From positions 3,269-61,398 of the forward strand of contig JAQTNJ010000001.1 of the NCBI GenBank assembly GCA_028713955.1: a stretch of DNA of 58,130 nucleotides, given 5' to 3'. The notes under the pieces were generated by a model. That model saw only the letters and a program-made list of their open reading frames with translations. It was not told the DNA's origin and did not search any database. Made by a program: the position numbers and the translations under genes. Positions 1 to 58,130 of the stretch are shown here, piece after piece (within the stretch, counting starts at the first letter, position 1; every line of letters starts with the position of its first letter). The DNA is from Syntrophorhabdaceae bacterium. GTDB taxonomy: Bacteria > Desulfobacterota > Syntrophorhabdia > Syntrophorhabdales > Syntrophorhabdaceae.

Positions 1-529
1 TTTGCTGAAAAGGTCAGGATTTCCCCCTCTTTTACATATTGTCTGAACAGCCTCTTCTTGTTCGCTGCAAAGCCTCTGCTCTCCTTGTCGGTCTTGGTCA
101 GGACAACGGTAAAGGACAGTTTCTGGTCAAAAAACCACTCCAGCAACATTTCATCGAGATAATCGGGCTCTCTCCGTACATCATAGACCCAGATGACCTT
201 TTTTATCTCTCTGTTGCCCTCGATGTAACCCTCAATCATCTTTTGCCAGCTCCGCTGCATTGTTTTTGATACCTTTGAATACCCGAACCCGGGGAAATCC
301 GAGAAGACGACCTGCTGCCTTGCACCCCCCTGTTCATAGTCGATGTGGTAAAGATTGATCAGCCTTGTAGCCCCAGGTGTCGAGCTTGTCTTTGCGATCT
401 TCCGCATCGCGAGGCTGTTGATCATCGACGATTTCCCTACATTCGATCTCCCTACAAAGGACACCTCCGGCATCTTCCCTTGTAAAGACCTGTCCGGTGA
501 AGTGACGCTTTTCAGATATCGTGCACTCA
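1..529 (-). CDS. engB: ribosome-biogenesis GTPase EngB/YsxC; the 3' end runs off the left edge
   Basis: Absent from the ORF track because it has no stop inside the window. Reverse-strand translation from GTG at 529 reads VKILSARYLKSVTSPDRSLQGKMPEVSFVGRSNVGKSSMINSL...TPGATRLINLY...FSDFPGFGYSKV...VVLTKTDK. These are the G1 (GRSNVGKSS), G3 (DFPGFG) and G4 (TKTD) motifs. Confidence 0.85.
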
Positions 530-596
530 GGATCTTCACAGAGAGATAATAATCTACTTCTCCGTATTTCTCAATACATTAACACCCACTATTCGT

Positions 597-645
597 TTTG
601 AACATTTGAAATTAAGATTTTGATATAACGTAGAAGATAGCTTGT
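597..645. repeat. 7-nt-phased degenerate array (TTTGAAC ATTTGAA ATTAAGA TTTTGAT ATAACGT AGAAGAT AGCTTGT) just 5' of family-A copy 1
   Basis: Read directly; the phase holds over 7 units. It contains GTTTTGAACATTTG (595-608), whose reverse complement occurs at 39382-39395. Confidence 0.5.
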
Positions 646-663
646 CCCAGATACATCCTGTAG

Positions 664-814
664 GGCACTGATGTCGGGATATCCCGGAGCAAACCGTCGT
701 GAGACAAGGAAGCTTGGTCTTTTGCGAAGCAAAAGTTCCGAAGCCGAACGCGAGCGAATGGAGCCGCAGGAGCGAAATGAGCGTGTTTGCCGGGGATGTC
801 CCGACATCAGTGCC
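664..814 (+). repeat. Family-A element, copy 1: conserved core of about 120 nt between perfectly complementary 16-bp arms (664-679 / 799-814)
   Basis: The arms are GGCACTGATGTCGGGA and TCCCGACATCAGTGCC. The core (GGAGCAAACCGTCGTGAG..CTTTTGCGAAGCAAAAGTTCCGAAGCC..GAGCGTGTTTGC) recurs at 39512-39662 (same orientation) and 18171-18327 (inverted). Confidence 0.85.
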
Positions 815-894
815 TATCCTATAATGGGAAATCAGAATTAAAAAACAGGGGTGTGGTGCTGCGGTGTGGTAAAAGCGGGGAGATTGTTGCGTTG

Positions 895-1863
895 TTAGTT
901 CGGGGTAATACGGTACTCTTCACATACCTTTTTCAGGTATTCGGCAACGCTGTGGAGGGGCCTGTAAGTCGTTTCATGGATCAGGCGGTCCTGGGAAAAG
1001 GTTCTGGAATCCGTCAGTGCCTTTAAACGTGAATACGTGAGTCCTCTTTTCTTACCTGTAAGAAGACGCAATAAAGAAAATATAGCCGCAGCAGTCAATG
1101 CGGCGGCATAAGGGATGTTCCCTATTTTCGCGTTATCTTTTCCGACCGCCCCGGATATGATCGAGGCAAATTCAAAGAAACGTATGGGGGTATTGATAAT
1201 AAACACACTGCCGCTCGGAATGGCATCGTTGTCAAGGGCAAACATCGCGCGGGCAACCTCACCGGCATTGACAATATTATATATGCCGCTTCCCCCTCGG
1301 ATATGCCTGTAATTGTTGGTTGCTATTACACTGATCAATTGGAAAAAACTGTCGTCTCCAGGTGCCCGGCCTGCTCCAAAAACAATAGTAGGTCTCAGTA
1401 TCTGTGCCCTTAAACCTTTATTAATCCCATGTCTGACGATCTCTTCTGCCCTTAATTTTGTTTTCTCATAAAGACTATCAGGACGACAAGGGGTCTCTTC
1501 GTTGATCGTCTTGTTATTTGTTTTCCCGACTACGCCTGCGCTTGAGAGGTGGATCAGGCGGCAGTTATTCGCAATTGCAGCCTCCACGACATTCTGCGTA
1601 CCCCGGACATTTACCCGCTCCATCTCCTCTACCATTGTGATAACACCGGCACAATGGTAGATAGCGCTGACCCCCGCCGGTATGTGCAACCGGTCGGTAA
1701 TATCACCTCTGACAACCTCTACGGCCTTGTTCTCAGGAGGAAAATACTCCTCACCTTCAGGAACAAGGGCAAATATCCGCAACCCCTCGTCAAGCAGGTG
1801 GGAGACAACGTACCTTCCGATAAAACCCGTTGCCCCGGTAACAAGGACTGTCCTGTCTTTCAC
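895..1863 (-). CDS. NAD-dependent epimerase/dehydratase (extended SDR)
   Basis: Rossmann motif VLVTGATGFIGRYV near the N-terminus; catalytic YxxxK as SLYEKTK. Confidence 0.8.
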   Translation of the reverse strand: MKDRTVLVTGATGFIGRYVVSHLLDEGLRIFALVPEGEEYFPPENKAVEVVRGDITDRLHIPAGVSAIYHCAGVITMVEEMERVNVRGTQNVVEAAIANNCRLIHLSSAGVVGKTNNKTINEETPCRPDSLYEKTKLRAEEIVRHGINKGLRAQILRPTIVFGAGRAPGDDSFFQLISVIATNNYRHIRGGSGIYNIVNAGEVARAMFALDNDAIPSGSVFIINTPIRFFEFASIISGAVGKDNAKIGNIPYAAALTAAAIFSLLRLLTGKKRGLTYSRLKALTDSRTFSQDRLIHETTYRPLHSVAEYLKKVCEEYRITPN

Positions 1864-1886
1864 GCATCACCTTTCATCATCTTTCC

Positions 1887-3722
1887 TTACCCTTTACTGT
1901 ATGAGTAACCGGAGCAAAGGCCGAACAACCTTTTCCTGATATCCGCCGTATCCCCTTTCTCTGCCTCTGCGATCAGGTCTTTTAGCTGAGACTCAAAGGT
2001 CTCCCAATCAAAGTGAGGGGATTTAACGAGCATGATCTTGTCGTGCGCCGTACGTTCGGTCTTTTCATCATCCGCGACCAGTTCCTCATGGAGCTTCTCT
2101 CCCGGTCTTAATCCGGAATAGACGATGTCGATGTCCTCCCCAAGCCTTAATCCCATCAACCGGATGATGTCCTTTGCGAGGTCGGTGATCCTTGTCGGCT
2201 CTCCCATGTCAAGGACAAAGATCTCTCCCCCGTTACCGATGGCGCCTGCCTGCATGACCAACTGAGCCGCCTCAGATATGCTCATGAAATAACGCGTCAC
2301 CTCGGGGTGGGTTACCGTTACGGGCCCTCCCCTTGTAATCTGTTCCTTGAATATGGGGATAACGCTTCCCGCACTGTTGAGGACATTGCCAAACCGCACG
2401 ACAACGAATTTCGTGCGGTCACGCCCGTTCATCCCCTGGCATATCAGTTCGGTGATCCGTTTTGTCGCTCCCATTACATTTGCCGGCTTTACCGCCTTAT
2501 CGGTAGAGATCATCACGAATTTCTGCACTTCGTACCGGATTGACATCTCCGCAACGTTCTTTGTGCCGATGATATTATTTTTTATTGCCTCAACGGGGTG
2601 CGCCTCCTGCATTGGAACGTGTTTGTACGCCGCTGCATGAAAGACAACATCGGGATGGTGCTCCTCCATTACCCGTTGCAATCTTCCTGTATCAAGGATA
2701 TCACCCAGGATCGGTGTGTAGAACCTGCCGAAAGACGCTTCAGAAAATTCCCGATCGAGATGAAAAAGCTCGTTTTCCGCTCGCTCGAAGAGGATAAGTT
2801 GTTCCGGTCCCATCTTCATTATATGGCGGCACAACTCGTGCCCGATCGATCCCGCGGCACCGGTGACCATAACCCTCTTGTCTGACAGATATTCCCGTAT
2901 CTTCGCTGCATCCAGTTCTATATGCTCCCGTCCCAGGAGGTCCTCGATGCGTATCTCCCTTATGTGACTCACATTCAATTTCCCATTCAGGATGTCGCTT
3001 ATTGCAGGGACTGTCTTGCATGCAATCCCCACCTCTTCGCATGTCTCGATGATCTTCCGTATTTCCTTGCCCGTAATCGATGGTGAGGCTATGATCACCT
3101 CGCGGATATCCTTTTCCTGTGCTATCCTTCCGAGTTCTCCAATGTTGCCAAGGATCGGCACATTGTGGATACGCCTCCCCTTTTTACCGGATTCCTTATC
3201 GAGAAAACCTATTGGATTGTATTGCATCCTGGGGTTCTGCCTCATCTCTCTGAGCAGCATTTCACCGGTATCGTCTGCGCCGATTACAAGGACCCTGTTG
3301 TCGCCTTTCGTGTTCAACACGCGGAATTCCCGTGAAAACCGATAAAGAAAGCGCGTACCCCCCAGGAATGTAATAATAACAAACCAATCGATCATCAGAA
3401 CAGATCTTGGGAAACCGATAAACTGATAACGAATGAGGATATACAGAGTAAAGACAAGGGAGCCTATGGTGATCGCCTTCAGTATCCTTAAAAGATCGTT
3501 CATTGAGGCATATCTCCATACGCCTTCATAGAGCCTGAATACATAAAAACAAACGAACCTCACGAGCAAAAGGACCGGAAGCGATTCGATATACCTTTCA
3601 AAGTATTGCTCGGGTATAACAAAATTGAAACGGAGAAGGTATGATAACCAATAAGAAACGGCGACGCATAACAAATCGCTCGTTACAACAATCGCCAATC
3701 CCCACTTCCGGATGATCTTCAT
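1887..3722 (-). CDS. membrane-anchored nucleotide-sugar 4,6-dehydratase (PglF/CapD/WbpM family)
   Basis: Four hydrophobic N-terminal helices. Then VMVTGAAGSIGHEL, HAAAYKHVP and ISTDKAVKPANVMGATKR, typical of the CapD/PglF family. Confidence 0.85.
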   Translation of the reverse strand: MKIIRKWGLAIVVTSDLLCVAVSYWLSYLLRFNFVIPEQYFERYIESLPVLLLVRFVCFYVFRLYEGVWRYASMNDLLRILKAITIGSLVFTLYILIRYQFIGFPRSVLMIDWFVIITFLGGTRFLYRFSREFRVLNTKGDNRVLVIGADDTGEMLLREMRQNPRMQYNPIGFLDKESGKKGRRIHNVPILGNIGELGRIAQEKDIREVIIASPSITGKEIRKIIETCEEVGIACKTVPAISDILNGKLNVSHIREIRIEDLLGREHIELDAAKIREYLSDKRVMVTGAAGSIGHELCRHIMKMGPEQLILFERAENELFHLDREFSEASFGRFYTPILGDILDTGRLQRVMEEHHPDVVFHAAAYKHVPMQEAHPVEAIKNNIIGTKNVAEMSIRYEVQKFVMISTDKAVKPANVMGATKRITELICQGMNGRDRTKFVVVRFGNVLNSAGSVIPIFKEQITRGGPVTVTHPEVTRYFMSISEAAQLVMQAGAIGNGGEIFVLDMGEPTRITDLAKDIIRLMGLRLGEDIDIVYSGLRPGEKLHEELVADDEKTERTAHDKIMLVKSPHFDWETFESQLKDLIAEAEKGDTADIRKRLFGLCSGYSYSKG

Positions 3723-3728
3723 AATATC

Positions 3729-5291
3729 TTATCTGTCCTTTAGCCGGTATACGGATAAAGAATATTCCCGGAACTTCTCAAGCGCCGGGAGATTTATCTT
3801 TTCAAAAACCGATGGTTGAAGGCTGTTCAGGATGTTCCTGTAAGAGACGTTATCGGTCTTTTCATCCAGTATGAGAAACCGGGCATTGCCTTTTTTCATA
3901 AAACCCACCAATTCGTCTATTGTTTGTGCAAATGGCAGGGAATCAAATTCAGAATCCGCATAAAATGCAATCCTGTAAAGACGCGGCTCTCCCGCGAATA
4001 CTACCCCCGAATAGCCTTTGGCCTTAAGATATACACCTGCCTCCTTCAACTCTCTTTTCTCATAACCTCCCGGGGATAATGTCTTCGGCAGGATCGCGAT
4101 GAGGATCGCAAAGATAAGGATTGCCGCCATATGCCTTGTAAGAAAGGCTGACGGGTATACCTTCCTGAGCCATGAACAGATCTGCTCTTTCAATTCAAAA
4201 TAGCCGATCCCTGCCCAGATCAGCATGGGAAACCCGAGCAGACTCCCGTGCCGTGTGCTGAAGTAATAAACCTTTGCGATGTACAGAAATGCAGTGAGGA
4301 AAAAAACGCCGAACCAGATCGCGACAGGGATCTCGTTTTTGCTGTAGGCCACTTTTTTTCTTCCGAAAATACCGATAATTGCAAGAAAGAAAAAGACCAC
4401 ATTGAGCGACTTGACAAGTTTAAGGATTATGTCGGAGAGAAAGATGACATACTTGTGGCCCCTTGCAAGCTCCAGAAATGTGATCAACTCAGGTCTCACC
4501 GATTGAATAGTTTCGGGCGACAGCTCAAGTGCTTCACTGCTTTTGCTCGTTATAAGAAGCCATATCTTCACAAAAGTAAAACCAAAATCCCACTTCGCAA
4601 ATATTTCGCTGAAAAGAAAAATAAAAGGCAAAAGCAGAACCGGAAAGGTAAAGATATATACGGAGAGATAAGAAAAGAGTTTTTTAGAGTCCGGTTCTTG
4701 TTTGGAGAAATACCAGATGATCCACAAAAAGATCACAACGAAAATGGCAACGCCTTCGATCCGGGCAAAGGCTGCCAGCGCTGTCGATATGCCTGACAAT
4801 ACTATCCATATAAGGCTTCCGCGCGAGACCCCTTCCCACGCAAGCCATAAGGCAGTTACCGAAAAAAACCAGAAGGTAGGTTCCCTGAGCACGTCTGCCG
4901 AATAGTCGGCAAACCTCGGGTTAATAATATAAAAAAGCGCTGTTATCGATGCGATGCGAACACCGAACATCCGTTTTGTCAAAAGAAAAAGCGGAATGAC
5001 GGCCAGTGACCCCATAAATACGGATACCATACGTCCTGCCGTCTCCCAGTCGGGAAATATTGTATGGGCAAGCAAAACAAGATATGGATACAGATGGATA
5101 AAAGTAAATTCCATAAGTTTTTTCGATGCCCCGAGCTCGATGAGCCTGGCGGTTTTTATGTATAAAATACCGTCAGGGGTTATTATGTTTGAGAAAAAGG
5201 CCAGGTAAAACCTTATTGCAAAAGCGCCAATAAAGGCAAAGACGGGCAATAGCCAGATCCTTTTTTCAACTTCTGTTATCTGAAATTTCAA
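3729..5291 (-). CDS. polytopic GT-C-type glycosyltransferase (ArnT/PMT_2-like) with a soluble C-terminal domain
   Basis: About 10 or more hydrophobic helices. Early loop motif ITPDGILYIKTARLIE. The last ~110 aa are hydrophilic. This is a family-level call only. Confidence 0.5.
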   Translation of the reverse strand: MKFQITEVEKRIWLLPVFAFIGAFAIRFYLAFFSNIITPDGILYIKTARLIELGASKKLMEFTFIHLYPYLVLLAHTIFPDWETAGRMVSVFMGSLAVIPLFLLTKRMFGVRIASITALFYIINPRFADYSADVLREPTFWFFSVTALWLAWEGVSRGSLIWIVLSGISTALAAFARIEGVAIFVVIFLWIIWYFSKQEPDSKKLFSYLSVYIFTFPVLLLPFIFLFSEIFAKWDFGFTFVKIWLLITSKSSEALELSPETIQSVRPELITFLELARGHKYVIFLSDIILKLVKSLNVVFFFLAIIGIFGRKKVAYSKNEIPVAIWFGVFFLTAFLYIAKVYYFSTRHGSLLGFPMLIWAGIGYFELKEQICSWLRKVYPSAFLTRHMAAILIFAILIAILPKTLSPGGYEKRELKEAGVYLKAKGYSGVVFAGEPRLYRIAFYADSEFDSLPFAQTIDELVGFMKKGNARFLILDEKTDNVSYRNILNSLQPSVFEKINLPALEKFREYSLSVYRLKDR

Positions 5292-5325
5292 ACCCGATGC
5301 TCCTTCAATTAAGATTCGTGAACAA

Positions 5326-5952
5326 TTATACCTTTCCCCTGTCCGGTTTGGAACCTGTAAACTTTGGCATCGTTGCGCAGCCTTCCGCGCTTATGCCTTC
5401 CCGTCTGATGACCTTGAACACCGTATCGACAAGTATCTTCATATCGAGCAGAAAGCTCCGGTGGTCAACGTAATAGACATCGAGATCGAAGCGTTCCTCC
5501 CAGGTAATGGCATTTCTCCCTTTTACCTGCGCCAGTCCGGTAATTCCAGGCTTTACGTCGTGCCGCCTTGCCTGCTCTGGCGTATAAAGAGGGATATACT
5601 CCATGAGAAGCGGCCTTGGGCCAACAAAACTCAGATCGCCTTTCAGGACATTAAAAAGCTGCGGAAGTTCATCGAGGCTGAACCTCCTGAGAAAACGGCC
5701 CACACCGGTCAGGCGCTCTTCATCGGTCAATTGTATGCCTGTTTTGCCTGTATCATCTGTCATGGTTCTGAATTTATAGATCGTAAAAGGTCTTCCTTTG
5801 TAGCCCGGGCGTACCTGCTTAAACAAGACCGGGCTTCCCATCGCAGCAAAGACTAACAGACCCGTAAAGAGGATGACGGGAGACAGAATAATGACAAGGA
5901 GCAGCGACACGATCAGGTCAAAGAACCTTTTCACCGGTACTCCTCCTGACAC
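5326..5952 (-). CDS. small PglC/WbaP-type undecaprenyl-phosphate sugar phosphotransferase (initiating enzyme)
   Basis: [19 protein letters not shown] re-entrant helix, [31 protein letters not shown]. The track start is GTG; an alternative GTG lies at 5934. Confidence 0.9.
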
Positions 5953-7105
5953 TGCTCATCCCCGGCAGTGATCTATAAAAGCTGAGAAAGGCATCGGCGA
6001 CATAATCCTTCGAAAAAAGTCCTATTGCCCTTTCGCGGGCACGTCTGCCCATCGCATACCTGGCAGAAGGATCATTGATCATCTTAAGCATCTTTTCCTC
6101 GAGTTCTTTGACGTTCCCTGGCTCATACAGAAATCCTGTGACATTATCTTCTATGGCGTCGACAACACCATAAATCTTGGTCCCGATCGAAGAAACACCT
6201 GCGGCGCCTGCTTCAATGACGACGATGCCGAACCCTTCGCGGTAGCTGGGCATGCAGAACACATCGGCCGCAGCCATGAACCTCTCCGGTGTGTCTGTAA
6301 AGTCAGAAAAATGGATCCGGTCACGATGTTCACTGCACACGGACAGCATCTTTTCTTTCATCCCCTCTTCGTCAGGTCCCGCAACGAGGAGATGGATATC
6401 CTCCGCGGATCTGCATACCTTTGCAAATGCGCCGGCAAGGTCGAGCAGCCCCTTGTCAAAGGTAAGCCGTCCCAGGAAAAGAAAAAGGATGCTGTCTTCG
6501 GGTATGGAAAGCTGTTCCCGCAATGTCTTTCTCGTTTCCGGATCGGGCCGGAAACGTGTACTATCGACACCACATATCGATCCGCTCCCGATCACTGAGG
6601 TTTTTTGGCCCCGAACGATCCCCTCCCTAATGATGAAATCCAGCTGTGATCTGCTGTCCGCGAGGACATGAGTGGCGCAGCGGGCGATCTGTTTGTCCAT
6701 GCCCTTCAGAAACCATCGCTTCATTCCTTTTGCTGTGGCCCAGACCTGGCCGGTAAAGGTATGAACCCTTACGGGAACGCCCGCCATGCAAGCAGCTAAC
6801 ATTGAAAGCAGACCTGCTTTTGGTGTAATTGAATGAACGACGTCAAAACCTTCTCTCCTGAAGAACCGGTAAAGCCTGCATAACGCCAGCATGTCAGAAA
6901 CCGGCAATGGTCTTCTCAGGATCCTTACCGGAAAGACCTGTACATCAAGGCCGTAAGGCTTCAGAAAGTCCACATTATCCGTGTTGACTGCCACTGTTAT
7001 GCTGTGCTCACTGCTTAACCTTTTTAAATGCTCAACCATGAAGACGCGAACGGAGAGCTCAACGGCGGCTACAAAACAAATCTTTTTGCCTTTCATATGA
7101 TTCAC
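5918..7105 (-). CDS. glycosyltransferase family 4 (GT-B)
   Basis: C-terminal PSYREGFGIVVIEAGAAGVSSIGT region (E-x7-E type); about 395 aa. Confidence 0.8.
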   Translation of the reverse strand: MNHMKGKKICFVAAVELSVRVFMVEHLKRLSSEHSITVAVNTDNVDFLKPYGLDVQVFPVRILRRPLPVSDMLALCRLYRFFRREGFDVVHSITPKAGLLSMLAACMAGVPVRVHTFTGQVWATAKGMKRWFLKGMDKQIARCATHVLADSRSQLDFIIREGIVRGQKTSVIGSGSICGVDSTRFRPDPETRKTLREQLSIPEDSILFLFLGRLTFDKGLLDLAGAFAKVCRSAEDIHLLVAGPDEEGMKEKMLSVCSEHRDRIHFSDFTDTPERFMAAADVFCMPSYREGFGIVVIEAGAAGVSSIGTKIYGVVDAIEDNVTGFLYEPGNVKELEEKMLKMINDPSARYAMGRRARERAIGLFSKDYVADAFLSFYRSLPGMSSVRRSTGEKVL

Positions 7106-7146
7106 TTTTGTACTTACCCGGATAATCTTCGCATAAAACCTTTACA

Positions 7147-8076
7147 TTATGTATCGAAATATCCCTTGCTCCCTATGGAGATGGTCTTATTCCACACTAC
7201 AGGAGGCAAAAAGGTGATCATGTAAAGAAGCGTGAAACGAAGATCGACCCCGATGTAAGGCCTCAAAAAATCCCTCGCCTTTTCAGGTTTCTTCTCCACC
7301 ATTGCCGCACGCGCCCTGTAATAACCGATCTTTCCATAAACGTAACGGAGCGCCGCCGCATGTTTTTCTTCAAACCCTTCGAGAACCTTTTTATACTTTC
7401 CGATAATGTCCTCCATCTCATCGGGCCATTCGTCGATGAACCGGGTGCTGGCCCTGTCGGGATGGATCCTGTAGACGGCCAGCGGCTCCCCGATGTAGGC
7501 TGCTTTAGAGTGAAACAACAATCTCATAAAGAGATCGTATTCTTCGCACAGTCTCAGCTTCGTGTCGAAATGCTCTTCAAATCTGTTGATAGCGTTCTTT
7601 CTTATTGCAGCGGTTAAAACGCTGACAGGATAACGTCTCAGAAAATGATCAAAAACCTCTCCATCCGGTTGAGGACCTTTCAACGCCACGTTTCTACGTT
7701 CCCCTTTCCGTATGAAGTAGTTTGTATATATGAAATCGATATCTTTTCTGCGCTCGAAAACCTCTACCTGCTTCTCCAGTTTTTCAGGGAGCCATATATC
7801 ATCGTGATCAATAAAGACGACGTAATCGCCCCCGGAAAGTTCGAGGGCCCGGTTACGTGAATAGCCGAGCCCTCTGTTTTCCTGATAGTGATATGATACC
7901 GGAAACCCACGGGCCTTGAATCCGTCAATGATCGCCTCGGTGGAATCCGACGAACCGTCGTTGACAACGATAAGCTCCCAATCCCTGAAGGTCTGATCCC
8001 CAATGCTCTTGAGGGTCTCTTCCAGGAACCTTTCCGAATTATAACAGCAGAGATTTATACTTACTTTTGGTGGCAT
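7147..8076 (-). CDS. glycosyltransferase family 2
   Basis: VSINLCCYNSERFLEETLKSIGDQTFRDWELIVVNDGSSD and FIDHDDIW (DxD). Confidence 0.85.
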   Translation of the reverse strand: MPPKVSINLCCYNSERFLEETLKSIGDQTFRDWELIVVNDGSSDSTEAIIDGFKARGFPVSYHYQENRGLGYSRNRALELSGGDYVVFIDHDDIWLPEKLEKQVEVFERRKDIDFIYTNYFIRKGERRNVALKGPQPDGEVFDHFLRRYPVSVLTAAIRKNAINRFEEHFDTKLRLCEEYDLFMRLLFHSKAAYIGEPLAVYRIHPDRASTRFIDEWPDEMEDIIGKYKKVLEGFEEKHAAALRYVYGKIGYYRARAAMVEKKPEKARDFLRPYIGVDLRFTLLYMITFLPPVVWNKTISIGSKGYFDT

Positions 8077-8087
8077 CGCATTTGACA

Positions 8088-8199
8088 GTATATCGTATTT
8101 CGTATGTCGTATATCGAAAGATGCTCGATACTCGTCGCTTGATACTCGATAATCGACGCTGATAGCTGTATGCTGACTGCTGACGGCTATCTTCTATCT
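8088..8199. repeat. 7-nt-phased array of 16 units (GTATATC GTATTTC GTATGTC GTATATC GAAAGAT GCTCGAT ACTCGTC GCTTGAT ACTCGAT AATCGAC GCTGATA GCTGTAT GCTGACT GCTGACG GCTATCT TCTATCT)
   Basis: Phase checked base by base from 8088. The leading ACAGTATATCGTAT.TCGTAT.TCGTATATCGAAA block recurs at 9361-9387 and at 44707-44738. Confidence 0.8.
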
Positions 8200-8218
8200 A
8201 CTTTTATAATTCCTTAAT

Positions 8219-9331
8219 TTAACGGCCGAAGAATTCCCTGACTGTGCGTATGACAAGCTCCACGTCGTCATCGGTCATATCGTAGAAGAGAGGAATGGTG
8301 ATGATCTCCTTCCAGACCTTTTCCGTTGCAGGAAGTTCCGTTGAATATTTGCTGAAAAACGGCTGGAGATGATTCGGTATGTAGTGGACACCGCTCGCCA
8401 CCCCTTTTGAGGCGAGGAAATCCATCATCTCGTCCCTCCTGTCGCCTGCAACTCGGAGTATGTACATAAAGGGGGCCATCTCCCGCAGTTCCCACTTGAG
8501 CATCCTGATATCCCCGATCTCCTGAAAGGCATCGTTGTAGCGTTTTACAATAGCTTTCCTTCTCGCTATGAACCTGTCGAGTTTTCTGAGTTGAGCGATC
8601 CCTATAGCGGCATTGATATTGCTCATATGGTAACGGTATCCCTGCGTTACTACCTCATAATACCAGCTCTGGACCTTTTTCTGTCTCTGCCATGAATCCT
8701 TCGATATTCCAAGGGCCCTCTTCCTGCGTATCTCCTCTGCGATTCCGTCATCACTTAAGACTACTGCGCCTCCCTCACCACAGGTGAAATTCTTGATCGG
8801 GTCAAAGCTGAAACATGCTGCATCACCGATGCTGCCGATCTTCCTGTCTTTGTACGTTGAGCCAAAGGCATGTGCAGCGTCTTCGATAACAACGATCTTC
8901 TTCTCCCTGGCGATCCCGAGGAGCCTGTCCATATCGCAGGGATACCCGCAATAATGGACCGGCATGATCGCCTTTGTCCTGGGCGTTACCCTTCTTTCCA
9001 TATCGGCAATGTCAATATTGAGCGTGTCGGGATCGACCTCGCAAAACACCGGGGTCGCGCCAAGGGAAATAACGCCCTGTATACCGGCACAAAACGTCAA
9101 TGAAGGGGTGATCACCTCATCTCCGGGGCCTATCCCATAAGCGGCGAGCGCAATGTGGAGGGCTGTCGTCCCTGTATTTACCGCCACTGCGTTACGCGCA
9201 CCGAGATAGTCCTTTATCATATTTTCAAACTCTATCACCTGCAAGCCCATTCCGAGCCAGCCCGTCTCAAATACCTTCCTGACCTCTTCAAGCTCCTCGC
9301 TGCCGATAGATGGTCTATGTGCCTGCAACAT
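8219..9331 (-). CDS. DegT/DnrJ/EryC1-type PLP aminotransferase (PglE/PseC-like sugar 4-aminotransferase)
   Basis: NTGTTALHIAL, EDAAHAFGS, and FSFDPIKNFTCGEGG carrying the PLP lysine. Confidence 0.85.
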   Translation of the reverse strand: MLQAHRPSIGSEELEEVRKVFETGWLGMGLQVIEFENMIKDYLGARNAVAVNTGTTALHIALAAYGIGPGDEVITPSLTFCAGIQGVISLGATPVFCEVDPDTLNIDIADMERRVTPRTKAIMPVHYCGYPCDMDRLLGIAREKKIVVIEDAAHAFGSTYKDRKIGSIGDAACFSFDPIKNFTCGEGGAVVLSDDGIAEEIRRKRALGISKDSWQRQKKVQSWYYEVVTQGYRYHMSNINAAIGIAQLRKLDRFIARRKAIVKRYNDAFQEIGDIRMLKWELREMAPFMYILRVAGDRRDEMMDFLASKGVASGVHYIPNHLQPFFSKYSTELPATEKVWKEIITIPLFYDMTDDDVELVIRTVREFFGR

Positions 9332-9363
9332 TGTTTAAACCTCCATATTGTATCGTACTGACA

Positions 9364-9440
9364 GTATATCGTATATCGTATATCGAAAAAACCATACCGG
9401 ATGCTCGATACTCATCGCTGGATGCTGGATGCTCGTCTAT
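9364..9440. repeat. 7-nt-phased array (GTATATC x3 perfect, then GAAAAAA CCATACC GGATGCT CGATACT CATCGCT GGATGCT GGATGCT CGTCTAT)
   Basis: Read directly. Same orientation and same two sub-motifs (GTATATC, GATGCTC/GATACTC) as 8088-8199. Confidence 0.8.
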
Positions 9441-9441
9441 T

Positions 9442-11262
9442 TCAAGAGATTGAAGGCGGAAGAAAGGCCTTCATCGCCTCTTCTGTCGCGGGAGAAAATA
9501 GTTCCGGCAGCATCACGGAATAGTGAGGCGAAGAATAAGAAGGGTCTTTTATCCTCTTCTCAGCATCGATCAGTCTTTCCCTCAATTCGTCTACACTGCC
9601 GCAAGGCCTGCCGAACTCCTCAAACCATGCGAGGGGGTCCAGATCGATCTGGGTACTTCTTCCAATCCTTATTACCTCTTTATCCGCCATAACGCAGTCA
9701 AGAACCGCCCCGGTGGCTCCGCTGACAACGATATCGCATGCATTGAGGGCATCATCCATCGCCCCGGTAAAAACCTCTGTTTCCGGCAGGAAATCGCCCC
9801 GGATCTTTTTGATAATGGTCGTCTGCATAGGGTGAGGCTTCAGGATCATCCTGAACCTGTCGATCCCTTCAACGGCCTCCTTAAGCTTGTAAAACAGCTC
9901 CACTACCGTTTCCTTTTCTATAGGCAGGACAAGGAGGATTCTGAATTTTCCGGAGCTGCCGCCGGATGCCTGTCTGATATTGTGGAGATACAAATACCTC
10001 AGTGCTGCGCCGACGACAATACGTTCCCCGGGATAGTTCTCTTTCGCGAGTATGTCCCTGTATCTGCGTCCATTACATATGATCCTGTCGGGCAAAGGCG
10101 CGATGTCTCTTTCCTTCATATCGGTAAAGAAACAGAGCGCATTTGGAGGCGGGGCTATGTGAAAAAAACCATGTACAGCCGTTCCGGGCATGAACTCTCT
10201 TACACCGAGCTGGCTCAGTTTGTCGGTAAAAAGGTTCTCGAATCCGTCCATCACCATCTTCGGCTTTATCCCTTTTTTTGCAAGCCTTTTAAAGAGCAGA
10301 TAATACATCGACTCGAAACGTATAGGCTCGTTCCTGTGGTATTCATTGAACAGGATTGAACAGTCAGCGTCCTTCAGCACAACGGACCGGAATGCAAACC
10401 GGCGTTGCTTCAACCAAATCCGAAACGGGAACAGGTAGTCCCAAATACAATAGTGATCCTGGAGTATAATAAAATGATCTTTATTTGTATGAAAGAATGA
10501 AAAGGCCTTCCAGGTGGAACGGGTGATGTTCCGGTACGAGAAGCTTACAAAGGTCGCCTTGCGGACGTTATTCCTTTTATAGTAATCCGGCAGAATGGTG
10601 AAATAACGGTCCCTGAACTGACCATCAGGTCCAAAACATTTCTCATCAACCCACGTATGGAGGATCACATCGGGATTTTCCAGTGGAGTATACTTGCCGG
10701 TTATAATCGTATGATAAAGTTTGTTAAGCTTAGCAGACAGAAAGACCCCGAGATGGAGAACCAGTTTAAATAAACCTTCCGCAAAGACCCGGACCGGTCC
10801 GTCCTTCAGCGTAAAAGATGTCCTGCTCTCTGCCCTTATCCCTTTCTTCGCTGCAACGGATGAAATATTTTTTATAACGGCATTGCTGTCCGCTATGATG
10901 CACAGATCCTCACCTGAATCCATCACCTGAGAAGCAAGATACACATAGCAGCAGTGGAGAAAAAGGCTGCATGTCATCGTATTGCGCTCCGATATGGTGC
11001 TGGTCCACCATTCGATAGAATGATATTGCGCGCCAAGCCGCGCCGTCACCTCGTAAAATGGTCTTCTCAGGACAGCTGCCGTCTCCTGCAGCCTGCCGCT
11101 TATCTCTTCACAGTCTGCAACACCGTTAAGCCTCGCTTTCAGTTCCAGGACCTTTTCGTAATCGCCTATCAGAGGGTACCACGTCTTTGTACCTGAGCCT
11201 TTTAAAAGACCCGCAATCTTCTCATGGGATAGATCACTGTGGATAAGGATGATTTTGCCCAT
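9442..11262 (-). CDS. uncharacterised large protein, probably a GT-B-like transferase
   Basis: No motif I can name. The C-terminal third (RILLVLPIEKE...ILKPHP...DIVVSGATGAVLDCVMADKEVIRIG) looks like the nucleotide-sugar-binding half of a GT-B fold. It lies immediately downstream of the KdsB-like gene. Confidence 0.35.
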   Translation of the reverse strand: MGKIILIHSDLSHEKIAGLLKGSGTKTWYPLIGDYEKVLELKARLNGVADCEEISGRLQETAAVLRRPFYEVTARLGAQYHSIEWWTSTISERNTMTCSLFLHCCYVYLASQVMDSGEDLCIIADSNAVIKNISSVAAKKGIRAESRTSFTLKDGPVRVFAEGLFKLVLHLGVFLSAKLNKLYHTIITGKYTPLENPDVILHTWVDEKCFGPDGQFRDRYFTILPDYYKRNNVRKATFVSFSYRNITRSTWKAFSFFHTNKDHFIILQDHYCIWDYLFPFRIWLKQRRFAFRSVVLKDADCSILFNEYHRNEPIRFESMYYLLFKRLAKKGIKPKMVMDGFENLFTDKLSQLGVREFMPGTAVHGFFHIAPPPNALCFFTDMKERDIAPLPDRIICNGRRYRDILAKENYPGERIVVGAALRYLYLHNIRQASGGSSGKFRILLVLPIEKETVVELFYKLKEAVEGIDRFRMILKPHPMQTTIIKKIRGDFLPETEVFTGAMDDALNACDIVVSGATGAVLDCVMADKEVIRIGRSTQIDLDPLAWFEEFGRPCGSVDELRERLIDAEKRIKDPSYSSPHYSVMLPELFSPATEEAMKAFLPPSIS

Positions 11263-11269
11263 AAAAGGT

Positions 11270-12007
11270 CTACATGTACCTGGACTTGATCGTATCGTGC
11301 TTCATAAGCTCTCTCACGATGGCGAGGTCTTCGCCGGTATCGACGCTTATCTTCGCGTCATCGATCATAACGGCACGCATCTTTACGCCATGCTCCAGTA
11401 CCCTGAGATATTCATTATATTCTATTGTCTCGAGAGGAGTGGGCTCCCATCCCGAGTATTGCAGCAAAAACTCCTTTCTGAAGGGAACGATAAAACACAT
11501 CTTCAGCATCTTCTCTACCGGGGTCCTGGCATCACTCGGCAGGTCGGTCCTTGAACAGTACATGATGTTTCCGTCAAGGTCCAGCACCGCCTTGATGTCC
11601 GAAGAACTATTCTTTTTTGAGTATGGCGTTACACCGACGGCTATCATTACCTCCGGGTCATGAAGCAGAGGTCCCACAATGGCATCAATATGCTCAGGAT
11701 CAACAAGGGGCTCATCTCCCTGGACGTTTACGACAATGTCGCAATCAACATATGCGCACGCCTCGGCAAGCCTGTCCGAACCGCTCCTATGGTGTGTCCC
11801 TGTCATTATTACATTGACACCATGCGCCTCTCCTGCCTGTCTGATCTTCTCGTTGTCCGTAACAAGATACACCTCGTCAAGCCTCTTCGAAAGCTGTGCC
11901 CTTTTACAGGTATGGATAACCATCGGCCGCCCTTCGATATCGATCAGCGCCTTCTCCGGAAGACGGCTCGACTGAAGCCGTGCAGGGATCATACCCACTA
12001 CTTTCAT
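11270..12007 (-). CDS. kdsB: KdsB-family cytidylyltransferase (CMP-3-deoxy-ulosonate synthetase-like)
   Basis: MIPARLQSSRLPEKAL and VVNVQGDEPLV motifs; 245 aa. The symbol is family-level only, because the context suggests a substrate other than KDO. Confidence 0.65.
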   Translation of the reverse strand: MKVVGMIPARLQSSRLPEKALIDIEGRPMVIHTCKRAQLSKRLDEVYLVTDNEKIRQAGEAHGVNVIMTGTHHRSGSDRLAEACAYVDCDIVVNVQGDEPLVDPEHIDAIVGPLLHDPEVMIAVGVTPYSKKNSSSDIKAVLDLDGNIMYCSRTDLPSDARTPVEKMLKMCFIVPFRKEFLLQYSGWEPTPLETIEYNEYLRVLEHGVKMRAVMIDDAKISVDTGEDLAIVRELMKHDTIKSRYM

Positions 12008-12054
12008 CTGTTCGATTCCTCCCTTGACCTTTATCTTATTTTCATCACTGGTGA

Positions 12055-12849
12055 CTATTTACGTTCTTTTGCGAAAGCGATTTTGTAAAAAGACTCAAAC
12101 GCATGGAACAGGATCGTGCAATCGGGCATCAATGTGATGAACTGCATCCCCAGTTTGGTCATCCATTGAATATCCGTATCGTTCTTTGCCACATAACCGC
12201 CGGCAGCGATCCCTTTTCCCCTTATCTTTTTAATACAGACCTCAAGTTGTTTTCTGACCTCCGGATGGTCCACCTGCCCGGGATAACCGATGGCCTGCGA
12301 CAGGTCGTATGCGCCAATATAGATAACGTCGATCTTTTTGCGGATATCTTTTATGGACAGGATATCGTCAAGGTTGCCGATCCCGCCTTTTCCTTCAAGG
12401 AGAAGGATTATCATCGTCTTCCTGTTCTGTTTAACTGCATGGTTTCTGACATTGTGGAGCGAATATCCCCCTGCCCTTGTAAAGGGTGAAAAGCCGCGCT
12501 GTCCTACGGGGAAATATTTGGCATACGATATCGCCTCTTCAGCGTCTTGTCTTGATTCTATATGGGGGACGATCACGCCCGCGGCGCCTATATCGAGGGC
12601 GCTCAGTATCAATGACTCATCGTTCTTCGCCACGCGCACGATCGCCGCGCAGCCCTCAACCTCAGCTGACCTTATCATGTCCTCTACGGTTTCAAAGCCC
12701 TGGGGGCCGTGTTCCATGTCGATGATAACGAAATCGATCCCTGTTGCAGCGATGATATTGATCGTCGACGGCGACGGGATAACGCACCATGGACCATAGA
12801 CGACCTTCCCCTTTTTCAAAGAATCCTTAAGGCTCATTTTTTTCTTCAT
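12055..12849 (-). CDS. HpcH/HpaI-family class II (pyruvate) aldolase
   Basis: GIDFVIIDMEHGP and VRV...D...ILSALDIGAAGVIVPHIES pattern; 264 aa. Confidence 0.75.
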   Translation of the reverse strand: MKKKMSLKDSLKKGKVVYGPWCVIPSPSTINIIAATGIDFVIIDMEHGPQGFETVEDMIRSAEVEGCAAIVRVAKNDESLILSALDIGAAGVIVPHIESRQDAEEAISYAKYFPVGQRGFSPFTRAGGYSLHNVRNHAVKQNRKTMIILLLEGKGGIGNLDDILSIKDIRKKIDVIYIGAYDLSQAIGYPGQVDHPEVRKQLEVCIKKIRGKGIAAGGYVAKNDTDIQWMTKLGMQFITLMPDCTILFHAFESFYKIAFAKERK

Positions 12850-12866
12850 AGTCTTTAGCCCTCTGA

Positions 12867-13625
12867 TTAATTTACTATCTCTATCTTCGAAACGTCTTCG
12901 ACAACATAAGGGGTGATGCCTTTCAGTTGTTCCTTCGTTGCAAGACCTGTCAGGACGCCGATCGATACCTTTAAGCCGGCGTTGACCCCCATCTGCACAT
13001 CTGTCATCGCGTCACCGACCATGATCGCATTGCTGCGGTCTATTGCAAGGGCATTCAGGATAAAATTGATCTGTTCGGGATCCGGCTTGGGCCGCGAGAC
13101 ATCATCTGCCCCGACAACCAGATCAATTATGTCTGCGAAGCCAAGGCATTTCATCGCGAGTATTGCCCGTTCCCGACGGTCAATCGTCGCAATCGCCGTT
13201 TTGCATCCACAGCGAGAGGCATTCCGGAGAAGCCTTTCTGCGCCGTCTATGGGCCTGACAAACTGTTGAAGGTTTTTTGAAGAGATGTCGTCGGCCTGCT
13301 GAAAGACATTAAAGCAAAGATCGTAGACACCGTTGTATCCGGCATTGTTCAGGTAATCCACAACAGTCTGGAGCACTATTTCGCGTTTTTTCAGACCCAC
13401 AGGACCATCAGGTCTCAAACGACCCGTCTTCAGGTCGGCCCCCATCAAATACGCAATCTTCCCAAGATGATCTTTATCGAGCTTGAGGTTTTCGCATATC
13501 AGCGCTGCCCGCAGGCCCACCATCTGCGTCCAGTAATAGTGGAGCTCCATCAAGGTCCCGTCCTTATCAAAGATAAGTAACCCTATATCCGCAATCACTT
13601 CATTATTTACCCTGATGTCCGCCAT
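12867..13625 (-). CDS. HAD-superfamily phosphatase
   Basis: Motif I LIFDKDGTL and motif IV MVGDAMTDVQMG. Confidence 0.8.
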   Translation of the reverse strand: MADIRVNNEVIADIGLLIFDKDGTLMELHYYWTQMVGLRAALICENLKLDKDHLGKIAYLMGADLKTGRLRPDGPVGLKKREIVLQTVVDYLNNAGYNGVYDLCFNVFQQADDISSKNLQQFVRPIDGAERLLRNASRCGCKTAIATIDRRERAILAMKCLGFADIIDLVVGADDVSRPKPDPEQINFILNALAIDRSNAIMVGDAMTDVQMGVNAGLKVSIGVLTGLATKEQLKGITPYVVEDVSKIEIVN

Positions 13626-14634
13626 TAATAGCCTCTATATTCGATATTACCAATTGTTCAGCGATCGATATCGCTTCCTTCATAATGTCGATATTTGAAT
13701 CAAAATCTTCCATTGTCACATATCTTTTTACGATCTTTCTGGCAAAACTCCCTATTGCAACGCCGTGGGCATTCACGCCGCACTGCCTTGCAAGCAGACC
13801 TGTTTTACTGTTTGTTCCACCTGACAAAAGAACGATAACGGGGATGCCGCTTTTCATTACAACATCAGCACATGCAATGGCCTGGAGGGTCGTATTGTAG
13901 TCGTCGCCCTCTCCACTCATAGGTACGCCGTCTGCCTGCACTATCATTCGGCCACCTGTTATACCGTATAATCGCTTGATCCTCTCGATGAGGTGCCTGT
14001 TTGACAATAGCGACCTGTCGAGGCAGACGCTGATAAAATTATCAGTAATGATCTTGTTCAAAAGCATCCAGTCATGCATCACCGCCCCATCATCGGCGGT
14101 AACCGCGTGGAGCTCCATTGTCTCCACTCCGCTCTTCGCGCATTCCGGCAGTATGTTTTCAAAATCAGCAAGTTTATGAAGATATTTGATCGCGTCTGAG
14201 GGACAGACCTTCTCGCAATCTCCGCACCCTATGCACTTGAACTCCATGACCGAATAGTCCTCTGTAATAGCGTTCTGTCTGCAAACCTTCACGCACTCGC
14301 CGCATTCCACGCAAACGTTACGGTCGATCGTCGCCTTACGAACGTGCGGATCACCCTTCAAACCGATACTGACATTCAGGTATGGTCTTATCTCTATTTT
14401 TTTTCCCAGCATAGGTGCAAGTTCGTAAGCCCTTTCAATACCCTTCTTCGCGGCTTCAACAACGTCAATGTTCGCAGACAGGTCGTGCATTGACACACCG
14501 GCGAGCGTATATATCGTTGCAAGCCTCCTCACCTCCGTGAGGTCCTCGTTCCCTGCGCCGCAGACAAGTTTAAAGAATTTCTTTTCACGGAAAATATTTT
14601 TTAAAATATCATAGCGTTCATTGTTCATGCTCAT
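13603..14634 (-). CDS. 4Fe-4S dicluster protein (possibly an LdpA/DUF561-like barrel with a ferredoxin insert)
   Basis: CVECGECVKVC and CIGCGDCEKVCP cysteine clusters in the middle. FKLVCGAGNED lies near the N-terminus. The family assignment is from memory only. Confidence 0.5.
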   Translation of the reverse strand: MSMNNERYDILKNIFREKKFFKLVCGAGNEDLTEVRRLATIYTLAGVSMHDLSANIDVVEAAKKGIERAYELAPMLGKKIEIRPYLNVSIGLKGDPHVRKATIDRNVCVECGECVKVCRQNAITEDYSVMEFKCIGCGDCEKVCPSDAIKYLHKLADFENILPECAKSGVETMELHAVTADDGAVMHDWMLLNKIITDNFISVCLDRSLLSNRHLIERIKRLYGITGGRMIVQADGVPMSGEGDDYNTTLQAIACADVVMKSGIPVIVLLSGGTNSKTGLLARQCGVNAHGVAIGSFARKIVKRYVTMEDFDSNIDIMKEAISIAEQLVISNIEAINGGHQGK

Positions 14635-16349
14635 ATATAATTCTCTATCCCCTTAAAGAACGCCTTATACCCTGTCGGGGTGAGGATATGGATGCCCTCT
14701 TTCCCCTGGTGGATCAGGTAGGCATCGATTTGTTCAAGAAAGAGCTGGTTGAAGCGGTGACGCTCGATAACGAGGTCCCTTTCCTCAGGCTCCACCTTCT
14801 CGTCATAGAAGTGGAACCCGCCTGTCGCATCTGCGCCGATGTACCCATCAAGGCCCACGGCGAATATCCGTTCTGCGCCCATGACGATGGCGATGCCCAT
14901 CAAGAGCACAGAGATGGTCCTGCAGTTTGACTGGATGATCCCGTCGACGATGCCGAAGTCACCGAGGGTATCTTCAAAATAGAGGGTCTCATAGGGGCGT
15001 GCCGTATACTCGCGTACCATCTCCTCGGGGATGTTTTCGCCTATCATAAGGATTGAGTCCTTTTCGACGGTATCGACGTAGTCGGTGAAGCGCTTCTTGT
15101 TGTTGAAGGCATGGTAATGAGGGGTAAAAAAACCGGAGATATAATTGGCGCCGAGGATGATGGGATTATGTTTTTTGATAAAGGCCTCTATTCTGGGCCG
15201 ATACTCCTTCAGGGTGGGGCCGTTTGCAAGGATCAGAAACTCCCTCCCCGCGTGGCGGTCCTTATAGGGGACTCCCCCATCGATGCTCCGTTCAGGGGTT
15301 ACTGCCTTCTCGGGTGCGGAGGGTGTTGAACTTTTGTGCTGTGTGCTCCCTATCATGCCGCTTTTGATTATGTCGTTGAGGATATCCTTTGAAAAACCTA
15401 CGGGGTTGATCTTCTTTACGATCTCAAGGGCACTCCATATGTCTTCCATGGAATATTCGCGGTAGTCGACAAGCGTCTTCGGATAGTAGGGATGGCACTG
15501 GAAGATGCCGGAAAGCATATAGGGAAGCTGGTATCCCCATGGCTCGTCGGTATCGATGTTCATGAAAAACCGGTCGATGACATGGAGGACCGGGATCACA
15601 TTATACTTGTCGGTCGTCGAGAGCTGGAGGTAAGAGAGAAGGACCTCGGTGGGGAGGTTTCCTGCGCCCCTGCCCATCCCGTATATCGTCGAATCCACGA
15701 TGTCAATGCCGCATTTGATCGCCTCCAGAGTATTGGCAAATGCCATCTGGAGACCGTTATGAGGATGGAATCCCACCTTGATGTGTTTCAGTTCCTGGAA
15801 GGGCTCGATGAGGGGCCGCATCTGGTCAGGCAGGATCGAACCATAGCTGTCGGCGATATAGACGTAATCGATGGATGAGTCCTTGAGGACGGTGACCAGT
15901 TCCCTGATCTCGTCTCGTGTATAGCTCGTGATCCCCATGGCCTGGAGGGAAACCAGAAAACCTTTCTTCCGGATAGCCTCAAGCTGTTTTATCGCATTGA
16001 AAGCACCGTCCTTGTGGACGGCAATCCTGACGAGGCTCACGTACTGGCAATAGTCGTCGGTGATGTCATCCGTGTCGAGTTTGCCGAAATCGCCCATGAT
16101 TGCGACCTTTGCCCCGTTTATCCCCTGCACCACATCCCTGAGGTCATCGATATCGGTAAACCTCCAGGGGCCGAACTGATCTCTTTTGAAATATTTCTCG
16201 GTGCCGCGGAAGCCGATCTCTACGATATCGATCCCTGCCTTCGAGAGGGCACGGTAGACCTCGCGGACCATCCTTTTATCGAAGCGCCAGTTGTTGAGGT
16301 ACCCGCCGTCGCGGATGGTACAGTCTAAGATCTCATAGTTCAGACTCAT
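14631..16349 (-). CDS. fusion protein: N-terminal HMGL-like (DmpG-type pyruvate aldolase/carboxyltransferase) TIM barrel plus C-terminal DUF115/MptE-like (Maf-type) domain
   Basis: N-terminal half: LDCTIRDGGY, GFHPHNGLQMAFANTLEAIKCG, DSTIYGMGRGAGNLPTE. C-terminal half: FLILANGPTLKEY...ILGANY...AVGLDGY. Confidence 0.6.
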   Translation of the reverse strand: MSLNYEILDCTIRDGGYLNNWRFDKRMVREVYRALSKAGIDIVEIGFRGTEKYFKRDQFGPWRFTDIDDLRDVVQGINGAKVAIMGDFGKLDTDDITDDYCQYVSLVRIAVHKDGAFNAIKQLEAIRKKGFLVSLQAMGITSYTRDEIRELVTVLKDSSIDYVYIADSYGSILPDQMRPLIEPFQELKHIKVGFHPHNGLQMAFANTLEAIKCGIDIVDSTIYGMGRGAGNLPTEVLLSYLQLSTTDKYNVIPVLHVIDRFFMNIDTDEPWGYQLPYMLSGIFQCHPYYPKTLVDYREYSMEDIWSALEIVKKINPVGFSKDILNDIIKSGMIGSTQHKSSTPSAPEKAVTPERSIDGGVPYKDRHAGREFLILANGPTLKEYRPRIEAFIKKHNPIILGANYISGFFTPHYHAFNNKKRFTDYVDTVEKDSILMIGENIPEEMVREYTARPYETLYFEDTLGDFGIVDGIIQSNCRTISVLLMGIAIVMGAERIFAVGLDGYIGADATGGFHFYDEKVEPEERDLVIERHRFNQLFLEQIDAYLIHQGKEGIHILTPTGYKAFFKGIENYI

Positions 16350-18157
16350 CCCTTCTCCTCTCCTTTTTCCCTTTGGTATAGGGCATTATAATAGCCATCC
16401 TTTGCAAGAAGCTCCGTATGCGTTCCCTCTTCCACGATCTCACCTTGTTTCATAACGAATATCCTGTCTGCATGCTCGATGGTCGAAAGCCTGTGGGCTA
16501 TAATGACCGTCGTCCTGTTCTTTTCCACCTCTCTCAATGAATCCTGTATCACCTTTTCCGATATATTGTCGAGGGAGCTTGTAGCCTCATCGAGGATGAG
16601 GATCTCGGGATTCTTTATGACTGCCCTCGCGATGGCTATCCTCTGGCACTGACCTCCCGACAGCGTGATGCCCCTGTCGCCGACAATCGTGTCGTATCTC
16701 TCAGGAAGCTCCGCGATAAACTGGTGGGCGTTGGCGATCCTTGCCGCATCAATGATCTCCTTCTCTGTGGCATCAAGCTTGCCGATCCTGATGTTATCCC
16801 TGACAGAGGCATGGAATATGAATGTATCCTGGCTCACCATGCTCAGGTGCTTCAGCCATGAAGAGCGTGAGTAATCCTGATAATCGATCCCGTCAACAAG
16901 CACCTGTCCCGATGAGGGCCCGTACAGACGAAGCAACAGGTCGGCCAGCGTTGACTTTCCTGATCCGGACTCTCCTACAATGGCAATCGTTCTGTTTCTC
17001 GGTATGGTGATATCGATATCTTTGAGGACATTTGCCCTCGTGGGATAAGAGAATGATACATGGCTCAGTTTCATTTCACCCGTTAAACCCTGGAAATCCT
17101 TCCCGCCGTCATCCGTATCATATTCCGTGTCAGCCAGTGTCTCGTAGGTAAGACGAATACGTGGAGCAAGGCCTTTAAGCCCCATCCATTGATGCGCTAT
17201 CTCCTTGACGGAAGGCATGAGCCTCATAAGTGCACCGACATAAACAATGATGATAGGGAATATCTTCATGAAATCATCGGGCATATAGAGTTTTGCGTAG
17301 ATGATCGCGAGGATCGTACTGAGGGAACCGACCGATAATATCAGATGTGAGGAAAAATACGCCGGTGCAGTATAGGTAAATTGCTGTTTCCTTGCAACGG
17401 TCAACTCTTTCCTCAGTTTCTCAAACCAGTACCTGTAATTGTCGAAGAGTTTTATCTGCCTTATCCCTGAGATCGATTCTGAAAATAGCGTCGTGATATT
17501 CGCATACGCTATCTGCGCTCTTTGAGCGGAAGGATTGATGATCTTGTTGGAAAGCACATAGACGATCACGCTGAATGCGGCAATAACGATGTACATAAGG
17601 AGGGTAAATTTTATTGATATCGTCAGCAGAAGTACTGTTATGATCGCGATCCTGAAAAATTCCACACCGGCCTTGGGAAAGTAAAAGAACATCTCTCCCA
17701 CCGATCCCGACGCCTCCCTGCCGATATACATCAGCTCTCCGTGCTTCCTGGTGTGGAAATAGCTATACTGGTTCAGCAATATCTTCCGGAAGATCCTGTT
17801 CTGCAAATCAGTGTAAAGCTGCAGATGATACCAGAGGGCAGCGCTTTCCGATATGATCCCGAATATCCGGCTCAATATGATCAATATAAGAAGCAGTAAA
17901 CTCGCGGCGACGAGCGCATCGCTGACAGGGAGAAATGATGAAGCCGAATCGAGGTATTCAAGTATTTTCCCACCGTACTGCGCTGCCGAGCCTGTTTTTG
18001 AAAGGATCCTGCTCAGAAAGGGATAAAGGGCGCCAACGCTGAGCGTCTCCAGGAGGGCATAGATAAAAAGCAACAGGAATACAAAAAGGGCCTTGAGCCA
18101 ATAGGGCCTCAGGAACCAGACCATGATCTGAATATCACTCAGTTGTTTTTTCTGCAT
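16346..18157 (-). CDS. fused TMD-NBD ABC exporter (MsbA/PglK-like)
   Basis: Six N-terminal helices. Walker A GESGSGKST, signature LSGGQCQRIAIARA, Walker B ILILDEATS. Confidence 0.9.
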   Translation of the reverse strand: MQKKQLSDIQIMVWFLRPYWLKALFVFLLLFIYALLETLSVGALYPFLSRILSKTGSAAQYGGKILEYLDSASSFLPVSDALVAASLLLLILIILSRIFGIISESAALWYHLQLYTDLQNRIFRKILLNQYSYFHTRKHGELMYIGREASGSVGEMFFYFPKAGVEFFRIAIITVLLLTISIKFTLLMYIVIAAFSVIVYVLSNKIINPSAQRAQIAYANITTLFSESISGIRQIKLFDNYRYWFEKLRKELTVARKQQFTYTAPAYFSSHLILSVGSLSTILAIIYAKLYMPDDFMKIFPIIIVYVGALMRLMPSVKEIAHQWMGLKGLAPRIRLTYETLADTEYDTDDGGKDFQGLTGEMKLSHVSFSYPTRANVLKDIDITIPRNRTIAIVGESGSGKSTLADLLLRLYGPSSGQVLVDGIDYQDYSRSSWLKHLSMVSQDTFIFHASVRDNIRIGKLDATEKEIIDAARIANAHQFIAELPERYDTIVGDRGITLSGGQCQRIAIARAVIKNPEILILDEATSSLDNISEKVIQDSLREVEKNRTTVIIAHRLSTIEHADRIFVMKQGEIVEEGTHTELLAKDGYYNALYQREKGEEKG

Positions 18158-18170
18158 GGGACTTTATGGT

Positions 18171-18327
18171 TGAGTTTCGTGCCAGGCTTTCCCCGCAAAC
18201 ACGCTCATTCCGCTCCAGCGGCTCCATTCGCTCGCTGTTTCCGCTTCGGAACTTTTGCCTAACGGCAAAAGACCGAGCTTCCTTGCCTCACGACGGTTTG
18301 CTAAAGGAGGGCCTGGCACGAAACTCA
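18171..18327 (-). repeat. Family-A element, copy 3 (inverted): same core, with different 17-bp perfect arms (18171-18187 / 18311-18327)
   Basis: The arms are TGAGTTTCGTGCCAGGC and GCCTGGCACGAAACTCA. The reverse complement of the interior aligns to copies 1 and 2 (AGCAAACCGTCGTGAGGCAAGGAAGCTCGGTCTTTTGCC GTTA GGCAAAAGTTCCGAAGC...GAGCGTGTTTGC). Confidence 0.85.
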
Positions 18328-18401
18328 GCTATTTATCTGGAATAAACTTATTTGTCCGATGATAAACCTTTTTATTTAAATCCCCACATTGAAAAATAAG
18401 G

Positions 18402-19160
18402 CTATTCCTTTCTGTTTTTAATAAATATCCTGAGAAATTTTGAATCAAATGCATGCCTTTTTGTATTGTATGGCTCAACAGGCAGACCAAAATTACAGTT
18501 CTCCCCGTAAAAGAGCCTGTATTCAACGGTGGTGAAACCCAGATTACGGAATATCTTTTCGTAGTTGTAGTGGAAAAGCCTTGATCTTACGCTTGTTATG
18601 ATCCCTATATATTGTTTCGACACCCTTGCGATCTCGTTGAAAAGCGCCTTGTCTTCGTACGGGATATGCTCAAAGACACCGATGGAGAACACGACATCGT
18701 AACGTTTATCGGGTATCTTCTTGATCTCGTCAAGGGCATTGCCTGTGAAAAATGTCCCTTTTTCATAAAGGTCCGGGAAATGTTCCTTCAGAACAATGTT
18801 CACCGATGCATCGTTTATCTCTATCCCTGCAAGGTCCGCATAACCGTGCTTCAAGAGATAATTCAGGTTCCTGCCGGCGTTGCACCCGATCTCCAGGAAT
18901 GATGCATTTTCTCCCAGCGCCTTAAGGAGTCCCCCCTCGAACATAACGTAGGTGCTGTTGTCTTCCTGGAGGTAATTCTCCGGCCCGTGTCTTTCGCCCA
19001 TATCACGGGAACGCCAGTATTCACGCTCATTCCTTTTCCATGGAGGACTGGCCCCGGCCATAGAAGAAATTTTCGTAATAGCGGAATCTATTTTCTGTAG
19101 TCCATTATTACCACGAAGACCTGTTTTGTCGATAATTATTTTTATTATCTTTTTCATCAT
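18402..19160 (-). CDS. class I SAM-dependent methyltransferase
   Basis: FLEIGCNAGRNLNYL (motif I) and YDVVFSIGVFEHI. Confidence 0.75.
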   Translation of the reverse strand: MMKKIIKIIIDKTGLRGNNGLQKIDSAITKISSMAGASPPWKRNEREYWRSRDMGERHGPENYLQEDNSTYVMFEGGLLKALGENASFLEIGCNAGRNLNYLLKHGYADLAGIEINDASVNIVLKEHFPDLYEKGTFFTGNALDEIKKIPDKRYDVVFSIGVFEHIPYEDKALFNEIARVSKQYIGIITSVRSRLFHYNYEKIFRNLGFTTVEYRLFYGENCNFGLPVEPYNTKRHAFDSKFLRIFIKNRKE

Positions 19161-19180
19161 CTATGTATTCTACTGGTCAT

Positions 19181-21106
19181 TTATCCGGCTATAATCTTTT
19201 CCAGCTCCAAACGGATATTCTTCGCAACGTTCCCGTGATAGCAGTCACTGTAAAATTCCTTCTTGATCTTTTCAATGGTATCCTTGTCAAGGTAGACACC
19301 ATTAATGAAGTTCTGGACATGATACTTAAGTATCTCGTAACTATCTGCGATGATGGGTAGTTTGTTATAGTTAAAGAGTGTGTCCAGCCTGTCTGTTATT
19401 TCATATATTATAACCTTTCTCCCGGCAGCAAGCAGCTCATCACATAGCGACGTATGGCAGGCTATCGTAAGGTCTACCTTTTCGCCAATGAAATAGGGGT
19501 TGTATCTTGCGTAATCTAGCTCAATCTCCATATTTTCAGTCCCGTTGATTACCTCAACCAAGTCAATTATATAGCGGCTCTTGTATGAGTCAGCCTCTTT
19601 CCCCTTGATTACAATGTACAGGGACGGAAATTCATTGGCAAGTTTTATGAGGCACTTATAAAATTGGATTGTTTCATAGGCTTTTGCCGCGGGCCGTAAT
19701 GTATCGTCAATATCATTTGCCGGCAGATAGAAATCAAGGGCCATGACAAGCTTTTTCGTTTTTTTTATTGAATCATACTTTTCATCGTAAATATGTTTCT
19801 TTTCATATTTATATAAATTATCAACCCTTACAAGGCCAACGGGTAAAAAGTTGTTGACTTTAGATGTTTTCAGGCACGGTTCTCTGATAATGTCGCCGGC
19901 TACAAAGTAATAATCCATTATAAGGTAATTATCAGGGAAAAATGCCATGATGAACCTTTCTTCTGTTGCGCAAATCTTTATATCAAGCATTGTCAGAGCT
20001 GCTGCCAGGTATTTCGGGAAAAGAAATTCATATCCCACGAGCGCGACTTTAAGGTTTTTGAATTGAGAAAATATCATGCAGCACCGTCTGATCCTCTTGA
20101 AAATAAAGACAGAGAGCAGCAGGTACCATATACCGTACACAAACATTTCTTTCAGAAGAGTAAAATTCATATTTTTTAAAAACATTATCAAGCTTTTGTG
20201 AAGCACTTTTTTATCATATGCTATATCGTTCAGGTCGGTATAGGATATGCTATTTTCTTTGTAGTACTTATAGCTGCCCGACATGTAACTCGCGTCTTTT
20301 TCGCCCAATGAAACATGCAGTATTTTCGACTTATAAAAAGGCGAGTCGGGTCTGGCATTGTAAAAATGATCCTTCATGAACATCTCACCATAATATACGC
20401 CTTGATGCGGAAAATATACGACGCTGTATATATCGGGGTTGATGTCACATTTTTCATACACACCCAGGTTTGGATTAATGCTTTGTATCTCACCCATTTT
20501 CCTTGATGACGAAAACTTTCTTTGTAACATCCCTATCAGACTACTGTATGCCATATTGAATATTGTGTAAAATAAAAGGCCAGGGAAAATAGTGACGCTC
20601 AATTCGCTGGCAAGGTCCTTTCGCAAAAAAGATGCAAACGAATGGAATGCTATGATTCTCACTTTTTTAAACCTTTGATTCGCTAAAAGATACTCGGCGG
20701 CTGCATATTGCTCGGCGAAAGGCGTAATAACTCTGTTAAAATAATATTTCCATGCTACATCAATCTTTCCCTGGTGTTCCTGTCTGACATTAAGGAGTTT
20801 CTTTATAATAGAATAGCTCTTTGATTTGTTCGTTATCTGGAATATATTTTCGGCGAACTCAACCGCAAGCGACTGGGCTCTTGCGTAGCAAGAAAAATTA
20901 TTATACTCCCTTTTGACCCATCTGATACCATGCCTTTCATAGAGGTTTAATTTCTCTGTATTTCTGAAAGCCTTGCTCATATCAAGGAAATAAATTGTGT
21001 AACTTTTAAAAAATCTAAGACATAGCAAAATAGGCAGCCAGAGATAGGTTAACCTGTAAATTACCAGAGCTCTTTCCCTGGTATCATTCATTTGACAAGC
21101 TTCCAA
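19181..21106 (-). CDS. uncharacterised large protein, AT-rich gene, probably a GT-B-like transferase
   Basis: Hydrophobic helices at the N-terminus and mid-protein. The C-terminal block LYIVIKGKE...DLTIACHTSLCDELLAAGRKVIIYE resembles the C-terminus of the 606-aa and 385-aa proteins. Confidence 0.3.
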   Translation of the reverse strand: MEACQMNDTRERALVIYRLTYLWLPILLCLRFFKSYTIYFLDMSKAFRNTEKLNLYERHGIRWVKREYNNFSCYARAQSLAVEFAENIFQITNKSKSYSIIKKLLNVRQEHQGKIDVAWKYYFNRVITPFAEQYAAAEYLLANQRFKKVRIIAFHSFASFLRKDLASELSVTIFPGLLFYTIFNMAYSSLIGMLQRKFSSSRKMGEIQSINPNLGVYEKCDINPDIYSVVYFPHQGVYYGEMFMKDHFYNARPDSPFYKSKILHVSLGEKDASYMSGSYKYYKENSISYTDLNDIAYDKKVLHKSLIMFLKNMNFTLLKEMFVYGIWYLLLSVFIFKRIRRCCMIFSQFKNLKVALVGYEFLFPKYLAAALTMLDIKICATEERFIMAFFPDNYLIMDYYFVAGDIIREPCLKTSKVNNFLPVGLVRVDNLYKYEKKHIYDEKYDSIKKTKKLVMALDFYLPANDIDDTLRPAAKAYETIQFYKCLIKLANEFPSLYIVIKGKEADSYKSRYIIDLVEVINGTENMEIELDYARYNPYFIGEKVDLTIACHTSLCDELLAAGRKVIIYEITDRLDTLFNYNKLPIIADSYEILKYHVQNFINGVYLDKDTIEKIKKEFYSDCYHGNVAKNIRLELEKIIAG

Positions 21107-22140
21107 TCTAAGGGTGTCCCTTTCAATATGTTCTTTACTGCTTTTCTTCCGATCAGTTTTTGATAGTATTGAGGGTGCATACCATCGCCGGGTCTTATTG
21201 ACCTTATGTTTTTCTCGTTGAATGTTTCCCCGGCCGCGATATCTTCAACCACAAACAGGGATCTTGAAAAACATCTGCTCTTTTTCATGCCTTTCGTGAT
21301 CTGGTACTGATCATTTCCAAGGGCGTCCTCGGCTTCTCGGATTGTCTTTACCATAGACTTGAATTCCTCGGGCTCAAGGGAGAAGGAAGCGTCAGGTCCA
21401 CCAAGCTTTCTATCCAGTATGAAATGTTTTTCAACAATTCTTGCTCCTAATGCTACAGCAGCTACGGGAACCGTAATACCCACAGTATGATCAGACAAAC
21501 CGACTATTGTTTTGAATTGTTTTACAAGCTGGGGGATATTTCTTAAATTTATATCCTTGGGATTTGCCGGGTACTCTGAGGTACACTTTAATAAAGCGAT
21601 TTGCTGATTACCTTTTTTATGACATGCATTTACTGCTGAACGAATATCACCAAGGGTGGCTATTCCGGTCGATAGTATAACCGGTTTGTTCTTCGAGGCG
21701 ATATATTCAATGAGAGGCAAATCAGTAATTTCAAAAGACGCTACCTTATATGCCGGCACTTTTATGTCTTCAAGAAAATCTACCGCTGTTTTATCAAAAG
21801 GAGTGGAAAAACAGATGAGATTCAAATCTTCGGCAATCTCTTTCAATTTTGGCTGCCATTCCCATGGCGTGTAGGCGCTTTTGTATAATTGATAAAGTGT
21901 TCTTCCATCCCACATTGTACCATGCTTTATCTGGAAATAGCGTTTATCTGAATCGATGGTTATCGTATCTGGCGTATAAGTTTGCAGTTTTACGGCATCT
22001 GCACCGGCTGCCTTCATCGCCTTGATCGTTTTGACGGCTGTGCTTAATCGCTGGTTATGGTTCGCGGATAATTCAGCAACAATAAATACAGGGTAATTTT
22101 CTCCAATTAATCTCTTTTTAATCTTTATATAACCCATCAT
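21088..22140 (-). CDS. pseI: pseudaminic acid synthase
   Basis: PVFIVAELSANHNQ...AGADAVKLQTY plus a C-terminal SAF-like tail. The track ORF starts at 22185. The ATG at 22140 forms an ATGA overlap with the pseH stop, so it is the likelier start. Confidence 0.85.
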   Translation of the reverse strand: MMGYIKIKKRLIGENYPVFIVAELSANHNQRLSTAVKTIKAMKAAGADAVKLQTYTPDTITIDSDKRYFQIKHGTMWDGRTLYQLYKSAYTPWEWQPKLKEIAEDLNLICFSTPFDKTAVDFLEDIKVPAYKVASFEITDLPLIEYIASKNKPVILSTGIATLGDIRSAVNACHKKGNQQIALLKCTSEYPANPKDINLRNIPQLVKQFKTIVGLSDHTVGITVPVAAVALGARIVEKHFILDRKLGGPDASFSLEPEEFKSMVKTIREAEDALGNDQYQITKGMKKSRCFSRSLFVVEDIAAGETFNEKNIRSIRPGDGMHPQYYQKLIGRKAVKNILKGTPLDWKLVK

Positions 22141-22679
22141 TCCCCTTCTTTGTTGATGAGACCCATTATGACTACATCGTGCCATTGTCCGCCTTTCATA
22201 ACAAATTGATGCAGCACACCCTCTCTTGTAAAACCTGATCGTCTGTAAAAAGAGAGCGCTGTTCTATTGTTCTTCAGAACTTCCAGTTTAAGCGTGTGGA
22301 GTCTGAGGATATTAAATGACAGATTTTTGAGACAATCGATCAGCAGTGTGCCTGGTTTGGGAATACCGCTATCGGGATTAGTATAGATTCCAAGATAAGC
22401 ATTACCATTTTTTTGATCGACCTTTTTCAGATTGATGACACCGACATATATATCTTTTTTTTTCACAACCCAGCAAAACATATCGCTGCGTGTTGCCAGG
22501 TATTTAATATAGGCGGCGTGCTCTTTCTTAGATATCCTGTGGTCCTGGTACATCCATTTGGATATAGCCGCGCTGTTTCTCCACCGCCGCACCATCTCTT
22601 TCTCTTCTCCATTGAGGTTAAGGAAGCTGATAAGCCGCACATCTCCGATATTGAAGTTTTTACTGAGATCCTTTATCAT
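22137..22679 (-). CDS. pseH: GNAT N-acetyltransferase of the pseudaminic acid pathway
   Basis: 180-aa GNAT with LISFLNL..EEKEMVRRWRN..ISKWMY...H..YI. It sits between pseG and pseI. Confidence 0.7.
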   Translation of the reverse strand: MIKDLSKNFNIGDVRLISFLNLNGEEKEMVRRWRNSAAISKWMYQDHRISKKEHAAYIKYLATRSDMFCWVVKKKDIYVGVINLKKVDQKNGNAYLGIYTNPDSGIPKPGTLLIDCLKNLSFNILRLHTLKLEVLKNNRTALSFYRRSGFTREGVLHQFVMKGGQWHDVVIMGLINKEGE

Positions 22680-23749
22680 TCTTTTTCTTCGCCCATCTTC
22701 TGTATTGCATCAGCAACCCTGTATGCCCCTTTTCCATCTACTATATTTTTCCCTTTTGATATCATCTTCATCCTCTTTGCTGGATTATTCATAAGCCCTC
22801 TAATGGCTACCGCAATGTCTTCCGAGGTGATCTCTTCATACCATCCAAGGTTTATAGCGATGCCCTCCCGGTGAAGGTTTTCAGATATTTCTCTCTGGTT
22901 ATCGGCGAAGCTCATAATGATCGATGGGACACCGATAAAACATCTCTCCCACGATGCAGAACCCCCTGAGCCGATTGCCATGTCTGCCTTAAATAACAAT
23001 TCTTCTATATTGTCTACCTGGCAATAGTAACGGGCATTGGGCATCAAAGCGCATACTTTTTTGATAGTATCCTTGTTTGGGTTTGTCACACCGACGACAA
23101 CATCAATTAAAATGTCATCCCTGTTTAATAGCTCAATGGCTTTCAGGGCTTTCATAGTTTCATTTGTCGGGTCTGTACCACCAACAAAAACCAATATCCT
23201 TTTTACGTCTTTATTAAATTGTTTCTGCTTCTTTCTTAATGGCAGAAATTGTTCACGCAGTAAAATATACTTTGCGCCGAGCAGCATCCTGCATCCCTCT
23301 GGTACCATCCCTTTGTATCTCTTTTCCATATTTCTATATAAATTCTGATTTAACAAAAGGTCACAGTGGTGACGCCTGCTGGTAAAATCATCAATGACCA
23401 TTACCCTCCGAACACAGCCTTTTATGTGTGATTCCCACGACGCATCAATCCCGTAATGGTCAGAAACCAACAAATCCGGTCTCCGGTTTTCCTTTTTCAA
23501 TATTTCTTCCGTCAGGAGCATATCGGTTTTATTCATTATTCGGGGAGGCAATCCATGAACGATATAGCCTCTTTTTTCAATGATATGGTTTATATTGCCT
23601 TTATATTTCCGGCAGATAAAGTGAATATTTAAACCCCTTTTCCTTAAAACATCGGCGAGGGTGAGACATCGCATTATATGCCCGGTACCGATATCAACCG
23701 AGGAATCTGCTCGAAAATAAATATCCTTAACTTTATCCAAGCGTTTCAA
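22676..23749 (-). CDS. pseG: UDP-2,4-diacetamido-2,4,6-trideoxy-beta-L-altropyranose hydrolase
   Basis: IYFRADSSVDIGTGHIMRCLTLADVL N-terminus and GT-B (MurG-like) layout. Confidence 0.8.
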   Translation of the reverse strand: MKRLDKVKDIYFRADSSVDIGTGHIMRCLTLADVLRKRGLNIHFICRKYKGNINHIIEKRGYIVHGLPPRIMNKTDMLLTEEILKKENRRPDLLVSDHYGIDASWESHIKGCVRRVMVIDDFTSRRHHCDLLLNQNLYRNMEKRYKGMVPEGCRMLLGAKYILLREQFLPLRKKQKQFNKDVKRILVFVGGTDPTNETMKALKAIELLNRDDILIDVVVGVTNPNKDTIKKVCALMPNARYYCQVDNIEELLFKADMAIGSGGSASWERCFIGVPSIIMSFADNQREISENLHREGIAINLGWYEEITSEDIAVAIRGLMNNPAKRMKMISKGKNIVDGKGAYRVADAIQKMGEEKE

Positions 23750-23754
23750 TTATT

Positions 23755-24624
23755 TTATTTATCTTCTAATTCCGGGAAGAGAGATCTTAATTTTTCTAAA
23801 AAATCAATGCTGCCGACAACCTTTTTCTGATGGTCAAGTATCATGTATCTATCGCCTGCCTTCACGATGGAGAAAAGCGGCCTTTCCGTCAGGTTTGCGA
23901 CCTGTATATTGACCCCTTTTACACCGACATGCCGATTGATCTTTGCTATCTCGGGGTTATCGTCAAGCCAGTCATAGACGTCTTTTAATAAAATGGGTTT
24001 CCCTTTATAGAGAGCGTTATATATATGGCGTATAAGTTCGAGGTCCGCTTGTTCATCGACGGTAAGACGATATTCCGGCCTGTAAAGATCATTGTTCACC
24101 TCTATCCCGGATGTCTTGAACTCTCCCATATTTTCCCTTATATACTGGCTTACTGCAGGCCCTTTATAGTGATTGTGCACCTCTTTCATGGCGTTAAAAG
24201 AGATCAACTCAGATAATGTTCCGTAGATCACGGGAACATTGGCAACATAAATAAAATCATGGTATTCATCCCTAAATATTTCTGCAAACCTCGACGCACT
24301 CTCCATGTCGAACAAGGGACAATCGCATGTTACCCTTATTACGGCATCCGACTTTTCTCTTTCACATAGCGCTATATGACGCTCGACGACATCCTGTTCG
24401 GCGCCGGCGTACCAACCGCAGCCGAGTTTTTCCGCTTCCCTGATCAATCCTTCGTTCAGAGAATCGATGGATGTGGCAAGAAAAACTCCGTCAATTCCCC
24501 GCACCTCCTTCATCCGTTCGACGTGATGCGCAAAATTTGTCTTGCCGGCTATCTCTTTAAGAACCTTACCGGGAAGACGTGTGGACGCCATCCTCGCGGT
24601 TATGACCCCAATGACTTTCCTCAT
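23755..24624 (-). CDS. SpsF-like cytidylyltransferase (probable CMP-pseudaminate synthetase role)
   Basis: VIGVITARMASTRLPGKVL N-terminus (CTP_transf_3 type); 289 aa; inside the pse cassette. Confidence 0.6.
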   Translation of the reverse strand: MRKVIGVITARMASTRLPGKVLKEIAGKTNFAHHVERMKEVRGIDGVFLATSIDSLNEGLIREAEKLGCGWYAGAEQDVVERHIALCEREKSDAVIRVTCDCPLFDMESASRFAEIFRDEYHDFIYVANVPVIYGTLSELISFNAMKEVHNHYKGPAVSQYIRENMGEFKTSGIEVNNDLYRPEYRLTVDEQADLELIRHIYNALYKGKPILLKDVYDWLDDNPEIAKINRHVGVKGVNIQVANLTERPLFSIVKAGDRYMILDHQKKVVGSIDFLEKLRSLFPELEDK

Positions 24625-26144
24625 TGCCCCTTATGCGTCTCCATCTTCGACAGCGGGTATGAGCCGCTTTTTTCCATGTTTTGTCTGCGCTTATAAAAAT
24701 TCAATAAAAATCTTTTATAGAGATCTTTATCAAAAGAAAATCTGTAAAACATAAACCTATTCCTTGCCTTCGCCAGTAATGTAAAAACGTTGTTTTTTAG
24801 TCTATCAATTGCCCGGTCAATCTGGTGGTTTCCAAGCCGTACCGATGATTCCATGTTTAAAAAAAAGGCAGCACTTTCGGAGTATTTTCCGTTTACCTGC
24901 CAGGGCCGTATATACTCTGCAGAAGTATACATGTCGATAGTTTCTTTATTCGTCCATTCAAGGAAGTCTTTAGGCTCCCGGAGATATCCTTCTTCCAGGA
25001 GTTTTTTTGTCAATTCGCATTTTGGATAAGGTCTGAAAGTCCCGGCGCCGCATGTAAAATATGGATATCTCCTTAGCCTGTTAATAAAGACAATCGTCTT
25101 TTTTATATCGTCTATATTTTCACCTGGTATCTCAATAATAAAAGATGAGCGGGCAATAATTTTGTACTCGTTACACTTTTGAACGGCATGTTCCGCCTGT
25201 TCGGGCGTTATGCCTTTTTTCATAATCCTTAGTGTATGAAGTGATCCGGACTCAATGCCAAGGGTAAGTTGGACAAGCCCGGAACGCTTGCACAGTAAGA
25301 GCGTCTCGTTGTTCAGCATCCTGTCATTGAAATAGTCACAACGGCATTCACCATCCCACGTGATATTAAGCTTTCTCGCGATAATTCCCTCGCATATCTC
25401 CCTTACCCTTTTTATATCCACGAAAAAATTATCATCAATTATTTTTAGGTGTGTTAAGTTATATTTTCTGATAAGGAAATCTATTTCCGAAATAACCTTT
25501 TCAGCGCTCTTTTTCCTGTAACGCGTGTTACCCGTCACGGTATTAATACAAAACGTGCATTGCGAGGGACATCCTCTACTGCTTTCATACGGCAGCCAGC
25601 GCATAGGCTGCCGGACATACTCAGACAGCTTATCGGTCAGATAGCTCGATATGAACCTCTCGATGTTGTCATCTATGTCATAATCGGGCAATGGGAGTGA
25701 TTCGAGATCAAGGATTTCCTTTTGGAAAACTTTCTTACCCCCCGGATTCCTTTCTTGGACCATCCCGGCAATATTGACAATGTGCTTTTCACCCTCACCC
25801 GCCACTACATAATCAACATATTCTGACTCTGCCATCTGTTCAGGGAATAAGGTGCAATGCCAGCCACCAACTACAACGGGTATATTTGATTTTTCCTTTA
25901 TAAATTTAACTAAATTATAAGCATCAGATACCTCTGATGTAACTATTGAAATACCGGCAAACAAAGAACTCTTCAATTCGATGCCAATAGTTTTTAAAGG
26001 TTCCGGTTCGAAAGCACAATTTACTATTCTGACTTTATAGCCGGCCTTTTCAAGCTGTGTACCCAATGAAATAAGATTAAGGGGCGGATAATTATTATAG
26101 CCGTAAATATTCTGGGGTCTGATTAATAAAACCTTATCTGTCAT
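24621..26144 (-). CDS. B12-binding-domain radical SAM enzyme
   Basis: N-terminal Rossmann-like B12 domain (VLLIRPQNIY...VVVGGWH). SRGCPSQCTFC = CxxxCxxC. Confidence 0.8.
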   Translation of the reverse strand: MTDKVLLIRPQNIYGYNNYPPLNLISLGTQLEKAGYKVRIVNCAFEPEPLKTIGIELKSSLFAGISIVTSEVSDAYNLVKFIKEKSNIPVVVGGWHCTLFPEQMAESEYVDYVVAGEGEKHIVNIAGMVQERNPGGKKVFQKEILDLESLPLPDYDIDDNIERFISSYLTDKLSEYVRQPMRWLPYESSRGCPSQCTFCINTVTGNTRYRKKSAEKVISEIDFLIRKYNLTHLKIIDDNFFVDIKRVREICEGIIARKLNITWDGECRCDYFNDRMLNNETLLLCKRSGLVQLTLGIESGSLHTLRIMKKGITPEQAEHAVQKCNEYKIIARSSFIIEIPGENIDDIKKTIVFINRLRRYPYFTCGAGTFRPYPKCELTKKLLEEGYLREPKDFLEWTNKETIDMYTSAEYIRPWQVNGKYSESAAFFLNMESSVRLGNHQIDRAIDRLKNNVFTLLAKARNRFMFYRFSFDKDLYKRFLLNFYKRRQNMEKSGSYPLSKMETHKGQ

Positions 26145-26211
26145 TTATTATCTTTATACAAAACTTGACAACTTCATCATTTATTATAGTCTATAGGGGC
26201 ATTGTATTATG

Positions 26212-27201
26212 TTAAGAATCTTTCACTAATCCCCTCAATTCTTCTACCGTTAACCACCTATCGTTCGTGTTGCTGGCATAAACAAAACCTTCTTTGACGG
26301 GTTTCCCTCCGTTCGATATGTGGGTCTTTGCCGTCCACCAGTGGAATTCCGGCTCAACGATAAAATAATCGTCAAATTCAAGCGCGTGTCTTGCATCATC
26401 CTCAGTCACAAGTACCTCATGAATCTTTTCGCCTGGTCGTATACCAATGATCTCATATTTGCAATCAGGGGCAATAGCTTTTACAAGATCTGTGATATTC
26501 ATACTTGGTATCTTCGGGACAAACAATTCTCCTCCTTCTGTGATCTCGAGGCATCTTATTACAAACCTGACACCTTGTTCCAGGCTTATCCAGAAACGCG
26601 TCATCCTTGTGTCAGTTATGGGTATTATTCCAGCCTCTCTCATCTTCATAAAATATGGCACTACGCTTCCCCGGCTTCCGATGACGTTTCCATATCGCAC
26701 AACGGCAAACCGCGTCTTTCTCCAACCTGAATAAGAGTTGCCTGAAATAAAAAGTTTATCGGAACAAAGTTTTGTTGCGCCGTAAAGATTGACTGGATTC
26801 GACGCTTTATCTGTACTAAGGGCTATTACCTTTTCTATGCCGCAATCTATGGCCGCGTTTATGATATTCTCAGCGCCTATAATGTTCGTTTGAACGGCTT
26901 CGAAAGGATTTCTTTCCGCAGCCGGTACCTGTTTTAGGGCAGCAGCATGGATAACATAATTTACTCCATAAAAAGCCCTGTACAACCTGTCCTTGTCCCT
27001 CACGTCACCGATAAAATATCTGAGACAACGGTAGTCTTTTTCAGAAAACATCTGCGCCATTTCGAATTGCTTCAGTTCGTCACGGCTGAAAACGATTAAT
27101 TTTTCAGGATGGTGTTCTTTCAGAATGGTCTCAATAAATTTTTTCCCGAAAGACCCTGTCCCGCCGGTCACCAGTATTGTTTTTCCATCAAATATTGACA
27201 T
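26212..27201 (-). CDS. pseB: UDP-N-acetylglucosamine 4,6-dehydratase (inverting)
   Basis: KTILVTGGTGSFGKKF, FSRDELKQ, YGATKLCSDKLF. Confidence 0.9.
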   Translation of the reverse strand: MSIFDGKTILVTGGTGSFGKKFIETILKEHHPEKLIVFSRDELKQFEMAQMFSEKDYRCLRYFIGDVRDKDRLYRAFYGVNYVIHAAALKQVPAAERNPFEAVQTNIIGAENIINAAIDCGIEKVIALSTDKASNPVNLYGATKLCSDKLFISGNSYSGWRKTRFAVVRYGNVIGSRGSVVPYFMKMREAGIIPITDTRMTRFWISLEQGVRFVIRCLEITEGGELFVPKIPSMNITDLVKAIAPDCKYEIIGIRPGEKIHEVLVTEDDARHALEFDDYFIVEPEFHWWTAKTHISNGGKPVKEGFVYASNTNDRWLTVEELRGLVKDS

Positions 27202-27212
27202 GTGTTCCCCTT

Positions 27213-28370
27213 CTAAAATCCTTTTTTCAGTCTATTCGCCACGATCTGCCAAAAGGGTAGATCCTGGCTATTCTCTGTTTTGATATAAGCATTACGGTAG
27301 TTATCATAATGCTCTTTACTTATATTTAGCTCAAATTCCCAATCAATATCTTGAGTCTCATCTATAAAAATCGGCGATTTTCCAAACCACTTAGCTATCT
27401 CTTGAATATGATACTCTATAGGCTTTTTTCTAAAATCAGAACAAGACATGGAAATAACAGGCTTTTGAAAAAGATTCGCAAAATTTAAGGCAGTACTATA
27501 ATGTCCTAAAACCAATTTGCTTTCGTGAACAAGTCCGGCTGTTTGTCCTTTAAAGCGTTTACGGCCCCTGAAATAATCCGGGGTATCTTCATAATTGGCT
27601 TCAGGACATTCCGCTATAACTACCTCATACCCGGTCTTTCTCTCGACGGATTCAAAGAAGCGGTCAAGGTAGGTAAAATATTTTCCCACCTCAATCGGTG
27701 GATCTAACTTAAACATGGCATATTCATGGTGCAAAGGCAGGAATTCATCTATAAACACTGCAATATCACGCCCCGGACAAGGTCTGCTTTTTTCCTTTAA
27801 ATAGATGTCGTAGTCTAAAGTATGAATCCACAACACCTCTGTATCCTTACTAATGGGATAATGGTATTGCATGCATTTGCTCCCACCGGCAAAAATAAAA
27901 CTGACCGGTTTAATACCAAGAAATCGGAAAGGTATTTTCATATATATATGCTTCAGTAACGTTGTTGATTTCATACTAAATAAGTTCTTCAACACTTCTC
28001 TTTTTTTCTGGAGATAAATCTCTCTGGCAACAGGGATAGCATTGGCACAAAAAACCGCATAGGAAGCAGATGATTTACTTAATGCCGAGTAGACCCATAA
28101 GTTCCAAAAATAATAACTTACGAAATTCACGACAAAATCGCTGCTCGTTAGATTAGACAGTCTTTCATATGCCTGCTGTCTATCATTGAAAATACTCAAG
28201 CCACGACAATCGGGCATGCTATAAACTCTTGAATAATTAGCATATAAGGTAGGGGTCATATCCCATATTTCAACATCAAAACCATTTTCCCGTAGGGTCT
28301 CTATTCCAAACCGCTGATAGTCACGTTGGCTAAAATAGCCCTCTAAAAGGAAAATTATTCTTTCAATCAT
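27213..28370 (-). CDS. uncharacterised protein, possible transferase
   Basis: No named motif. The C-terminal ESKLVLGHYSTALNFANLFQKPVISMS resembles the C-termini of the 606-aa and 641-aa proteins. Confidence 0.3.
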   Translation of the reverse strand: MIERIIFLLEGYFSQRDYQRFGIETLRENGFDVEIWDMTPTLYANYSRVYSMPDCRGLSIFNDRQQAYERLSNLTSSDFVVNFVSYYFWNLWVYSALSKSSASYAVFCANAIPVAREIYLQKKREVLKNLFSMKSTTLLKHIYMKIPFRFLGIKPVSFIFAGGSKCMQYHYPISKDTEVLWIHTLDYDIYLKEKSRPCPGRDIAVFIDEFLPLHHEYAMFKLDPPIEVGKYFTYLDRFFESVERKTGYEVVIAECPEANYEDTPDYFRGRKRFKGQTAGLVHESKLVLGHYSTALNFANLFQKPVISMSCSDFRKKPIEYHIQEIAKWFGKSPIFIDETQDIDWEFELNISKEHYDNYRNAYIKTENSQDLPFWQIVANRLKKGF

Positions 28371-29710
28371 AAGGTGTGCTCTATCCGGACAAGTCTTTTG
28401 GTTTTCCCTTCAGTCCTTGGTAACGCGCCTGCCGGAACGAGTTCTATCTGGGAGTTAACCTCAAATCTTTCCTTAATTCTTTTTGCTATGGCAAGATTCA
28501 GCCTTCCCCTTTCGTTCTCTGATAATCCGTCGCGGTACTCTATTGCTACAGTGATCTTATCAACGGGCTGCTTATTTTCAACAATAATTTGATACTCACC
28601 GGTCATTGCATCAAGAAACTCTGAAACGACCCCGCCGATAGCAACCGGGTATATGTTAAGACCTTTTACTACAATCATATCATCGCTTCGCCCCAAGACC
28701 TTGAACCTGAAACTCGACCTTCCGCAATCGCATCTGTTATGATCCAGTATCTCAACCATGTCATGGGTCCTGAACCTAATGACAGGCTGCGCTTCACGCT
28801 GAAGATTAGTCAAGACAAATTCACCTGTCACACCTTTTTCTATAGGGAATACTTCTCCGGAATCAGGGTCTATCAACTCAATATAAAGGTTGCCCTGTCC
28901 CATAAAATGCAACCCTTTCTGTTCACTGCACTCTCCACCGAACATGCTTAGAACGTCTGAAACACCATAATTGGCATCCATTGCCTTGATTCCCCATGTA
29001 TCTTCTATCTTTTTTCTTATCTGTCTATCCTGTAGCCCTCCTTCACCACCGAACAAACCTTTTGTCAAGCTCAGGTTGGCAGGCTCCATATTGAAATCAT
29101 TTTCCAACAGAAGTTCCAGTTTTTTCAGATATGACACTGTGCAGCTAAGGGCAGTTGGTTTTACTTCAATGATTGATTCTATCAGGTTTTTAGAATTGCC
29201 CACACCGTAAGGTATTACAGAGGCGCCTGTCTTTTCAAGACTCTGGTGATCCGTATAACCGCCGATCCACATGCAGTAATTCAAACAATGGAAAACAACA
29301 TCATCGGGTCTAAGTCCCGATGCCCAGAAACAGCGTGCTCCTGACCGAATTGTTGCCTCTATATCATTGCCGGTCATCGCGATAAAAACCGGCCGCCCTG
29401 TCGTTCCTGAAGTTCGATGAATTCTGATCACCTTTTTTCTGTCAACAGACAGGTTGCTTCCCAATGGGGGAAATTCTATCTGATCATCGATAATCTCTTT
29501 CTTTTCGGTAAATGGCAATAATTTAAAATGATTAAATGCTTCTTTGGCGCTTTTAAACGTCTGCAGTTTTTTCTTATAAAAAGGACTTTTTTTGAAAACA
29601 TATTCCAATTGTTTAAGCAAGAGAGGTCTTTCAACCTCTTCGGAGAGTCTTTTCAATGAAAGTTTTTCAAGGCGAGAATCGAATATCTCAGGATACATAT
29701 CGGGATCCAC
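28367..29710 (-). CDS. adenylate-forming ligase of the PaaK/CapK/F390-synthetase family
   Basis: IHRTSGTTGRPVFIAMT (AMP-binding core motif); 447 aa; PaaK-like layout. Confidence 0.75.
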   Translation of the reverse strand: MDPDMYPEIFDSRLEKLSLKRLSEEVERPLLLKQLEYVFKKSPFYKKKLQTFKSAKEAFNHFKLLPFTEKKEIIDDQIEFPPLGSNLSVDRKKVIRIHRTSGTTGRPVFIAMTGNDIEATIRSGARCFWASGLRPDDVVFHCLNYCMWIGGYTDHQSLEKTGASVIPYGVGNSKNLIESIIEVKPTALSCTVSYLKKLELLLENDFNMEPANLSLTKGLFGGEGGLQDRQIRKKIEDTWGIKAMDANYGVSDVLSMFGGECSEQKGLHFMGQGNLYIELIDPDSGEVFPIEKGVTGEFVLTNLQREAQPVIRFRTHDMVEILDHNRCDCGRSSFRFKVLGRSDDMIVVKGLNIYPVAIGGVVSEFLDAMTGEYQIIVENKQPVDKITVAIEYRDGLSENERGRLNLAIAKRIKERFEVNSQIELVPAGALPRTEGKTKRLVRIEHTL

Positions 29711-29725
29711 TTAATGTCAGCGTTG

Positions 29726-30826
29726 TCACGAATCGCTTCCGTCAAGGTACCACATCAGCAGGTAACCGTTTTCGTCGACTTCGGCCGTTTTGGGCAATTG
29801 CCAAGAAGGATTCCAGTTGATTCTTTCCTGATACAGATAATCGGATTGAAGCAAAATCCTGTTATGGCTGTCCCTTTTTAATATCGTACCTTCATACAGA
29901 GTGATCTTTCCTATGTCAGTCATCGCGGCATACATTGGTTTGGCCCTTCCTGAAATAACACCACTGTTCGTCAGTTTTTTTGCCAGTTCCAAACCTTTTG
30001 CCAAGGAGGTTCTGAGGTGATGCATGCCTTTCATCGGCAAACAGTGGAAAAGATAATGTGCCTCAATGCCGAATGCCCTCATTTTGTCATAGAGTTCTAC
30101 CAAGGTAGCAATATCATCATTCACACCCTTGAGGAGCACGTTCTGTGAATAAATGGCAATTCCCATTTCTTTAAAAACTTTCAACCTTTCTATTGTTTCA
30201 GGAAAAAATTCAACAGGATGGTTTATCTGAGTTGCGATTTCAAAACGAATATCAAGCTTCTTCTTGAATATTTCAATAACATTATTGCCAATCCTCGCCG
30301 GGTCCTGGGTTAAGAGCCGCGTCGCTATTCTTGCTATCTTTATGTTTGGTGCGTACCTGGCGATGGATTCAATAAAAAAACCTAACCTCTGCGGGATGAT
30401 GAATGGATCTCCCCCAGTGATAAGAACCTCCCGTACTTCATCTCTTAACTCTTTTGATCCGCAGTATTGCGCTATTTTTGTCAATTCGGATTCACTGAGA
30501 GTGAACGTATCATATCCCGCGCGAAGGCAATACCGGCAACGTGCAGCGCATATCATGGTCGGCTCAATTACCATGTTCCTTCGATATAAGCGCTCTACGC
30601 CTCTCAGCTTATGACCCCCCAGTTCGACATCCAGGTCAGCTTCCCAGTGCTTGACGTTTTCTTCTTTCGTTGGAATATTTTCGAGACCAAGTTTTTTGTA
30701 CTGCAGATAAATTCCCTTATAGTCGCCGGAATTCTCCCCTTTTTCCTTTCTTATAGCTTCCATTTTGTTTTTCAGGAAGGGAGGAATCTTTTCAGGAAAC
30801 ATTTCGTTTTGTTTATTTTTTATCAT
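29726..30826 (-). CDS. KamA-family radical SAM aminomutase (lysine 2,3-aminomutase-like)
   Basis: PTMICAARCRYCLR (CxxxCxxC) and EVLITGGDP. 366 aa, so EpmB-size rather than AblA-size. Confidence 0.75.
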   Translation of the reverse strand: MIKNKQNEMFPEKIPPFLKNKMEAIRKEKGENSGDYKGIYLQYKKLGLENIPTKEENVKHWEADLDVELGGHKLRGVERLYRRNMVIEPTMICAARCRYCLRAGYDTFTLSESELTKIAQYCGSKELRDEVREVLITGGDPFIIPQRLGFFIESIARYAPNIKIARIATRLLTQDPARIGNNVIEIFKKKLDIRFEIATQINHPVEFFPETIERLKVFKEMGIAIYSQNVLLKGVNDDIATLVELYDKMRAFGIEAHYLFHCLPMKGMHHLRTSLAKGLELAKKLTNSGVISGRAKPMYAAMTDIGKITLYEGTILKRDSHNRILLQSDYLYQERINWNPSWQLPKTAEVDENGYLLMWYLDGSDS

Positions 30827-31748
30827 GTGACTGTTGTTCCTCCTTTCTCTTCCTTAACAAACGTGCTGGATTGCCCGCATAAACACCGTTGTCCTTCAGG
30901 TCTCTGATAACCACCGCCCCTATCCCGATGGTTACATTGTTTCCTATCAGCACAGAATCCCTTATACTGGCGTTCGGCGCGATAAGACAATGCCTGCCGA
31001 TTACAACCTGCCTGCTGATGATGGCTCCGGCAGTAATCATCGTACCTTTTTTCACTACACAGTTAGACCCAATCTGCACGAGGTCGTCAATCTTTACATT
31101 GTCTTCAATAACCGTATCATCGATAGCCGAGCTTTCTATACATGTGTTGGCTCCTATCCAGACATTATCACCTATTGATATTTTCCCGACATGGGGGAAA
31201 TGTATCAGCTTTCCGTCTTCATCAAGTTCAAAGTCATAACCTGTACTGCCTATTGTTGAATTGTGTTTAATAAAACAATTATTGCCTATCCTGACGCGCC
31301 CCGTTATGACTACATTATTCATGATTCTTGAGTTGTTTCCTATGATCACTTCAGGCCCTATTACCGTGTTCTCTCCTATTGAAACACCGTATCCAATCCT
31401 GGCATTTGCATCGATCTTTGCAGATGGCGATATTACAACGGAGTCATATTCTACGAAAAATTCATTCAAGACATTAATGAACTTGACCCTCGGATTATCA
31501 ACGATAATATATGATAGTCCATCATGTTTTGAACTCAGCTTTTTCGCTGTCAAAATAAGAACATCTTTATGTCTTTTAATCTTTTTTTCCGGGATGGTAT
31601 CGTTTTCGCTTAAATATAAAAAGGCTTTATTACCGAAGTTATTTACCGATGAGGGATATTTAACGACAAAATCTTTCCCGATAAGTTTTAAGCCTAGAAA
31701 CTCGGCTATCTCGGAGGCAAAAATATCGAGATACTTTATTTTATACAT
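30813..31748 (-). CDS. LpxD-like left-handed beta-helix N-acyltransferase
   Basis: Hexapeptide repeats throughout. GSTGYDFELDEDGKLIHFPHVGKISIGDNVWIGANTCI matches the LpxD active-site region pattern. Confidence 0.7.
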   Translation of the reverse strand: MYKIKYLDIFASEIAEFLGLKLIGKDFVVKYPSSVNNFGNKAFLYLSENDTIPEKKIKRHKDVLILTAKKLSSKHDGLSYIIVDNPRVKFINVLNEFFVEYDSVVISPSAKIDANARIGYGVSIGENTVIGPEVIIGNNSRIMNNVVITGRVRIGNNCFIKHNSTIGSTGYDFELDEDGKLIHFPHVGKISIGDNVWIGANTCIESSAIDDTVIEDNVKIDDLVQIGSNCVVKKGTMITAGAIISRQVVIGRHCLIAPNASIRDSVLIGNNVTIGIGAVVIRDLKDNGVYAGNPARLLRKRKEEQQSHDKK

Positions 31749-31805
31749 ATTCCTGCTCCTTTCTTTTCTTGAAGCTTATAATGCGCATCGGTGATTTATA
31801 GGATA

Positions 31806-32942
31806 TTACAGGCTAACAGTTCTATAGTCCTCGTTGATAGACTGATCCTGATCGCTGTCGCCTTTTGTTGCGTAAAATTCTTCAAAAGATACTCTTTTGA
31901 ATTCACCGTTACAGTCCAACACCATGTTGATGCTCTTTCTTTCCCTGACTTCAATCGGCTGGAAGAGCATCGGTACGGCATATTCCCGATGTTCGGATAA
32001 TCCGATAAATGGCGATCTGCATACTTCATCGCAATATTTTTTTGATACACAAAAAAAATCGGCAAGTATCAGACCATGGTCACGGCCAAAGCTTAACACA
32101 GCCCTCGTTAGATCTTCTTCATAACCACGCACTGGCAGCATCTCCAGTATTCTAAGCACCCTCCCGTCAACACCCTTTATTTTTTCCAGTCTGACCACTG
32201 ATAGTCCCTTCTTTGCCTCAGGGTCTATCGTAATGATGTTATAATATATGTAAGGGTGATTTAAGTAACGCCACTTAAGAACCTCTAAATTCTTATACGA
32301 TGAAATTGCGAAGCGCTGAGTATGGTCTATCCAGTAGTCTTCTGATATGTCCGAAAAATCTTGGATAACAACATAGTCCTGCCTTATCCTGGAGCATCGC
32401 TCTGCCGATTCCCTTAAAAATTCCTTCTGTCCCTTTATTGAATCATTCCCGAACAAAAAAAGACATTTTCCTGCATCCATGACAGCAATCTTTCTCTCTA
32501 TTTCATTTATCATAGGATAGCCGAGCTTTTCATATGAATTGTAAGATAGCTGGTTCACTCCATAACCACAATAAATTTCAGTCATCCCGCGCAATCTTTT
32601 GACCAGTTCCCGCCCAAGGCCTTTAATTTTTGAGAAATTCATCCACTCGATATCCCATACAGTCTTGGCTTCCTTCCCATCAACATATGTTTTCCATGGG
32701 AGGAAGGCATCCAGCGCGAGTATATTCCTGTCTTCGTCAAGAAAGACAAGCATTGAGTATTGGTTCTTGTCGACCATCGTTGTCTTAAAGGGCGAATCGA
32801 AGTATTGCCAGCGGACATATTTATTATCTGCACCAAAATAAGATTCACTGCCGATAAAATCTCTCAATAAGCGGAGTGCCTGCGGTAAGTCAAACTCATT
32901 GATGTAATCGACGGTATATTCCCTCACAAGGACTTCCGCCAT
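31806..32942 (-). CDS. hypothetical protein with a GNAT-like motif (FemAB/CelD-like size)
   Basis: IKGLGRELVKRL resembles GNAT motif A. 378 aa is consistent with a double-GNAT fold. Weak call. Confidence 0.3.
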   Translation of the reverse strand: MAEVLVREYTVDYINEFDLPQALRLLRDFIGSESYFGADNKYVRWQYFDSPFKTTMVDKNQYSMLVFLDEDRNILALDAFLPWKTYVDGKEAKTVWDIEWMNFSKIKGLGRELVKRLRGMTEIYCGYGVNQLSYNSYEKLGYPMINEIERKIAVMDAGKCLFLFGNDSIKGQKEFLRESAERCSRIRQDYVVIQDFSDISEDYWIDHTQRFAISSYKNLEVLKWRYLNHPYIYYNIITIDPEAKKGLSVVRLEKIKGVDGRVLRILEMLPVRGYEEDLTRAVLSFGRDHGLILADFFCVSKKYCDEVCRSPFIGLSEHREYAVPMLFQPIEVRERKSINMVLDCNGEFKRVSFEEFYATKGDSDQDQSINEDYRTVSL

Positions 32943-34243
32943 ACAGTGGTATTTCCATAATCATCGTTAGTAGCCAAGCCTATAGACTCAAGCTGGTCCA
33001 GGAATATGGTATCGGCATCAAATGTGTAACTCCAGTGCATATCTCCATGATAGTCAAGGTTTTCATGGATGTAAAGATTAGTTTTTGTTTTAAAACAGAA
33101 ATAAGGTTGCGGCCCCCAGCAAGGCTTATCGGTTCTTACTGTAAATAATCTATTTGTTAAAGAAACCTTAAATGAGACAGGTTTTTCCTTTTTAAGATTC
33201 AGTGCTGCACGCATAGCCTGCAAAGCACCTGAGTTCTTAATCTTTACATCCGGGTATTTTTTGTGAACTTTCCTGACCAATTTATAACAATGGTCTATAT
33301 ATGGCCGCACCTCCCTTTCATCGTGACTGACGATAGCCATAATAGTCCGTTTATCGGAATCTGCCCTTCTAAAGGCCTTTTCTATCTCATACTCATCGAT
33401 TGCCCTCAAGCGTGAATTGAGGTTGAGACACCTTGCTATATATCTTTTCATACCCCCTTTTATCTGGTAATCATAAAAATCCGGGTGATAGACCTCCCAC
33501 TCGGATGTTGCCCTTCTCCAGTCGCCGTATCGTCCGGTGCCCACATCTTTCTGCAGTTCAGCGTAGCGTTCTTTATCTTTTTCCACCCCCTGGTTCGCAA
33601 AGTCAAAAGGAATCCACTGTTCGAGAAAGAAGTTTATATCAGGACGTTCACAATGAAAACCGGGACGGAATGCAGCAGGAAACCACCCATGGTCGATTAC
33701 GCGACGACTCAATATCTGGAGATGCTCATTGGTATAAGATAAATTATTGGAAGACTTGTGAGCTTCTCTTAAGAAAGATACTGGATGAAAATGGAAATGT
33801 GTCTCATCGTGCTTACAGTTATATTCTTTGAGTTTATCCAGATAATGTTCAAAAACGACATTGTAACCAAGTGCCCGTCTTCTTGGATTAACCTTGTATC
33901 CAACGTGGTCAAGAATAAACCAGTTAAATATACATCCGTTATCAAAATCGTCTTTGTATTGTTTTCTCCATTTTTCAGATAATATTTCATTGAGCATTCC
34001 GTCGACCATATGCCAATCTGTGTTATAGTTGAGCCTGCCATCGAAAGAGACAAAATGTTTTACCAGAGACCTTATATTTGCAGGTATGCCTTTTCCGCTT
34101 TGTAATTTACGAAGATTTTCAACTGATGGAGGAATGTTGAGCCCAAAGATCTTTTTTATCAGATCAAAGGTTGCTTCCAGCGGTTCGTACAACGGCCCTT
34201 CAGTATCAACACAATGGACAATATACAGTATTTTATCTTTCAT
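32924..34243 (-). CDS. hypothetical protein (possible metal-dependent deacetylase/hydrolase fold)
   Basis: LYIVHCVDTEGP and THFHFHP histidine cluster. I cannot name a family. Confidence 0.25.
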   Translation of the reverse strand: MKDKILYIVHCVDTEGPLYEPLEATFDLIKKIFGLNIPPSVENLRKLQSGKGIPANIRSLVKHFVSFDGRLNYNTDWHMVDGMLNEILSEKWRKQYKDDFDNGCIFNWFILDHVGYKVNPRRRALGYNVVFEHYLDKLKEYNCKHDETHFHFHPVSFLREAHKSSNNLSYTNEHLQILSRRVIDHGWFPAAFRPGFHCERPDINFFLEQWIPFDFANQGVEKDKERYAELQKDVGTGRYGDWRRATSEWEVYHPDFYDYQIKGGMKRYIARCLNLNSRLRAIDEYEIEKAFRRADSDKRTIMAIVSHDEREVRPYIDHCYKLVRKVHKKYPDVKIKNSGALQAMRAALNLKKEKPVSFKVSLTNRLFTVRTDKPCWGPQPYFCFKTKTNLYIHENLDYHGDMHWSYTFDADTIFLDQLESIGLATNDDYGNTTVWRKSL

Positions 34244-34251
34244 GACCCTCC

Positions 34252-34980
34252 TTAACCTTTCTCTTTTTTCAATAAACGTTCTCCCAAAATAGCTTCAACG
34301 GCAATAAAGTCGTATATGTCATCGATTTCGTAGCACTGCCATCTCTCTATAAAGAGAGGTATCGTCCTTTTGGGATAGAATGTGCGTTCATGAAACAATG
34401 AATGTATACTTGAAAGATAAATGACCCCATATGGGAAAAAGGCATCTTTCAATTCCTGGCGTCTCACAACATTTTCAGCATTTTCCACAAACGACACCAT
34501 ATATCCATGTTTTTCAATTTTTTTTGCGACCCATGGATGTTCGAGTGTTATCTTGCCAAGGCTCACCAAGCTGTCAGCGCTGTCACCGGCATCAACCAGT
34601 GTTTCAATCGCCCTGTCTATATCACCATCTTTTCTTAGGGGTGATGTCGGCTCGAGTAGTGCGATATAATCGAACTGCTCGCCTCTATCCTTCATAAAAT
34701 TAATCGCGTGTATAGCAACATCAACCGAATTTGCATGATCGCCGGCCAATTCATTTGGTCTTAAAAAAGGAACTTCAGCGCCGCTGTTTTTTGCGATCTC
34801 CGCGATCTCTTTATCGTCTGTGGAAACGATGATCCTGTCGAGGTAATTGCTTGCCAGCGCCTTTTCGATTGTCCATGCAATGAGGGGCTTACCCAAAAGC
34901 GGTTTGATATTTTTCCTTGGGAGCCCTTTACTCCCTCCCCTCGCTGTTATAACCGCCAGAATTCTTCTGTCTTTATACAT
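34252..34980 (-). CDS. neuA: acylneuraminate/nonulosonate cytidylyltransferase
   Basis: ILAVITARGGSKGLPRKNIKPLLGKPLI N-terminus; 242 aa. Confidence 0.85.
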   Translation of the reverse strand: MYKDRRILAVITARGGSKGLPRKNIKPLLGKPLIAWTIEKALASNYLDRIIVSTDDKEIAEIAKNSGAEVPFLRPNELAGDHANSVDVAIHAINFMKDRGEQFDYIALLEPTSPLRKDGDIDRAIETLVDAGDSADSLVSLGKITLEHPWVAKKIEKHGYMVSFVENAENVVRRQELKDAFFPYGVIYLSSIHSLFHERTFYPKRTIPLFIERWQCYEIDDIYDFIAVEAILGERLLKKEKG

Positions 34981-34990
34981 ATAACCTCAC

Positions 34991-35046
34991 ATCAACACTA
35001 TCAAAGCTATCAATCATTCTGCAATCTGAAATCTACAATCGCAAAT
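34991..35046. repeat. 7-nt-phased array (ATCAACA CTATCAA AGCTATC AATCATT CTGCAAT CTGAAAT CTACAAT CGCAAAT)
   Basis: Read directly; it fills the neuA / SDR spacer. Confidence 0.6.
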
Positions 35047-35789
35047 TAATATATCGTCCATCCCCCGTCGACGAGGAGGTTCTGGCCGGTGATATATTTG
35101 GATTTGTCGCTCATGAGAAATTTCACTGCCTCAGCAACATCGTCAGAATCAGCCATCTTCCCAAGCGGTGTCCTTGACGCGTAGGTCTTCGCGAATTCGC
35201 TCCCGCCTCTCTGCGAATCTCCGACCCCGCCAGGTGATATGGCGTTGCACCGGATACCCCATTTTCCATATTTTGCGGCTACCCATTTGCAGAAATGGAT
35301 CATCCCGGCCTTTGCAACCGCATAAACCAGTGGTGACGTGATATTCATGCCTTCGTATATCTGAAATGTGGGCGCCACAACACCTTGGATTGAGCCTATG
35401 TTGATAATGCTCCCGAACCCTTGTTTTTTCATGAACGGGATTACTGTCCTGGTGAGTAAAAAGCTTCCTACCAGGTTTACATCGAGAACCTTACGAAAGG
35501 TTTCAGTCGAATAATCATCAAGTTCGTTGGCAAACCCCGGGGGCTGGCATGACGCGTTATTGATGAGTCCATGGACCTCACACTCCATCGATGCCAAGTG
35601 GTCCCGCAATCTCTTGATGTCTTTCTCATCCGAGATGTCGCATTGGAATAGTTCACCATAGATCTTTTTATCGTCCGGGGTCTCTTTCATGTCGAGCAAA
35701 AGTATGTCATAGCCTTCCCCTTCCAGCGCCTTTGCGTAACTCTGGCCCAGGACGCCAAGACCTCCTGAAATTATAACCAGCTTTTTCAT
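35046..35789 (-). CDS. short-chain dehydrogenase/reductase
   Basis: VIISGGLGVLGQ and YAVAKAG (YxxxK). The start is moved to the ATG at 35789, which abuts the upstream stop at 35786. Confidence 0.8.
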   Translation of the reverse strand: MKKLVIISGGLGVLGQSYAKALEGEGYDILLLDMKETPDDKKIYGELFQCDISDEKDIKRLRDHLASMECEVHGLINNASCQPPGFANELDDYSTETFRKVLDVNLVGSFLLTRTVIPFMKKQGFGSIINIGSIQGVVAPTFQIYEGMNITSPLVYAVAKAGMIHFCKWVAAKYGKWGIRCNAISPGGVGDSQRGGSEFAKTYASRTPLGKMADSDDVAEAVKFLMSDKSKYITGQNLLVDGGWTIY

Positions 35790-36787
35790 GAAACAATCTC
35801 CTTCATGGCAATCCATTTCTCTTCCCGGTCAGAAACCTCGATAGCCCGAATGACCTTCATCGTGTCAACAGCATCGGCAATGTCCACCGTGCTTTTCTCC
35901 CTGCCATTTATTACATCGATAAAATGTTTCAATTCATCTGTATAGGTCGTATTAAAATCATAACCGGGTCCTACTGTAAAAATCTCTTTAGAACCGGAGC
36001 TTTCCTTATCAAAATACGATACATTTCCTTCGGCCGGATTCCACTTCCATTCAAGGGTCCCATTTTCAGCAATGATCTGTCCTCCCCTTAAATATTTATG
36101 TGAAAGATAGTCAAGATGGATCTCCACCACAGAACCATCTTTATACTTCATTAACGCGGAACAGATATCGTCCGTCGATATTTCGAGGTCACTCACTCTG
36201 TTCACATATCCGACCACCTTCTCGGGACAGCCTATCAACCAGAGCGTGTAGTCTATATCATGAGCGAGCTCCACGTGAACTCCTCCGCCAAGCTCTTTTT
36301 TAGCGCTTGTTGATTCGCGGTAATCAACACCCTTTCTCCAGTATGGGAGATAATAACCAACGTAGATCTTCGTTGCATAAATCTTTCCTACGTTCGGCAA
36401 AAAATCTTTAATAAACTGTATGATAGGATGATACCTCAGGTTAAATCCCATCTCATAGGAGGTGAACTTGTTGGATACTATGATCTCCTGCATCTCACTG
36501 GTTGACTTAAGATCATGTGTCGGTGGTTTTTCGAGTAAAAAGGGGATACCATGATGAATTAATTCCTTCACATCATCCAGATGCTTCGTTGTTGGTGAGC
36601 AGATGATAACACCATCAATACCTTTTTCGCCTTCGAGCACGTCTTCGAGTCTATAATATTCTTTCAGGCCCTCTTTGTTCTCATTACCTTTTGAATGCCT
36701 GAGGAGGACAGCCTGATGACCCATAGAAATTACATTTGCGGCGTGCCTTTTCCCTATTGAGCCATATCCTATGACGAGAAACTTCAT
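35786..36787 (-). CDS. Gfo/Idh/MocA-family oxidoreductase
   Basis: MKFLVIGYGSIGKRHA N-terminus and EKP motif (FLLEKPP). Confidence 0.8.
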   Translation of the reverse strand: MKFLVIGYGSIGKRHAANVISMGHQAVLLRHSKGNENKEGLKEYYRLEDVLEGEKGIDGVIICSPTTKHLDDVKELIHHGIPFLLEKPPTHDLKSTSEMQEIIVSNKFTSYEMGFNLRYHPIIQFIKDFLPNVGKIYATKIYVGYYLPYWRKGVDYRESTSAKKELGGGVHVELAHDIDYTLWLIGCPEKVVGYVNRVSDLEISTDDICSALMKYKDGSVVEIHLDYLSHKYLRGGQIIAENGTLEWKWNPAEGNVSYFDKESSGSKEIFTVGPGYDFNTTYTDELKHFIDVINGREKSTVDIADAVDTMKVIRAIEVSDREEKWIAMKEIVS

Positions 36788-36793
36788 GTTGTC

Positions 36794-38089
36794 TTAATTG
36801 GACCGCACGCTAAAAGCACTTATCGGCTTCCCTTCGATCTTATCCCTGAGACTTCCATCATCTATCGCCTGTTTCAGCAAGGACATTACTTCGTCATATA
36901 CCTTCAGCGTGCGGTCTATGTGTTTTTTCCTGTGTGCGAAACATATATGGTGATAACCAACGAAAAGAACTCCCCGCTTTATGCACTCCTGCTGTATAAA
37001 CGATCTGATCTCATTAACGGTGAAACCCTTGTAATCGACCATTACAAAATGTGTCATGGGAGCGAATCCCACAATGTTCATAAATTCATGGAGGTTGTGT
37101 TTATTAATTATCTTCCTTATGCCTCTCTTGAGGATATCCCCGATCTTCCAGTTTTGCTCAATGACCTTATCCCTTTCAAGTATCTCTATCGTCTTCAGCG
37201 CCGCATTAAGGGAGGCCTTTTCTGTTGCGTAGGAACCGGAGAAAAAACAATTCTCATCTTCAAACTGTTTCATGAGATACTTTTTACCGGCCAGCACGCT
37301 TAACGGAAATCCGTTAGAAAGTCCTTTCGCAAAAACCGCTATATCAGGCACAACGTTAAAGTACTTCTGTGCTCCGCCTATATGGAGGCGAAAACCTGTC
37401 TTCATCTCGTCGTATATCAGTACAATATTATTTTTCTCGGTCAGCTCTCTTATTCTTTCCAGGTAACCTGTCTTTGGTTCATAATTGATAACAGGCTCCA
37501 TGATCAACGCTGCTATCTCATCGCCTTGAGCATTAATTGTTTTTTCTATTGCGTCTATATCGTTATAGTTATGCGGCAAGATCCATTCTGCCATGACCTT
37601 GGGAATGCCTTTGTTGCGGGGCGTTGAAACGATAAACCAGTCATGGAAACCGTGGTAACCTCCGACGGTCATGATCTTCAGCTTCTGCGTGTAATTCCTG
37701 GCAAGCCTTATTGCGCCCTCGCACACATCCGAGCCGTTTTTACAGAAACGCACCATCTCGGCGCAGGGGATGATATCGATAAGCCTTTCTGCCAGCATGG
37801 ACTCTTCCGGCGAAGAGACCGTATAAACGAGCCCTTCGTCTATCCCCTTTTTCGCAGCCTTGTTCACCTCGGCGTTTGCGTAGCCAAGGATGATTGGCCC
37901 AAGCGCCATCGAGTAATCAATGAGCTCGTTGCCGTCTACATCGTACAGCACGCATCCCTTTGCCGATTGTATGTAAAGCGGCGAAGCGCCTATGACAAAG
38001 AGGTTCGGGTTTTTGCTGAAGGTCGAGGTACCCATCGGGATAAGGTTCAGCGCCTTCTCATAGATCTCCATTGAACGGTCAAATTTCAT
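36794..38089 (-). CDS. class III PLP aminotransferase (glutamate-1-semialdehyde aminomutase-like)
   Basis: LIYDEMKTGFRL, and FAKGLSNGFPLS carrying the PLP lysine. Confidence 0.8.
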   Translation of the reverse strand: MKFDRSMEIYEKALNLIPMGTSTFSKNPNLFVIGASPLYIQSAKGCVLYDVDGNELIDYSMALGPIILGYANAEVNKAAKKGIDEGLVYTVSSPEESMLAERLIDIIPCAEMVRFCKNGSDVCEGAIRLARNYTQKLKIMTVGGYHGFHDWFIVSTPRNKGIPKVMAEWILPHNYNDIDAIEKTINAQGDEIAALIMEPVINYEPKTGYLERIRELTEKNNIVLIYDEMKTGFRLHIGGAQKYFNVVPDIAVFAKGLSNGFPLSVLAGKKYLMKQFEDENCFFSGSYATEKASLNAALKTIEILERDKVIEQNWKIGDILKRGIRKIINKHNLHEFMNIVGFAPMTHFVMVDYKGFTVNEIRSFIQQECIKRGVLFVGYHHICFAHRKKHIDRTLKVYDEVMSLLKQAIDDGSLRDKIEGKPISAFSVRSN

Positions 38090-38110
38090 GTTATCTCCTC
38101 TTAACTGGGT

Positions 38111-39286
38111 TTATTTAAGCGAATAGATCGTTTCCTCTATCTCTTTAATGCCGAACGGCACCGGGTTCTGTTCAAAGGCCGCCTTTAACTGCATCGAGTT
38201 GTCGATAATTAATCTTAAGTCTGCCTCGGTCTTCACGCCAAAGCCGTTAAGGGAAGTAGGTATGCGAAGCTCCTCGCAGAGCCTTACGATCTCGTCTGCG
38301 AAGCGGAGCGATTTCTCCTGCACGGGTATGGCCCTTTCTTCAAAAACAAGGTCGAAGAGTTCCGCGTATTCAGCGTAACCGGCCTTTACATTACGTTTTA
38401 TCACTGACGAAAGGAATACGGAACCTGCAAGGCCGTGGGGTACATCGAAATAAACCCCAAGCGGGTAACTCAGCGCGCCTGCGGGGCCTGCCCCTGCATT
38501 CATCAACGCAATGCCCGCACACCCGCTTCCAACAAGCAGGTTAAGCTTTGTTTCATTGGAGAAGTCGCCCTTCGCGATCTTTTTCAGATTTTCAAACAAT
38601 AACTTAAATGCCTGCCGTGAAAAATTCCTCGACAGTGCCGTCGCATTCTTCGCCACAAAGCTTTCGAGCGTGTGCGTCATGGCGTCCATCCCCGATGAAG
38701 CGTATATGTTGAAGGGACAACTGTCGAGGAAATGCGGGTCATAGAGTGCAAGCCGGGGATAGTTGTATTCAGTGTTAATGCCAAATTTCCACTTCTCCTT
38801 TGTGTCGATAAAAACGGCATAAGGTGTCACCTCGCTGCCCGTACCGGCAGTAGAAGGCAACGCAATAACCGGCAGAGGCACATTCTTTACCTTGCCGAAT
38901 CCCCTGTAATTGATCGCATCTCCCTTATTGGTCTTAAGTGTCGCAAGGCCTTTTGCCAGATCGAGCGTGCTGCCGCCTCCGATCCCGACAAAGCAGTCCA
39001 GGTCATGCGCTTCGAATTGTACTTTCACCTGATCGAGATAATCATATGTAGGCTCAGGCATCTCGCTTACGAGAAGAACAACTTTCGCCAACTGTGCCTT
39101 CATAAGCTCGATGATCTCTTTTACATATACATTGTTCTCATAAAGCCCGCTGTCGATCACCAGCCCGGCCCTGCTCAACTCAAGGTCTTTTAAACGGTTC
39201 GGCAGCTCCTTCGCCATCTCGTTGCCGACAAGCATCTCCGTCCTCACGATAAAACGAACATTCTCACGTAGATAATCTTTCATCAA
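38111..39286 (-). CDS. iron-containing alcohol dehydrogenase
   Basis: VGIGGGSTLDLAKG and downstream histidines (MTHTLES, VPHGLAG). Confidence 0.8.
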   Translation of the reverse strand: MMKDYLRENVRFIVRTEMLVGNEMAKELPNRLKDLELSRAGLVIDSGLYENNVYVKEIIELMKAQLAKVVLLVSEMPEPTYDYLDQVKVQFEAHDLDCFVGIGGGSTLDLAKGLATLKTNKGDAINYRGFGKVKNVPLPVIALPSTAGTGSEVTPYAVFIDTKEKWKFGINTEYNYPRLALYDPHFLDSCPFNIYASSGMDAMTHTLESFVAKNATALSRNFSRQAFKLLFENLKKIAKGDFSNETKLNLLVGSGCAGIALMNAGAGPAGALSYPLGVYFDVPHGLAGSVFLSSVIKRNVKAGYAEYAELFDLVFEERAIPVQEKSLRFADEIVRLCEELRIPTSLNGFGVKTEADLRLIIDNSMQLKAAFEQNPVPFGIKEIEETIYSLK

Positions 39287-39344
39287 TTCCCCTTTCGATA
39301 TGTTTTTCCATTATGGGCAATTCTTAAATCCGTATGTATGAATG

Positions 39345-39379
39345 AAATCCTAAATCCGAATTTCTAAATCCTAAACAAA
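39345..39379. repeat. 7-nt-phased array (AAATCCT AAATCCG AATTTCT AAATCCT AAACAAA)
   Basis: Read directly. Confidence 0.6.
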
Positions 39380-39419
39380 TTCAAATGTTCAAAACTGCAG
39401 GAAACATGCACCTGCTTGG

Positions 39420-39482
39420 AATATTTAATATTTGAATTTTGATATTGTTTAGTGCTTCGTGCTTAGAATTTCGATATTACGT
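39420..39482. repeat. 7-nt-phased array (AATATTT AATATTT GAATTTT GATATTG TTTAGTG CTTCGTG CTTAGAA TTTCGAT ATTACGT) 5' of family-A copy 2
   Basis: Read directly. Its 3' part resembles the array 5' of copy 1 (TTTTGATATAACGTAGAAGATAG versus TTTCGATATTACGTAAAAAATAG). Confidence 0.6.
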
Positions 39483-39511
39483 AAAAAATAGTCTACCCGG
39501 TCATATAATGA

Positions 39512-39662
39512 GAGCATGGCGCCGGGATATCCCGGAGCAAACCGTCGTGAGGCAAGGAAGCTTGGTCTTTTGCGAAGCAAAAGTTCCGAAGCCGAACGCG
39601 AGCGAATGAAGCCGCAGGAGCGGAATGAGCGTGTTTGCGGGGGATGTCCCGACGCCATGCTC
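39512..39662 (+). repeat. Family-A element, copy 2: same core, 16-bp arms with one C.A mismatch (39512-39527 / 39647-39662)
   Basis: The arms are GAGCATGGCGCCGGGA and TCCCGACGCCATGCTC. The core differs from copy 1 at only a handful of positions by eye. Confidence 0.85.
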
Positions 39663-39743
39663 ATCCTTACGGAGGAAAGTCCCGGATACATCATTTTCAC
39701 TCTTCGAGGGTGCCGTGCAAGCTAGGATTTTTTAATATTACCA

Positions 39744-41732
39744 TCACATCTCTTTTATTTCATAGTATAGATCGGTGATGCGCATATGCTCGGTCATCTT
39801 CCTCATCGTAACGTTCATATTCTGATGCCGGTACTGATCGAGCAGCACGTTCAAGGCCTTCTCTTTCTCTTCGGGAAAATAGAAGAATTCTTTGTTCTTC
39901 CTCTTTTCGAGGTCGCCCTCATACCTGTTCTTCCTCCATGCGAGGATGTCATATGCAAACTCTACTTCCCTGGTTGCACTGAAATCTATTCCGTCGCTGA
40001 AATCGAGCAATGCATGTGAAGCAAATGTAACTAAATCATCAATCTCGCTTTTCCAGGCTGGCAACATCTCTGAAGCCACAGATCCGACATACGAATCAAA
40101 ATCCCTCTTGCATTCCAGGATAACGCGCCATGTATATTTCCCGTTCATCTTTCCCACACCACCTTCCCGGATGAAGGTAAAATTATCGGGCTTGCTGTAA
40201 TAACTGCGAAGACTCTCAGGGGTATCAAACCACTCATCCCTTGCTTCATCCCGGAAATCGCTGAAGATAGAACGGACCGACTGCGGTGCATCTCCTGAAT
40301 TTTCTATAACCGCAACAATGAAATCAACGGGGTTGATCCCTTTCGAATAGATAAATTTCATCAGATCGAAATAACACCGGTAGTTCCAGAAAAACTGGAT
40401 AAGCCAGTGGACGGGACGGAAGAAAAGGATCTCTTCTTCGGACATGGTCGACGTTGACCTGATGCCCTCTTCGCATTCGAATGACAGGACATCGTCGTAT
40501 TGTCCGAACGCGCTGTCGATAAGGCGGAACTTCGTTGCAAGCTCAAATCTTTTTCGTTCTTCGGGAAGTGTCAGCTCGCTTCCATCGATGAGGAGGCAGT
40601 TATAACAGATTATATAGCTGACATCCCAGTCAAAGATCGTCCTCAGGCTTGTGAGGTGGCTCTTTTTCGTCTCCCCCGGAAGCGCCAGAATGATCTCTGT
40701 ACCTGAAACTCCACCGGCTTCGTTGACATGATCAACGATCTCCCGGAAGTATTTGCTCTCGATGTTGCTCCTCTTGATGTTTTTTAACGCCACCGGGTCA
40801 AGCGATTGTAAGGATGAGACGAGATATGTCGCCTCTCCCATTATCTCCGCGATCTCAATGCTTCTTTTTGTTTTGACCCAGTTAATCGTGCATCGACGGG
40901 GATAGTCCCTGGTTTGCTGGAGAAGCCTGATGCGTTCCGCGATCTTGATGTCCCTTTTGGAGATGCCGAAATTAGCGTCGGCAAAACAGAGGAGGTTAGT
41001 TTTCTTTACGTGATCCGCGATATAGTCCAGTTCATCCAGTACCCTGTTTATATCGTACAGTTTGACCTTGTGCTGGGACACGAGTCCCTGGGCGCAGAAG
41101 GTACAGGTAAAAGGACAGCCCCTGTTCGTTTCAATGATCGGGATCAGATCATAATCGAAGAACTTATCAAGCGTGCCGGTAAGGTAAGGTGATGGAACGC
41201 TGTCGAGGTCCTCTATTCTTTCAAGCCGTCTTCCGCATACCGGTACTCCATTGAAAAATACGCAGCCGTCTATCGCGGCCCCTTTGCTTTTTGCAATGTC
41301 CGCGCTGTTTTCGATAAACCGCCCAAGCAGGTTCGCAAAGCCTACCTCTCCTTCGTTTATAACGTAAAAATCAACCATCGGATTTCTCTTGAAAAATTCG
41401 CCGTAGCCGTCATCGGTCTGGTTGATATTGGGGCCGCCCCACACTACCATAGTCTTGTTGTCAACGGATTTTGCAAGTTTCGATACTTCATTGTTCAGGT
41501 TGGCGCTCCAGCTATAATTGCTTAAGCCAAGGATGTGCGGCGGATCGATCTTTAATCTTTTTATGAGTTCTCCGGGGTATTTAAAAAGTTCGATATCCAC
41601 CTCATTGCCAAAAACCTTTTTTGCGTATGATGCAAGAAAACCGATATTAAGCGGGAACATATAGGACCCCCCGCCGAGAAAGTTGTGGACAAGGTCACCG
41701 AGATATATATGTAACTTTTTATTGTTTTTCAT
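39744..41732 (-). CDS. B12-binding-domain radical SAM enzyme
   Basis: N-terminal B12-like domain (ILGLSNYSW...VVWGGPN). ETNRGCPFTCTFC = CxxxCxxC. 662 aa. Confidence 0.8.
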   Translation of the reverse strand: MKNNKKLHIYLGDLVHNFLGGGSYMFPLNIGFLASYAKKVFGNEVDIELFKYPGELIKRLKIDPPHILGLSNYSWSANLNNEVSKLAKSVDNKTMVVWGGPNINQTDDGYGEFFKRNPMVDFYVINEGEVGFANLLGRFIENSADIAKSKGAAIDGCVFFNGVPVCGRRLERIEDLDSVPSPYLTGTLDKFFDYDLIPIIETNRGCPFTCTFCAQGLVSQHKVKLYDINRVLDELDYIADHVKKTNLLCFADANFGISKRDIKIAERIRLLQQTRDYPRRCTINWVKTKRSIEIAEIMGEATYLVSSLQSLDPVALKNIKRSNIESKYFREIVDHVNEAGGVSGTEIILALPGETKKSHLTSLRTIFDWDVSYIICYNCLLIDGSELTLPEERKRFELATKFRLIDSAFGQYDDVLSFECEEGIRSTSTMSEEEILFFRPVHWLIQFFWNYRCYFDLMKFIYSKGINPVDFIVAVIENSGDAPQSVRSIFSDFRDEARDEWFDTPESLRSYYSKPDNFTFIREGGVGKMNGKYTWRVILECKRDFDSYVGSVASEMLPAWKSEIDDLVTFASHALLDFSDGIDFSATREVEFAYDILAWRKNRYEGDLEKRKNKEFFYFPEEKEKALNVLLDQYRHQNMNVTMRKMTEHMRITDLYYEIKEM

Positions 41733-41747
41733 GTGATACCTATCAAA

Positions 41748-42425
41748 TCATTTCTCAGCATAACCGAGGAGCTGAACCTCTTTTGAAAATCTGATCAGCT
41801 TTTTGAATTCTGTCAGTTCTGTCGTCTGCGTATATTTTAACGGCATTAAGGCAAAAAGTCTCGTCAGGCTTTTGCAGAATGGGTTTTTCCATGTAAAAGG
41901 AAGGTGATAGAAGTGCTCAACGAAGAAATTCCTGAAATCGAACATCTTGAACATGTCCTCCATGGATGCCCTGGTAAAGGGTGTCTTATGGGTGTAGTCA
42001 TCATAAAAGACCTTGTAATTCTTTTTCCAGTCACAGGTCGTTGCGAGGAATGATCCTCCCGGTTTAAGTACCCGGTATACCTCGCTCATCAGGTGATCGA
42101 TATTACGGATATGCTCGATGGCTGATTTCATCATGATCACATCGAAAAAATTATCTTCAAAAGGGAAAGACTCATGCTCGATATCTGCAACGGCAACGTT
42201 GAGTCCCTTTTCTTTTGCCACAGTGTCCATATCAATCCCGTAGACCTCAAAGCCTATCTTCCGGAAGATATCCATATGTTCACCCCTGCCGCAGCAGAGA
42301 TCCAGCAGCTTGCCCGATCTTCTTCGGAAATAATGATCCGCCAGATGGTTGCAGAATTTTTCCGGGTATAATGTATGGGGCCTTAGTTCTTCATTGTAAT
42401 GGACTGTGGTATAACGGTTTTTCAT
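41748..42425 (-). CDS. class I SAM-dependent methyltransferase
   Basis: KLLDLCCGRGEHMDIF (motif I) and FDVIMMKSAIEHI. Confidence 0.75.
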   Translation of the reverse strand: MKNRYTTVHYNEELRPHTLYPEKFCNHLADHYFRRRSGKLLDLCCGRGEHMDIFRKIGFEVYGIDMDTVAKEKGLNVAVADIEHESFPFEDNFFDVIMMKSAIEHIRNIDHLMSEVYRVLKPGGSFLATTCDWKKNYKVFYDDYTHKTPFTRASMEDMFKMFDFRNFFVEHFYHLPFTWKNPFCKSLTRLFALMPLKYTQTTELTEFKKLIRFSKEVQLLGYAEK

Positions 42426-43501
42426 GAAATGCTTAAACCTCCGAATTGTTCAACGCTCTTTTTGTACTCTTCCCATTGGCCGATATCGATCCATCCTCCG
42501 TATATCGGATAGACGACGACTTTCTTCTGCGCGGATACGACCTCGATGAGTTCGTTCATATCCATGTGTTTTTTGCTGTTAAAATATTTCAGGATCTCGG
42601 GCTCCATCACGTAGACGCCTGTATTGATGATCGTATCGTGGACCGGTTTTTCTATGATCCCTTCAAGGACCCCGTTGCTCATGTGGAGAACGCCGAAGGG
42701 GATCTTGATCTCGTTATGACAGCCGATGATCGTGATTGCTGCGCCGTTGGATCTATGCCACCTCAGGACATCGCCATAATCAATGTTCAGAAGCGAGTCG
42801 CAGTTCGTCACAAAAAATGTCTCTTTAATGGTATCCTTAAGGAGAAACAGGCTGCCTGCGGTGCCGTAATAATCATCTTCCTCGACCCAGTCGATCTGAT
42901 AAGGAAGTTTTGCCTCCCTGAGAAAGAGCTTAATGTATTCCTTTTTGTAATTGAGGGAATAGGCAAACCGGTAAAAACCGAATTTATAGAAGCTCTCCAT
43001 GATAAGCTCAATAACAGGCTTATTCCCTATGGGGATCAACGGTTTCGGAAGTATCCGCGTAAACGGATCCATGCGCGTGCCCTTGCCTCCTGCCATAACA
43101 ACAACAGGGTTTTCAAAGACCTTTTTCGGTTTTGTCCCTTTCCCTTTTCCGAGGATATCAGTCCAGAGCAGGACGTCAATGATCACATCCTCGTTGTCTA
43201 TGACGGGTATCTGTTCGATCTTGTTCTCCACCATAAGTGTTTTGACGTACTGTTTCAGATTTGGTGTACCTTCTTTCACGGCGGTGAATTGACGGTTCAT
43301 AACCAGTTCGACAATATCCGTAAATTTAAGCCCATTGATGAGGCCTGTCCGGATATCGCCATCCGTTAGTGTTCCGAGAATAGCCTCCCTGACATCGACA
43401 ACAAAAAGTATCCTCTCCGATGTTTCGCTAAGCCGCTGCATGGCCTTTTTGATTGTCGTATCCGGCGGGACAAGGAGTGATTTCAGTTTTATTTTATCCA
43501 T
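42422..43501 (-). CDS. CBS-pair + nucleotidyltransferase (PtmE-like sugar-1-phosphate nucleotidyltransferase)
   Basis: N-terminal CBS pair, then VVMAGGKGTRMDPFTRILPKPLIPIGNKP. Confidence 0.8.
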   Translation of the reverse strand: MDKIKLKSLLVPPDTTIKKAMQRLSETSERILFVVDVREAILGTLTDGDIRTGLINGLKFTDIVELVMNRQFTAVKEGTPNLKQYVKTLMVENKIEQIPVIDNEDVIIDVLLWTDILGKGKGTKPKKVFENPVVVMAGGKGTRMDPFTRILPKPLIPIGNKPVIELIMESFYKFGFYRFAYSLNYKKEYIKLFLREAKLPYQIDWVEEDDYYGTAGSLFLLKDTIKETFFVTNCDSLLNIDYGDVLRWHRSNGAAITIIGCHNEIKIPFGVLHMSNGVLEGIIEKPVHDTIINTGVYVMEPEILKYFNSKKHMDMNELIEVVSAQKKVVVYPIYGGWIDIGQWEEYKKSVEQFGGLSIS

Positions 43502-43519
43502 ACTGCACCTTTATTGCCT

Positions 43520-44695
43520 TCATTGGGGCATCTCGTGGAATTGCTTTTTTACTATACCGCTTAGATCTATTATCTTCAGTGTCTGTACGATCTTTTCGCT
43601 GGCATTACCTTTCCCGTAAGGGTTCTTGAGTCCCTTTAACGACCTCTTGAAATCATCGCTTGTCGCCTTATTGATGGCCTTCACGATATCCTTTTTCCTG
43701 CATACAGGGACATCGATGATGTTCTCCGAACGGGTCCTGCCGCCCTGCCTGTCACCGATATTCACCACGGGCAGCCTGAATGAAGGCGCTTCAACGATAC
43801 CCGATGATGAGTTTCCTACCATAAGGTCTGCATGTTTCAGGAGTGATAGGTATCGCAACTGGCCGAGGGATGCAAACATCTTTGCCCTGCTGCCGTTTTC
43901 CAGGACAAACTTCTCCAGCAAGGTCTGTATGGCCCTTCCACCGGGGTCTGCGTTTGACATGGTAATGACCCAGAAGATGCCCCTGATCTCAGAGAGCGCC
44001 TTTAAAAGTTCCCGCACCTGGGATTCAACAGGAAAATTGTCAATGGTCTCGGGGTGGAACGTGACAATCCCTGTCTTACCCTTTTCAGGTAAACCGAGTT
44101 CCTCGATAATCTCCTTCCTGTTCATCAATTGCAGTTTATAGATATTATCCAGTCCCGGGGCACCAAAACAGTAAACCCTGCCGGGGCTTTCCCCCATCTG
44201 TATGATCCTGTCGGCATACCTTTTCGCTGCGGGAAAGTGAATGGAGCTCATCTTGGTGACAGCGTGGCGGAACTGCTCATCCATGACACCTTCCGTGGCC
44301 TCTCCGCCGTGGATATGGGCAACGGGTATTCTCAACGGCACCGCAGCAGCAGCCGCGGAGAATATCTCGAAACGGTCGCCGAGGACAAGGATGATGTCCG
44401 GCCTTAACCTCTCGTAGGCCCTTGCAAACCCGGTAATGCCCACGCCCATCGAGATAGCGGTCGATACCCCCGAGTCCGAGGAAAGGAGCATCTCTACCCT
44501 GTCGGCAATCGGAAATCCGTCCTTTTCGATATCTTTTACGGTATTGCCAAACTCGGCAGACAGGTGCATTCCCGTAACAATAAGCTGCAGCTCAAGTCCG
44601 GGATTCTCATGGATGCACTTTATGACCCAGTACAGCAGGCCATACTCTGCCCGCGCCCCCGTGACAACTGCTATCTTACGTTTTGGTTTCTTCAT
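43520..44695 (-). CDS. neuC: hydrolysing UDP-N-acetylglucosamine 2-epimerase (NeuC/LegG type)
   Basis: KIAVVTGARAEYGLLYWV and VAHIHGGEATEG. Confidence 0.85.
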   Translation of the reverse strand: MKKPKRKIAVVTGARAEYGLLYWVIKCIHENPGLELQLIVTGMHLSAEFGNTVKDIEKDGFPIADRVEMLLSSDSGVSTAISMGVGITGFARAYERLRPDIILVLGDRFEIFSAAAAAVPLRIPVAHIHGGEATEGVMDEQFRHAVTKMSSIHFPAAKRYADRIIQMGESPGRVYCFGAPGLDNIYKLQLMNRKEIIEELGLPEKGKTGIVTFHPETIDNFPVESQVRELLKALSEIRGIFWVITMSNADPGGRAIQTLLEKFVLENGSRAKMFASLGQLRYLSLLKHADLMVGNSSSGIVEAPSFRLPVVNIGDRQGGRTRSENIIDVPVCRKKDIVKAINKATSDDFKRSLKGLKNPYGKGNASEKIVQTLKIIDLSGIVKKQFHEMPQ

Positions 44696-44705
44696 ATAGT
44701 ATAGA

Positions 44706-44802
44706 GCAGTATATCGTATTTCGTATATCGTATATCGTAAAAGGCCTTAAAGGTCTTTTGCTGTTCACTATATACGATCGACGATATACGAAATACTGCT
44801 GC
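44706..44802. repeat. palindromic pair of GTATATC/GTATTTC heptamer arrays around a small hairpin (AAAAGGCC TTAA AGGTCTTTT)
   Basis: The left arm 44708-44737 matches the reverse complement of the right arm 44768-44797 at 25 of 30 positions. Same heptamers as at 8088 and 9364. Confidence 0.75.
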
Positions 44803-44815
44803 TCTTGTCCTTCCG

Positions 44816-45829
44816 TCATACCTCTATCAGTTCGTCCATCCTGAAATTCCGCTTTGCCTTTTTGCCGATCACTTTGTACCACATCATAGGATCAATGCCG
44901 GTACCCGGTCGTTTTGTCGTGATATTCTCTTCTGAGAATGCTTCGCCTTTTTTAATATCCATTGACGCTACGATACTCTTTCGCGCAATGGCCCTGTTCT
45001 TTATCTCAGATGGTGACGGTCTTTTGATCCCGTTGCCGAGGGTCTTTTCAATATTCCTTATGGCAACAACCATCGCTTCGAGTTCTTTCGGTTCGAGGGA
45101 TGCCATGTGGTCAGGCCCTTTCATCTTCCTGTCGAGGGTAAAATGTTTCTCGATGACCTCTGCGCCGAGGGCAACGGCTGCGACAGGAACCTCTATCCCC
45201 GGCGTGTGATCGGAATAGCCCACCTTCACGCCAAATCTCTTTTTCATTGCGGTCATCGCAAGCAGGTTCACATCTTCAAAGGGTGTCGGGTATTCAGTAT
45301 TGCAGTGGAGCAGCGTGATATTATTTTTCGCAGTACCTGCCTTGATAAGCACCTTCAAGGCCCTGTCGATCTCTTTCATGTCAGCCATCCCCGTGGACAT
45401 GATGATCTTTTTTTTCATGCCTCCGATCTTTTGCAGGTAAGGCAGATTCGTTATCTCGCCTGAGGGGATCTTGAACATTGCAAGACCGAGATCGTTGAGG
45501 AGATCGATGCTCTGCATATCAAAAGGGCTGGACAAGAAATCTATACCTTTCCTGCTGCAGTATCCAAGAAGTTTTCGATGTCCATCGGCATCGAGGGCAA
45601 GCCTCCTTAACATATCGAACTGCGAACCCTTGTCCCCTGTTGTCCTCTTCTGATATTCCGCCTTCGGGGCATTTCCGCATGCAATCTCTTCCGGCACAAA
45701 TGTCTGGAACTTGACGGCATCCGCTCCTGCCCTTGCTGCCGCGTCGATCATCCTCTTTGCAATATCGATGTTCCCGTTATGGTTCACACCCGCTTCAGCG
45801 ATGATGTATGTCCGTTTTTGTGCAGCCAA
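44816..45829 (-). CDS. neuB: N-acetylneuraminate/legionaminate synthase (NeuB/LegI type)
   Basis: YIIAEAGVNHNGNIDIAKRMIDAAARAGADAVKFQTF and a C-terminal SAF domain. Confidence 0.85.
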   Translation of the reverse strand: MAAQKRTYIIAEAGVNHNGNIDIAKRMIDAAARAGADAVKFQTFVPEEIACGNAPKAEYQKRTTGDKGSQFDMLRRLALDADGHRKLLGYCSRKGIDFLSSPFDMQSIDLLNDLGLAMFKIPSGEITNLPYLQKIGGMKKKIIMSTGMADMKEIDRALKVLIKAGTAKNNITLLHCNTEYPTPFEDVNLLAMTAMKKRFGVKVGYSDHTPGIEVPVAAVALGAEVIEKHFTLDRKMKGPDHMASLEPKELEAMVVAIRNIEKTLGNGIKRPSPSEIKNRAIARKSIVASMDIKKGEAFSEENITTKRPGTGIDPMMWYKVIGKKAKRNFRMDELIEV

Positions 45830-45834
45830 TGTCT

Positions 45835-46455
45835 TTATTTTTCCTGATAGATCTTGCTGCCGGGCGGGAGGTTCGTGCTCACGTTTATACCGCTGTTTAC
45901 GAGCGAACCCTCGCCGATCTCTATATACTGCTTCGTGCTACTGTTGCTTCCCAGAAATGTCTTCGCCCCTATTATCGTACCGCCGTTCACCACCGCTGCC
46001 GTCGAGATATGGCAGTGGTCCCCGATGACGGCGTCGTGCTCGATGATCGCGCCCGTGTTGATTATGCAGTTCCTGCCTATCTTTGCCCCGGCGTTTACCA
46101 CAACGTTATGCATGATGATCGTCCCCTCGCCGATAACGCTGTGTCGGGATACATGGGCGCGCGGCGAAATGATCACGGGAAGGTTTACACCCAGTGAATT
46201 TAAAAGGTGGAATTTTTCTATCCTCACATCAGCGTTTTTAATCTGGCCGATGGTGATAAAAAAATACCGGTATTCTTTTGCCAGACGGTTCAGGTCGTCG
46301 TCGGTTCCTATAATGCGGTATCCAAGCACATCCTGGCTAACCTTTTCAGCCACATCGATGATCCCGGCAATGTGATATTTCCCTTCTGTTTCGATGACAT
46401 CGATGCATGACCTGCAATGACCGCCGCCTCCAAACAATATAAGATCTTCCATCAT
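45835..46455 (-). CDS. neuD: NeuD/PglD-family hexapeptide N-acetyltransferase
   Basis: LILFGGGGHCRSCIDVIE Rossmann-like N-domain plus hexapeptide repeats. The start is moved to the ATG at 46455, which overlaps the upstream stop. Confidence 0.8.
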   Translation of the reverse strand: MMEDLILFGGGGHCRSCIDVIETEGKYHIAGIIDVAEKVSQDVLGYRIIGTDDDLNRLAKEYRYFFITIGQIKNADVRIEKFHLLNSLGVNLPVIISPRAHVSRHSVIGEGTIIMHNVVVNAGAKIGRNCIINTGAIIEHDAVIGDHCHISTAAVVNGGTIIGAKTFLGSNSSTKQYIEIGEGSLVNSGINVSTNLPPGSKIYQEK

Positions 46456-47603
46456 GATGATATGAGCTCCTTTATCGTTTTGCAGACATAGTATACGTCG
46501 TCTTCTGTGTTGAGTGTCGAACTGGGAAGACAAAGTCCTCTTTCGTATATCTCACGGGAATTCTCAAATACTCGATTATCGGTTGCAAAGGGAGGGAATT
46601 CGGTAACAGGCATAAAGACCCTTCTCGTCGGTATTCCTCTTTCTCTCAAATCCTTCTGGAGCGACGGCAGGTCTGTCTTGCCTTCGAAGGTCACACAGGT
46701 AAGCCACCATGAGCTTGCAGCACCATCATACTGACCCTGAAAACGTACATTCGATTTGTCACCAAGTTCTTCACGGTAGATCTCACTGAAACGCCTCTTC
46801 CTGTCAGAAAAGTCATCCAGTCTTGCCATCTGGGCCAACCCAAGCGCTGCTTCGATGTTTGTCATCCTGTAGTTGAATCCTATCTCCGGATGATAGTATC
46901 CTCTTGATTCGTCACGCGCCTGATTGACAAGAAACTTGATGTGCTCCAGGCTATCCTCATTATTACCGACAACCATTCCACCTCCACCTGTCGTGATCGT
47001 CTTGTTCCCATTAAAGCTGAAACACCCCAGATCACCGATCGTCCCGGTATAACGTCCCTTGTATGCAGCACCCAGGCTTTCAGTGGCGTCCTCAATGACA
47101 ATGAGTCCAGACTTTTTCGCTATCTTCATTATTTCGTCCATATTACAAGGGTTCCCGTAAAGATGCACAGGAATGATCGCCCTTGTCCGCGACGATAAGC
47201 ACTTTTCTATCTCCTTCGGATCGATGTTCCATGTATCCCTCTCAACATCTGCGAAAACAGGCCTGGCATTTACATAAATTACAGGATTTACTGTTGCCAC
47301 AAAGGTAAGGGCGGGCACGATAACCTCGTCACCCTCTCCAATCCCCATCTCATAAAGAGCCATATGGAGTGCCGCTGTCCCGCTCTGGGTAGATACTGCC
47401 CTCTTTGTATCGAGATACCCTGCAAACTTCTCTTCGAACTCCGACACAAAGGGGCCGAAGGTGGAAACAAAACCAGAGTCGATCACCCTTGTAATATAAT
47501 CCTTTTCGATCGCGCCCAGATTAGGCGCATCAAGCTCAATGTGCAACAGGGTTCTCCAGTCTCGGTTTTGTATTGTAATATATATCGGCGTCAGGGTCTT
47601 CAA
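46452..47603 (-). CDS. DegT-family aminotransferase (LegC-like)
   Basis: SGTAALHMAL, EDATESLGA, and FSFNGNKTITTGGGG carrying the PLP lysine. The track start is TTG and overlaps the upstream gene by 68 nt. A TTG at 47546 is a likelier start. Confidence 0.8.
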   Translation of the reverse strand: MKTLTPIYITIQNRDWRTLLHIELDAPNLGAIEKDYITRVIDSGFVSTFGPFVSEFEEKFAGYLDTKRAVSTQSGTAALHMALYEMGIGEGDEVIVPALTFVATVNPVIYVNARPVFADVERDTWNIDPKEIEKCLSSRTRAIIPVHLYGNPCNMDEIMKIAKKSGLIVIEDATESLGAAYKGRYTGTIGDLGCFSFNGNKTITTGGGGMVVGNNEDSLEHIKFLVNQARDESRGYYHPEIGFNYRMTNIEAALGLAQMARLDDFSDRKRRFSEIYREELGDKSNVRFQGQYDGAASSWWLTCVTFEGKTDLPSLQKDLRERGIPTRRVFMPVTEFPPFATDNRVFENSREIYERGLCLPSSTLNTEDDVYYVCKTIKELISS

Positions 47604-48519
47604 TGATACCCAATGACAACATATCTACAACATCCTTTACGCCATCCTCTACGGTAAACTGGTTTTTAAGGCCGAGATAACGCTCAAGCTTTGTAAAATC
47701 GACCTGGTAATCCCGGAGATCGGTGCCCTTCTCAACGACATCTATCTTGAGATCAGGGACAAACTGCTTTACAATATTGGCAATCTTGATCTTCTGGTAA
47801 TTTTCGCCGTTAAATCCCACATTAAAGACATTGTTTCGCACCTTCCCGAATTGTTCGATCATCTTTATGATCACCCTTGCCGCATCATAGACGTGGATAT
47901 AGGGCCTGTATGTATACGGTAAAAAGACATCGAGATACTTCTTTCTGTATGCGTTCATGGCAAAATCATTCACCGTGAGATCAAAGCGCATCCTCGGGGA
48001 GGCGCCATAAACAGTCGACATCCTGCAGATTATCCAGTCAATGTTCGATGTCCGATCAATAAGGAGCTTTTCCATTCTTACCTTAGTGTCGGAATAAAGG
48101 GAAAGCGGTTTTAGATCCCCTTCCTCCCGCGCAAGCCCTTCGGTTATACCGTAGTTAGAACAGGTGGAAAGAAAAATAAAACCCTTTACGCCCTGCTCCG
48201 CAGCGAGCCTGACAATCTCCTTCGCTGCCGCGTAATTTACCCTTTCGGTCAATTCGGGAAATTTATTGCTCGCAGGCTCCCCCACTATCGCAGCGGTGTG
48301 GATGATATAATCTACGCCTTCCAGATACGGCTTTAGATTGTGACTTTCCGAGATATCAAACCGGAAAAACTCGTAATTCGGGTTACCCAGGTTTACGAGG
48401 GGGACCTTGTTGTCGAAATACAGGGAATCTATTACCCTGACATTATAACCATTGCCAAGCGCAGTATTCGTAAGCACAGAGCCAACATATCCGGCGCCTC
48501 CCGTGATAAGTATCTTCAT
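47536..48519 (-). CDS. NAD-dependent epimerase/dehydratase (LegB-like first enzyme of the leg-type cassette)
   Basis: MKILITGGAGYVGS and SLYSDTK (YxxxK). Confidence 0.75.
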   Translation of the reverse strand: MKILITGGAGYVGSVLTNTALGNGYNVRVIDSLYFDNKVPLVNLGNPNYEFFRFDISESHNLKPYLEGVDYIIHTAAIVGEPASNKFPELTERVNYAAAKEIVRLAAEQGVKGFIFLSTCSNYGITEGLAREEGDLKPLSLYSDTKVRMEKLLIDRTSNIDWIICRMSTVYGASPRMRFDLTVNDFAMNAYRKKYLDVFLPYTYRPYIHVYDAARVIIKMIEQFGKVRNNVFNVGFNGENYQKIKIANIVKQFVPDLKIDVVEKGTDLRDYQVDFTKLERYLGLKNQFTVEDGVKDVVDMLSLGIIEDPDADIYYNTKPRLENPVAH

Positions 48520-48884
48520 GGGCTCATATCTCCTTCCACCGTACCTTCCTTCTCCGGTACATCCTGTTCTAACACGGATGCATCCTTTTTCAATTCGTCG
48601 ATCTCCATTCTCAGTCTCTCGTATTCCTCCAGTTTGACCTGCAGGAAGTACTGGGTCTGTTTGACCCGTGCATTGATGCCTTTCGGGGTCAACACATAGA
48701 TATATGCTGCCTTATTGTATGCGTTTTTAAAACGCTGTGCCTTGACATAACCCTTTTTTATCAGTTCTTTGACAATATAATTGACACTCCCGAGGCTCAA
48801 CCCTATTCTTTTGGAAAGGTCACGTTGTGAGATAGTACCTTCCACGGAGAATTCTTTCAAGGTTTTAAATTGGGCTTCTTTCAT
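48516..48884 (-). CDS. MarR-type winged-helix regulator of the EPS-associated kind
   Basis: ISQRDLSKRIGLSLGSVNYIVKELIKKGYV...YVLTPKGI, followed by a coiled-coil tail. The track ORF starts at a TTG (48896); the ATG is at 48884. There is a 4-nt overlap with the next gene. Confidence 0.7.
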   Translation of the reverse strand: MKEAQFKTLKEFSVEGTISQRDLSKRIGLSLGSVNYIVKELIKKGYVKAQRFKNAYNKAAYIYVLTPKGINARVKQTQYFLQVKLEEYERLRMEIDELKKDASVLEQDVPEKEGTVEGDMSP

Positions 48885-48893
48885 AAAGGCAGC

Positions 48894-48921
48894 CAAGAGC
48901 TGAGAGCTAAGAGCAGAGAGT
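48894..48921. repeat. heptamer array CAAGAGC TGAGAGC TAAGAGC AGAGAGT; left arm of a 25-bp imperfect inverted repeat
   Basis: 48897-48921 matches the reverse complement of 49106-49130 at 21 of 25 positions. Confidence 0.7.
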
Positions 48922-48926
48922 ATAAG

Positions 48927-49098
48927 CTAAGGACGAAGATCATGGAGTAAAGAGTGAATTTTGCTGGCATTTTCAAAAGTAGATCTCCTTGCAATATTAA
49001 GAAATTGCGCAAATTCTTTCTTCGAAACGGAATAGTTTTCGTGTTACTTCAACGGCTCGCTGCCAAATTTCCAAATTTTCAAATCGGAATTTTTTCAT
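48927..49098 (-). pseudogene. remnant of a four-helix-bundle (23S rRNA intervening-sequence-type) protein gene, internally deleted and frameshifted
   Basis: From the ATG at 49098: MKKFRFENLEIWQRAVEVTRKLFRFEE, then a stop after 33 codons. The adjacent frame continues KEFAQFLNIARRSTFENASKIHSLLHDLRP. Both pieces match the two ends of this ~120-aa family, and the middle is missing. Confidence 0.6.
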
Positions 49099-49105
49099 TT
49101 TTAAA

Positions 49106-49140
49106 ACTCTTCGCTCTCAGCTCTCTGCTCAAAGCTTGCA
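49106..49140. repeat. heptamer array (ACTCTTC GCTCTCA GCTCTCT GCTCAAA GCTTGCA); right arm of the inverted repeat
   Basis: Read directly. These are reverse-complement units of the 48894-48921 array. Confidence 0.7.
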
Positions 49141-49199
49141 TTTATGGCAGGCTACCGCCGCTGCGTTGTGGTGAAGATGAAGGATAATAATGATTTTCG

Positions 49200-49222
49200 A
49201 TATGTTCAACCACTGAACATAT
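49200..49222. promoter_or_regulatory. perfect 9-bp inverted repeat ATATGTTCA-ACCAC-TGAACATAT (candidate operator)
   Basis: Read directly. It lies just downstream of the candidate -10 of the minus-strand promoter below. Confidence 0.45.
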
Positions 49223-49224
49223 TA

Positions 49225-49253
49225 ATCATGACAGCAAAATAAACACAAGTCAA
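49225..49253 (-). promoter_or_regulatory. candidate sigma70-type promoter for the regulator-led operon (TTGACT-17 nt-CATGAT on the minus strand)
   Basis: The -35 is at 49253-49248 and the -10 at 49230-49225, with a 17-nt spacer. The -10 matches only 4 of 6. Confidence 0.3.
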
Positions 49254-49330
49254 GAACATTAATTGCTTGTATCAAATTATTTTTTCAGGAAGTGACCTGC
49301 ACGGGGGTCTGTTTTTATTTAAAAGAACTT

Positions 49331-50437
49331 TTATCTTTTTTTAATATGTTTTTGTAATATATCCTCGAGCATTTTCCCTATAGTCTCTATGGAATATCTG
49401 TCCGAGACCTCAAAACCCCTTTTAATGAGAGAATTCCGCAGCGTTTTATTTCCGGCAATATCCATAATGGCTTTCGCGATCTCAACCGGTTTGTGTACAT
49501 TTACAAAATACGCGTAATCATGGGTCATATCGAAAGAAAGAAAAGGAGAAATCTTTGTTAAAATTACCGGCGTTCCCGTACTCATTGCCTCTACCGGAGG
49601 CAACCCGAAACCTTCTATCTCGGTTGAAGATGAGATGAGAATATGGCTTCCCCGATAAAGTTCTGCCATTTCTGTCTCAGAAACCCTTACCAGGAAACGG
49701 TCTACCTCTCCATGCCGTCTTTCAGCATCTGAAATATCCGCCGGCGATACCCTTGTTAAAAAAACATCTCTCCCCTGGTCCTTTAAGACCTTCACTGCCG
49801 CGAGGATATCCGGTATCGCCTTATACTCAAGATTGAAATTACCCACGGATAGTATCTTCAACGTGCCTGAATAGTTGATCTCGCCCGCCTTTGGGGAAAA
49901 GACATGCCGGTCTATCCCATTTGGTAAAAGATTACATTGCATACCGTATCTCTTTTCGACCCCCATGACAAGGTGAGGAGAGATCGCGATCTTTACAGTA
50001 GGAAGCCTGTAAAGTGCGTCAAACCTCCTGAGCTTCCTTTTCCATCCAAATATCTTTTTAGCGTATTTCATCCTCGTCAGGACGTCTTTGGAACGAAAAA
50101 ACTCCGGCACAACATCTCCCCTGATCCTTTCGAGTACATAATCCGGTTCAAAACCCTGCATGAAATGAAAGAGCGGTATCCTTCTTTTTTTGGCAATCTT
50201 CCAGAAATCTCTCACGTCTTTTGGTGTTGTAACGACAATACCGTCGGCCTCGGGCACATATTCCTCGCTAAAGGATGGTACGACCTCCGGTGTCACCTTA
50301 AACCCCCATTCCTCATCGATGAATCTCGTAATAAGGTACACCGTATGCCCCATCTTCCTGAGGAGTTCTACGTGCTGAAAAAAGACCTTTACCCCCCCTG
50401 TCATCCCCACGTGTCTTATCGCGTATATTATCTTCAT
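49331..50437 (-). CDS. glycosyltransferase family 4 (GT-B)
   Basis: SSTEIEGFGLPPVEAMSTGTPVI. Confidence 0.8.
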   Translation of the reverse strand: MKIIYAIRHVGMTGGVKVFFQHVELLRKMGHTVYLITRFIDEEWGFKVTPEVVPSFSEEYVPEADGIVVTTPKDVRDFWKIAKKRRIPLFHFMQGFEPDYVLERIRGDVVPEFFRSKDVLTRMKYAKKIFGWKRKLRRFDALYRLPTVKIAISPHLVMGVEKRYGMQCNLLPNGIDRHVFSPKAGEINYSGTLKILSVGNFNLEYKAIPDILAAVKVLKDQGRDVFLTRVSPADISDAERRHGEVDRFLVRVSETEMAELYRGSHILISSSTEIEGFGLPPVEAMSTGTPVILTKISPFLSFDMTHDYAYFVNVHKPVEIAKAIMDIAGNKTLRNSLIKRGFEVSDRYSIETIGKMLEDILQKHIKKR

Positions 50438-50554
50438 AGAGAAAACCTCATATGTTGTTGAAACGATAATTTCGAGCGCTCACCGGATATAGAGGACCGG
50501 ATTCAGGATATAATATCATGATCAACCTATATTACTGTATATCCGATATGCAGA

Positions 50555-51703
50555 TTATTGTAAAACAGAAAATAAGATATCAGCTATTTTTTCTGATGCC
50601 TTGCCGTCTCCATACGGGTTCGCAGATCTCGACATCCTCATGTATACATCCTTGTCCTCTATCAGTTCCAACGTACCATTGATGATATTCTTTTCATTGG
50701 TTCCCACCATCTTCACGACGCCGGCTTCAATCCCTTCAGGTCTCTCAGTGGTGTTCCTCATCACAAGAACCGGCTTGCCCAGGGAGGGCGCCTCTTCCTG
50801 GATACCGCCTGAGTCGGTCAGGATGAGAAAGGACCTGCTCATCAAAAAGACAAACTCTTCATATCCGAGGGGTTCGATAAGACAAACGTTCTTCACTTTA
50901 CCCAGGATTCTTTTTACAGGTCTTTGCACGTTCGGATTCAGGTGAACAGGGTATACTACTATCACGTCTTTCCTTTGTTCTGCTATCTTTCGCAACGCTT
51001 TACATATATTTTCAAAACCTTCCCCAAAGTTTTCCCGCCTGTGGCCGGTGACTAAGATCAGTTTCAAGTTTTTAGTTGAAAGTTCAAGGTCATACTTCTT
51101 CCTGAAAAATTCTTCAAAAAATCTTTTCCTGACCCCTGACCCCTGACCACTGACCACTTCCATAAGCGCGTCTATCACCGTATTTCCGGTTACCCATACC
51201 CTGTCCTCCGGGATACCTTCTTTTAACAGGTTTGATCTGCTCCACTGCGTTGGGGCAAAATGGTAATCGGCCAACACGCTTAAAAGGTGCCTGTTTATTT
51301 CCTCCGGAAATGGGCTGTACTTGTTATATGTCCTGAGCCCTGCCTCAATGTGACCGATAGGGACTTTCGTATAAAATGCCGCAAGCCCTGCAACGAAAGC
51401 GGTTGTAGTATCACCCTGTACCAGTATTGCATCCGGCCGTACTGTCCCCAGAACATCTTTGAGACCTTTGAGGGTCTTTTCTGTTATATCAAATAAATCC
51501 TGATCTTTCTTCATGATGTTCAGATCATAATCAGGGGAGATCTTGAAAATCGAAAGCACCTGATCGAGCATATGCCTGTGCTGCGCCGTAACACAGACAA
51601 TCGTAGCAAATCTGGATTTATGCTCTTCGAGCTTATTGATCACCGGCGCCATCTTTATGGCTTCCGGCCTTGTGCCCAGGACTACCAACACCTTTTTTTT
51701 CAT
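50555..51703 (-). CDS. wecB: non-hydrolysing UDP-N-acetylglucosamine 2-epimerase
   Basis: VLVVLGTRPEAIKMAPV, HIEAGLRT, VTGHRRENFG. The start is moved to the ATG at 51703, because the track ORF overlaps the upstream gene. Confidence 0.85.
   Translation of the reverse strand: MKKKVLVVLGTRPEAIKMAPVINKLEEHKSRFATIVCVTAQHRHMLDQVLSIFKISPDYDLNIMKKDQDLFDITEKTLKGLKDVLGTVRPDAILVQGDTTTAFVAGLAAFYTKVPIGHIEAGLRTYNKYSPFPEEINRHLLSVLADYHFAPTQWSRSNLLKEGIPEDRVWVTGNTVIDALMEVVSGQGSGVRKRFFEEFFRKKYDLELSTKNLKLILVTGHRRENFGEGFENICKALRKIAEQRKDVIVVYPVHLNPNVQRPVKRILGKVKNVCLIEPLGYEEFVFLMSRSFLILTDSGGIQEEAPSLGKPVLVMRNTTERPEGIEAGVVKMVGTNEKNIINGTLELIEDKDVYMRMSRSANPYGDGKASEKIADILFSVLQ
51128..51155. repeat. tandem heptamer inside wecB: CCTGACC x3 perfect plus ACTGACC
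   Basis: Read base by base. It encodes VVSGQGSGVR in a variable loop after TGNTVIDAL. Confidence 0.8.
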
Positions 51704-51722
51704 AAAACCGTTATGTCTCCCC

Positions 51723-52457
51723 TTAGTACTTTGAGTTGGGGTGGTCGGATCGATATTTTCGTGCAATAAAGATCAGGTCCTCTCCGTCAAGCATTGTATC
51801 CGATATATAAAAAGGGTCTTTTGGAAATCTTTTTTTTGTTTTATACCTGATAATGAATTTAATCAAAGGATGCATCCATCTCCATTTCTTTACTGTTTTA
51901 TTCGTCTCAACCTTTTCTACGGAAAAACCGTATTTTGTAAGGATATGTTTCATCTCACCGTAAAAAACAGGATTGATATGCTGGTGATCGTATTCTTCAA
52001 GAACAAATCTCGATTCTCCTTTAATGGGCCCAAAATATCTGAAATAGTCGAGATAACTGCAGAAGAGAAACCTCAGACGCGATTTGATCGTCATCACGTT
52101 CGGGGTTGTAACGATCAGACAACCATTATCTTTTAAGAGCCTGGAACATTCTCTGACAAGATGATGCGGGTTCTCTATATGTTCTACCCCCTCGATGCAG
52201 ATCACATAATCAAAACTATTGTCCCTGAAGGGCAGATTGTCGTTCAGGTCGATCTGGGTAACCCTGTGATTCTGGTATAATATATTGTCTACCTCCAGAT
52301 CGCCAAGGAAGACTGTAAATCCCATGTCCTCAAGGTCCTTTGAGAAAGCCCCCTGCCCTGACGGGATATCGAGAACAACGCCCTTCCCATTCTTTTCCAT
52401 GTAACGCAGGATCAACTCTCTCGTGCCGCTTAAGGCATAACTTTTCAGCTCAGTCAT
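51723..52457 (-). CDS. class I SAM-dependent methyltransferase
   Basis: VVLDIPSGQGAFSKDL (motif I) and FDYVICIEGVEHI. Confidence 0.75.
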   Translation of the reverse strand: MTELKSYALSGTRELILRYMEKNGKGVVLDIPSGQGAFSKDLEDMGFTVFLGDLEVDNILYQNHRVTQIDLNDNLPFRDNSFDYVICIEGVEHIENPHHLVRECSRLLKDNGCLIVTTPNVMTIKSRLRFLFCSYLDYFRYFGPIKGESRFVLEEYDHQHINPVFYGEMKHILTKYGFSVEKVETNKTVKKWRWMHPLIKFIIRYKTKKRFPKDPFYISDTMLDGEDLIFIARKYRSDHPNSKY

Positions 52458-52463
52458 TATCTT

Positions 52464-53762
52464 CTATGTCCCGCTTATCTTGATATCTTCAACAAAAAGG
52501 GAGGGCGATCCATAGGTTCCGTAAAACATCATGTCTGTCCCGACTGCCTTTACATTGTTCAATAATTGGAATAGATTTCCCGAAAAAATAACCCCTTTGA
52601 AAGGCATCGAGGCGCTGTCCTTGCAGAGATGCCCGATTGCTCCAAGGGAAAAATCGCCTGTGACAGGGTTTGCGGTATGGGTTCCCATAAGTTCTTCTAT
52701 CACGATGCCGTTCGTGAATGAACTGTGGATATCTGCAACGCCCTGCTCTATAAACATTCCACAGGGACCGCATTTGGGCGGTTCTTTGATGCCCGTTCTT
52801 GTTCCATTGCCGGTTGAAGGCCTTCCAAATTTTCTGCCATAATATGAATCATAAAGGAATCCCTGAAAATTACCATTTTTTACAACAACGTTGTCCCGGG
52901 ATGGTACACCTTCACCGTCAAAATAAAACCCGCCTATCCCTGCTAATCCTGAATCGATGATATTGATCGTGTCAGCAAAGCACTTTTCCCCTTCCCTGTC
53001 TTTCAGGCGTGTTTTATTTTTATAAAGGTTCTCTGCAAGAAAAGAGCTTGATAATATACTGAGCAGATCGCAGGAGGCCTGCGGCGTCAGTATGCCTTCG
53101 TATGTCCCTGTCGCCAGCTGCCTGCCCGACAGGAAAGAAATGGTTTTCTGTGCAATGCTTCTACCCAGCTTCTCCCCGTCCATTGCACCCCAGTGATGGG
53201 ACCAGGACCAGTCATACCACGAGACCTCATCTTCATCCTTTGCCACGCATAGCCCGCTGAGAATATAGAGCGTCTTCTTTCCTTCAGCGATCAGTCCTTT
53301 TGTATTCATGATCCTTGTCTCAATCTCAATCTCATGGAGCTCGCAGTTACGTGTCGCGACTATTCTTTTGTCATAATCAAGGATTGTCCTTTCCATGTTG
53401 AAGAGTGTTTCTTTCTTCTCTGAGTCGTCTGTCCCTTTATAATCGTAAAGGTCTGCAGCGGGGTATTTATCATATCTCCGGGGAAAATCCCGGTCCTCCT
53501 CGTAAACCGCAAAAGGGATAAGTTGGATAATATTCCGCGCAAGAGATTCTGCGGCCCTTTCCCCCTGATCATAGGTATACGCAAAGGTCATGCGATTATC
53601 CTTGATCCCCCGTAACGCTATGCCTTCTTCTTCTTTCACCTCGAGACCGTAGAGTTCTTTTGCCCTGCTTTCGATCTTTTTGTTTTTCTCTTTGAGATAA
53701 TAGAATTCATAATTGTCGAAAAGACCCGATACTGCGGCTTCTATCCTTGTGTAGTCAACCAT
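52464..53762 (-). CDS. TldD/PmbA-family metalloprotease-like protein
   Basis: 432 aa. The C-terminal region GNGTRTG...ELMGTHTANPVTGDFS...G is typical of PmbA/TldD. Confidence 0.7.
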   Translation of the reverse strand: MVDYTRIEAAVSGLFDNYEFYYLKEKNKKIESRAKELYGLEVKEEEGIALRGIKDNRMTFAYTYDQGERAAESLARNIIQLIPFAVYEEDRDFPRRYDKYPAADLYDYKGTDDSEKKETLFNMERTILDYDKRIVATRNCELHEIEIETRIMNTKGLIAEGKKTLYILSGLCVAKDEDEVSWYDWSWSHHWGAMDGEKLGRSIAQKTISFLSGRQLATGTYEGILTPQASCDLLSILSSSFLAENLYKNKTRLKDREGEKCFADTINIIDSGLAGIGGFYFDGEGVPSRDNVVVKNGNFQGFLYDSYYGRKFGRPSTGNGTRTGIKEPPKCGPCGMFIEQGVADIHSSFTNGIVIEELMGTHTANPVTGDFSLGAIGHLCKDSASMPFKGVIFSGNLFQLLNNVKAVGTDMMFYGTYGSPSLFVEDIKISGT

Positions 53763-53765
53763 TTG

Positions 53766-54215
53766 TTATATCTCCAGCATCATCGCTATCTCATCGCATT
53801 CCGGGAATTTGGGGCACTTCACGCAATCCGACCATATCTTTTGCGGAAATATCTTTTTATCTGCCCTTTTAAAACCACATCTTTCAAAAAAGTCGACCTG
53901 ATAGGTAAGAAGGAATATCTTGCTGATGCCATAATCCCTGGCCTCATCGATACAGGCATTGATAAGCGACCTGCCGATACCCTTTTTCCTCTCCGACTCA
54001 GTAACGATCAAAGAACGGATCTCCGCGAGGTCTTCCCAGCAGATATGGAGGGCGCCTGTCCCGATTATAGTTCCCTCTTCCTCATACACAAAATAATCGC
54101 GCAGGTTATCGTAGAGCTCCCCAAGAGGTCTTGGCAGCATCTCACCGCGGGATGCGGCGTTGTTCACCATGTTATGAATCTTCCTGATATCCCCGATATC
54201 GGCCTTTTTAATCAT
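53766..54215 (-). CDS. GNAT-family N-acetyltransferase (short ArgA-like)
   Basis: RSLIVTESERKKGIGRSLI (motif A); 149 aa; C-terminal CVKCPKFPEC. Confidence 0.75.
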   Translation of the reverse strand: MIKKADIGDIRKIHNMVNNAASRGEMLPRPLGELYDNLRDYFVYEEEGTIIGTGALHICWEDLAEIRSLIVTESERKKGIGRSLINACIDEARDYGISKIFLLTYQVDFFERCGFKRADKKIFPQKIWSDCVKCPKFPECDEIAMMLEI

Positions 54216-55812
54216 TTCCGATCATCTCCTCAGCCCTCTCTATTGTTTTTTTCGTGATGCCTTCGCCGCCCATCATCCTCGCGAGTTCTTCCACCCGTTC
54301 CTTTTTCGAAAGCTCCCTGATCCCTGTCCGGGTTGTACCATGTTCGTAGTATTTTTCCACAAGAAAATGATGGTCGGCATACGCGGCTATCTGCGGCAGA
54401 TGGGTGATGCAGATAACCTGCTGCCTCCCGGCGAGGTCCTTCAGCCTTTTCCCTACCATGTCCGCCACCTTCCCTCCGATTCCGGAATCGACCTCATCGA
54501 ATATGAGCGTCTTTTCCTCTTCGCCGCCGACAACCTTCTTGATCGCGAGCATGATCCGCGACAGCTCCCCGCCCGAGGCTATCTTCCTGAGAGGTTTTAA
54601 GGGCTCCCCCGGGTTGGTGCTTATCAATAACTCTATATCATCCTTTCCATCGCTTTCAGTAAAACCCTTATCCGTAATATGGATCTTAAATTGCAATCCC
54701 TTCATGGAAAGAAAACCCAGCTCATCGATGATAGACCTTTCAAGCTTAACAGAACCCTTCTTCCTTTTCACTGAGAGTTTTTCGGCCAGCTCTTCCACCT
54801 CTTTTATCAACACAGCCTTCTGTTTCTGAAGTCCATCGATATCGGAGGAAAGAGAACGCAGGTATTCCAGGCGCTCCTTTGCGGATTCGCTGTATTTCCG
54901 GATCGTATCACATGTCTTCCCGTACTTTTCCTTGAGCCTGTATATATCCGACAACCGGTCTTCCAGTATTTGTAATTCTTCGGGGTCAAAAAGCAACCCC
55001 TTTTCGATATTGCGTATCTCCAGAAGGATATCCTCAACGTCAAAGGATAACATCTCGATCTTTTTTCTCAGTTCTTCCATTGCCTCAAAAGTACTGAATG
55101 ACCTGAGCGTGCCCATATAGCCTTTGAACATGCCCTGTGCCGATGATTCACCCTCATAGAGACCATTTGATATTTCTGCCAGGCAGGCGTGGATCTTCTC
55201 GGCGTTTTTCAAGGTCTTGAGTCTCTCCCTGACAGACTCTTCTTCACCCTCCCGGATGTTGTGCCTTTCTATCTCTTCGATCTGAAATTCCAGCAGCTCA
55301 GTCTCCTTCGTTTTCCCTTCAGCCTCTTTCACTTTTTTTTCCAGCTCAAAATCCGCCTTCCTTAACGCGTCGACCTTTTCTTTGAGCAACAGCTGATCCT
55401 TTTCCAGTAAAAGAAGCCTGTCGACGATGAACGTATAATTTTCTTTATTTAACAGATGCTGGAACTCATTCTGACCGTATATGCTGATACTTTTGCTCCC
55501 GACCTCTTCCAGCCTGCTTGATATTACAGGGTCATCATTGACAAATGCCTTCGACCGACCCGTCTTCCCGATCACCCTTTTGACAAGGTACTCTTCCTCT
55601 CCCCGGAAGAAATGGCCGGTGATCTCTGCCTGCGCTGCATTTGTTCTCACTACGTCACCAGGCATCTTCATGTTCATAAGCGCTGAAAGGGCATTGATGA
55701 TGATCGATTTCCCCGCGCCCGTTTCACCTGTAATTACATTAAACCCTTCCCCGAACTCAACCCGTAATTCGTCTATTATCGCGAAACCTTTCACCCCGAG
55801 AAAGGCAAGCAT
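54208..55812 (-). CDS. recN: DNA repair protein RecN
   Basis: FNVITGETGAGKSIIINAL (Walker A), long coiled-coil middle, ASGGELSRIMLAIK, LIFDEVDSGIGG. Confidence 0.9.
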   Translation of the reverse strand: MLAFLGVKGFAIIDELRVEFGEGFNVITGETGAGKSIIINALSALMNMKMPGDVVRTNAAQAEITGHFFRGEEEYLVKRVIGKTGRSKAFVNDDPVISSRLEEVGSKSISIYGQNEFQHLLNKENYTFIVDRLLLLEKDQLLLKEKVDALRKADFELEKKVKEAEGKTKETELLEFQIEEIERHNIREGEEESVRERLKTLKNAEKIHACLAEISNGLYEGESSAQGMFKGYMGTLRSFSTFEAMEELRKKIEMLSFDVEDILLEIRNIEKGLLFDPEELQILEDRLSDIYRLKEKYGKTCDTIRKYSESAKERLEYLRSLSSDIDGLQKQKAVLIKEVEELAEKLSVKRKKGSVKLERSIIDELGFLSMKGLQFKIHITDKGFTESDGKDDIELLISTNPGEPLKPLRKIASGGELSRIMLAIKKVVGGEEEKTLIFDEVDSGIGGKVADMVGKRLKDLAGRQQVICITHLPQIAAYADHHFLVEKYYEHGTTRTGIRELSKKERVEELARMMGGEGITKKTIERAEEMIGND

Positions 55813-55814
55813 AG

Positions 55815-56666
55815 CTACCTTTCACCCCATTTCAATTTAGTCCTCAGGATCTCGAAATATCCTTTGGAAGATGACTTCACAAGGCTGGCCGTGTAAGGAG
55901 ACCTTTTCACGACCACCTCGTCGCCATATTCCAATGGGAAACCTATCTGGCCGTCGATGGTAAGCAGGACCTTCTCTTCCTTCGATGACAGCACGGCCCT
56001 GGCAGTAACGCCCTCGGGCAGTATGATCGGCCTGTTTGTGAGCATATGAGGACAGATAGGTGTCACCATTATATTGGCCAATGAAGGATATATGAGAGGT
56101 CCTCCCGCTGCCAGTGAATAGCCTGTCGAGCCTGTCGGTGTAGAGAATATCAGGCCGTCTCCCTTGTATGTCGTCAGGTATTCTTCATTAACATAGGTCT
56201 CAATATCGATGATCCTCGCAAGGGCATCTTTGGTAATAACAGCGTCATTCAGAATGGAGAATTCAAAAACATAGTCATTCCCGCGCTTGACGGTAACCAG
56301 CAGCATGACCCGTTTGGAAATATCAAAATCGCCTTTTATTACCTTTTCCAGCATGGAAGGCAATTCCTCGACCGATGTCTCGGTTAAGAAACCCAGGCCG
56401 CCGAGATTAACACCAAGGATCGGCACCTCTTTCCCCCGCAAATGTCTTGAGGCACTTAAAAGCGTGCCATCGCCTCCGAGGACAATGATCAGATCCGTAT
56501 CTTCACCAACGTGTTCCAGCTCGAAGGTTTTGTCATAACGCATAGCCTTCGCGGCTACATCATCAATAAAAAAATCGTACTCATGTCCGAAGGAATCCAC
56601 GATGGTTCTTGCTATTCTTATGGCATCTTCATTGTTCCTCTTGCAGACTATATGGATATTCTTCAT
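55815..56666 (-). CDS. nadK: NAD kinase
   Basis: LIIVLGGDGTLL, NDAVI, TPTGSTGYSLAAGGP. Confidence 0.9.
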   Translation of the reverse strand: MKNIHIVCKRNNEDAIRIARTIVDSFGHEYDFFIDDVAAKAMRYDKTFELEHVGEDTDLIIVLGGDGTLLSASRHLRGKEVPILGVNLGGLGFLTETSVEELPSMLEKVIKGDFDISKRVMLLVTVKRGNDYVFEFSILNDAVITKDALARIIDIETYVNEEYLTTYKGDGLIFSTPTGSTGYSLAAGGPLIYPSLANIMVTPICPHMLTNRPIILPEGVTARAVLSSKEEKVLLTIDGQIGFPLEYGDEVVVKRSPYTASLVKSSSKGYFEILRTKLKWGER

Positions 56667-57712
56667 ATACTGTATTGCTCCTTTACATTGTATCGCTCCT
56701 TTACATAGTCCGATAATTCATTGAGGAGTAAAAAAGATCTTTCAACCGTAGCGGTTTTATCCGCGTTCATAAGGTTGCATGTCGCAGGGGCGAGCATGCT
56801 GTTTTCGATGATGACATCCATATCCAGACCATTTTGCGCGAGGTGATGCCACATGCTCTCAAGGCGCCCGGCAAGGCTTTTGACATCTTCCCCGGAAAAC
56901 TCCTCATAACGGGTCGGTACGATGCCCCAGCTTATTATCTTTCCCTTCTCCAGAAACGTTTTCACTTTATCGTATGTGACAAAGAGGTCACCGAAGGCGT
57001 AGGCGTTAAATGAAAGGATCTCTATATCGAGCGACAGGAGGAAGTCCCAATCGGGTCTGCCGCAGAGATGAAGCCCGCGGGGTCCCTCGATACCGCTGAA
57101 GAAATCCATGAGCTCATTCTTTGCCTTAACGTGATCGTAGCCGCACATCGCGTTAAAAACAGATTCCAGCCCGGGGTCGTCAACCCAGACAAATGCCCTT
57201 CGGTTTTTAAGACAAAGCTCTCTGTATTGCACATTCACCTTTTTCTGAATAAAAGAAAATATGAGAGCACGTATATCATCATTATAAACTATAGGTTTAC
57301 CATTCTCATCTGTTATTTTCAGGGAAAGGCTTACCGGGCTTATAACCTGCCCCCTCACAGACCTGTATGAAGAGAGGTCCTGTTTTAGGAAATGCCTGTA
57401 AACACTGGAAAATTTGCTGGAAAACCTGTAAAGCTCAGGGTCATCTTCTTTTTCCAGATATTGAGGCAGATCATAGAGAAATTTTTCGCTGTCTATAAAT
57501 ATCCTCGCATGTTCCTCATCAATAACAACGCCAGGGAACATCTCCATGGCCTGAACATACATATCCTCATAGAAAGACAGCCTGGGTAATTGCGGCCAGA
57601 ACGGGATATCCATTTGAAGCGCGAGCTCTAATGCTTCCTGAACATTTTCATGAGGCATAATCCCCATAGCCGTCGTGGATAAACCACCGCTGAACTGCAG
57701 CCTGCCATGCAT
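56663..57712 (-). CDS. hypothetical protein, possibly a MetE/UROD-superfamily TIM barrel
   Basis: Only the overall look (IPFWPQLP..., HLCG...). Weak call. Confidence 0.3.
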   Translation of the reverse strand: MHGRLQFSGGLSTTAMGIMPHENVQEALELALQMDIPFWPQLPRLSFYEDMYVQAMEMFPGVVIDEEHARIFIDSEKFLYDLPQYLEKEDDPELYRFSSKFSSVYRHFLKQDLSSYRSVRGQVISPVSLSLKITDENGKPIVYNDDIRALIFSFIQKKVNVQYRELCLKNRRAFVWVDDPGLESVFNAMCGYDHVKAKNELMDFFSGIEGPRGLHLCGRPDWDFLLSLDIEILSFNAYAFGDLFVTYDKVKTFLEKGKIISWGIVPTRYEEFSGEDVKSLAGRLESMWHHLAQNGLDMDVIIENSMLAPATCNLMNADKTATVERSFLLLNELSDYVKERYNVKEQYSI

Positions 57713-57763
57713 AGTAAATCCTTAACAGAAGCAATATAAATTGTCAATCATGGCTCATAGCCT

Positions 57764-57784
57764 ATAAGGTAAAAGGTGAAAGGT
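57764..57784. repeat. three phased heptamers ATAAGGT AAAAGGT GAAAGGT
   Basis: Read directly in the divergent spacer. Confidence 0.5.
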
Positions 57785-57846
57785 TTAAAACATTCGGGGC
57801 AAAAATAGTTTGACTCTCCCTCCTGTTTATAGTATTGAAATAGGCC

Positions 57847-58130
57847 ATGAAGTTACCGGGAAGAATGAAGAGTGTTATAGTTGCGTCAGTTTTTATTATT
57901 CTCTTTCTCGTGTTCGCCCTGCCTGTTACGCGGGCCGCTGAAGAGGATGACGGCCGGAAAGAGCTGATCATAACAAAAACATTCGAGTATCTGAAAGATA
58001 AAAAGGTAAAAGAGAGCGAAGAGAAACTCAGAACCATTGCCGGCAGCGTCTACGAAGAGTCGCAAAGATATGATATCGACTACAGGCTTATACTGGCCGT
58101 CATGAAGGTTGAGAGCAACTTCAGGCACGA
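57847..58130 (+). CDS. secreted lytic transglycosylase (SLT domain); the 3' end runs off the right edge
   Basis: Not in the track because it has no stop. The ATG at 57847 gives MKLPGRMKSVIVASVFIILFLVFALPVTRA (signal peptide) ...YDIDYRLILAVMKVESNFRH, which is the SLT catalytic Glu-Ser motif. Confidence 0.7.
   Translation, partial: MKLPGRMKSVIVASVFIILFLVFALPVTRAAEEDDGRKELIITKTFEYLKDKKVKESEEKLRTIAGSVYEESQRYDIDYRLILAVMKVESNFRH

What the first reader, a model, noticed from the sequence alone, without database searches (positions are those of the whole stretch)
664..814. Family-A element: near-identical ~120-nt core clamped by copy-specific, self-complementary 16-17-bp arms (3 copies)
There are three copies: 664-814 (+), 39512-39662 (+) and 18171-18327 (inverted). 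They share a core that is almost identical by eye (about 4 differences between copies 1 and 2).

The flanking arms differ strongly between copies:
- Copy 1: GGCACTGATGTCGGGA / TCCCGACATCAGTGCC.
- Copy 2: GAGCATGGCGCCGGGA / TCCCGACGCCATGCTC.
- Copy 3: TGAGTTTCGTGCCAGGC / GCCTGGCACGAAACTCA.

Within each copy the arms are perfectly complementary or have one mismatch. Between copies they range from partly similar (copies 1 and 2 share 9 of 16 positions) to unrelated (copy 3 versus the others).

Point-mutation drift of a single repeat would not give arms this diverged with partners always matched next to a core this conserved. Two explanations fit:
- The closing stem is selected for pairing only, as in a structured RNA or a DNA cruciform.
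- The core is a small mobile insert that lands in the loops of pre-existing hairpins.

I do not recognise the core as any RNA family I know.
Basis: seen in the sequence. Interest (0 to 1): 0.8.

Follow-up and report, generated by a model that had tools for sequence, protein, structure and literature searches.

The report
Hairpin-shaped miniature transposon with conserved core
The three repeats are copies of a previously undescribed small non-coding jumping-DNA element (a MITE) that is common in Syntrophorhabdus-type bacteria; it folds into a long hairpin whose stem changes by matched mutations while its roughly 100-base tip stays almost constant.

Summary
There are three copies, and only three (covariance-model scan, filters off). 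Their cores are nearly identical, and their arms differ but are self-complementary.

About 230 further copies were found in Syntrophorhabdaceae genomes and anaerobic metagenomes. They show:
- **Size and ends:** a basal element of about 205 bp with short terminal inverted repeats, 5'-CCCRGATAAGTC…GGAAAATCYGGG-3'.
- **Insertion signature:** an exact 5-bp AT-rich target-site duplication (YTTAW), which is a MITE signature.
- **Turnover:** a genome about 84% identical to the window has empty, differently filled or oppositely oriented sites at all three window positions, so copies come and go quickly.

The arms are not unrelated sequences or pre-existing hairpins. They are diverged versions of one sub-terminal inverted repeat. 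Pairing is kept by many double-sided changes (279 compensated cells against 88±9 in shuffles).

The core is the most conserved part (0.88-0.90 pairwise identity against 0.61-0.70 for the arms). It is non-coding and has no Rfam match. It folds much better on the + strand, which points to an RNA-level role, but that role is unproven. No partner transposase was found. The CC…GG ends and the 5-bp duplication resemble the IS1380 family.

**Verdict:** a new MITE family of an unusual type, of moderate interest.

The parts
646..837 (+). Copy 1, whole basal element. The 5' terminal repeat CCCAGATAC starts at 646. The 3' terminal repeat is degenerate (GGGAAATCAGAA, 826-837). No target duplication is recognisable.
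   Evidence: covariance-model hit at 661-816, 170.3 bits.
664..679 (+). Copy 1, 5' arm GGCACTGATGTCGGGA.
   Evidence: It is the perfect complement of 799-814.
689..790 (+). Copy 1, conserved asymmetric core (GCAAACC…GTTTGC).
799..814 (+). Copy 1, 3' arm TCCCGACATCAGTGCC.
596..645 (+). Copy 1, remnant of the lineage-specific left 'shell' (TTTTGAACATTTGAAATTAAGATTTTGATATAACGTAGAAGATAGCTTGT).
   Evidence: Aligns with the left flank of the window/JAGOOA sub-family.
18158..18340 (-). Copy 3, whole basal element. The 5' end CCAGATAAAT is at 18340. The 3' end …AAAGTCCC is at 18158 and directly abuts the ATG of the ABC-transporter ORF 16346-18157.
   Evidence: covariance-model hit at 18170-18329, 155 bits.
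18311..18327 (-). Copy 3, 5' arm TGAGTTTCGTGCCAGGC.
   Evidence: inverted repeat I5.
18195..18301 (-). Copy 3, core. It is 5 nt longer than in copies 1 and 2 (a longer hairpin, GCC-GTTA-GGC, and GGAAACAGC).
18171..18187 (-). Copy 3, 3' arm GCCTGGCACGAAACTCA.
39496..39685 (+). Copy 2, whole basal element. The 5' terminal repeat CCCGGTCAT starts at 39496. The 3' terminal repeat GGAAAGTCCCGG is at 39674-39685.
   Evidence: covariance-model hit at 39509-39664, 173.6 bits.
39512..39527 (+). Copy 2, 5' arm GAGCATGGCGCCGGGA.
39537..39638 (+). Copy 2, core.
39647..39662 (+). Copy 2, 3' arm TCCCGACGCCATGCTC (one C·A mismatch with the 5' arm).
39343..39495 (+). Copy 2, left outer shell. It contains AAATCCT heptamer repeats, a hairpin and the string ACGTAAAAAATAGTCTA, which includes a weak -35/-10-like pair (TAAAAA … TATAAT).
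   Evidence: The consensus promoter scan did not call it.
39686..39739 (+). Copy 2, right outer shell (ATACATCATTTTCACTCTTCGAGGGTGCCGTGCAAGC TAGGATTTTTTAATATT). It is a truncated version of the GC hairpin plus heptamer end seen in sister copies.

Best explanation

**Anatomy.** The basal element is about 205 bp. From the outside in it has four parts:
- short terminal inverted repeats, 5'-CCCRGAT…ATCYGGG-3';
- a loosely paired spacer;
- the 'arms', a 14-17-bp sub-terminal inverted repeat, followed by a further imperfect stem;
- an asymmetric core of about 100 nt, closed by GCAAACC/GGTTTGC.

**How it moves (inferred).** A DDE transposase supplied in trans recognises the CC…GG termini and inserts the element at YTTAW pentamers, duplicating 5 bp. 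These pentamers are often the stop-codon region of a gene. The termini and the duplication point to an IS1380-like enzyme.

**Why the arms differ between copies yet match within each copy (inferred).**
- Copies turn over quickly, so what we see are recent offspring of a few proliferating lineages.
- In those lineages the hairpin, but not its sequence, and the core sequence are both kept by selection.
- The arm types are therefore specific to sub-lineages rather than created anew at each site.

**Likely level of the constraint (inferred).** The inner stem and the core tolerate G·U but not A·C on the + strand. Insertion orientation shows no bias towards either replication strand. So the constraint most likely acts on a + strand RNA of about 150-200 nt. 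That RNA would be made from an element-borne promoter in some sub-families, or by read-through.

**Shown:**
- family membership;
- termini and target duplication;
- presence/absence polymorphism;
- compensatory stem evolution;
- core conservation.

**Inferred:**
- the transposase family;
- RNA as the selected molecule;
- what the RNA does.
For: **Multi-copy family.**
- 94 genome loci, nearly all Syntrophorhabdus or Syntrophorhabdaceae.
- More than 120 metagenome loci.
- 98 covariance-model hits in 100 of those loci.

**Termini and 5-bp duplication.**
- Genome set: the 5-mers flanking the termini match in direct orientation 4.06/5 on average, against 2.77±0.26 when flanks are permuted (largest of 2000 permutations 3.67); 7 of 18 pairs are perfect.
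- Independent metagenome set: 4.24 against 3.13±0.16; 11 of 21 are perfect 5-mers and none is a perfect 6-mer.

**Presence/absence in a genome about 84% identical.**
- The window site 38090-38110 is empty where L038 carries a ~470-bp composite.
- The window copy 2 site lacks the element in L038.
- The copy 3 and copy 1 sites hold different or oppositely oriented copies.

**Location.** 30 copies lie between convergent genes and 9 between divergent genes. Stop codons often lie inside the duplication.

**Not coding.** The core has indels that are not multiples of three.

**Stem covariation.**; own-partner against other-partner duplex energies.

**Core more conserved than the arms in a set not selected on those positions.** Pairwise identity is 0.88-0.90 against 0.61-0.70, and 0.36-0.54 for the outer ends.

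**Strand asymmetry.**
- Consensus fold energy is -21.0 on the + strand against -2.6 on the reverse complement, and -41.9 against -23.5 in the smaller set.
- G·U against A·C counts are 94:30 in the inner stem and 156:20 in the core helices.

**Covariation inside the core.** Seen at 38/138, 104/130 and 108/126 and in the AAUGGAGC-loop-GCGGAAU hairpin.

**No replication-strand bias.** 43 against 54.

**IS1380-family resemblance.** ISEcp1 has the left end CCTAGATTCTACGT and makes 5-bp AT-rich duplications (PMC6061673).
Against: **Mobility.**
- No autonomous partner or transposase was found in about 1.4 Mb of held loci. The IS1380 link rests on 8 of 14 matching terminal bases plus the duplication length.
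- None of the three window copies shows a recognisable duplication.
- In the window lineage the unit that is present or absent is a larger composite whose own ends and mechanism are unresolved.

**RNA role.**
- There is no conserved promoter or terminator across sub-families, and the consensus scans were negative.
- Between co-directional genes the orientation is unbiased (14 sense, 19 antisense). Read-through transcription would therefore give the + strand RNA in only about half of those copies.
- In the outer arms, G·U and A·C mismatches are equally common (66:48, and 6 against 7 pairs). That is not what selection on RNA alone predicts.
- The G·U excess comes from a handful of high-frequency positions. 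Copies are phylogenetically related, so cell counts overstate the number of independent events.
Confidence: 0.6

Rival explanations
1. It is the same MITE, but nothing acts at the RNA level.
- The arms stay complementary through a neutral DNA process: arm-to-arm gene conversion, or template switching within a quasi-palindrome during replication or repair. A change in one arm is then either erased or copied into the other arm.
- The core is conserved only because it is needed in cis for transposition (a binding site or enhancer), or because all surviving copies are young.
For: - Outer-arm mismatches are symmetric between strands (G·U 66, A·C 48).
- Insertion orientation is unbiased with respect to host transcription (14 against 19).
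- No conserved promoter or terminator was found.
- Fast turnover means the copies are young.
- From general knowledge, not tested here: arm-to-arm conversion in palindromes and template-switch correction of quasi-palindromes are established processes.
Against: - The inner stem and core helices show a clear excess of G·U over A·C on one strand (94:30 and 156:20). The consensus fold is far better on the + strand.
- Youth alone cannot explain why core and arms of the same copies differ so much in divergence (0.88-0.90 against 0.61-0.70).
- The hairpins in the core vary in loop length, and their non-canonical pairs are replaced by Watson-Crick pairs in some copies, as in RNA helices.
Confidence: 0.22
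2. The core is a new structured RNA with an activity of its own, for example a self-cleaving ribozyme or a protein-binding small RNA. The MITE is merely its vehicle. The variable closing stem is the usual 'P1' of such RNAs.
For: - The architecture fits small ribozymes or aptamers: a variable closing helix with covariation, a multi-helix junction with near-invariant unpaired purine-rich stretches, a hairpin of variable length and loop, and tolerance of a 74-nt extra domain in one hairpin loop.
- It is multi-copy, intergenic and found in either orientation, as many bacterial ribozymes are.
- It matches no Rfam family.
Against: - There is no biochemical or expression evidence.
- Covariation inside the core is sparse because the sequence hardly varies.
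- There is no association with any gene class.
- High sequence conservation could equally reflect a DNA or protein-binding role.
Confidence: 0.1
3. It is an ordinary, immobile family of paralogous small-RNA genes, each with its own promoter and terminator. The closing stem evolves by compensatory change, as in 6S or Y RNA.
For: - The window sub-family carries a TAGAAA-17-TATAAT-like pair just upstream of the 5' arm, and a GC hairpin (GCCGCGCGAAGCGCGGC) downstream.
- The stem shows covariation.
Against: - The 5-bp target duplications and terminal inverted repeats lie outside the putative transcript.
- Related genomes have empty and differently filled orthologous sites.
- There are dozens of copies per genome, including truncated and interrupted ones.
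- The promoter-like and terminator-like strings are absent from the other sub-families and were not called by the scans.
Confidence: 0.04
4. One reading: the core is a small mobile insert that lands in the loops of unrelated, pre-existing hairpins such as terminators.
For: - Other small modules in these genomes do insert inside Family-A copies: the 74-nt module B at four or more sites, and heptamer palindromes and CCCTCTCCC/GGGAGAGGG palindromes that replace core interiors.
- This kind of nesting therefore exists in these genomes.
Against: - The arms of all copies are homologous (one consensus).
- The sequence outside the arms is also shared, out to common termini with a duplication.
- No arm hairpin without the core termini was found. 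The variants that lack the core interior still keep GCAAACCGTCGTGAG… and …GCGTGTTTGC.
Confidence: 0.03

Closest known systems
ERIC / IRU elements of enterobacteria (about 127-bp imperfect palindromes)
   Same: - Small, non-coding, multi-copy and intergenic, in either orientation.
- The whole element is a long imperfect hairpin.
- Variants carry extra modules inserted at internal sites.
- RNA-level structure has been proposed for it (from my own knowledge of the literature; not checked here).
   Different: - No sequence similarity.
- Family A has clear terminal repeats and an exact 5-bp duplication.
- Family A has a large asymmetric core of about 100 nt that is its most conserved part.
- Family A shows fast insertion turnover.
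Correia elements (CREE/NEMIS) of Neisseria
   Same: - A MITE with terminal inverted repeats and a target duplication.
- Often sits next to gene ends and is co-transcribed with them.
- Its RNA hairpin is an RNase III substrate (my own knowledge). The ≥23-bp Family-A stem would probably be one too (inference).
   Different: - Correia elements duplicate TA, and their 26-bp terminal repeats are the conserved, pairing part.
- In Family A the termini are short and poorly conserved.
- In Family A the pairing arms are sub-terminal and variable, and the centre is conserved.
IS1380-family insertion sequences (e.g. ISEcp1) and their derivative units
   Same: - CC…GG termini: CCCAGATAAGTCAT against the ISEcp1 left end CCTAGATTCTACGT, 8 of 14 bases, with CCnAGAT shared.
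- 5-bp AT-rich target duplications (PMC6061673).
- Tolerance of degenerate or surrogate right ends (PMC9330008), which could explain the variable outer extents.
   Different: - No IS1380-type transposase, or any autonomous copy with these ends, was found.
- The resemblance is a lead, not a membership.
Structured-RNA families with a variable closing helix (small ribozymes, 6S, Y RNA, retron msr/msd with a1/a2 repeats)
   Same: - The closing stem is conserved in pairing but not in sequence.
- A conserved multi-helix core.
- A preference for one strand.
   Different: - None of these is flanked by terminal repeats with target duplications or shows insertion polymorphism.
- No reverse transcriptase or other partner gene lies nearby.
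- No Rfam match.
Integron attC sites and REP/BIME elements
   Same: Recombination or repeat sites defined by hairpin structure more than by sequence; intergenic and multi-copy.
   Different: - attC sites have conserved outer R boxes (GTTRRRY) and a variable centre, the opposite of this element, and they separate single-gene cassettes.
- REP elements are about 35 nt, are linked to RAYT transposases and leave no duplication.
- Neither fits.

Membership tests
MITE (non-autonomous DNA transposon) | Small (under about 500 bp) and with no coding capacity. | tested here: met
   The basal unit is about 205 bp. Indels in the core are not multiples of three, and no conserved ORF is present.
MITE (non-autonomous DNA transposon) | Terminal inverted repeats. 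| tested here: met
   5'-CCCRGATAWGTC … GGAAAATCYGGG-3' in 18 genome copies and 21 metagenome copies. The repeats are degenerate in window copies 1 and 3.
MITE (non-autonomous DNA transposon) | Target-site duplication of fixed length. | tested here: met
   Exactly 5 bp. 7 of 18 and 11 of 21 pairs are perfect; no perfect 6-mers. Permutation controls are far lower. The duplication is not recognisable at the three window copies.
MITE (non-autonomous DNA transposon) | Many dispersed copies with presence/absence polymorphism between related genomes. | tested here: met
   At least 13 copies in one MAG and 7 in S. aromaticivorans UI. Empty and filled orthologous sites: window against L038, L080 and L036.
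MITE (non-autonomous DNA transposon) | An autonomous partner element with the same ends that encodes the transposase. | tested here: inconclusive
   None in about 1.4 Mb of held loci.
IS1380-family derivative | CC…GG ends and a 4-5-bp AT-rich duplication. | tested here: met
   ISEcp1 values are taken from PMC6061673. The family-wide 'CC ends, 4-5 bp' rule is from memory.
IS1380-family derivative | Mobilised by an IS1380-type DDE transposase. | not tested
   No candidate protein is in hand.
Structured non-coding RNA gene | Covariation that supports a secondary structure. | tested here: met
   Closing helix: 14 of 17 and 21 of 22 pairs change on both sides, with 0 of 500 shuffles reaching the observed values. 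Support for the core helices is only sparse.
Structured non-coding RNA gene | Structure specific to one strand. | tested here: inconclusive
   The + strand is favoured in consensus fold energy and in G·U:A·C counts for the inner stem and core, but not for the outer arms. The counts are not phylogenetically independent.
Structured non-coding RNA gene | Its own promoter and terminator, and a detectable transcript. | tested here: not met
   The consensus scans were negative. Promoter-like and terminator-like strings occur in one sub-family only. Expression cannot be tested with these tools.
Any Rfam family | Score at or above the gathering threshold. | tested here: not met
   No hit over the window, over 14 loci, or at E ≤ 10 on the element itself.
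Integron attC site | Conserved outer R''/R' boxes (RYYYAAC / GTTRRRY), a variable centre, and one cassette per site. | tested here: not met
   The outer ends are CCCRGAT/ATCYGGG, the centre is the conserved part, and the window copies lie 18-21 kb apart.
IS200/IS605-type or REP/RAYT single-strand elements | No target duplication, and an orientation bias relative to replication. | tested here: not met
   A 5-bp duplication is present. There is no GC-skew orientation bias, 43 against 54. No TnpA, TnpB or RAYT gene is nearby.
Retron msr/msd | An adjacent reverse transcriptase, and a single copy. | tested here: not met
   No recurrent neighbouring gene; dozens of copies.

The most novel reading that the evidence does not exclude
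The ~100-nt core is a new class of structured RNA: a ribozyme, or an RNA that recruits a protein. It is carried by a MITE and is itself required for the element's spread or persistence. Selection on the RNA fold would then explain three things: why the stem co-varies, why the centre rather than the termini is the conserved part, and why further small structured modules (the 74-nt module B) nest inside it in the same orientation.
Probability: 0.15. Interest if true: 0.8.

Novelty: new variant of a known kind. Interest (0 to 1): 0.45.

Why it matters
**If the MITE reading is right.**
- It gives a first described mobile-repeat family for Syntrophorhabdia, key syntrophic aromatic-compound degraders of anaerobic digesters.
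- It explains assembly breaks and synteny breakpoints in their MAGs.
- It flags insertion sites inside operons of a surface-polysaccharide locus, where a ≥23-bp hairpin could change mRNA processing.

**More generally.**
- The pattern is the reverse of a normal MITE: the termini drift, the stem co-varies and the centre is frozen. The element therefore carries something that selection sees. That makes it a good candidate for finding either a new functional RNA or a cis-acting transposition signal.
- It is also a clean natural example for separating RNA-level compensatory evolution from DNA-level homogenisation of palindrome arms.

Tried and rejected
- **Rfam.** Searched at gathering thresholds over the window and 14 loci, and at E ≤ 10 or E ≤ 1 on the element and on module B. 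The only hits were a chance snoRNA match and an unrelated tRNA.
- **Promoter and terminator scans around all three copies.** One unrelated minus-strand promoter-like site near copy 1 and one weak terminator-like site inside the copy 3 core. Neither count exceeds that in shuffled sequence.
- **Recurrent neighbouring genes.** All-against-all clustering of ORFs within 3 kb of 94 loci gave only spurious ORFs across the element and abundant housekeeping families (radical SAM, ABC ATPase). No transposase, reverse transcriptase or nuclease recurred.
- **Autonomous element.** Searched for paired CCCNGAT ends 0.9-3 kb apart with a 5-bp duplication: none. The 1.8-kb insert in L213 is an unrelated IS with different ends.
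- **Empty hairpins.** The only candidate (L049) is an N-filled assembly gap.
- **Coding potential.** Rejected because of frame-breaking indels.
- **Orientation bias.** An apparent bias towards downstream convergent genes (62 against 27) mostly reflects the preference for convergent intergenic regions. For co-directional genes the split is 14 against 19.
- **Replication-strand bias.** Rejected.
- **Phage or virus origin.** No hits in viral contigs. The loose module-B hits there were chance matches in coding DNA.
- **Literature.** Searches for Syntrophorhabdus repeats, MITEs or ncRNAs found nothing relevant.
- **My first hairpin guess for the core (CRAG-GAAG-CUYG).** Dropped because A·C combinations are frequent there.
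- **Sigma-54 and IHF consensus matches in the core.** Looked for by eye; they do not fit.
Full report
**1. Checking the observation**

- Copy 1: arms at 664-679 and 799-814, perfectly complementary.
- Copy 2: arms at 39512-39527 and 39647-39662, with one C·A mismatch.
- Copy 3: on the minus strand, arms at 18327-18311 and 18187-18171, perfectly complementary over 17 bp.

Copies 1 and 2 share 131 nt at 97% identity. Copy 3 is 81-96% complementary to them over the core.

The + strand of copy 1 folds at -84.2 kcal/mol (z = -8.9). The reverse strand folds at -72.3 kcal/mol (z = -7.7).

A covariance model built later (R1) and run over the whole window with filters off finds exactly these three copies, at 155-174 bits. 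The next unrelated hit scores 13.5 bits. nhmmer gives the same answer.

The window is a surface-polysaccharide biosynthesis locus with all genes on the minus strand. It encodes epimerases, Polysacc_synt_2, an ABC exporter, methyltransferases, aminotransferases and radical-SAM enzymes. All three copies are intergenic.

**2. The family**

An exact-pattern scan of one genome per species returned 94 loci. Nearly all come from Syntrophorhabdus aromaticivorans UI or from MAGs labelled Syntrophorhabdus, Syntrophorhabdaceae, 'Syntrophus' or Deltaproteobacteria, with several to more than a dozen copies per genome.

A second scan of metagenome contigs required only the 5' part of the core. Those loci hold 87 full and 53 partial nhmmer matches, and R1 gives 98 hits in 100 of them.

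Viral contigs hold none. Rfam has no matching family at gathering score or at permissive E-values. Literature searches found no description.

**3. The arms are part of the element, and the element is larger than reported**

Aligned copies (A2 with 89 sequences; A3) show that all arms are variants of one sequence, consensus GAGCATGGTGTCGGG / CCCGACACCGATGCTC.

The arm types are specific to sub-lineages, not to individual sites. Copy 1's type recurs in L044, and copy 3's is close to the CGGTGCCGGGC type of L047, L054 and L073.

Similarity and pairing continue outwards, through a loosely paired spacer, to 5'-CCCRGATAAGTC … GGAAAATCYGGG-3'.

Immediately outside these termini lies a 5-bp AT-rich direct repeat such as TTTAT, TTTAA, TTAAA, ATTAT or TTAAT.
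- **Genome set.** The flanking 5-mers match 4.06/5 on average, against 2.77±0.26 when flanks are permuted (largest of 2000 permutations 3.67). Seven of 18 pairs are perfect.
- **Independent metagenome set.** The figures are 4.24 against 3.13±0.16. Eleven of 21 are perfect 5-mers and none is a perfect 6-mer.

Terminal inverted repeats, a fixed-length target duplication, small size, no coding capacity (frame-breaking indels) and many dispersed copies together define a MITE.

The three window copies have degenerate or embedded termini and no recognisable duplication. Their MITE status therefore rests on family membership.

**4. Mobility seen directly**

Three held loci come from a MAG (JAGOOA Go_SlDig_bin_68) whose genes are about 84% identical to the window.
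- **Site 38090-38110.** Where the window has a 20-nt spacer between two operon genes, L038 has a ~470-bp insertion containing a Family-A copy.
- **Copy 2 site (39467-39723).** L038 has only an AT-rich 'shell' sequence there.
- **Copy 3 site.** L080 has a copy of another sub-family at a different position and in the opposite orientation.
- **Copy 1 site.** L036 has an oppositely oriented copy, and synteny ends there.

So none of the three window copies is orthologous in this relative. Turnover is faster than species divergence.

Copies prefer convergent over divergent intergenic regions (30 against 9). Between co-directional genes they show no orientation preference (14 sense, 19 antisense).

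The stop codon of a neighbouring gene often lies in or next to the duplication, or inside the element. This fits an AT-rich YTTAW target.

No gene family, and in particular no transposase, recurs next to the element. No autonomous element with the same ends is present in the held DNA.

The CC…GG ends and the 5-bp AT-rich duplication match what is reported for ISEcp1 of the IS1380 family: left end CCTAGATTCTACGT, of which 8 of 14 bases are shared with CCCAGATAAGTCAT (PMC6061673). This is a lead, not a test.

**5. The stem**

*Genome set, RNAalifold structure on a MAFFT alignment.* The closing helix is 92.7% paired, and 14 of 17 pairs show changes on both sides. Over the whole structure there are 135 compensated cells, against 40.6±4.9 in column shuffles (0 of 500 reach the observed value) and 15-66 in slid controls.

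*Metagenome set, aligned to R1, which leans towards the model's structure.* Twenty-one of 22 pairs change on both sides. There are 279 compensated cells against 88±9, and at most 94 in slid controls.

Each 5' flank pairs with its own 3' flank at -37.3 kcal/mol on average, against -27.5 with the flanks of other copies. The own partner is better in 125 of 142 copies.

Among 73 distinct copies there are 60 different 5' arm sequences, with a median of two non-Watson-Crick pairs per 14.

**6. The core**

In the metagenome set only the first 23 core positions were selected for. Mean pairwise identity there is:

| Region | Pairwise identity |
|---|---|
| Rest of the core | 0.88-0.90 |
| Arms | 0.61-0.70 |
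| Inner stem | 0.58-0.63 |
| Outermost parts | 0.36-0.54 |

This is the reverse of a usual MITE, in which the termini are the constrained part.

The best-supported fold has these elements:
- a GCAAACC/GGUUUGC closing helix;
- a GUC-GUGA-GRC hairpin;
- a GCUYGG/CC-GAAGC helix carrying a CUUUUGC-loop-GCAAAAG hairpin of variable loop and length (GAA, GUAA, AUAA, or a stem extended by C-G, U-A or U·G);
- an AAUGGAGC-CGCWGGA-GCGGAAU hairpin whose tandem G·A-type pairs become Watson-Crick pairs in L059 and L066.

Covariation inside the core is sparse because the sequence hardly varies.

**7. Which molecule is constrained?**

The consensus fold is much better on the + strand: -21.0 against -2.6 kcal/mol for 157 sequences, and -41.9 against -23.5 for 87.

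Counting mismatches in helices, which is symmetric with respect to the choice of strand, gives the following:

| Region | G·U | A·C |
|---|---|---|
| Inner stem | 94 | 30 |
| Core helices | 156 | 20 |
| Outer arms | 66 | 48 |

The inner part therefore behaves like a + strand single-stranded nucleic acid. The outer arms demand Watson-Crick pairing on both strands, or are homogenised at the DNA level.

Insertion orientation is unrelated to GC skew (43 against 54). This argues against a replication-coupled single-strand DNA mechanism of the IS200/IS605 kind, as does the presence of a target duplication. RNA is therefore the more likely constrained molecule.

However, no promoter or terminator is conserved across sub-families. 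Only the window sub-family has TAGAAA-17-TATAAT-like and GC-hairpin strings. There is also no orientation bias relative to host transcription.

My reading is that selection acts mainly on the proliferating lineages, at the level of the element, rather than on every resident copy. I put about 0.6 on 'MITE with a selected hairpin and core, probably RNA'. I put about 0.22 on the version in which arm complementarity is kept by neutral arm-to-arm conversion and no RNA matters.

**8. Outer layers and nesting**

In the window/JAGOOA lineage and in the S. aromaticivorans lineage, the basal element sits inside further lineage-specific sequence with its own inverted ends.

In the window lineage this outer sequence has three parts:
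- palindromic arrays of AT-rich heptamers;
- the string ACGTAGAAAATAGTCTAT on the left;
- ATACATCATTTTCATTCTTCGAGGGTGCCGCGCGAAGCGCGGCATGGGTAATT on the right.

The present/absent unit in L038 against the window is this whole composite. Its ends and mechanism remain unresolved.

Family-A copies are themselves targets for other insertions.
- A 74-nt three-hairpin module (module B) sits at four or more different sites in the core.
- Heptamer palindromes or CCCTCTCCC/GGGAGAGGG palindromes replace core interiors.
- One copy is split by an IS.

So 'small inserts inside hairpins' do occur in these genomes. But the variants that lack the core interior still keep the core's two ends. No arm hairpin without a core was found; the one candidate is an assembly gap.

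**9. Comparison and verdict**

The element works like the structured MITEs, the ERIC and Correia type. It meets every tested defining feature of a MITE except an identified partner transposase. It is not a member of any Rfam family, nor an attC, REP/RAYT, IS200/IS605 or retron system; each fails a tested feature.

What sets it apart is the conservation pattern, with a frozen asymmetric centre, a co-varying stem and drifting termini, together with the strand asymmetry.

I rate it a new variant of a known kind, with interest 0.45. The most novel reading still open is a new functional RNA that rides in, and is needed by, a MITE. I give that about 0.15 probability; it would be of high interest if true.

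Noticed in passing
window 18300-39500: GC content drops from about 0.49 to 0.40-0.44 exactly between the inverted copies 3 and 2. The interior (about 19.06-36.7 kb) has no counterpart in the held parts of the 84%-identical JAGOOA contig. It looks like an exchangeable glycan-gene block bounded by the repeats.
   Followed up: partly
window 8088-8164, 9364-9435, 44709-44745, 39345-39375: AT-rich heptamer tandem repeats sit in the intergenic spacers (GTATATC ×3-4, AAATCCT ×4.4, plus a GATACTC-type 21-mer). The same kind of heptamer array forms palindromic 'shells' around Family-A units in this lineage. One stands alone at the L038 site orthologous to window copy 2.
   Followed up: partly
L115:1559-1632, L117:712-785, L182, L204, L140, L152, L119, L007, L177; outside Family A at L141:1798-1871: A 74-nt 'module B' (AGCCCACACAGTGGGCGAGAAGGGGAGGCTCC-hairpin-GGAGGGGGCGACGCAAGCCCCAGTAAT) folds into three hairpins (MFE -39.6 kcal/mol, z = -3.7). 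It is nested at four or more different sites inside Family-A cores, always in the same orientation, and occurs once outside Family A. It has no Rfam match and is not present in the window.
   Followed up: partly
L064:3095-3370, L082:1835-2060, L001:4300-4460, L074:7880-8000, L177:2540-2900: In these Family-A copies the core interior is replaced by heptamer-repeat palindromes or by CCCTCTCCCGCGAGGGGAGAGGG-type palindromes. The core's two ends and the arms are kept.
   Followed up: partly
L213:2270-4068: One Family-A copy is split by an unrelated insertion sequence: a 506-aa transposase, terminal repeats ACCTGTGAAATAATC, and an apparent 3-bp TAA duplication.
   Followed up: partly
window 18155-18160 and L038:1430-1923: Copy 3 ends directly at the ATG of the ABC-exporter ORF 16346-18157, with no Shine-Dalgarno sequence in between. 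In the relative L038, a ~470-bp composite sits between two tightly linked operon genes, in sense orientation. Both placements would put a long hairpin into the operon mRNA.
   Followed up: no
window 39672-39686 (and L015): The 3' terminal region of the window sub-family reads GGAGGAAAGTCCCGG. It resembles the conserved GAGGAAAGUCCGGGC string of bacterial RNase P RNA. Rfam calls no RNase P here, so this is taken as coincidence.
   Followed up: partly
window 44708-44804, 5136-5186, 47395-47459: The covariance model gives weak hits here (11-13.5 bits). These are simply other local hairpins or palindromes. The first is the GTATATC heptamer region.
   Followed up: no

Follow-up and report, generated by a model that had tools for sequence, protein, structure and literature searches.

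Organization of the gene cassette

The window, that is, the whole stretch of 58,130 nucleotides analyzed here from a Syntrophorhabdaceae bacterium, carries five contiguous minus-strand ORFs at 11270-16349, which are flanked by a gene for a 606-aa protein and by an ABC exporter gene. The features are as follows.

9442-11262, minus strand: 606-aa putative GT-B glycosyltransferase (HP motif, KpsC similarity)
11270-12007, minus strand: KdsB-family cytidylyltransferase, 245 aa (PF02348, CTP_transf_3, 1.9e-42)
12055-12849, minus strand: HpcH/HpaI-family class II pyruvate aldolase, 264 aa (PF03328, 4.5e-31)
12867-13625, minus strand: HAD-IA phosphatase, 252 aa (Pfam HAD_2, 8.5e-24; Hydrolase, 3e-22)
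13603-14634, minus strand: predicted LdpA-like TIM barrel with an inserted 2x[4Fe-4S] ferredoxin domain, 343 aa (LdpA_C, 7e-14)
14631-16349, minus strand: 572-aa "hub" protein, HMGL-like and MptE/Maf-like (PF00682, 2.2e-26, residues 6-242)
15360..16349, minus strand: N-terminal HMGL-like (DRE-TIM metallolyase) domain of the hub (PF00682)
14634..15287, minus strand: C-terminal MptE/Maf-like domain of the hub (weak PF01973 and fold match)
16346-18157, minus strand: MsbA/PglK/HepA-like ABC exporter (Pfam ABC_membrane and ABC_tran; NCBIfam HepA_fam and MsbA-like)

The initial annotation had described five tightly packed genes of these families, and the ORF calls and Pfam matches agree exactly with its coordinates and junctions (gaps of 47 and 17 nt, overlaps of 23 and 4 nt). 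The overlaps imply translational coupling. At one end, 7 nt separate the 606-aa ORF from the KdsB-family gene; at the other, the ABC exporter gene overlaps the hub gene by 4 nt and is thus translationally coupled to the cassette. The exporter is context and not a core part, being kept upstream of the hub in the close relatives L006-L008 and L088 (89-90% identity) and weakly elsewhere.

Two of the five descriptions had to be revised. First, the protein annotated as a 2x[4Fe-4S] protein does carry the Fe-S motifs, but it is not a plain ferredoxin. It matches LdpA_C, Fer4 families and DUF561 in Pfam, and its AF2 model (pLDDT 88.6) has TrpA, class II FBP aldolases, sulfo-sugar-phosphate aldolases and KDPG aldolase as best Foldseek matches, which indicates a TIM barrel of the LdpA-like kind, its fold being of the phosphate-binding type. 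Second, the HMGL-like assignment holds for the N-terminal part of the hub and was incomplete, as a second, MptE/Maf-like domain was found at its C-terminus.

Conservation across phyla

All five genes were found in 27 of the 80 loci fetched from GTDB species genomes, and the full cassette was present at 3/3 loci when sampling started from the KdsB side. The co-occurrence of the five families, on which the initial annotation had made its reading depend, is therefore strongly conserved. The 27 full loci span Desulfobacterota, Planctomycetota, Omnitrophota, Margulisiibacteriota/Saganbacteria, Bdellovibrionota, Hydrothermarchaeota and Altiarchaeota, and the cassette is present in MAGs of archaea and of CPR bacteria including Parcubacteria, these archaeal and CPR occurrences depending on MAG binning. 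For example, the order hub, LdpA-like, HAD, HpcH, KdsB and a protein of about 610 aa in Brocadiaceae (L001) is identical in a Methanobacteriota MAG (L003). The arrangement goes far beyond what chance would give: one gene order is shared across phyla, from relatives of sulfate reducers to anammox bacteria and archaea. The HAD gene lies directly after the LdpA-like gene at every locus that has it, in the majority of full cassettes the KdsB-like gene is followed by the 606-aa-type gene, and HpcH and the KdsB subfamily of the cassette (KdsB-A) co-occur almost one-to-one over the 80 loci.

The hub is associated even more widely with cytidylyltransferases. A same-strand CTP_transf_3 gene lies within 3.5 kb of the HMGL-like gene in 61 of 82 loci, most of the exceptions being truncated contigs, and loci that at first appeared to hold the hub only had an adjacent CTP_transf_3 gene on closer look. 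In a Woesearchaeota MAG (L085), the two are combined in a single 584-aa ORF with PF00682 (3.9e-23) and PF02348 (1.6e-20). At loci without LdpA, HAD and HpcH, the hub is found with a PfkB kinase and with other subfamilies of CTP_transf_3, so that its reaction is not tied to the exact five-gene set. The unit extends beyond the five genes and is built from modules, namely the aldolase/Maf-like hub, the LdpA and HAD pair, the HpcH and KdsB pair, and a transferase. Our literature search found no published description of such a gene set.

Features of the cassette enzymes

The best PDB matches of the HMGL-like domain are 3dxi (B. vulgatus BVU_2661, "putative aldolase", 1e-44) and DmpG (1nvm, 2e-22). 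Its R13/D14 and H195/H197 align with R17/D18 and H200/H202 of DmpG, whereas DmpG His21 is replaced by Tyr17. All 14 homologs compared have R13, D14, E44, H195 and H197, and this invariant DRE-TIM catalytic set marks the domain as an enzyme. For HpcH, the best PDB matches are YfaU/RhmA (2vws, 4e-33), GarL and HpaI, and the invariant H47, R72, E152 and D182 align with YfaU H49, R74, E153 and D179. The initial annotation had allowed that both aldolases might group with catabolic enzymes. The evidence is against this: the NCBIfam scores are far below the equivalog cut-offs (hub domain, 118 bits against 286 for the DmpG type; HpcH, 149 against 369 for HpaI, 129 against 407 for GarL, and also far under the RhmA cut-off), the genes are located in glycan clusters outside catabolic operons, and no catabolic partners (DmpF, hpa/gar/rhm genes) were found among the annotated surrounding genes.

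In the LdpA-like protein, both CxxCxxCxxxC motifs, C25, C165, C204, C285 and SGGTN at 271-275 are invariant in 22 homologs. We regard it as a putative redox enzyme whose substrate would be a phosphorylated intermediate; the conserved SGGTN/G-x-x-x-G site could hold FMN and not a sugar phosphate. The HAD-IA phosphatase, with D20, D22, G23, T24, K180, D205 and D209 near-invariant in 21 homologs, is a putative functional counterpart of KdsC or of a NulO-9-P phosphatase.

The C-terminal domain of the hub is a more distant match. PF01973 is precomputed for many hub homologs, and was weak in all 13 members tested (best 4.4e-7; window protein 0.0025, 18 bits against a gathering score of 34.6). The AF2 model resembles phage proteins annotated as MptE-like (Foldseek 1.6e-5, probability 1.0), and profile comparison with Cst-II gave only 12% probability. 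Sialyltransferase activity on flagellin is proven for Maf proteins that have such a domain (bioRxiv 10.1101/2023.12.03.569772). We consider the domain a putative CMP-ulosonate-dependent transferase, and it may alternatively be a kinase.

KdsB-A scores above the NCBIfam kdsB cut-offs (TIGR00466, 166 bits against 155; NF003952, 228 against 193), and its NCBIfam name would be KdsB. The residues for CTP binding and catalysis are conserved, at positions that correspond to E. coli R10, K19, Q98, D100, R157, E210, R213 and D235. However, it has LKMCFIVPF and EYNEYLR in place of the canonical LRHLGIYGY and EMLEQLR, and has lost an 8-residue loop. H-L-G-x-Y and L-E-Q-L-R are common to E. coli KdsB and a canonical-like Opitutales copy, and KdsB-A has neither; its replacement motifs are conserved and subfamily-specific, and its best 120 homologs, which come from different phyla, all reach at least 73% identity. 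Judged from these sequences, KdsB-A is a distinct, highly conserved paralog with a predicted change in the Kdo sugar pocket, and a putative CMP-ulosonate synthetase whose sugar would not be Kdo.

The 606-aa protein has no Pfam match and a weak match to TIGR04326 ("surface carbohydrate biosynthesis protein", 3.9e-20), and DUF6716 ("putative glycosyltransferase") matches 15 of the 23 members of its family. H477-P478 are among the only invariant residues. Against the PDB, the family profile matched KpsC β-Kdo transferases only, marginally (6mgb, E = 5e-4, about 76 residues) and aligned on K-x-H-P. This places the invariant His-Pro on the HP motif of KpsC β-Kdo transferases (PMC9587256) and supports the earlier suggestion that this protein is the matching transferase. 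It is a putative GT-B glycosyltransferase that would use a CMP-ulosonate.

A proposed PEP-independent route and its alternatives

Enzymes of the HpcH/HpaI and DmpG types join pyruvate to aldehydes, and KdsB/NeuA-type enzymes turn 2-ulosonic acids into CMP esters. We give about even chances to the reading that the cassette is a self-contained module for the synthesis, activation and transfer of a 3-deoxy-2-ulosonic (Kdo-like) acid that is distinct from Kdo and from the nonulosonic acids, without a PEP-dependent synthase. What we observe is the gene order, the enzyme families, the intact catalytic residues, the conserved linkage, one fusion and a changed sugar pocket; every substrate and product named below we infer. 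First, a phosphorylated sugar precursor would be the substrate of the LdpA-like barrel, probably for a redox reaction (deoxygenation or reduction, for example), and the adjacent HAD phosphatase would strip the phosphate. Second, a divalent-metal pyruvate aldolase would condense pyruvate with an aldehyde to a 4-hydroxy-2-oxo acid. The HMGL-like domain, a putative pyruvate-dependent ulosonate synthase, is most likely the universal synthase, because it is almost always coupled to a cytidylyltransferase and once fused to it; HpcH might build the acceptor or precursor, or perform a condensation specific to this sugar. Third, the KdsB paralog would convert the ring-closed ulosonate and CTP to the CMP-sugar. 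Finally, the 606-aa protein, the Maf-like domain or both would transfer the sugar to a surface glycan, whose export may be aided by the co-transcribed ABC transporter. The pyruvate-aldolase route of the initial annotation thus survives, in a unit larger than its five genes, on the conserved linkage, the non-catabolic aldolases with their cytidylyltransferase coupling, the distinct KdsB paralog and the transferase evidence. Against it, two aldolases exceed the need of one condensation.

In an alternative version of this pathway, HpcH is the true synthase, a KdsA analog using pyruvate and an aldose phosphate, with HAD as KdsC analog and KdsB for activation. The hub would then be mainly a Maf-like transferase, Maf-type domains being proven transferases of ulosonates, and its DRE-TIM domain an accessory that binds, epimerises or trims the keto acid or makes a substituent. 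The near one-to-one pairing of HpcH with KdsB-A, the parallel of the trio to KdsA/KdsC/KdsB and the characterised relatives of HpcH (YfaU/RhmA and GarL), which make 2-keto-3-deoxy sugar acids, favor this. We nevertheless consider it unlikely, because the HMGL-like domain and not HpcH is the near-universal, once fused, neighbor of cytidylyltransferases, many loci with hub and CTP_transf_3 have no HpcH at all, and the DRE-TIM catalytic set is invariant.

Less probable again is that with KdsB-A the cluster simply carries a CMP-Kdo synthetase of the KpsU kind, and that the 606-aa protein is a β-Kdo transferase for a Kdo-containing O-antigen or capsule, with Kdo supplied by housekeeping KdsA/KdsC or by HpcH as a pyruvate-dependent Kdo synthase, and the remaining genes making something else. 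The scores of KdsB-A above the kdsB cut-offs would fit, as would its 38.5% identity to E. coli KdsB, which is equal to that of the Opitutales copy and not lower than between genuine KdsBs. KpsC enzymes are the sole PDB relatives of the 606-aa family, and in Desulfocarbo a related cassette lies beside Wzm/Wzt carrying a Wzt_C cap-binding domain, which resembles terminal β-Kdo capping. However, the replaced pocket motifs and the deleted loop speak against a CMP-Kdo synthetase, as does the occurrence in MAGs of archaea, Parcubacteria and similar lineages, which to our knowledge are not known to make Kdo or LPS. Moreover, neither the cassette nor its flanks in the window contain a gene for an arabinose-5-phosphate isomerase (KdsD/KpsF), and strict linkage to four other enzymes would be unexplained.

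The initial annotation had also pointed to the absence of a KdsA- or NeuB-type synthase. This is correct for the cassette, which contains neither, but not for the window, where two NeuB genes (21088-22185 and 44816-45829) belong to full Pse-like and Leg-like pathways that each have a cytidylyltransferase of their own (23755-24624 and 34252-34980). The cassette, 4.7 kb from PseI, could accordingly be an accessory module that tailors the neighboring pseudaminic or legionaminic acids, for example with a pyruvate-derived side chain, without a sugar of its own; Maf-like domains usually act on Pse or Leg. In the window the cassette shares a cluster with the full Pse-like and Leg-like routes, and B12-radical SAM genes accompany both. 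We hold tailoring to be improbable, since a NeuB homolog lies within 10 kb of just 19 of 82 related loci, most full cassettes with long flanks have none, and the cassette keeps its own KdsB-type enzyme despite those of the Pse and Leg routes. Together with the finding of a LegG-type epimerase within 10 kb at none of the 82 loci, this suggests that the cassette is independent of NulO synthesis.

That catabolic aldolases and a housekeeping kdsB merely lie together by chance and form no functional unit, as routine single-gene annotations (4-hydroxy-2-oxovalerate aldolase, HpcH aldolase, phosphatase, ferredoxin, KdsB) would have it, is effectively refuted by the synteny over many phyla and two domains, as well as by the coupled overlaps, the missing catabolic partners and the fusion protein.

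Gene organization of the cassette and the surrounding cluster

The cassette consists of five closely packed genes and a sixth gene directly downstream, and the gene at its upstream end, which encodes the hub (a 572-aa protein with two domains), overlaps an exporter gene.

9442-11262, minus strand, 606-aa protein, 7 nt downstream of the five-gene set
11270-12007, minus strand, KdsB-family cytidylyltransferase (CTP_transf_3), 245 aa, above the kdsB cut-offs (Pfam, NCBIfam)
12055-12849, minus strand, HpcH_HpaI aldolase (HpcH), 264 aa (Pfam)
12867-13625, minus strand, HAD-IA hydrolase, 252 aa (Pfam, NCBIfam)
13603-14634, minus strand, LdpA-like 2x[4Fe-4S] protein, 343 aa (Pfam)
14631-16349, minus strand, hub, 572 aa, HMGL-like on residues 6-242 (Pfam)
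16346-18157, minus strand, MsbA/PglK-like ABC exporter, 4-nt overlap with the hub gene

In the ORF list, the first two junctions of the five genes, in order of coordinates, are gaps of 47 and 17 nt and the last two are overlaps of 23 and 4 nt, which reproduces exactly the coordinates and junctions of the initial annotation. The five families named there were also confirmed by Pfam and NCBIfam, but the LdpA_C and DUF561 regions of the Fe-S protein and the second domain of the hub had been overlooked. A DegT aminotransferase gene (8219-9331) was considered as a further member and rejected, as other loci have it in a dTDP-amino-sugar set of its own.

All genes in the window are on the minus strand, and the whole window is a single large surface-glycan cluster. 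Besides the cassette, it holds two sets of nonulosonic acid (NulO) genes and several ORFs without a Pfam match.

Pseudaminic-acid-like (Pse-like) set
21088-22185, minus strand, PseI/NeuB
22137-22679, minus strand, PseH
22676-23749, minus strand, PseG
23755-24624, minus strand, PseF
26212-27201, minus strand, PseB

Legionaminic-acid-like (Leg-like) set
34252-34980, minus strand, LegF
42422-43501, minus strand, PtmE
43520-44695, minus strand, LegG
44816-45829, minus strand, LegI/NeuB
45835-46533, minus strand, LegD
46452-47603, minus strand, LegC
47536-48519, minus strand, LegB

ORFs without a Pfam match
19181-21106, minus strand, 641 aa, between PseI and a methyltransferase of Pse-associated type
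27213-28370, minus strand, 385 aa
31806-32942, minus strand, 378 aa
32924-34243, minus strand, 439 aa
56663-57712, minus strand, 349 aa

The Leg-like set also includes a PtmA/F-like gene, and both NulO routes (Pse-like at 21088-27201, Leg-like at 34252-48519) are apparently complete within the one cluster. NeuB-type synthases had been reported as absent from the cassette; this holds for the cassette but not for the window, where PseI/NeuB and LegI/NeuB are both present. The window contains three CTP_transf_3 genes, and since both NeuB proteins already have a cytidylyltransferase of their own, the KdsB-like enzyme of the cassette is the third and is left without a PEP-dependent synthase as its partner. 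No KdsA-like or KdsD-like gene was found within the 58-kb window. The G+C content is about 0.49 at 1-18000, which includes the cassette, about 0.40-0.42 at 18000-34000 (the Pse-like segment) and higher again beyond; this drop and later rise suggest that the cluster is of mosaic origin. An AMP-binding (adenylating) enzyme, a radical SAM protein and a hexapeptide acyltransferase are encoded at 28367-31748, between the Pse-like and Leg-like segments, and may serve in N-acyl tailoring of a NulO.

Conservation and modularity across genomes

The cassette is not confined to this genome. A protein search with the hub gave over 2,000 clusters of homologs, of which the closest with names are from Syntrophorhabdaceae, and the order hub, LdpA-like protein, HAD, HpcH, CTP_transf_3 and a protein of about 610 aa is shared by a Brocadiaceae genome and a Methanobacteriota MAG. 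A scan of GTDB species genomes gave 482 matching stretches, of which 80 loci were fetched and searched by tblastn with the window proteins. All five genes were present in 27 of the 80, and many of the other loci end at contig edges. The full five-gene loci come from Desulfobacterota, anammox and other Planctomycetota, Omnitrophota, Margulisiibacteriota/Saganbacteria, Bdellovibrionales, Hydrothermarchaeota and Altiarchaeota, the archaeal assignments resting on MAG binning. To counter sampling bias, a second sampling was started from three KdsB-type homologs, and the full cassette was found in all three loci sampled from that side. Between phyla, the KdsB paralogs are 65-77% identical. The linkage of the cassette is real, and it is either ancient or widely spread by horizontal transfer.

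Comparison of the loci resolved four modules. The first is the hub itself, and the second is the pair of LdpA-like and HAD genes, which are adjacent in every case. The third is HpcH with KdsB-A, the subfamily of the cassette's cytidylyltransferase (44-91% identical to that of the window), and these two co-occur nearly one-to-one. The fourth comprises alternative partners of the hub, namely KdsB-B (a more distant subfamily, 27-35% identical) and other CTP_transf_3 types, often with a PfkB kinase, as in loci from Chloroflexota (L005), Desulfocarbo indianensis (L046) and Brocadia (L027). In 61 of 82 loci the hub has a CTP_transf_3 gene on its own strand no more than 3.5 kb away, most exceptions being short contigs, and in loci first taken as "hub only" such a gene adjoins the hub as well. 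The most direct coupling was found in a Woesearchaeota MAG (L085, CAZCDH010000005.1, 9980-11734), in which a 584-aa ORF carries an HMGL-like domain (residues 9-239, 3.9e-23) followed by a CTP_transf_3 domain (residues 349-562, 1.6e-20), the latter replacing the usual C-terminal domain of the hub. The fusion argues that the product of the HMGL-like (DRE-TIM) domain is the substrate of the cytidylyltransferase, or very close to it.

Several loci have additional features around the hub. In the cultured D. indianensis SCBM (L046, 5496-15386), a kinase-type variant of the module, with genes for a 662-aa protein, the hub, KdsB-B, PfkB and a 696-aa protein, directly follows Wzm and Wzt, the latter with a Wzt_C carbohydrate-binding domain, which hints that the sugar could be the cap that ends the chains of an ABC-transporter-dependent O-polysaccharide. 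Proteins of about 640-660 aa with no assigned family precede the hub in this locus and in L001, L005 and L027. Fusions of Glycos_transf_2 with CTP_transf_3 lie just upstream of the hub in L001 (6533-7894) and L023 (8567-9946), similar ORFs of about 450 aa occur in other loci, and these fusions are often accompanied by an extra 245-aa CTP_transf_3 gene and a protein of about 640 aa of no known family.

The KdsB paralog

By profile, the cassette's cytidylyltransferase belongs to the family of KdsB (CMP-Kdo synthetase, EC 2.7.7.38; PF02348 at 1.9e-42; TIGR00466 at 166 bits against a cut-off of 155.2; NF003952 at 228 against 193); the PseF HMM gave 35.9 bits. It retains every residue for CTP binding, Mg binding and catalysis: the equivalents of E. 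coli KdsB R10, K19, Q98, D100, R157, E210, R213 and D235 are at least 90% conserved in 33 cassette-type sequences. The paralog is 38.5% identical overall to E. coli KdsB, a value that does not discriminate. The canonical H-L-G-x-Y and L-E-Q-L-R motifs of the C-terminal domain, which we take to line the Kdo pocket, read LRHLGIYGY and EMLEQLR in E. coli and LLHLGMYAY and EKLEQLR in a canonical-like copy from Opitutales. KdsB-A instead has conserved LKMCFIVPF and EYNEYLR together with the deletion of an 8-residue loop, and KdsB-B has a third version of its own. Judging from motif conservation, the sugar pocket of the paralog has probably been remodelled.

The hub and the HpcH aldolase

Two proteins of the cassette belong to aldolase families. 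First, the hub's N-terminal domain matches PF00682 with 93 bits (gathering score 29), and its closest solved relative is Bacteroides vulgatus BVU_2661 (PDB 3dxi, a "putative aldolase" from structural genomics; 1e-44, and 7.6e-20 by Foldseek), followed by DmpG-type aldolases; acetyl-CoA-dependent synthases were poorer matches. BVU_2661, whose solved structure covers the N-terminal domain only, shares with the hub the signatures RDGGY..NW.F, FHxH.NLQ, GMGRGAGNL and WG..LPYMLSG. R13, D14, E44, H195 and H197 are invariant in hub homologs and constitute an Asp-Arg-Glu triad with an HxH metal site, and R13, D14, H195 and H197 align with R17, D18, H200 and H202 of DmpG. The catalytic His21 of DmpG is replaced by Tyr17, a family-specific tyrosine. 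When the hub was tested as a DmpG/BphI aldolase, neither PF07836 nor an adjoining dehydrogenase was found, and the TIGR03217 score was 118 against 286.

Second, HpcH matches PF03328 with 108 bits (gathering score 25), and its catalytic H47, R72, E152 and D182 do not vary and correspond in the alignment to H49, R74, E153 and D179 of YfaU. Its scores are well below the equivalog cut-offs of the catabolic enzymes (HpaI, 149 against 368.8; GarL, 129 against 406.8; RhmA, 120 against 441), and its neighbours are glycan genes and no catabolic operon.

The C-terminal domain of the hub resembles MptE and Maf proteins. PF01973 (MptE-like, Maf domain) is precomputed for many hub homologs; it scores 18.1 bits on the hub (E = 0.0025), below the gathering score of 34.6, and is weak in all 13 homologs tested (best 4.4e-7). 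With the AF2 model (pLDDT 75.7), a Foldseek search of BFVD retrieved several phage proteins annotated as MptE-like (E 1.6e-5 to 1e-4, probability 1.0), which have the same fold. The sequence-profile search of the PDB with this domain gave no matches, and the 50 matches listed in the PDB fold search with the full-length model were TIM barrels throughout, which is silent on the C-terminal domain. In a profile comparison with an approximate Cst-II sequence, the probability was 12%, with NCRTIS..GLDGY aligned to NQRITSG..GIDFY, which we take as a lead only. Because MptE is a pyrophosphokinase, this domain may, by analogy, have a kinase role. Maf proteins with a PF01973-type domain are demonstrated flagellin sialyltransferases with a Pse donor, as for Shewanella Maf-1 and Maf-2 (bioRxiv 10.1101/2023.12.03.569772). 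The BFVD matches also include a Klosneuvirus "HMGL-like protein" (9.5e-11), and viral versions of hub-domain enzymes may exist.

The LdpA-like Fe-S protein and the HAD phosphatase

In addition to 2x[4Fe-4S], Pfam assigns LdpA_C and DUF561 to the Fe-S protein, which is therefore a TIM barrel of LdpA type into which a ferredoxin module is inserted. The same arrangement of LdpA_C, inserted 2x[4Fe-4S] and a DUF561 N-terminus is seen in LdpA, the cyanobacterial circadian-input Fe-S protein, and in ycf23/DUF561. Both Cys motifs are present, and the LdpA equivalog score is 160 bits against 450; the protein is an LdpA homolog, not an ortholog. Unlike LdpA, it shares an operon for putative sugar biosynthesis with a HAD phosphatase, and its hosts are non-photosynthetic anaerobes. 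In its model (pLDDT 88.6, pTM 0.86), the barrel is closest in fold to TrpA, class II FBP aldolases, sulfo-sugar-phosphate aldolases and KDPG aldolase, and its SGGTN / G-x-x-x-G site is of the kind that typically binds phosphate, but could alternatively hold the phosphate of FMN. C25, C165, C204 and C285 are invariant in 22 homologs in addition to the eight ferredoxin cysteines, and at least C25 and C204 are placed by the model at the C-terminal ends of barrel strands. These four cysteines may provide a third cluster or catalytic thiols. The HAD protein has kept its DxD nucleophile motif, its Lys and its acidic motif IV.

The 606-aa protein as a candidate transferase

The 606-aa protein has no Pfam domain. 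The alignment of its family (23 sequences) has 8 invariant positions, H477-P478 included, and its profile matched in the PDB KpsC β-Kdo transferases alone (6mgb, E = 5e-4, over about 76 residues), a weak similarity in sequence, with H477-P478 aligned to K-V-H-P of KpsC. In sialyl- and Kdo-transferases, the role of the histidine in the "HP motif" has been described (PMC9587256), and H477 is predicted from the alignment to be this residue. DUF6716, a "putative glycosyltransferase" family, matches 15 of the 23 members, and Capsule_synth (PF05159) matches three of them weakly. BLAST detected no similarity between the 606-aa protein and the 641-aa protein of the Pse-like segment, so they are not paralogs at this level.

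Discussion

Taken together, sequence, predicted structure and gene context point to the cassette as a module that would make, activate and transfer a CMP-linked sugar of the 2-keto-3-deoxy acid type, neither Kdo nor a NulO. The pathway logic is that of Kdo and NulO biosynthesis, with a first committed enzyme of a different class and an added Fe-S TIM barrel. To our knowledge, a PEP-dependent KdsA- or NeuB-type synthase opens every route described so far to a CMP-activated ulosonic acid (Kdo, Kdn, Neu5Ac, Pse, Leg and relatives). Here a pyruvate aldolase is the most likely synthase, and we favour the DRE-TIM domain of the hub as the general synthase because it is universally coupled to cytidylyltransferases and once fused to one. 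HpcH would then set which specific sugar KdsB-A activates. A serious rival is that HpcH is the analog of KdsA and the HAD phosphatase that of KdsC. The LdpA-like protein would carry out redox chemistry on a phosphorylated intermediate, which the HAD phosphatase would then dephosphorylate. Hexulosonic or heptulosonic acids, their 6-deoxy variants and ulosaric (diacid) sugars are possible products consistent with these families.

Two other roles were considered and rejected. The hub as a NeuB substitute inside otherwise complete NulO clusters does not agree with the loci, since NeuB lies within 10 kb of the hub in 19 of 82, LegG is near none and PseB/PseG are rarely near. Phosphonate biosynthesis by an HMGL-like phosphonomethylmalate synthase and a cytidylyltransferase, a reading prompted by PMC8942020, was dismissed because the window contains no PEP mutase family gene.

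Compared with the Kdo pathway (KdsD, KdsA, KdsC and KdsB, then WaaA or KpsC/KpsS/WbbB), the cassette has a common logic: a 3-deoxy-2-ulosonate is made, a HAD phosphatase serves a phosphorylated stage (a probable one in the cassette), the CMP ester is formed by a KdsB-family enzyme, and transfer is by an HP-motif GT-B protein that resembles KpsC. However, KdsD and KdsA (PEP-dependent, with the DAHP-synthase fold) are missing, and their position is taken by two pyruvate-type metal aldolases and the Fe-S TIM barrel. The HAD enzyme is of type IA, as opposed to type IIIA for KdsC. The KdsB paralog also differs in its probably remodelled sugar pocket, and the cassette is found in lineages without LPS as well, although its CPR and archaeal occurrences depend on MAG binning. 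With the NulO pathways (NeuB/PseI/LegI, NeuA/PseF/LegF, and Maf or sialyltransferases), it shares a CMP-activated α-keto acid sugar for surface glycans, a CTP_transf_3 cytidylyltransferase, a Maf/MptE-like domain and the same kind of gene cluster. In contrast, the NulO synthase is a PEP-dependent NeuB, which the cassette lacks and mostly does not have nearby, and its cytidylyltransferase is KdsB-like, not NeuA/PseF-like. The catabolic enzymes HpaI/HpcH, GarL, RhmA/YfaU and DmpG/BphI have the fold and the metal-binding and catalytic residues of the cassette aldolases (DmpG His21 excepted), and the expected chemistry is the same reversible condensation of pyruvate with an aldehyde to a 4-hydroxy-2-oxo acid. 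However, the cassette proteins are far below the equivalog cut-offs, have neither a DmpF partner nor the DmpG communication domain, and lie in biosynthetic glycan clusters, where the reaction direction is presumably synthetic.

We tentatively propose, at somewhat under an even chance, that DRE-TIM aldolase domains, which usually occur in fusion with a Maf-like domain and in one case with a cytidylyltransferase, are a third, PEP-independent class of ulosonic-acid synthase, that together with dedicated KdsB paralogs they make new CMP-activated keto-deoxy acid sugars in many uncultured phyla and in archaea, and that the LdpA/ycf23-type Fe-S barrel is a sugar-phosphate enzyme. If this is true, the pyruvate-aldolase route is a new biosynthetic solution, probably to a new sugar or sugar family, in hosts that include anammox bacteria, syntrophs, Omnitrophota and, by MAG binning, CPR bacteria and archaea. 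The LdpA family would gain its first biochemical context and a testable enzymatic role, thousands of proteins annotated as "KdsB", "4-hydroxy-2-oxovalerate aldolase" or "ferredoxin" would have to be reannotated, and the aldolases and transferases could be useful tools for glyco-engineering. A literature search on the gene set, 3DXI/BVU_2661, TIGR04326 and LIC12162 found no description. The chemical space of ulosonic acids is still open, as a 2026 preprint reports undescribed, "higher-carbon" CMP-activated ulosonic acids in Magnetospirillum (bioRxiv 10.64898/2026.04.20.719630); this cassette is not its subject.

B12-binding radical SAM enzymes are encoded inside both NulO segments of the window (24621-26144 and 39744-41732). 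In two other loci such a gene is inserted in the cassette itself, at the HAD/HpcH junction in L087 (4630-6180) and at the HpcH/KdsB junction in L088 (5445-6986), the latter being the position of the 47-nt gap in the window. Homologs are also near 44 of the 82 hub loci. These insertions and neighbours suggest optional C-methylation of the sugars by B12-radical SAM enzymes, which can be compared with the "higher-carbon" acids of the Magnetospirillum preprint.

What the first reader, a model, noticed from the sequence alone, without database searches (positions are those of the whole stretch)
18171..18327. The inverted copy carries compensatory changes and frame-breaking indels, so the element behaves as structure and not as a gene
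These comparisons use the reverse complement of copy 3 against copies 1 and 2.
- The inner hairpin CTTTTGC-GAA-GCAAAAG becomes CTTTTGCC-GTTA-GGCAAAAG. The stem is extended by a matched C/G pair and the loop is changed.
- GCTTGG...CCGAAGC becomes GCTCGG...CCGAAGC. That turns a T.G (U.G) wobble into C-G, which only makes sense on the strand given as + for copies 1 and 2.
- GCAAAC...GTTTGC is retained next to the arms.
- The segment after CCGAAGC is 6 nt (CGAACG) in copies 1 and 2 and 8 nt (GGAAACAG) in copy 3. This breaks every reading frame shared with the other copies.

The arginine-rich ORFs that the six-frame track draws through the repeats therefore cannot be conserved proteins.
Basis: seen in the sequence. 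Interest (0 to 1): 0.7.

Follow-up and report, generated by a model that had tools for sequence, protein, structure and literature searches.

The report
Mobile hairpin repeat, not a gene
The inverted repeat at 18171-18327 is one copy of an apparently undescribed family of about 190-bp non-coding, hairpin-forming mobile repeats (MITE-like) in Syntrophorhabdaceae bacteria, so it is a new example of a known kind of element rather than a gene or a new mechanism.

Summary
All four sequence observations are correct, and the reading "structure, not gene" holds. The window has three copies of a roughly 105-nt core that are 92-97% identical. Each core sits inside its own long stem, whose arms are only 40-55% alike between copy 3 and the others yet stay complementary.

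I collected about 125 further copies from Syntrophorhabdaceae MAGs, S. aromaticivorans UI and metagenomes.
- **Structure:** 92.9% of cells pair over 44 pairs. 26 pairs carry double changes, against 15.3±2.1 in shuffles (0/500).
- **Strand:** G·U outnumbers A·C 266 to 93.
- **Coding:** indels break every reading frame.

- **Ends:** it has inverted termini, CCCGGAT…ATCCGGG.
- **Target duplication:** 5-bp AT-rich flanking direct repeats match at ≥4/5 positions in 61% of copies, against 24.5% in controls.
- **Insertion polymorphism:** filled and empty sites occur between related genomes.
- **Location:** copies prefer gene 3' ends.

It has no Rfam, plasmid, phage or literature match. No partner transposase was found and no transcript is shown. 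I file it as a new member of a known kind (bcr1-, ERIC- or Correia-like). The core is unusually well conserved and modular. Interest is moderate to low.

The parts
18171..18327 (-). Copy 3 as reported. This is the long imperfect hairpin, with outer stem TGAGTTTCGTGCCAGGC / GCCTGGCACGAAACTCA enclosing the conserved core.
   Evidence: RNA fold is -74.5 kcal/mol on the element strand (z = -6.1) and -68.3 on the other strand.
18161..18342 (-). Copy 3, probable full extent by homology to the family. The left terminus TTCCAGAT lies at 18342-18335. The right terminus is degenerate or truncated and stops a few bases before the ATG (18157-18155) of the 603-aa ABC-transporter ORF.
   Evidence: Family alignments.
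18195..18301 (-). Copy 3 conserved core, running from GCAAAC to GTTTGC.
   Evidence: 94-95 of 102 aligned positions identical to copies 1 and 2.
18252..18271 (-). Inner hairpin CTTTTGCC-GTTA-GGCAAAAG. The stem is one pair longer and the loop differs from copies 1 and 2.
   Evidence: the extra pair is a standard pair in 10/10 copies that have it.
18235..18242 (-). The 8-nt variant segment GGAAACAG, which is CGAACG in copies 1 and 2. It shifts every frame. The same variant recurs in L001, L015, L054, L119 and L132.
646..837 (+). Copy 1, full element. Left terminus is CCCAGAT and the right terminus is degenerate (ATCAGAA). The core is 689-790.
   Evidence: (-79.1 kcal/mol, z = -8.4).
39496..39685 (+). 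Copy 2, full element. Termini are CCCGGTC...GTCCCGG. The core is 39537-39638.
39478..39722 (+). A 245-bp block (copy 2 plus its conserved 'A-type' context) that is absent from the orthologous site of a related genome. It is flanked by TA on both sides.
   Evidence: L027 reads TTCGATAT|TAGGATTT with nothing in between.
38103..38107 (.). Empty site in the window. The related genome (L027 1430-1923) carries a block of about 490 bp here that contains a copy of the element.

Best explanation
Copy 3 is one member of a dispersed family of about 190-bp non-coding repeats found in Syntrophorhabdaceae and related anaerobes from sediments and digesters.

**Anatomy.** Each element has short inverted termini (CCCGGAT...ATCCGGG) and two arms of 45-50 nt that pair into a long stem. 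The stem encloses a core of about 105 nt, closed by GCAAAC/GTTTGC, that contains further small helices.

**Shown.**
- The family is multi-copy and intergenic, and it cannot encode a conserved protein.
- Its stems are kept by compensatory change.
- Copies are flanked by 5-bp AT-rich direct repeats.
- Related genomes differ in whether a site is filled.

**Inferred.**
- The element is a MITE-like non-autonomous transposon, moved in trans by an unidentified transposase that makes 5-bp staggered cuts at AT-rich sites. These sites often lie at or over stop codons.
- The structure is selected on one strand, because G·U is tolerated and A·C is avoided. The simplest reading is selection on the RNA made when the element is transcribed with or towards its neighbours.
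- As RNA it would act, at most, as a large stem-loop at gene ends, affecting termination, or the stability or processing of mRNA 3' ends.

In the window, copy 3 looks like a decayed copy. Its right terminus is degenerate and it abuts the start codon of an ABC-transporter gene.
For: **Family size and range.**
- 64 true copies came from genome contigs, almost all Syntrophorhabdaceae or 'Deltaproteobacteria' MAGs plus S. aromaticivorans UI. One MAG holds up to 13 exact-pattern copies.
- About 67 further distinct copies came from metagenomes.

**Structure.** See: 92.9% of cells paired, and 26 pairs with double changes against 15.3±2.1 in shuffles (0/500). Arm pairs switch between types, for example U-A 30, C-G 20 and U-G 6 at one position.

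**Strand.**
- G·U versus A·C is 266:93, and the + strand is more stable in 91/95 copies.
- The ratio is 2.5-3.8 whatever the orientation to neighbouring genes.

**Non-coding.**

**Target duplication.** Of 38 copies with recognisable termini, 14 have 5/5 and 9 have 4/5 matching flanking bases (TTTAA, TTTAT, ATTAT, TTAAT, ATGAA...). That is 61% with at least 4/5, against 24.5% when left and right flanks are paired at random.

**Insertion polymorphism.**
- Window 39478-39722 is filled where L027 is empty. Window 38103-38107 is empty where L027 is filled.
- L046 is filled where L165 is empty.
- The spacers of copies 1 and 3 are occupied in related genomes by copies in the opposite orientation and at different positions.

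**Location (143 copies).**
- Copies between convergent genes number 34, against 12 between divergent genes (p = 0.0016).
- A gene 3' end faces the element's right end 82 times, against 31 for a 5' end.

**No functional link to neighbours.** Flanking genes are functionally unrelated.

**Deletion derivatives.** Arms-only copies still carry flanking repeats.

**Precedent.** Precedent is bcr1: about 155 bp, 5-bp direct repeats, transcribed, with compensatory changes that keep an RNA structure (PMC3184786).
Against: - **No partner.** No autonomous partner with matching termini was found in about 1 Mb of held loci, nor in plasmid or phage collections.
- **Conservation pattern.** The core is more conserved than the terminal arms, the reverse of a typical MITE. 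This suggests the core itself is under selection.
- **A-type copies.** These include window copies 1 and 2. They lack the 5-bp duplication, sit in a larger conserved context, and the 245-bp block is flanked only by TA. The mobile unit is therefore not uniform.
- **Imperfect duplications.** Exact target duplications are seen in only a minority of copies.
- **No expression signal.** No promoter or intrinsic terminator signal is associated with the element, and no expression data exist.
- **Orientation conflict.** Most neighbouring genes would read through the element in antisense (82 against 31), while the G·U signature favours the sense strand. The co-transcription story is therefore not straightforward.
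- **Non-independence.** Copies are related by descent, so shuffle statistics overstate independence.
Confidence: 0.6

Rival explanations
1. The core is a functional structured non-coding RNA that merely rides on, or has been captured by, a mobile hairpin. It could be a ribozyme, a protein-binding RNA, or an RNA that assists its own transposase. Its sequence conservation would reflect RNA function rather than recent transposition.
For: - The core is far better conserved than the arms.
- Core helices covary: GGC:GCC changes to GAC:GUC, AGC:GCU and GUC:GAC, and 188:196 is C-G 85 and U-A 7.
- Tandem G·A positions are replaced by Watson-Crick pairs in a 13-copy variant, GCGA-AUG-GAGC versus GCGA-AGG-UCGC.
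- G·U versus A·C in the core is 95:14.
- Unpaired stretches are nearly invariant.
- A separate covarying motif of about 80 nt is tolerated at the tip of one core hairpin.
Against: - No Rfam family matches, even at permissive thresholds.
- No promoter or terminator is evident.
- Copy number is high and orientation to neighbours varies.
- The core can be deleted or replaced by unrelated palindromic filler while the arms persist.
- Several candidate core helices are mutually exclusive, and the recurrent 8-nt variant breaks one of them.
- There are no expression data.
Confidence: 0.2
2. The element is a purely DNA-level palindromic repeat, REP/BIME-like. It would act as a cruciform or a binding site for a host protein or a RAYT-type transposase, with no RNA role. 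Arm covariation would then simply reflect both ends being recognised by one protein.
For: - The arms are inverted repeats that must co-evolve if one protein binds both ends.
- Four GAGC motifs recur at a spacing of about 9-10 nt in the 3' half of the core (GAGCGAATG GAGCCGCTG GAGCGGAATG AGCG). That is one helical turn, as in protein-binding arrays (seen in the sequence).
- The location at gene ends resembles that of REPs.
Against: - A symmetric DNA duplex requirement predicts equal G·T and A·C departures. The observed ratio is 266:93, and it is independent of local orientation.
- Size (190 bp) and the 5-bp flanking duplications do not fit REP/REPIN elements.
- Core pairs covary between positions that are not equivalent in the GAGC repeat.
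Confidence: 0.12
3. The repeats are ordinary factor-independent terminators, or gene-end hairpins, that were duplicated along with their surroundings.
For: - Copies lie preferentially at gene 3' ends.
- The stem is very stable.
- The right flank often begins TTTA.
Against: - The terminator scan finds no stem plus T-run at the element ends.
- Flanks of different copies are unrelated.
- Orientation is mixed.
- A conserved branched core of about 105 nt is not needed for termination.
- Filled and empty sites show insertion of the element alone.
Confidence: 0.05
4. The repeats encode a small arginine-rich peptide.
For: ORFs of 51-83 aa run through all three window copies. The minus-sense frames are stop-free in about 90% of copies.
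Against: - Indels of 1, 2 and 3 nt occur at four places, and core length mod 3 is 55/29/11.
- Copy 3 changes frame mid-ORF.
- Start codons lie in the variable arms.
- The scarcity of stops follows from the purine-rich composition.
Confidence: 0.01

Closest known systems
bcr1 (Bacillus cereus group repeat, group A)
   Same: It is a small (about 155 bp) non-coding dispersed repeat flanked by 5-bp direct repeats (TTTAT motif), with a non-conserved genomic distribution between related strains. Compensatory base changes maintain a folded RNA-level structure (PMC3184786; PMC6542083).
   Different: - The lineage is different (Firmicutes), and no sequence relationship was tested or is expected.
- bcr1 folds as a cruciform-like pair of stem-loops, whereas this element is one long stem with a branched core.
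- bcr1 is known to be transcribed. Transcription of this element is not shown.
ERIC / Correia (CREE, nemis) elements
   Same: These are MITE-like intergenic repeats of 100-160 bp with long terminal inverted repeats that fold as RNA hairpins. They sit at gene ends and can be co-transcribed. Internal modules can be inserted or deleted (PMC3184786).
   Different: - They duplicate TA rather than 5 bp.
- Their sequences are unrelated.
- Their termini are the conserved part, whereas here the core is the most conserved part.
REP / REPIN elements mobilised by RAYT transposases
   Same: They are extragenic palindromes, abundant and located at gene ends. Their hairpins are kept by compensatory change.
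   Different: - REPs are 20-40 bp (REPINs about 100 bp).
- They lack target duplications and carry GTAG/CGTC head motifs (PMC3733652, listed).
- This element is about 190 bp, with 5-bp flanking repeats and a large non-palindromic core.
Tn3-derived inverted-repeat miniature elements (TIMEs)
   Same: They are non-autonomous miniature elements. A 5-bp AT-rich target duplication is typical of the Tn3 family (from my own knowledge; the paper is listed).
   Different: Tn3-family ends are about 38 bp and begin GGGG, whereas this element begins CCCGGAT. No Tn3-type partner was seen. This is a lead from memory, not a test.

Membership tests
MITE (miniature inverted-repeat transposable element) | Small, non-coding | tested here: met
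   The element is about 190 bp and no frame is conserved.
MITE (miniature inverted-repeat transposable element) | Terminal inverted repeats | tested here: met
   Termini CCCGGAT...ATCCGGG, and complementary arms of 45-50 nt.
MITE (miniature inverted-repeat transposable element) | Target-site duplication flanking the copies | tested here: met
   5-nt flanks match at 4 or more of 5 positions in 23/38 copies (61%), against 24.5% for shuffled flank pairs. Perfect matches are 14/38, against 4.8%. This is not seen for the 'A-type' copies, which include window copies 1 and 2.
MITE (miniature inverted-repeat transposable element) | Many dispersed copies with unrelated flanks, and insertion polymorphism between related genomes | tested here: met
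MITE (miniature inverted-repeat transposable element) | A cognate autonomous IS or transposon with the same termini | tested here: inconclusive
   None was found in the held loci or in plasmids and phages. Whole genomes could not be scanned.
REP / REPIN | A 20-40 bp palindrome (or doublet) with no target duplication and an associated RAYT gene | tested here: not met
   Size is about 190 bp and 5-bp flanking repeats are present. The RAYT association was not testable.
IS200/IS605-derived palindrome-associated elements | No target duplication, with insertion next to a fixed 4-5 nt target | tested here: not met
   The flanking repeats vary in sequence and are duplicated on both sides.
Any Rfam RNA family (riboswitch, ribozyme, sRNA, OMEGA/HEARO-type RNAs) | A match to the family covariance model | tested here: not met
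   There was no hit at gathering score in the window or in 17 loci. At E<=10 or E<=5 only chance hits appeared.
Intrinsic (Rho-independent) terminator | A G+C-rich stem followed by a T-run | tested here: not met
   The scans found no terminator-like site at the ends of the three copies.
Protein-coding small ORF | One reading frame preserved across copies | tested here: not met
   Core length mod 3 is 55/29/11, and indels occur at four sites.
bcr1-type structured repeats | Sequence homology to bcr1, and restriction to the B. cereus group | not tested
   No bcr1 sequence was compared. The resemblance is in kind only.

The most novel reading that the evidence does not exclude
The core of about 105 nt may be a genuine structured RNA that spreads as the cargo of a miniature transposon. 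The same may hold for the separate three-hairpin motif of about 80 nt that can nest in it and also occurs alone. That would make it a mobile non-coding RNA gene with a trans or cis function of its own, such as a ribozyme, a protein sponge, or an RNA cofactor for its mobilising enzyme. It would not be a passive hairpin.
Probability: 0.12. Interest if true: 0.7.

Novelty: new member of a known kind. Interest (0 to 1): 0.35.

Why it matters
- **Annotation.** It removes spurious arginine-rich ORFs from annotation. It also explains recurrent assembly and annotation oddities in the intergenic regions of Syntrophorhabdaceae, key syntrophic degraders of aromatic compounds in digesters.
- **A marker.** It supplies a family-specific repeat that can serve as a marker of recent genome change, since related species differ at nearly every site examined.
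- **A test case.** The conserved branched core, the strand-specific wobble signature and the orientation bias at gene ends allow a clean test. The question is whether bacterial MITEs are selected as RNA, a question that bcr1, ERIC and Correia elements leave only partly answered.

If the core proves to be a functional RNA, it would be an example of an RNA gene spread by a DNA transposon.

Tried and rejected
- **Rfam.** I ran five searches: the window at gathering score, copy 3 at E<=10, and 8+3+9 related loci that included the long form. Nothing turned up beyond one unrelated tRNA gene and chance hits.
- **Viral contigs.** A pattern scan returned 0 hits.
- **Plasmids and phages.** blastn returned 0 hits.
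- **Promoters and terminators.** Scans around all three copies found nothing associated with the element.
- **Partner IS.** I searched the held loci for an autonomous partner with the same termini. Only mini-derivatives and chance pairs appeared.
- **Literature.** Searches for Syntrophorhabdus repeats or ncRNAs, and for MITEs with structured RNA, gave no description of this family.
- **Coding hypothesis.** Rejected.
- **Host-hairpin hypothesis.** My first idea was that the variable outer stems are host terminators into whose loops a 110-nt element inserts. I rejected it because the arms of all copies are homologous to one another and end in shared termini with flanking duplications.
- **Mutation-bias hypothesis.** I considered whether the G·U excess is a mutation bias caused by local transcription. 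I rejected it because the ratio does not flip with orientation.
- **Fold of the core's 3' half.** I could not settle this. Three sets of helices are mutually exclusive, and each has some support: unit1-unit2, unit2-unit3 and CCGC/GCGG.
- **Failed steps.** A global MAFFT alignment of filled against empty sites misplaced the short sequence and was redone with a gap-tolerant aligner. One script call did nothing.

Full report
**1. The observation**

The segment 18171-18327 is bounded by a perfect 17-nt inverted repeat.

The repeat search finds three related elements in the window: 675-805 and 39523-39653 on the + strand, and 18191-18326 in inverted orientation.

After reverse-complementing copy 3, the three align over a core of about 105 nt.
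- Copies 1 and 2 share 99/102 positions.
- Copy 3 shares 94-95/102 with them, plus five indel positions.

- The inner hairpin is lengthened by a C-G pair and has a new loop.
- There is a T-to-C change opposite an unchanged G.
- GCAAAC/GTTTGC is retained.
- A 6-nt segment is replaced by 8 nt.

Each copy folds into a very stable rod, at -74 to -79 kcal/mol with z = -6.1 to -8.4.

Between copy 3 and the others the arms outside the core are only 9-12 of 22-23 positions identical, yet each copy's own arms pair almost perfectly.

**2. Related sequences**

Rfam has no match.

A two-anchor pattern scan of species-representative genomes returned 66 loci, of which 64 are true copies. Nearly all come from Syntrophorhabdaceae or unclassified 'Deltaproteobacteria' MAGs from digesters and sediments, plus one from the isolate Syntrophorhabdus aromaticivorans UI. 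A single MAG holds up to 13 copies.

A scan of metagenome contigs, anchored only on the inner hairpin, added about 67 distinct and much more divergent copies. It also returned about 25 unrelated chance hits in a human-gut coding gene.

The window itself is about 84% identical to contigs of one of these MAGs over flanking genes. It therefore comes from a Syntrophorhabdaceae genome.

**3. Anatomy of the family**

In register, the full element is about 190 bp and has three layers.
- **Termini:** CCCGGAT... on the left and ...ATCCGGG on the right.
- **Arms:** 45-50 nt each, forming a long imperfect stem.
- **Core:** closed by GCAAAC/GTTTGC.

Within the core, covariation supports several helices.
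- A helix GGC:GCC, next to a tandem G·A, pairs GTGAGGC with GCCGAAC.
- A helix YGG:CCG lies below the invariant CUUUUGC hairpin.
- The GAGC-repeat region holds two or three small helices that exclude one another.

The family is modular.
- Arms-only copies exist: L038:4780-4870 and L041:1455-1520.
- Some copies have unrelated palindromic filler in place of the core interior: L046, L060 and L109.
- A 'long form' carries an extra three-hairpin motif of about 80 nt at the tip of one core hairpin. The same motif also occurs alone elsewhere.

**4. Structure versus gene**

*Pairing on 95 distinct copies, using a 44-pair model.*

| Measure | Observed | Shuffled control |
|---|---|---|
| Cells forming a standard pair | 92.9% | 89.6±0.2% |
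| Pairs changed on both sides | 26 | 15.3±2.1 |
| Cells changed on both sides | 136 | 36 |

- No shuffle out of 500 reached any observed value.
- Sliding the partners by 1-3 columns drops pairing to 30-47%.

*Strand.*
- G·U cells outnumber A·C cells 266 to 93, and 95 to 14 in the core.
- The element strand folds more stably than its complement in 91/95 copies.
- The G·U:A·C ratio is 2.5-3.8 whether neighbouring genes would transcribe the element in sense or antisense. It is therefore a property of the element's own strand and not a local mutation bias.

*Coding.*
- Core lengths range from 99 to 107 nt, and length mod 3 is 55/29/11.
- The hairpin loop is 3, 4 or 6 nt, and two other segments vary by 1-2 nt.
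- The three window ORFs share ...ANRREARKLGLL...SSEAE and then part ways.

- The 8-nt variant is not compensatory. In my model it breaks two pairs in copy 3, and copy 1 has an uncompensated A·C in the same helix.

**5. It is mobile**

*Flanking duplications.* In 38 copies whose termini can be recognised, the five bases outside the left terminus repeat outside the right terminus.
- The match is perfect in 14 copies and 4/5 in 9 copies.
- Typical sequences are TTTAA, TTTAT, ATTAT, TTAAT, CTTAT and ATGAA.
- A match of at least 4/5 occurs in 61% of copies. It occurs in 24.5% when flanks of different copies are paired.

*Filled and empty sites in orthologous loci.*
- Window 39478-39722 (copy 2 with its context) is missing from L027, which reads straight through TTCGATAT|TAGGATTT.
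- L027 has a block of about 490 bp containing an element where the window has only 38103-38107.
- L046 is filled where L165 is empty.
- The spacers holding copies 1 and 3 are occupied in related genomes (L025, L058, L131) by copies in the opposite orientation and at different positions. These are independent insertions.

*Unresolved.*
- No autonomous partner was found in the sequence I hold or in plasmid and phage collections.
- 'A-type' copies, which include window copies 1 and 2, sit in a larger conserved context. That context is itself inserted into an AT-rich palindromic heptamer-array repeat. These copies lack the 5-bp duplication, so more than one mobile unit or nesting event is involved.

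**6. Where it sits**

I used crude ORF calls around 143 copies.
- 34 copies lie between convergent genes and 12 between divergent genes (p = 0.0016).
- Between tandem genes, the element is antisense 26 times and sense 12 times (p = 0.034).
- A gene 3' end faces the element's right end 82 times, against 31 for a 5' end. It is often within a few bases, so the duplicated AT-rich target overlaps the stop codon.

In the window all long ORFs are on the - strand. Copies 1 and 2 are antisense to them and copy 3 is sense.

The flanking genes are functionally unrelated to one another: an ABC transporter, a methyltransferase, an epimerase, an Fe-alcohol dehydrogenase and a radical-SAM protein.

No promoter-like or terminator-like signals accompany the copies.

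**7. Mechanism**

*Shown:* the element is a non-coding, multi-copy, insertion-polymorphic repeat whose stems are maintained by compensatory change, with a strand-specific wobble signature.

*Inferred:*
- Transposition occurs in trans by an enzyme that makes 5-bp staggered cuts at AT-rich sites.
- Selection on structure acts on a single strand, most simply on RNA.
- Any host-level effect is that of a large stem-loop at gene ends.

One tension remains. Most neighbouring genes would transcribe the antisense strand, while the wobble signature favours the sense strand. Three readings are open: the element is transcribed on its own, the orientation bias reflects counter-selection of the sense orientation in mRNAs, or it reflects an asymmetric target preference (TTTAN on the element strand). 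I cannot decide between these.

**8. Comparison with what is known**

The closest kind is the structured MITE-like repeat.
- **bcr1 of the Bacillus cereus group:** about 155 bp, 5-bp direct repeats, transcribed, with compensatory changes that keep an RNA structure (PMC3184786; PMC6542083).
- **ERIC and Correia elements:** these duplicate TA.

The element is not a REP/REPIN, because both size and target duplication differ. It is not an IS200/IS605-type palindromic element, because its duplications vary in sequence. It matches no Rfam family.

I found no description of this family in the literature searches.

It differs from typical MITEs in that the core is conserved far more strongly than the terminal arms, and in its modular, nested construction.

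**9. Verdict**

The object is a new member of a known kind, a MITE-like structured intergenic repeat specific to Syntrophorhabdaceae and relatives.

Interest is moderate to low (0.35). The one reading that would raise it is that the core is a functional RNA spread by a DNA transposon. I give that about 12%.

Noticed in passing
L098:177-285, L132:1533-1641, L138:686-794, L165:2901-3009(-), L177:12379-12487 (inside elements); L006:791-899, L012:704-812(-), L028:1285-1393, L036:1968-2076(-), L090:1324-1432, L144:2822-2930, L177:13630-13738(-) (alone): This is a second conserved motif of about 80 nt with three hairpins, ...GAGAAGGGGAGGCUC[variable stem]GGAGGGGGCGACGCAAGCCCCGGUAAUAG.
- The middle stem covaries strongly: five consecutive pairs carry double changes in 16 sequences.
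- Some copies have a longer insert at its tip.
- The motif occurs alone in intergenic DNA and also nested at one fixed point of the element's core.
- It has no Rfam match and is not present in the window.
   Followed up: partly
window 8088-8156, 9364-9433, 35018-35044, 39345-39375, 39420-39446, 44709-44739 with 44770-44796, 48896-48920, 51128-51155, 57766-57784: Intergenic DNA is rich in short imperfect arrays of period 7, such as GTATATC, GATACTC, AAATCCT, TCTGCAA and CCTGACC.
- Some arrays form inverted pairs. For example, (GTATATC)n at 44709 faces (ATATACG)n at 44770.
- The same kind of heptamer palindrome flanks copies 1 and 2.
- It also replaces the core in L046, L060 and L109.
   Followed up: partly
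window 39345-39477 and 39723-39745; L165:9500-9690; L027:3245-3345: An AT-rich palindromic repeat built of heptamers hosts the 'A-type' copies. Its sequence is ...CTAAATCCTAAACAAAT..TTCAAAAT...GTTTTGAACATTTGATATTTGAATTTTGATATTGTTTAGGATTTGGTGCTTAGAAATT. L165 and L027 show it without the insertion.
   Followed up: partly
L038:4780-4870 (-), L041:1455-1520 (+): These are arms-only miniature versions of the element (60-80 nt) with no core, still flanked by AT-rich direct repeats. They are consistent with deletion between the self-complementary GGGATATCCC / GGGATGTCCC segments of the two arms.
   Followed up: partly
L089:1-215, L015:1990-2060, L023:60-125, L111:1186-1260: A further arm-like module, TTGCTCGAGACTNACCTCGCAATTAAACCG, is inserted between the left arm and the core. 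In L089 its complement lies inside the 3' part of the core rather than next to it. A simple nested insertion does not explain this.
   Followed up: no
window 18155-18165 and L058:540-560: Copy 3 ends only a few bases before the ATG (18157-18155, - strand) of the ABC-transporter ORF. No Shine-Dalgarno-like sequence lies between them. The ortholog in L058 has the same ...TCCCATG junction with a different upstream sequence.
   Followed up: no
window 1-58130: Every long ORF in the 58-kb window (about 45 genes) is on the - strand. They include epimerase, methyltransferase, radical-SAM/B12, Fe-ADH and ABC-transporter genes. This is a long one-directional array that may be a polysaccharide or secondary-metabolite cluster.
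   Followed up: no
L056 (Candidatus Shapirobacteria MAG), L057 (Dehalococcoidaceae MAG), L051 and L006 (Syntrophus-labelled MAGs): A few copies lie on short contigs binned to unrelated phyla. This more likely reflects mis-binning of Syntrophorhabdaceae contigs than horizontal spread, but I did not check it.
   Followed up: no
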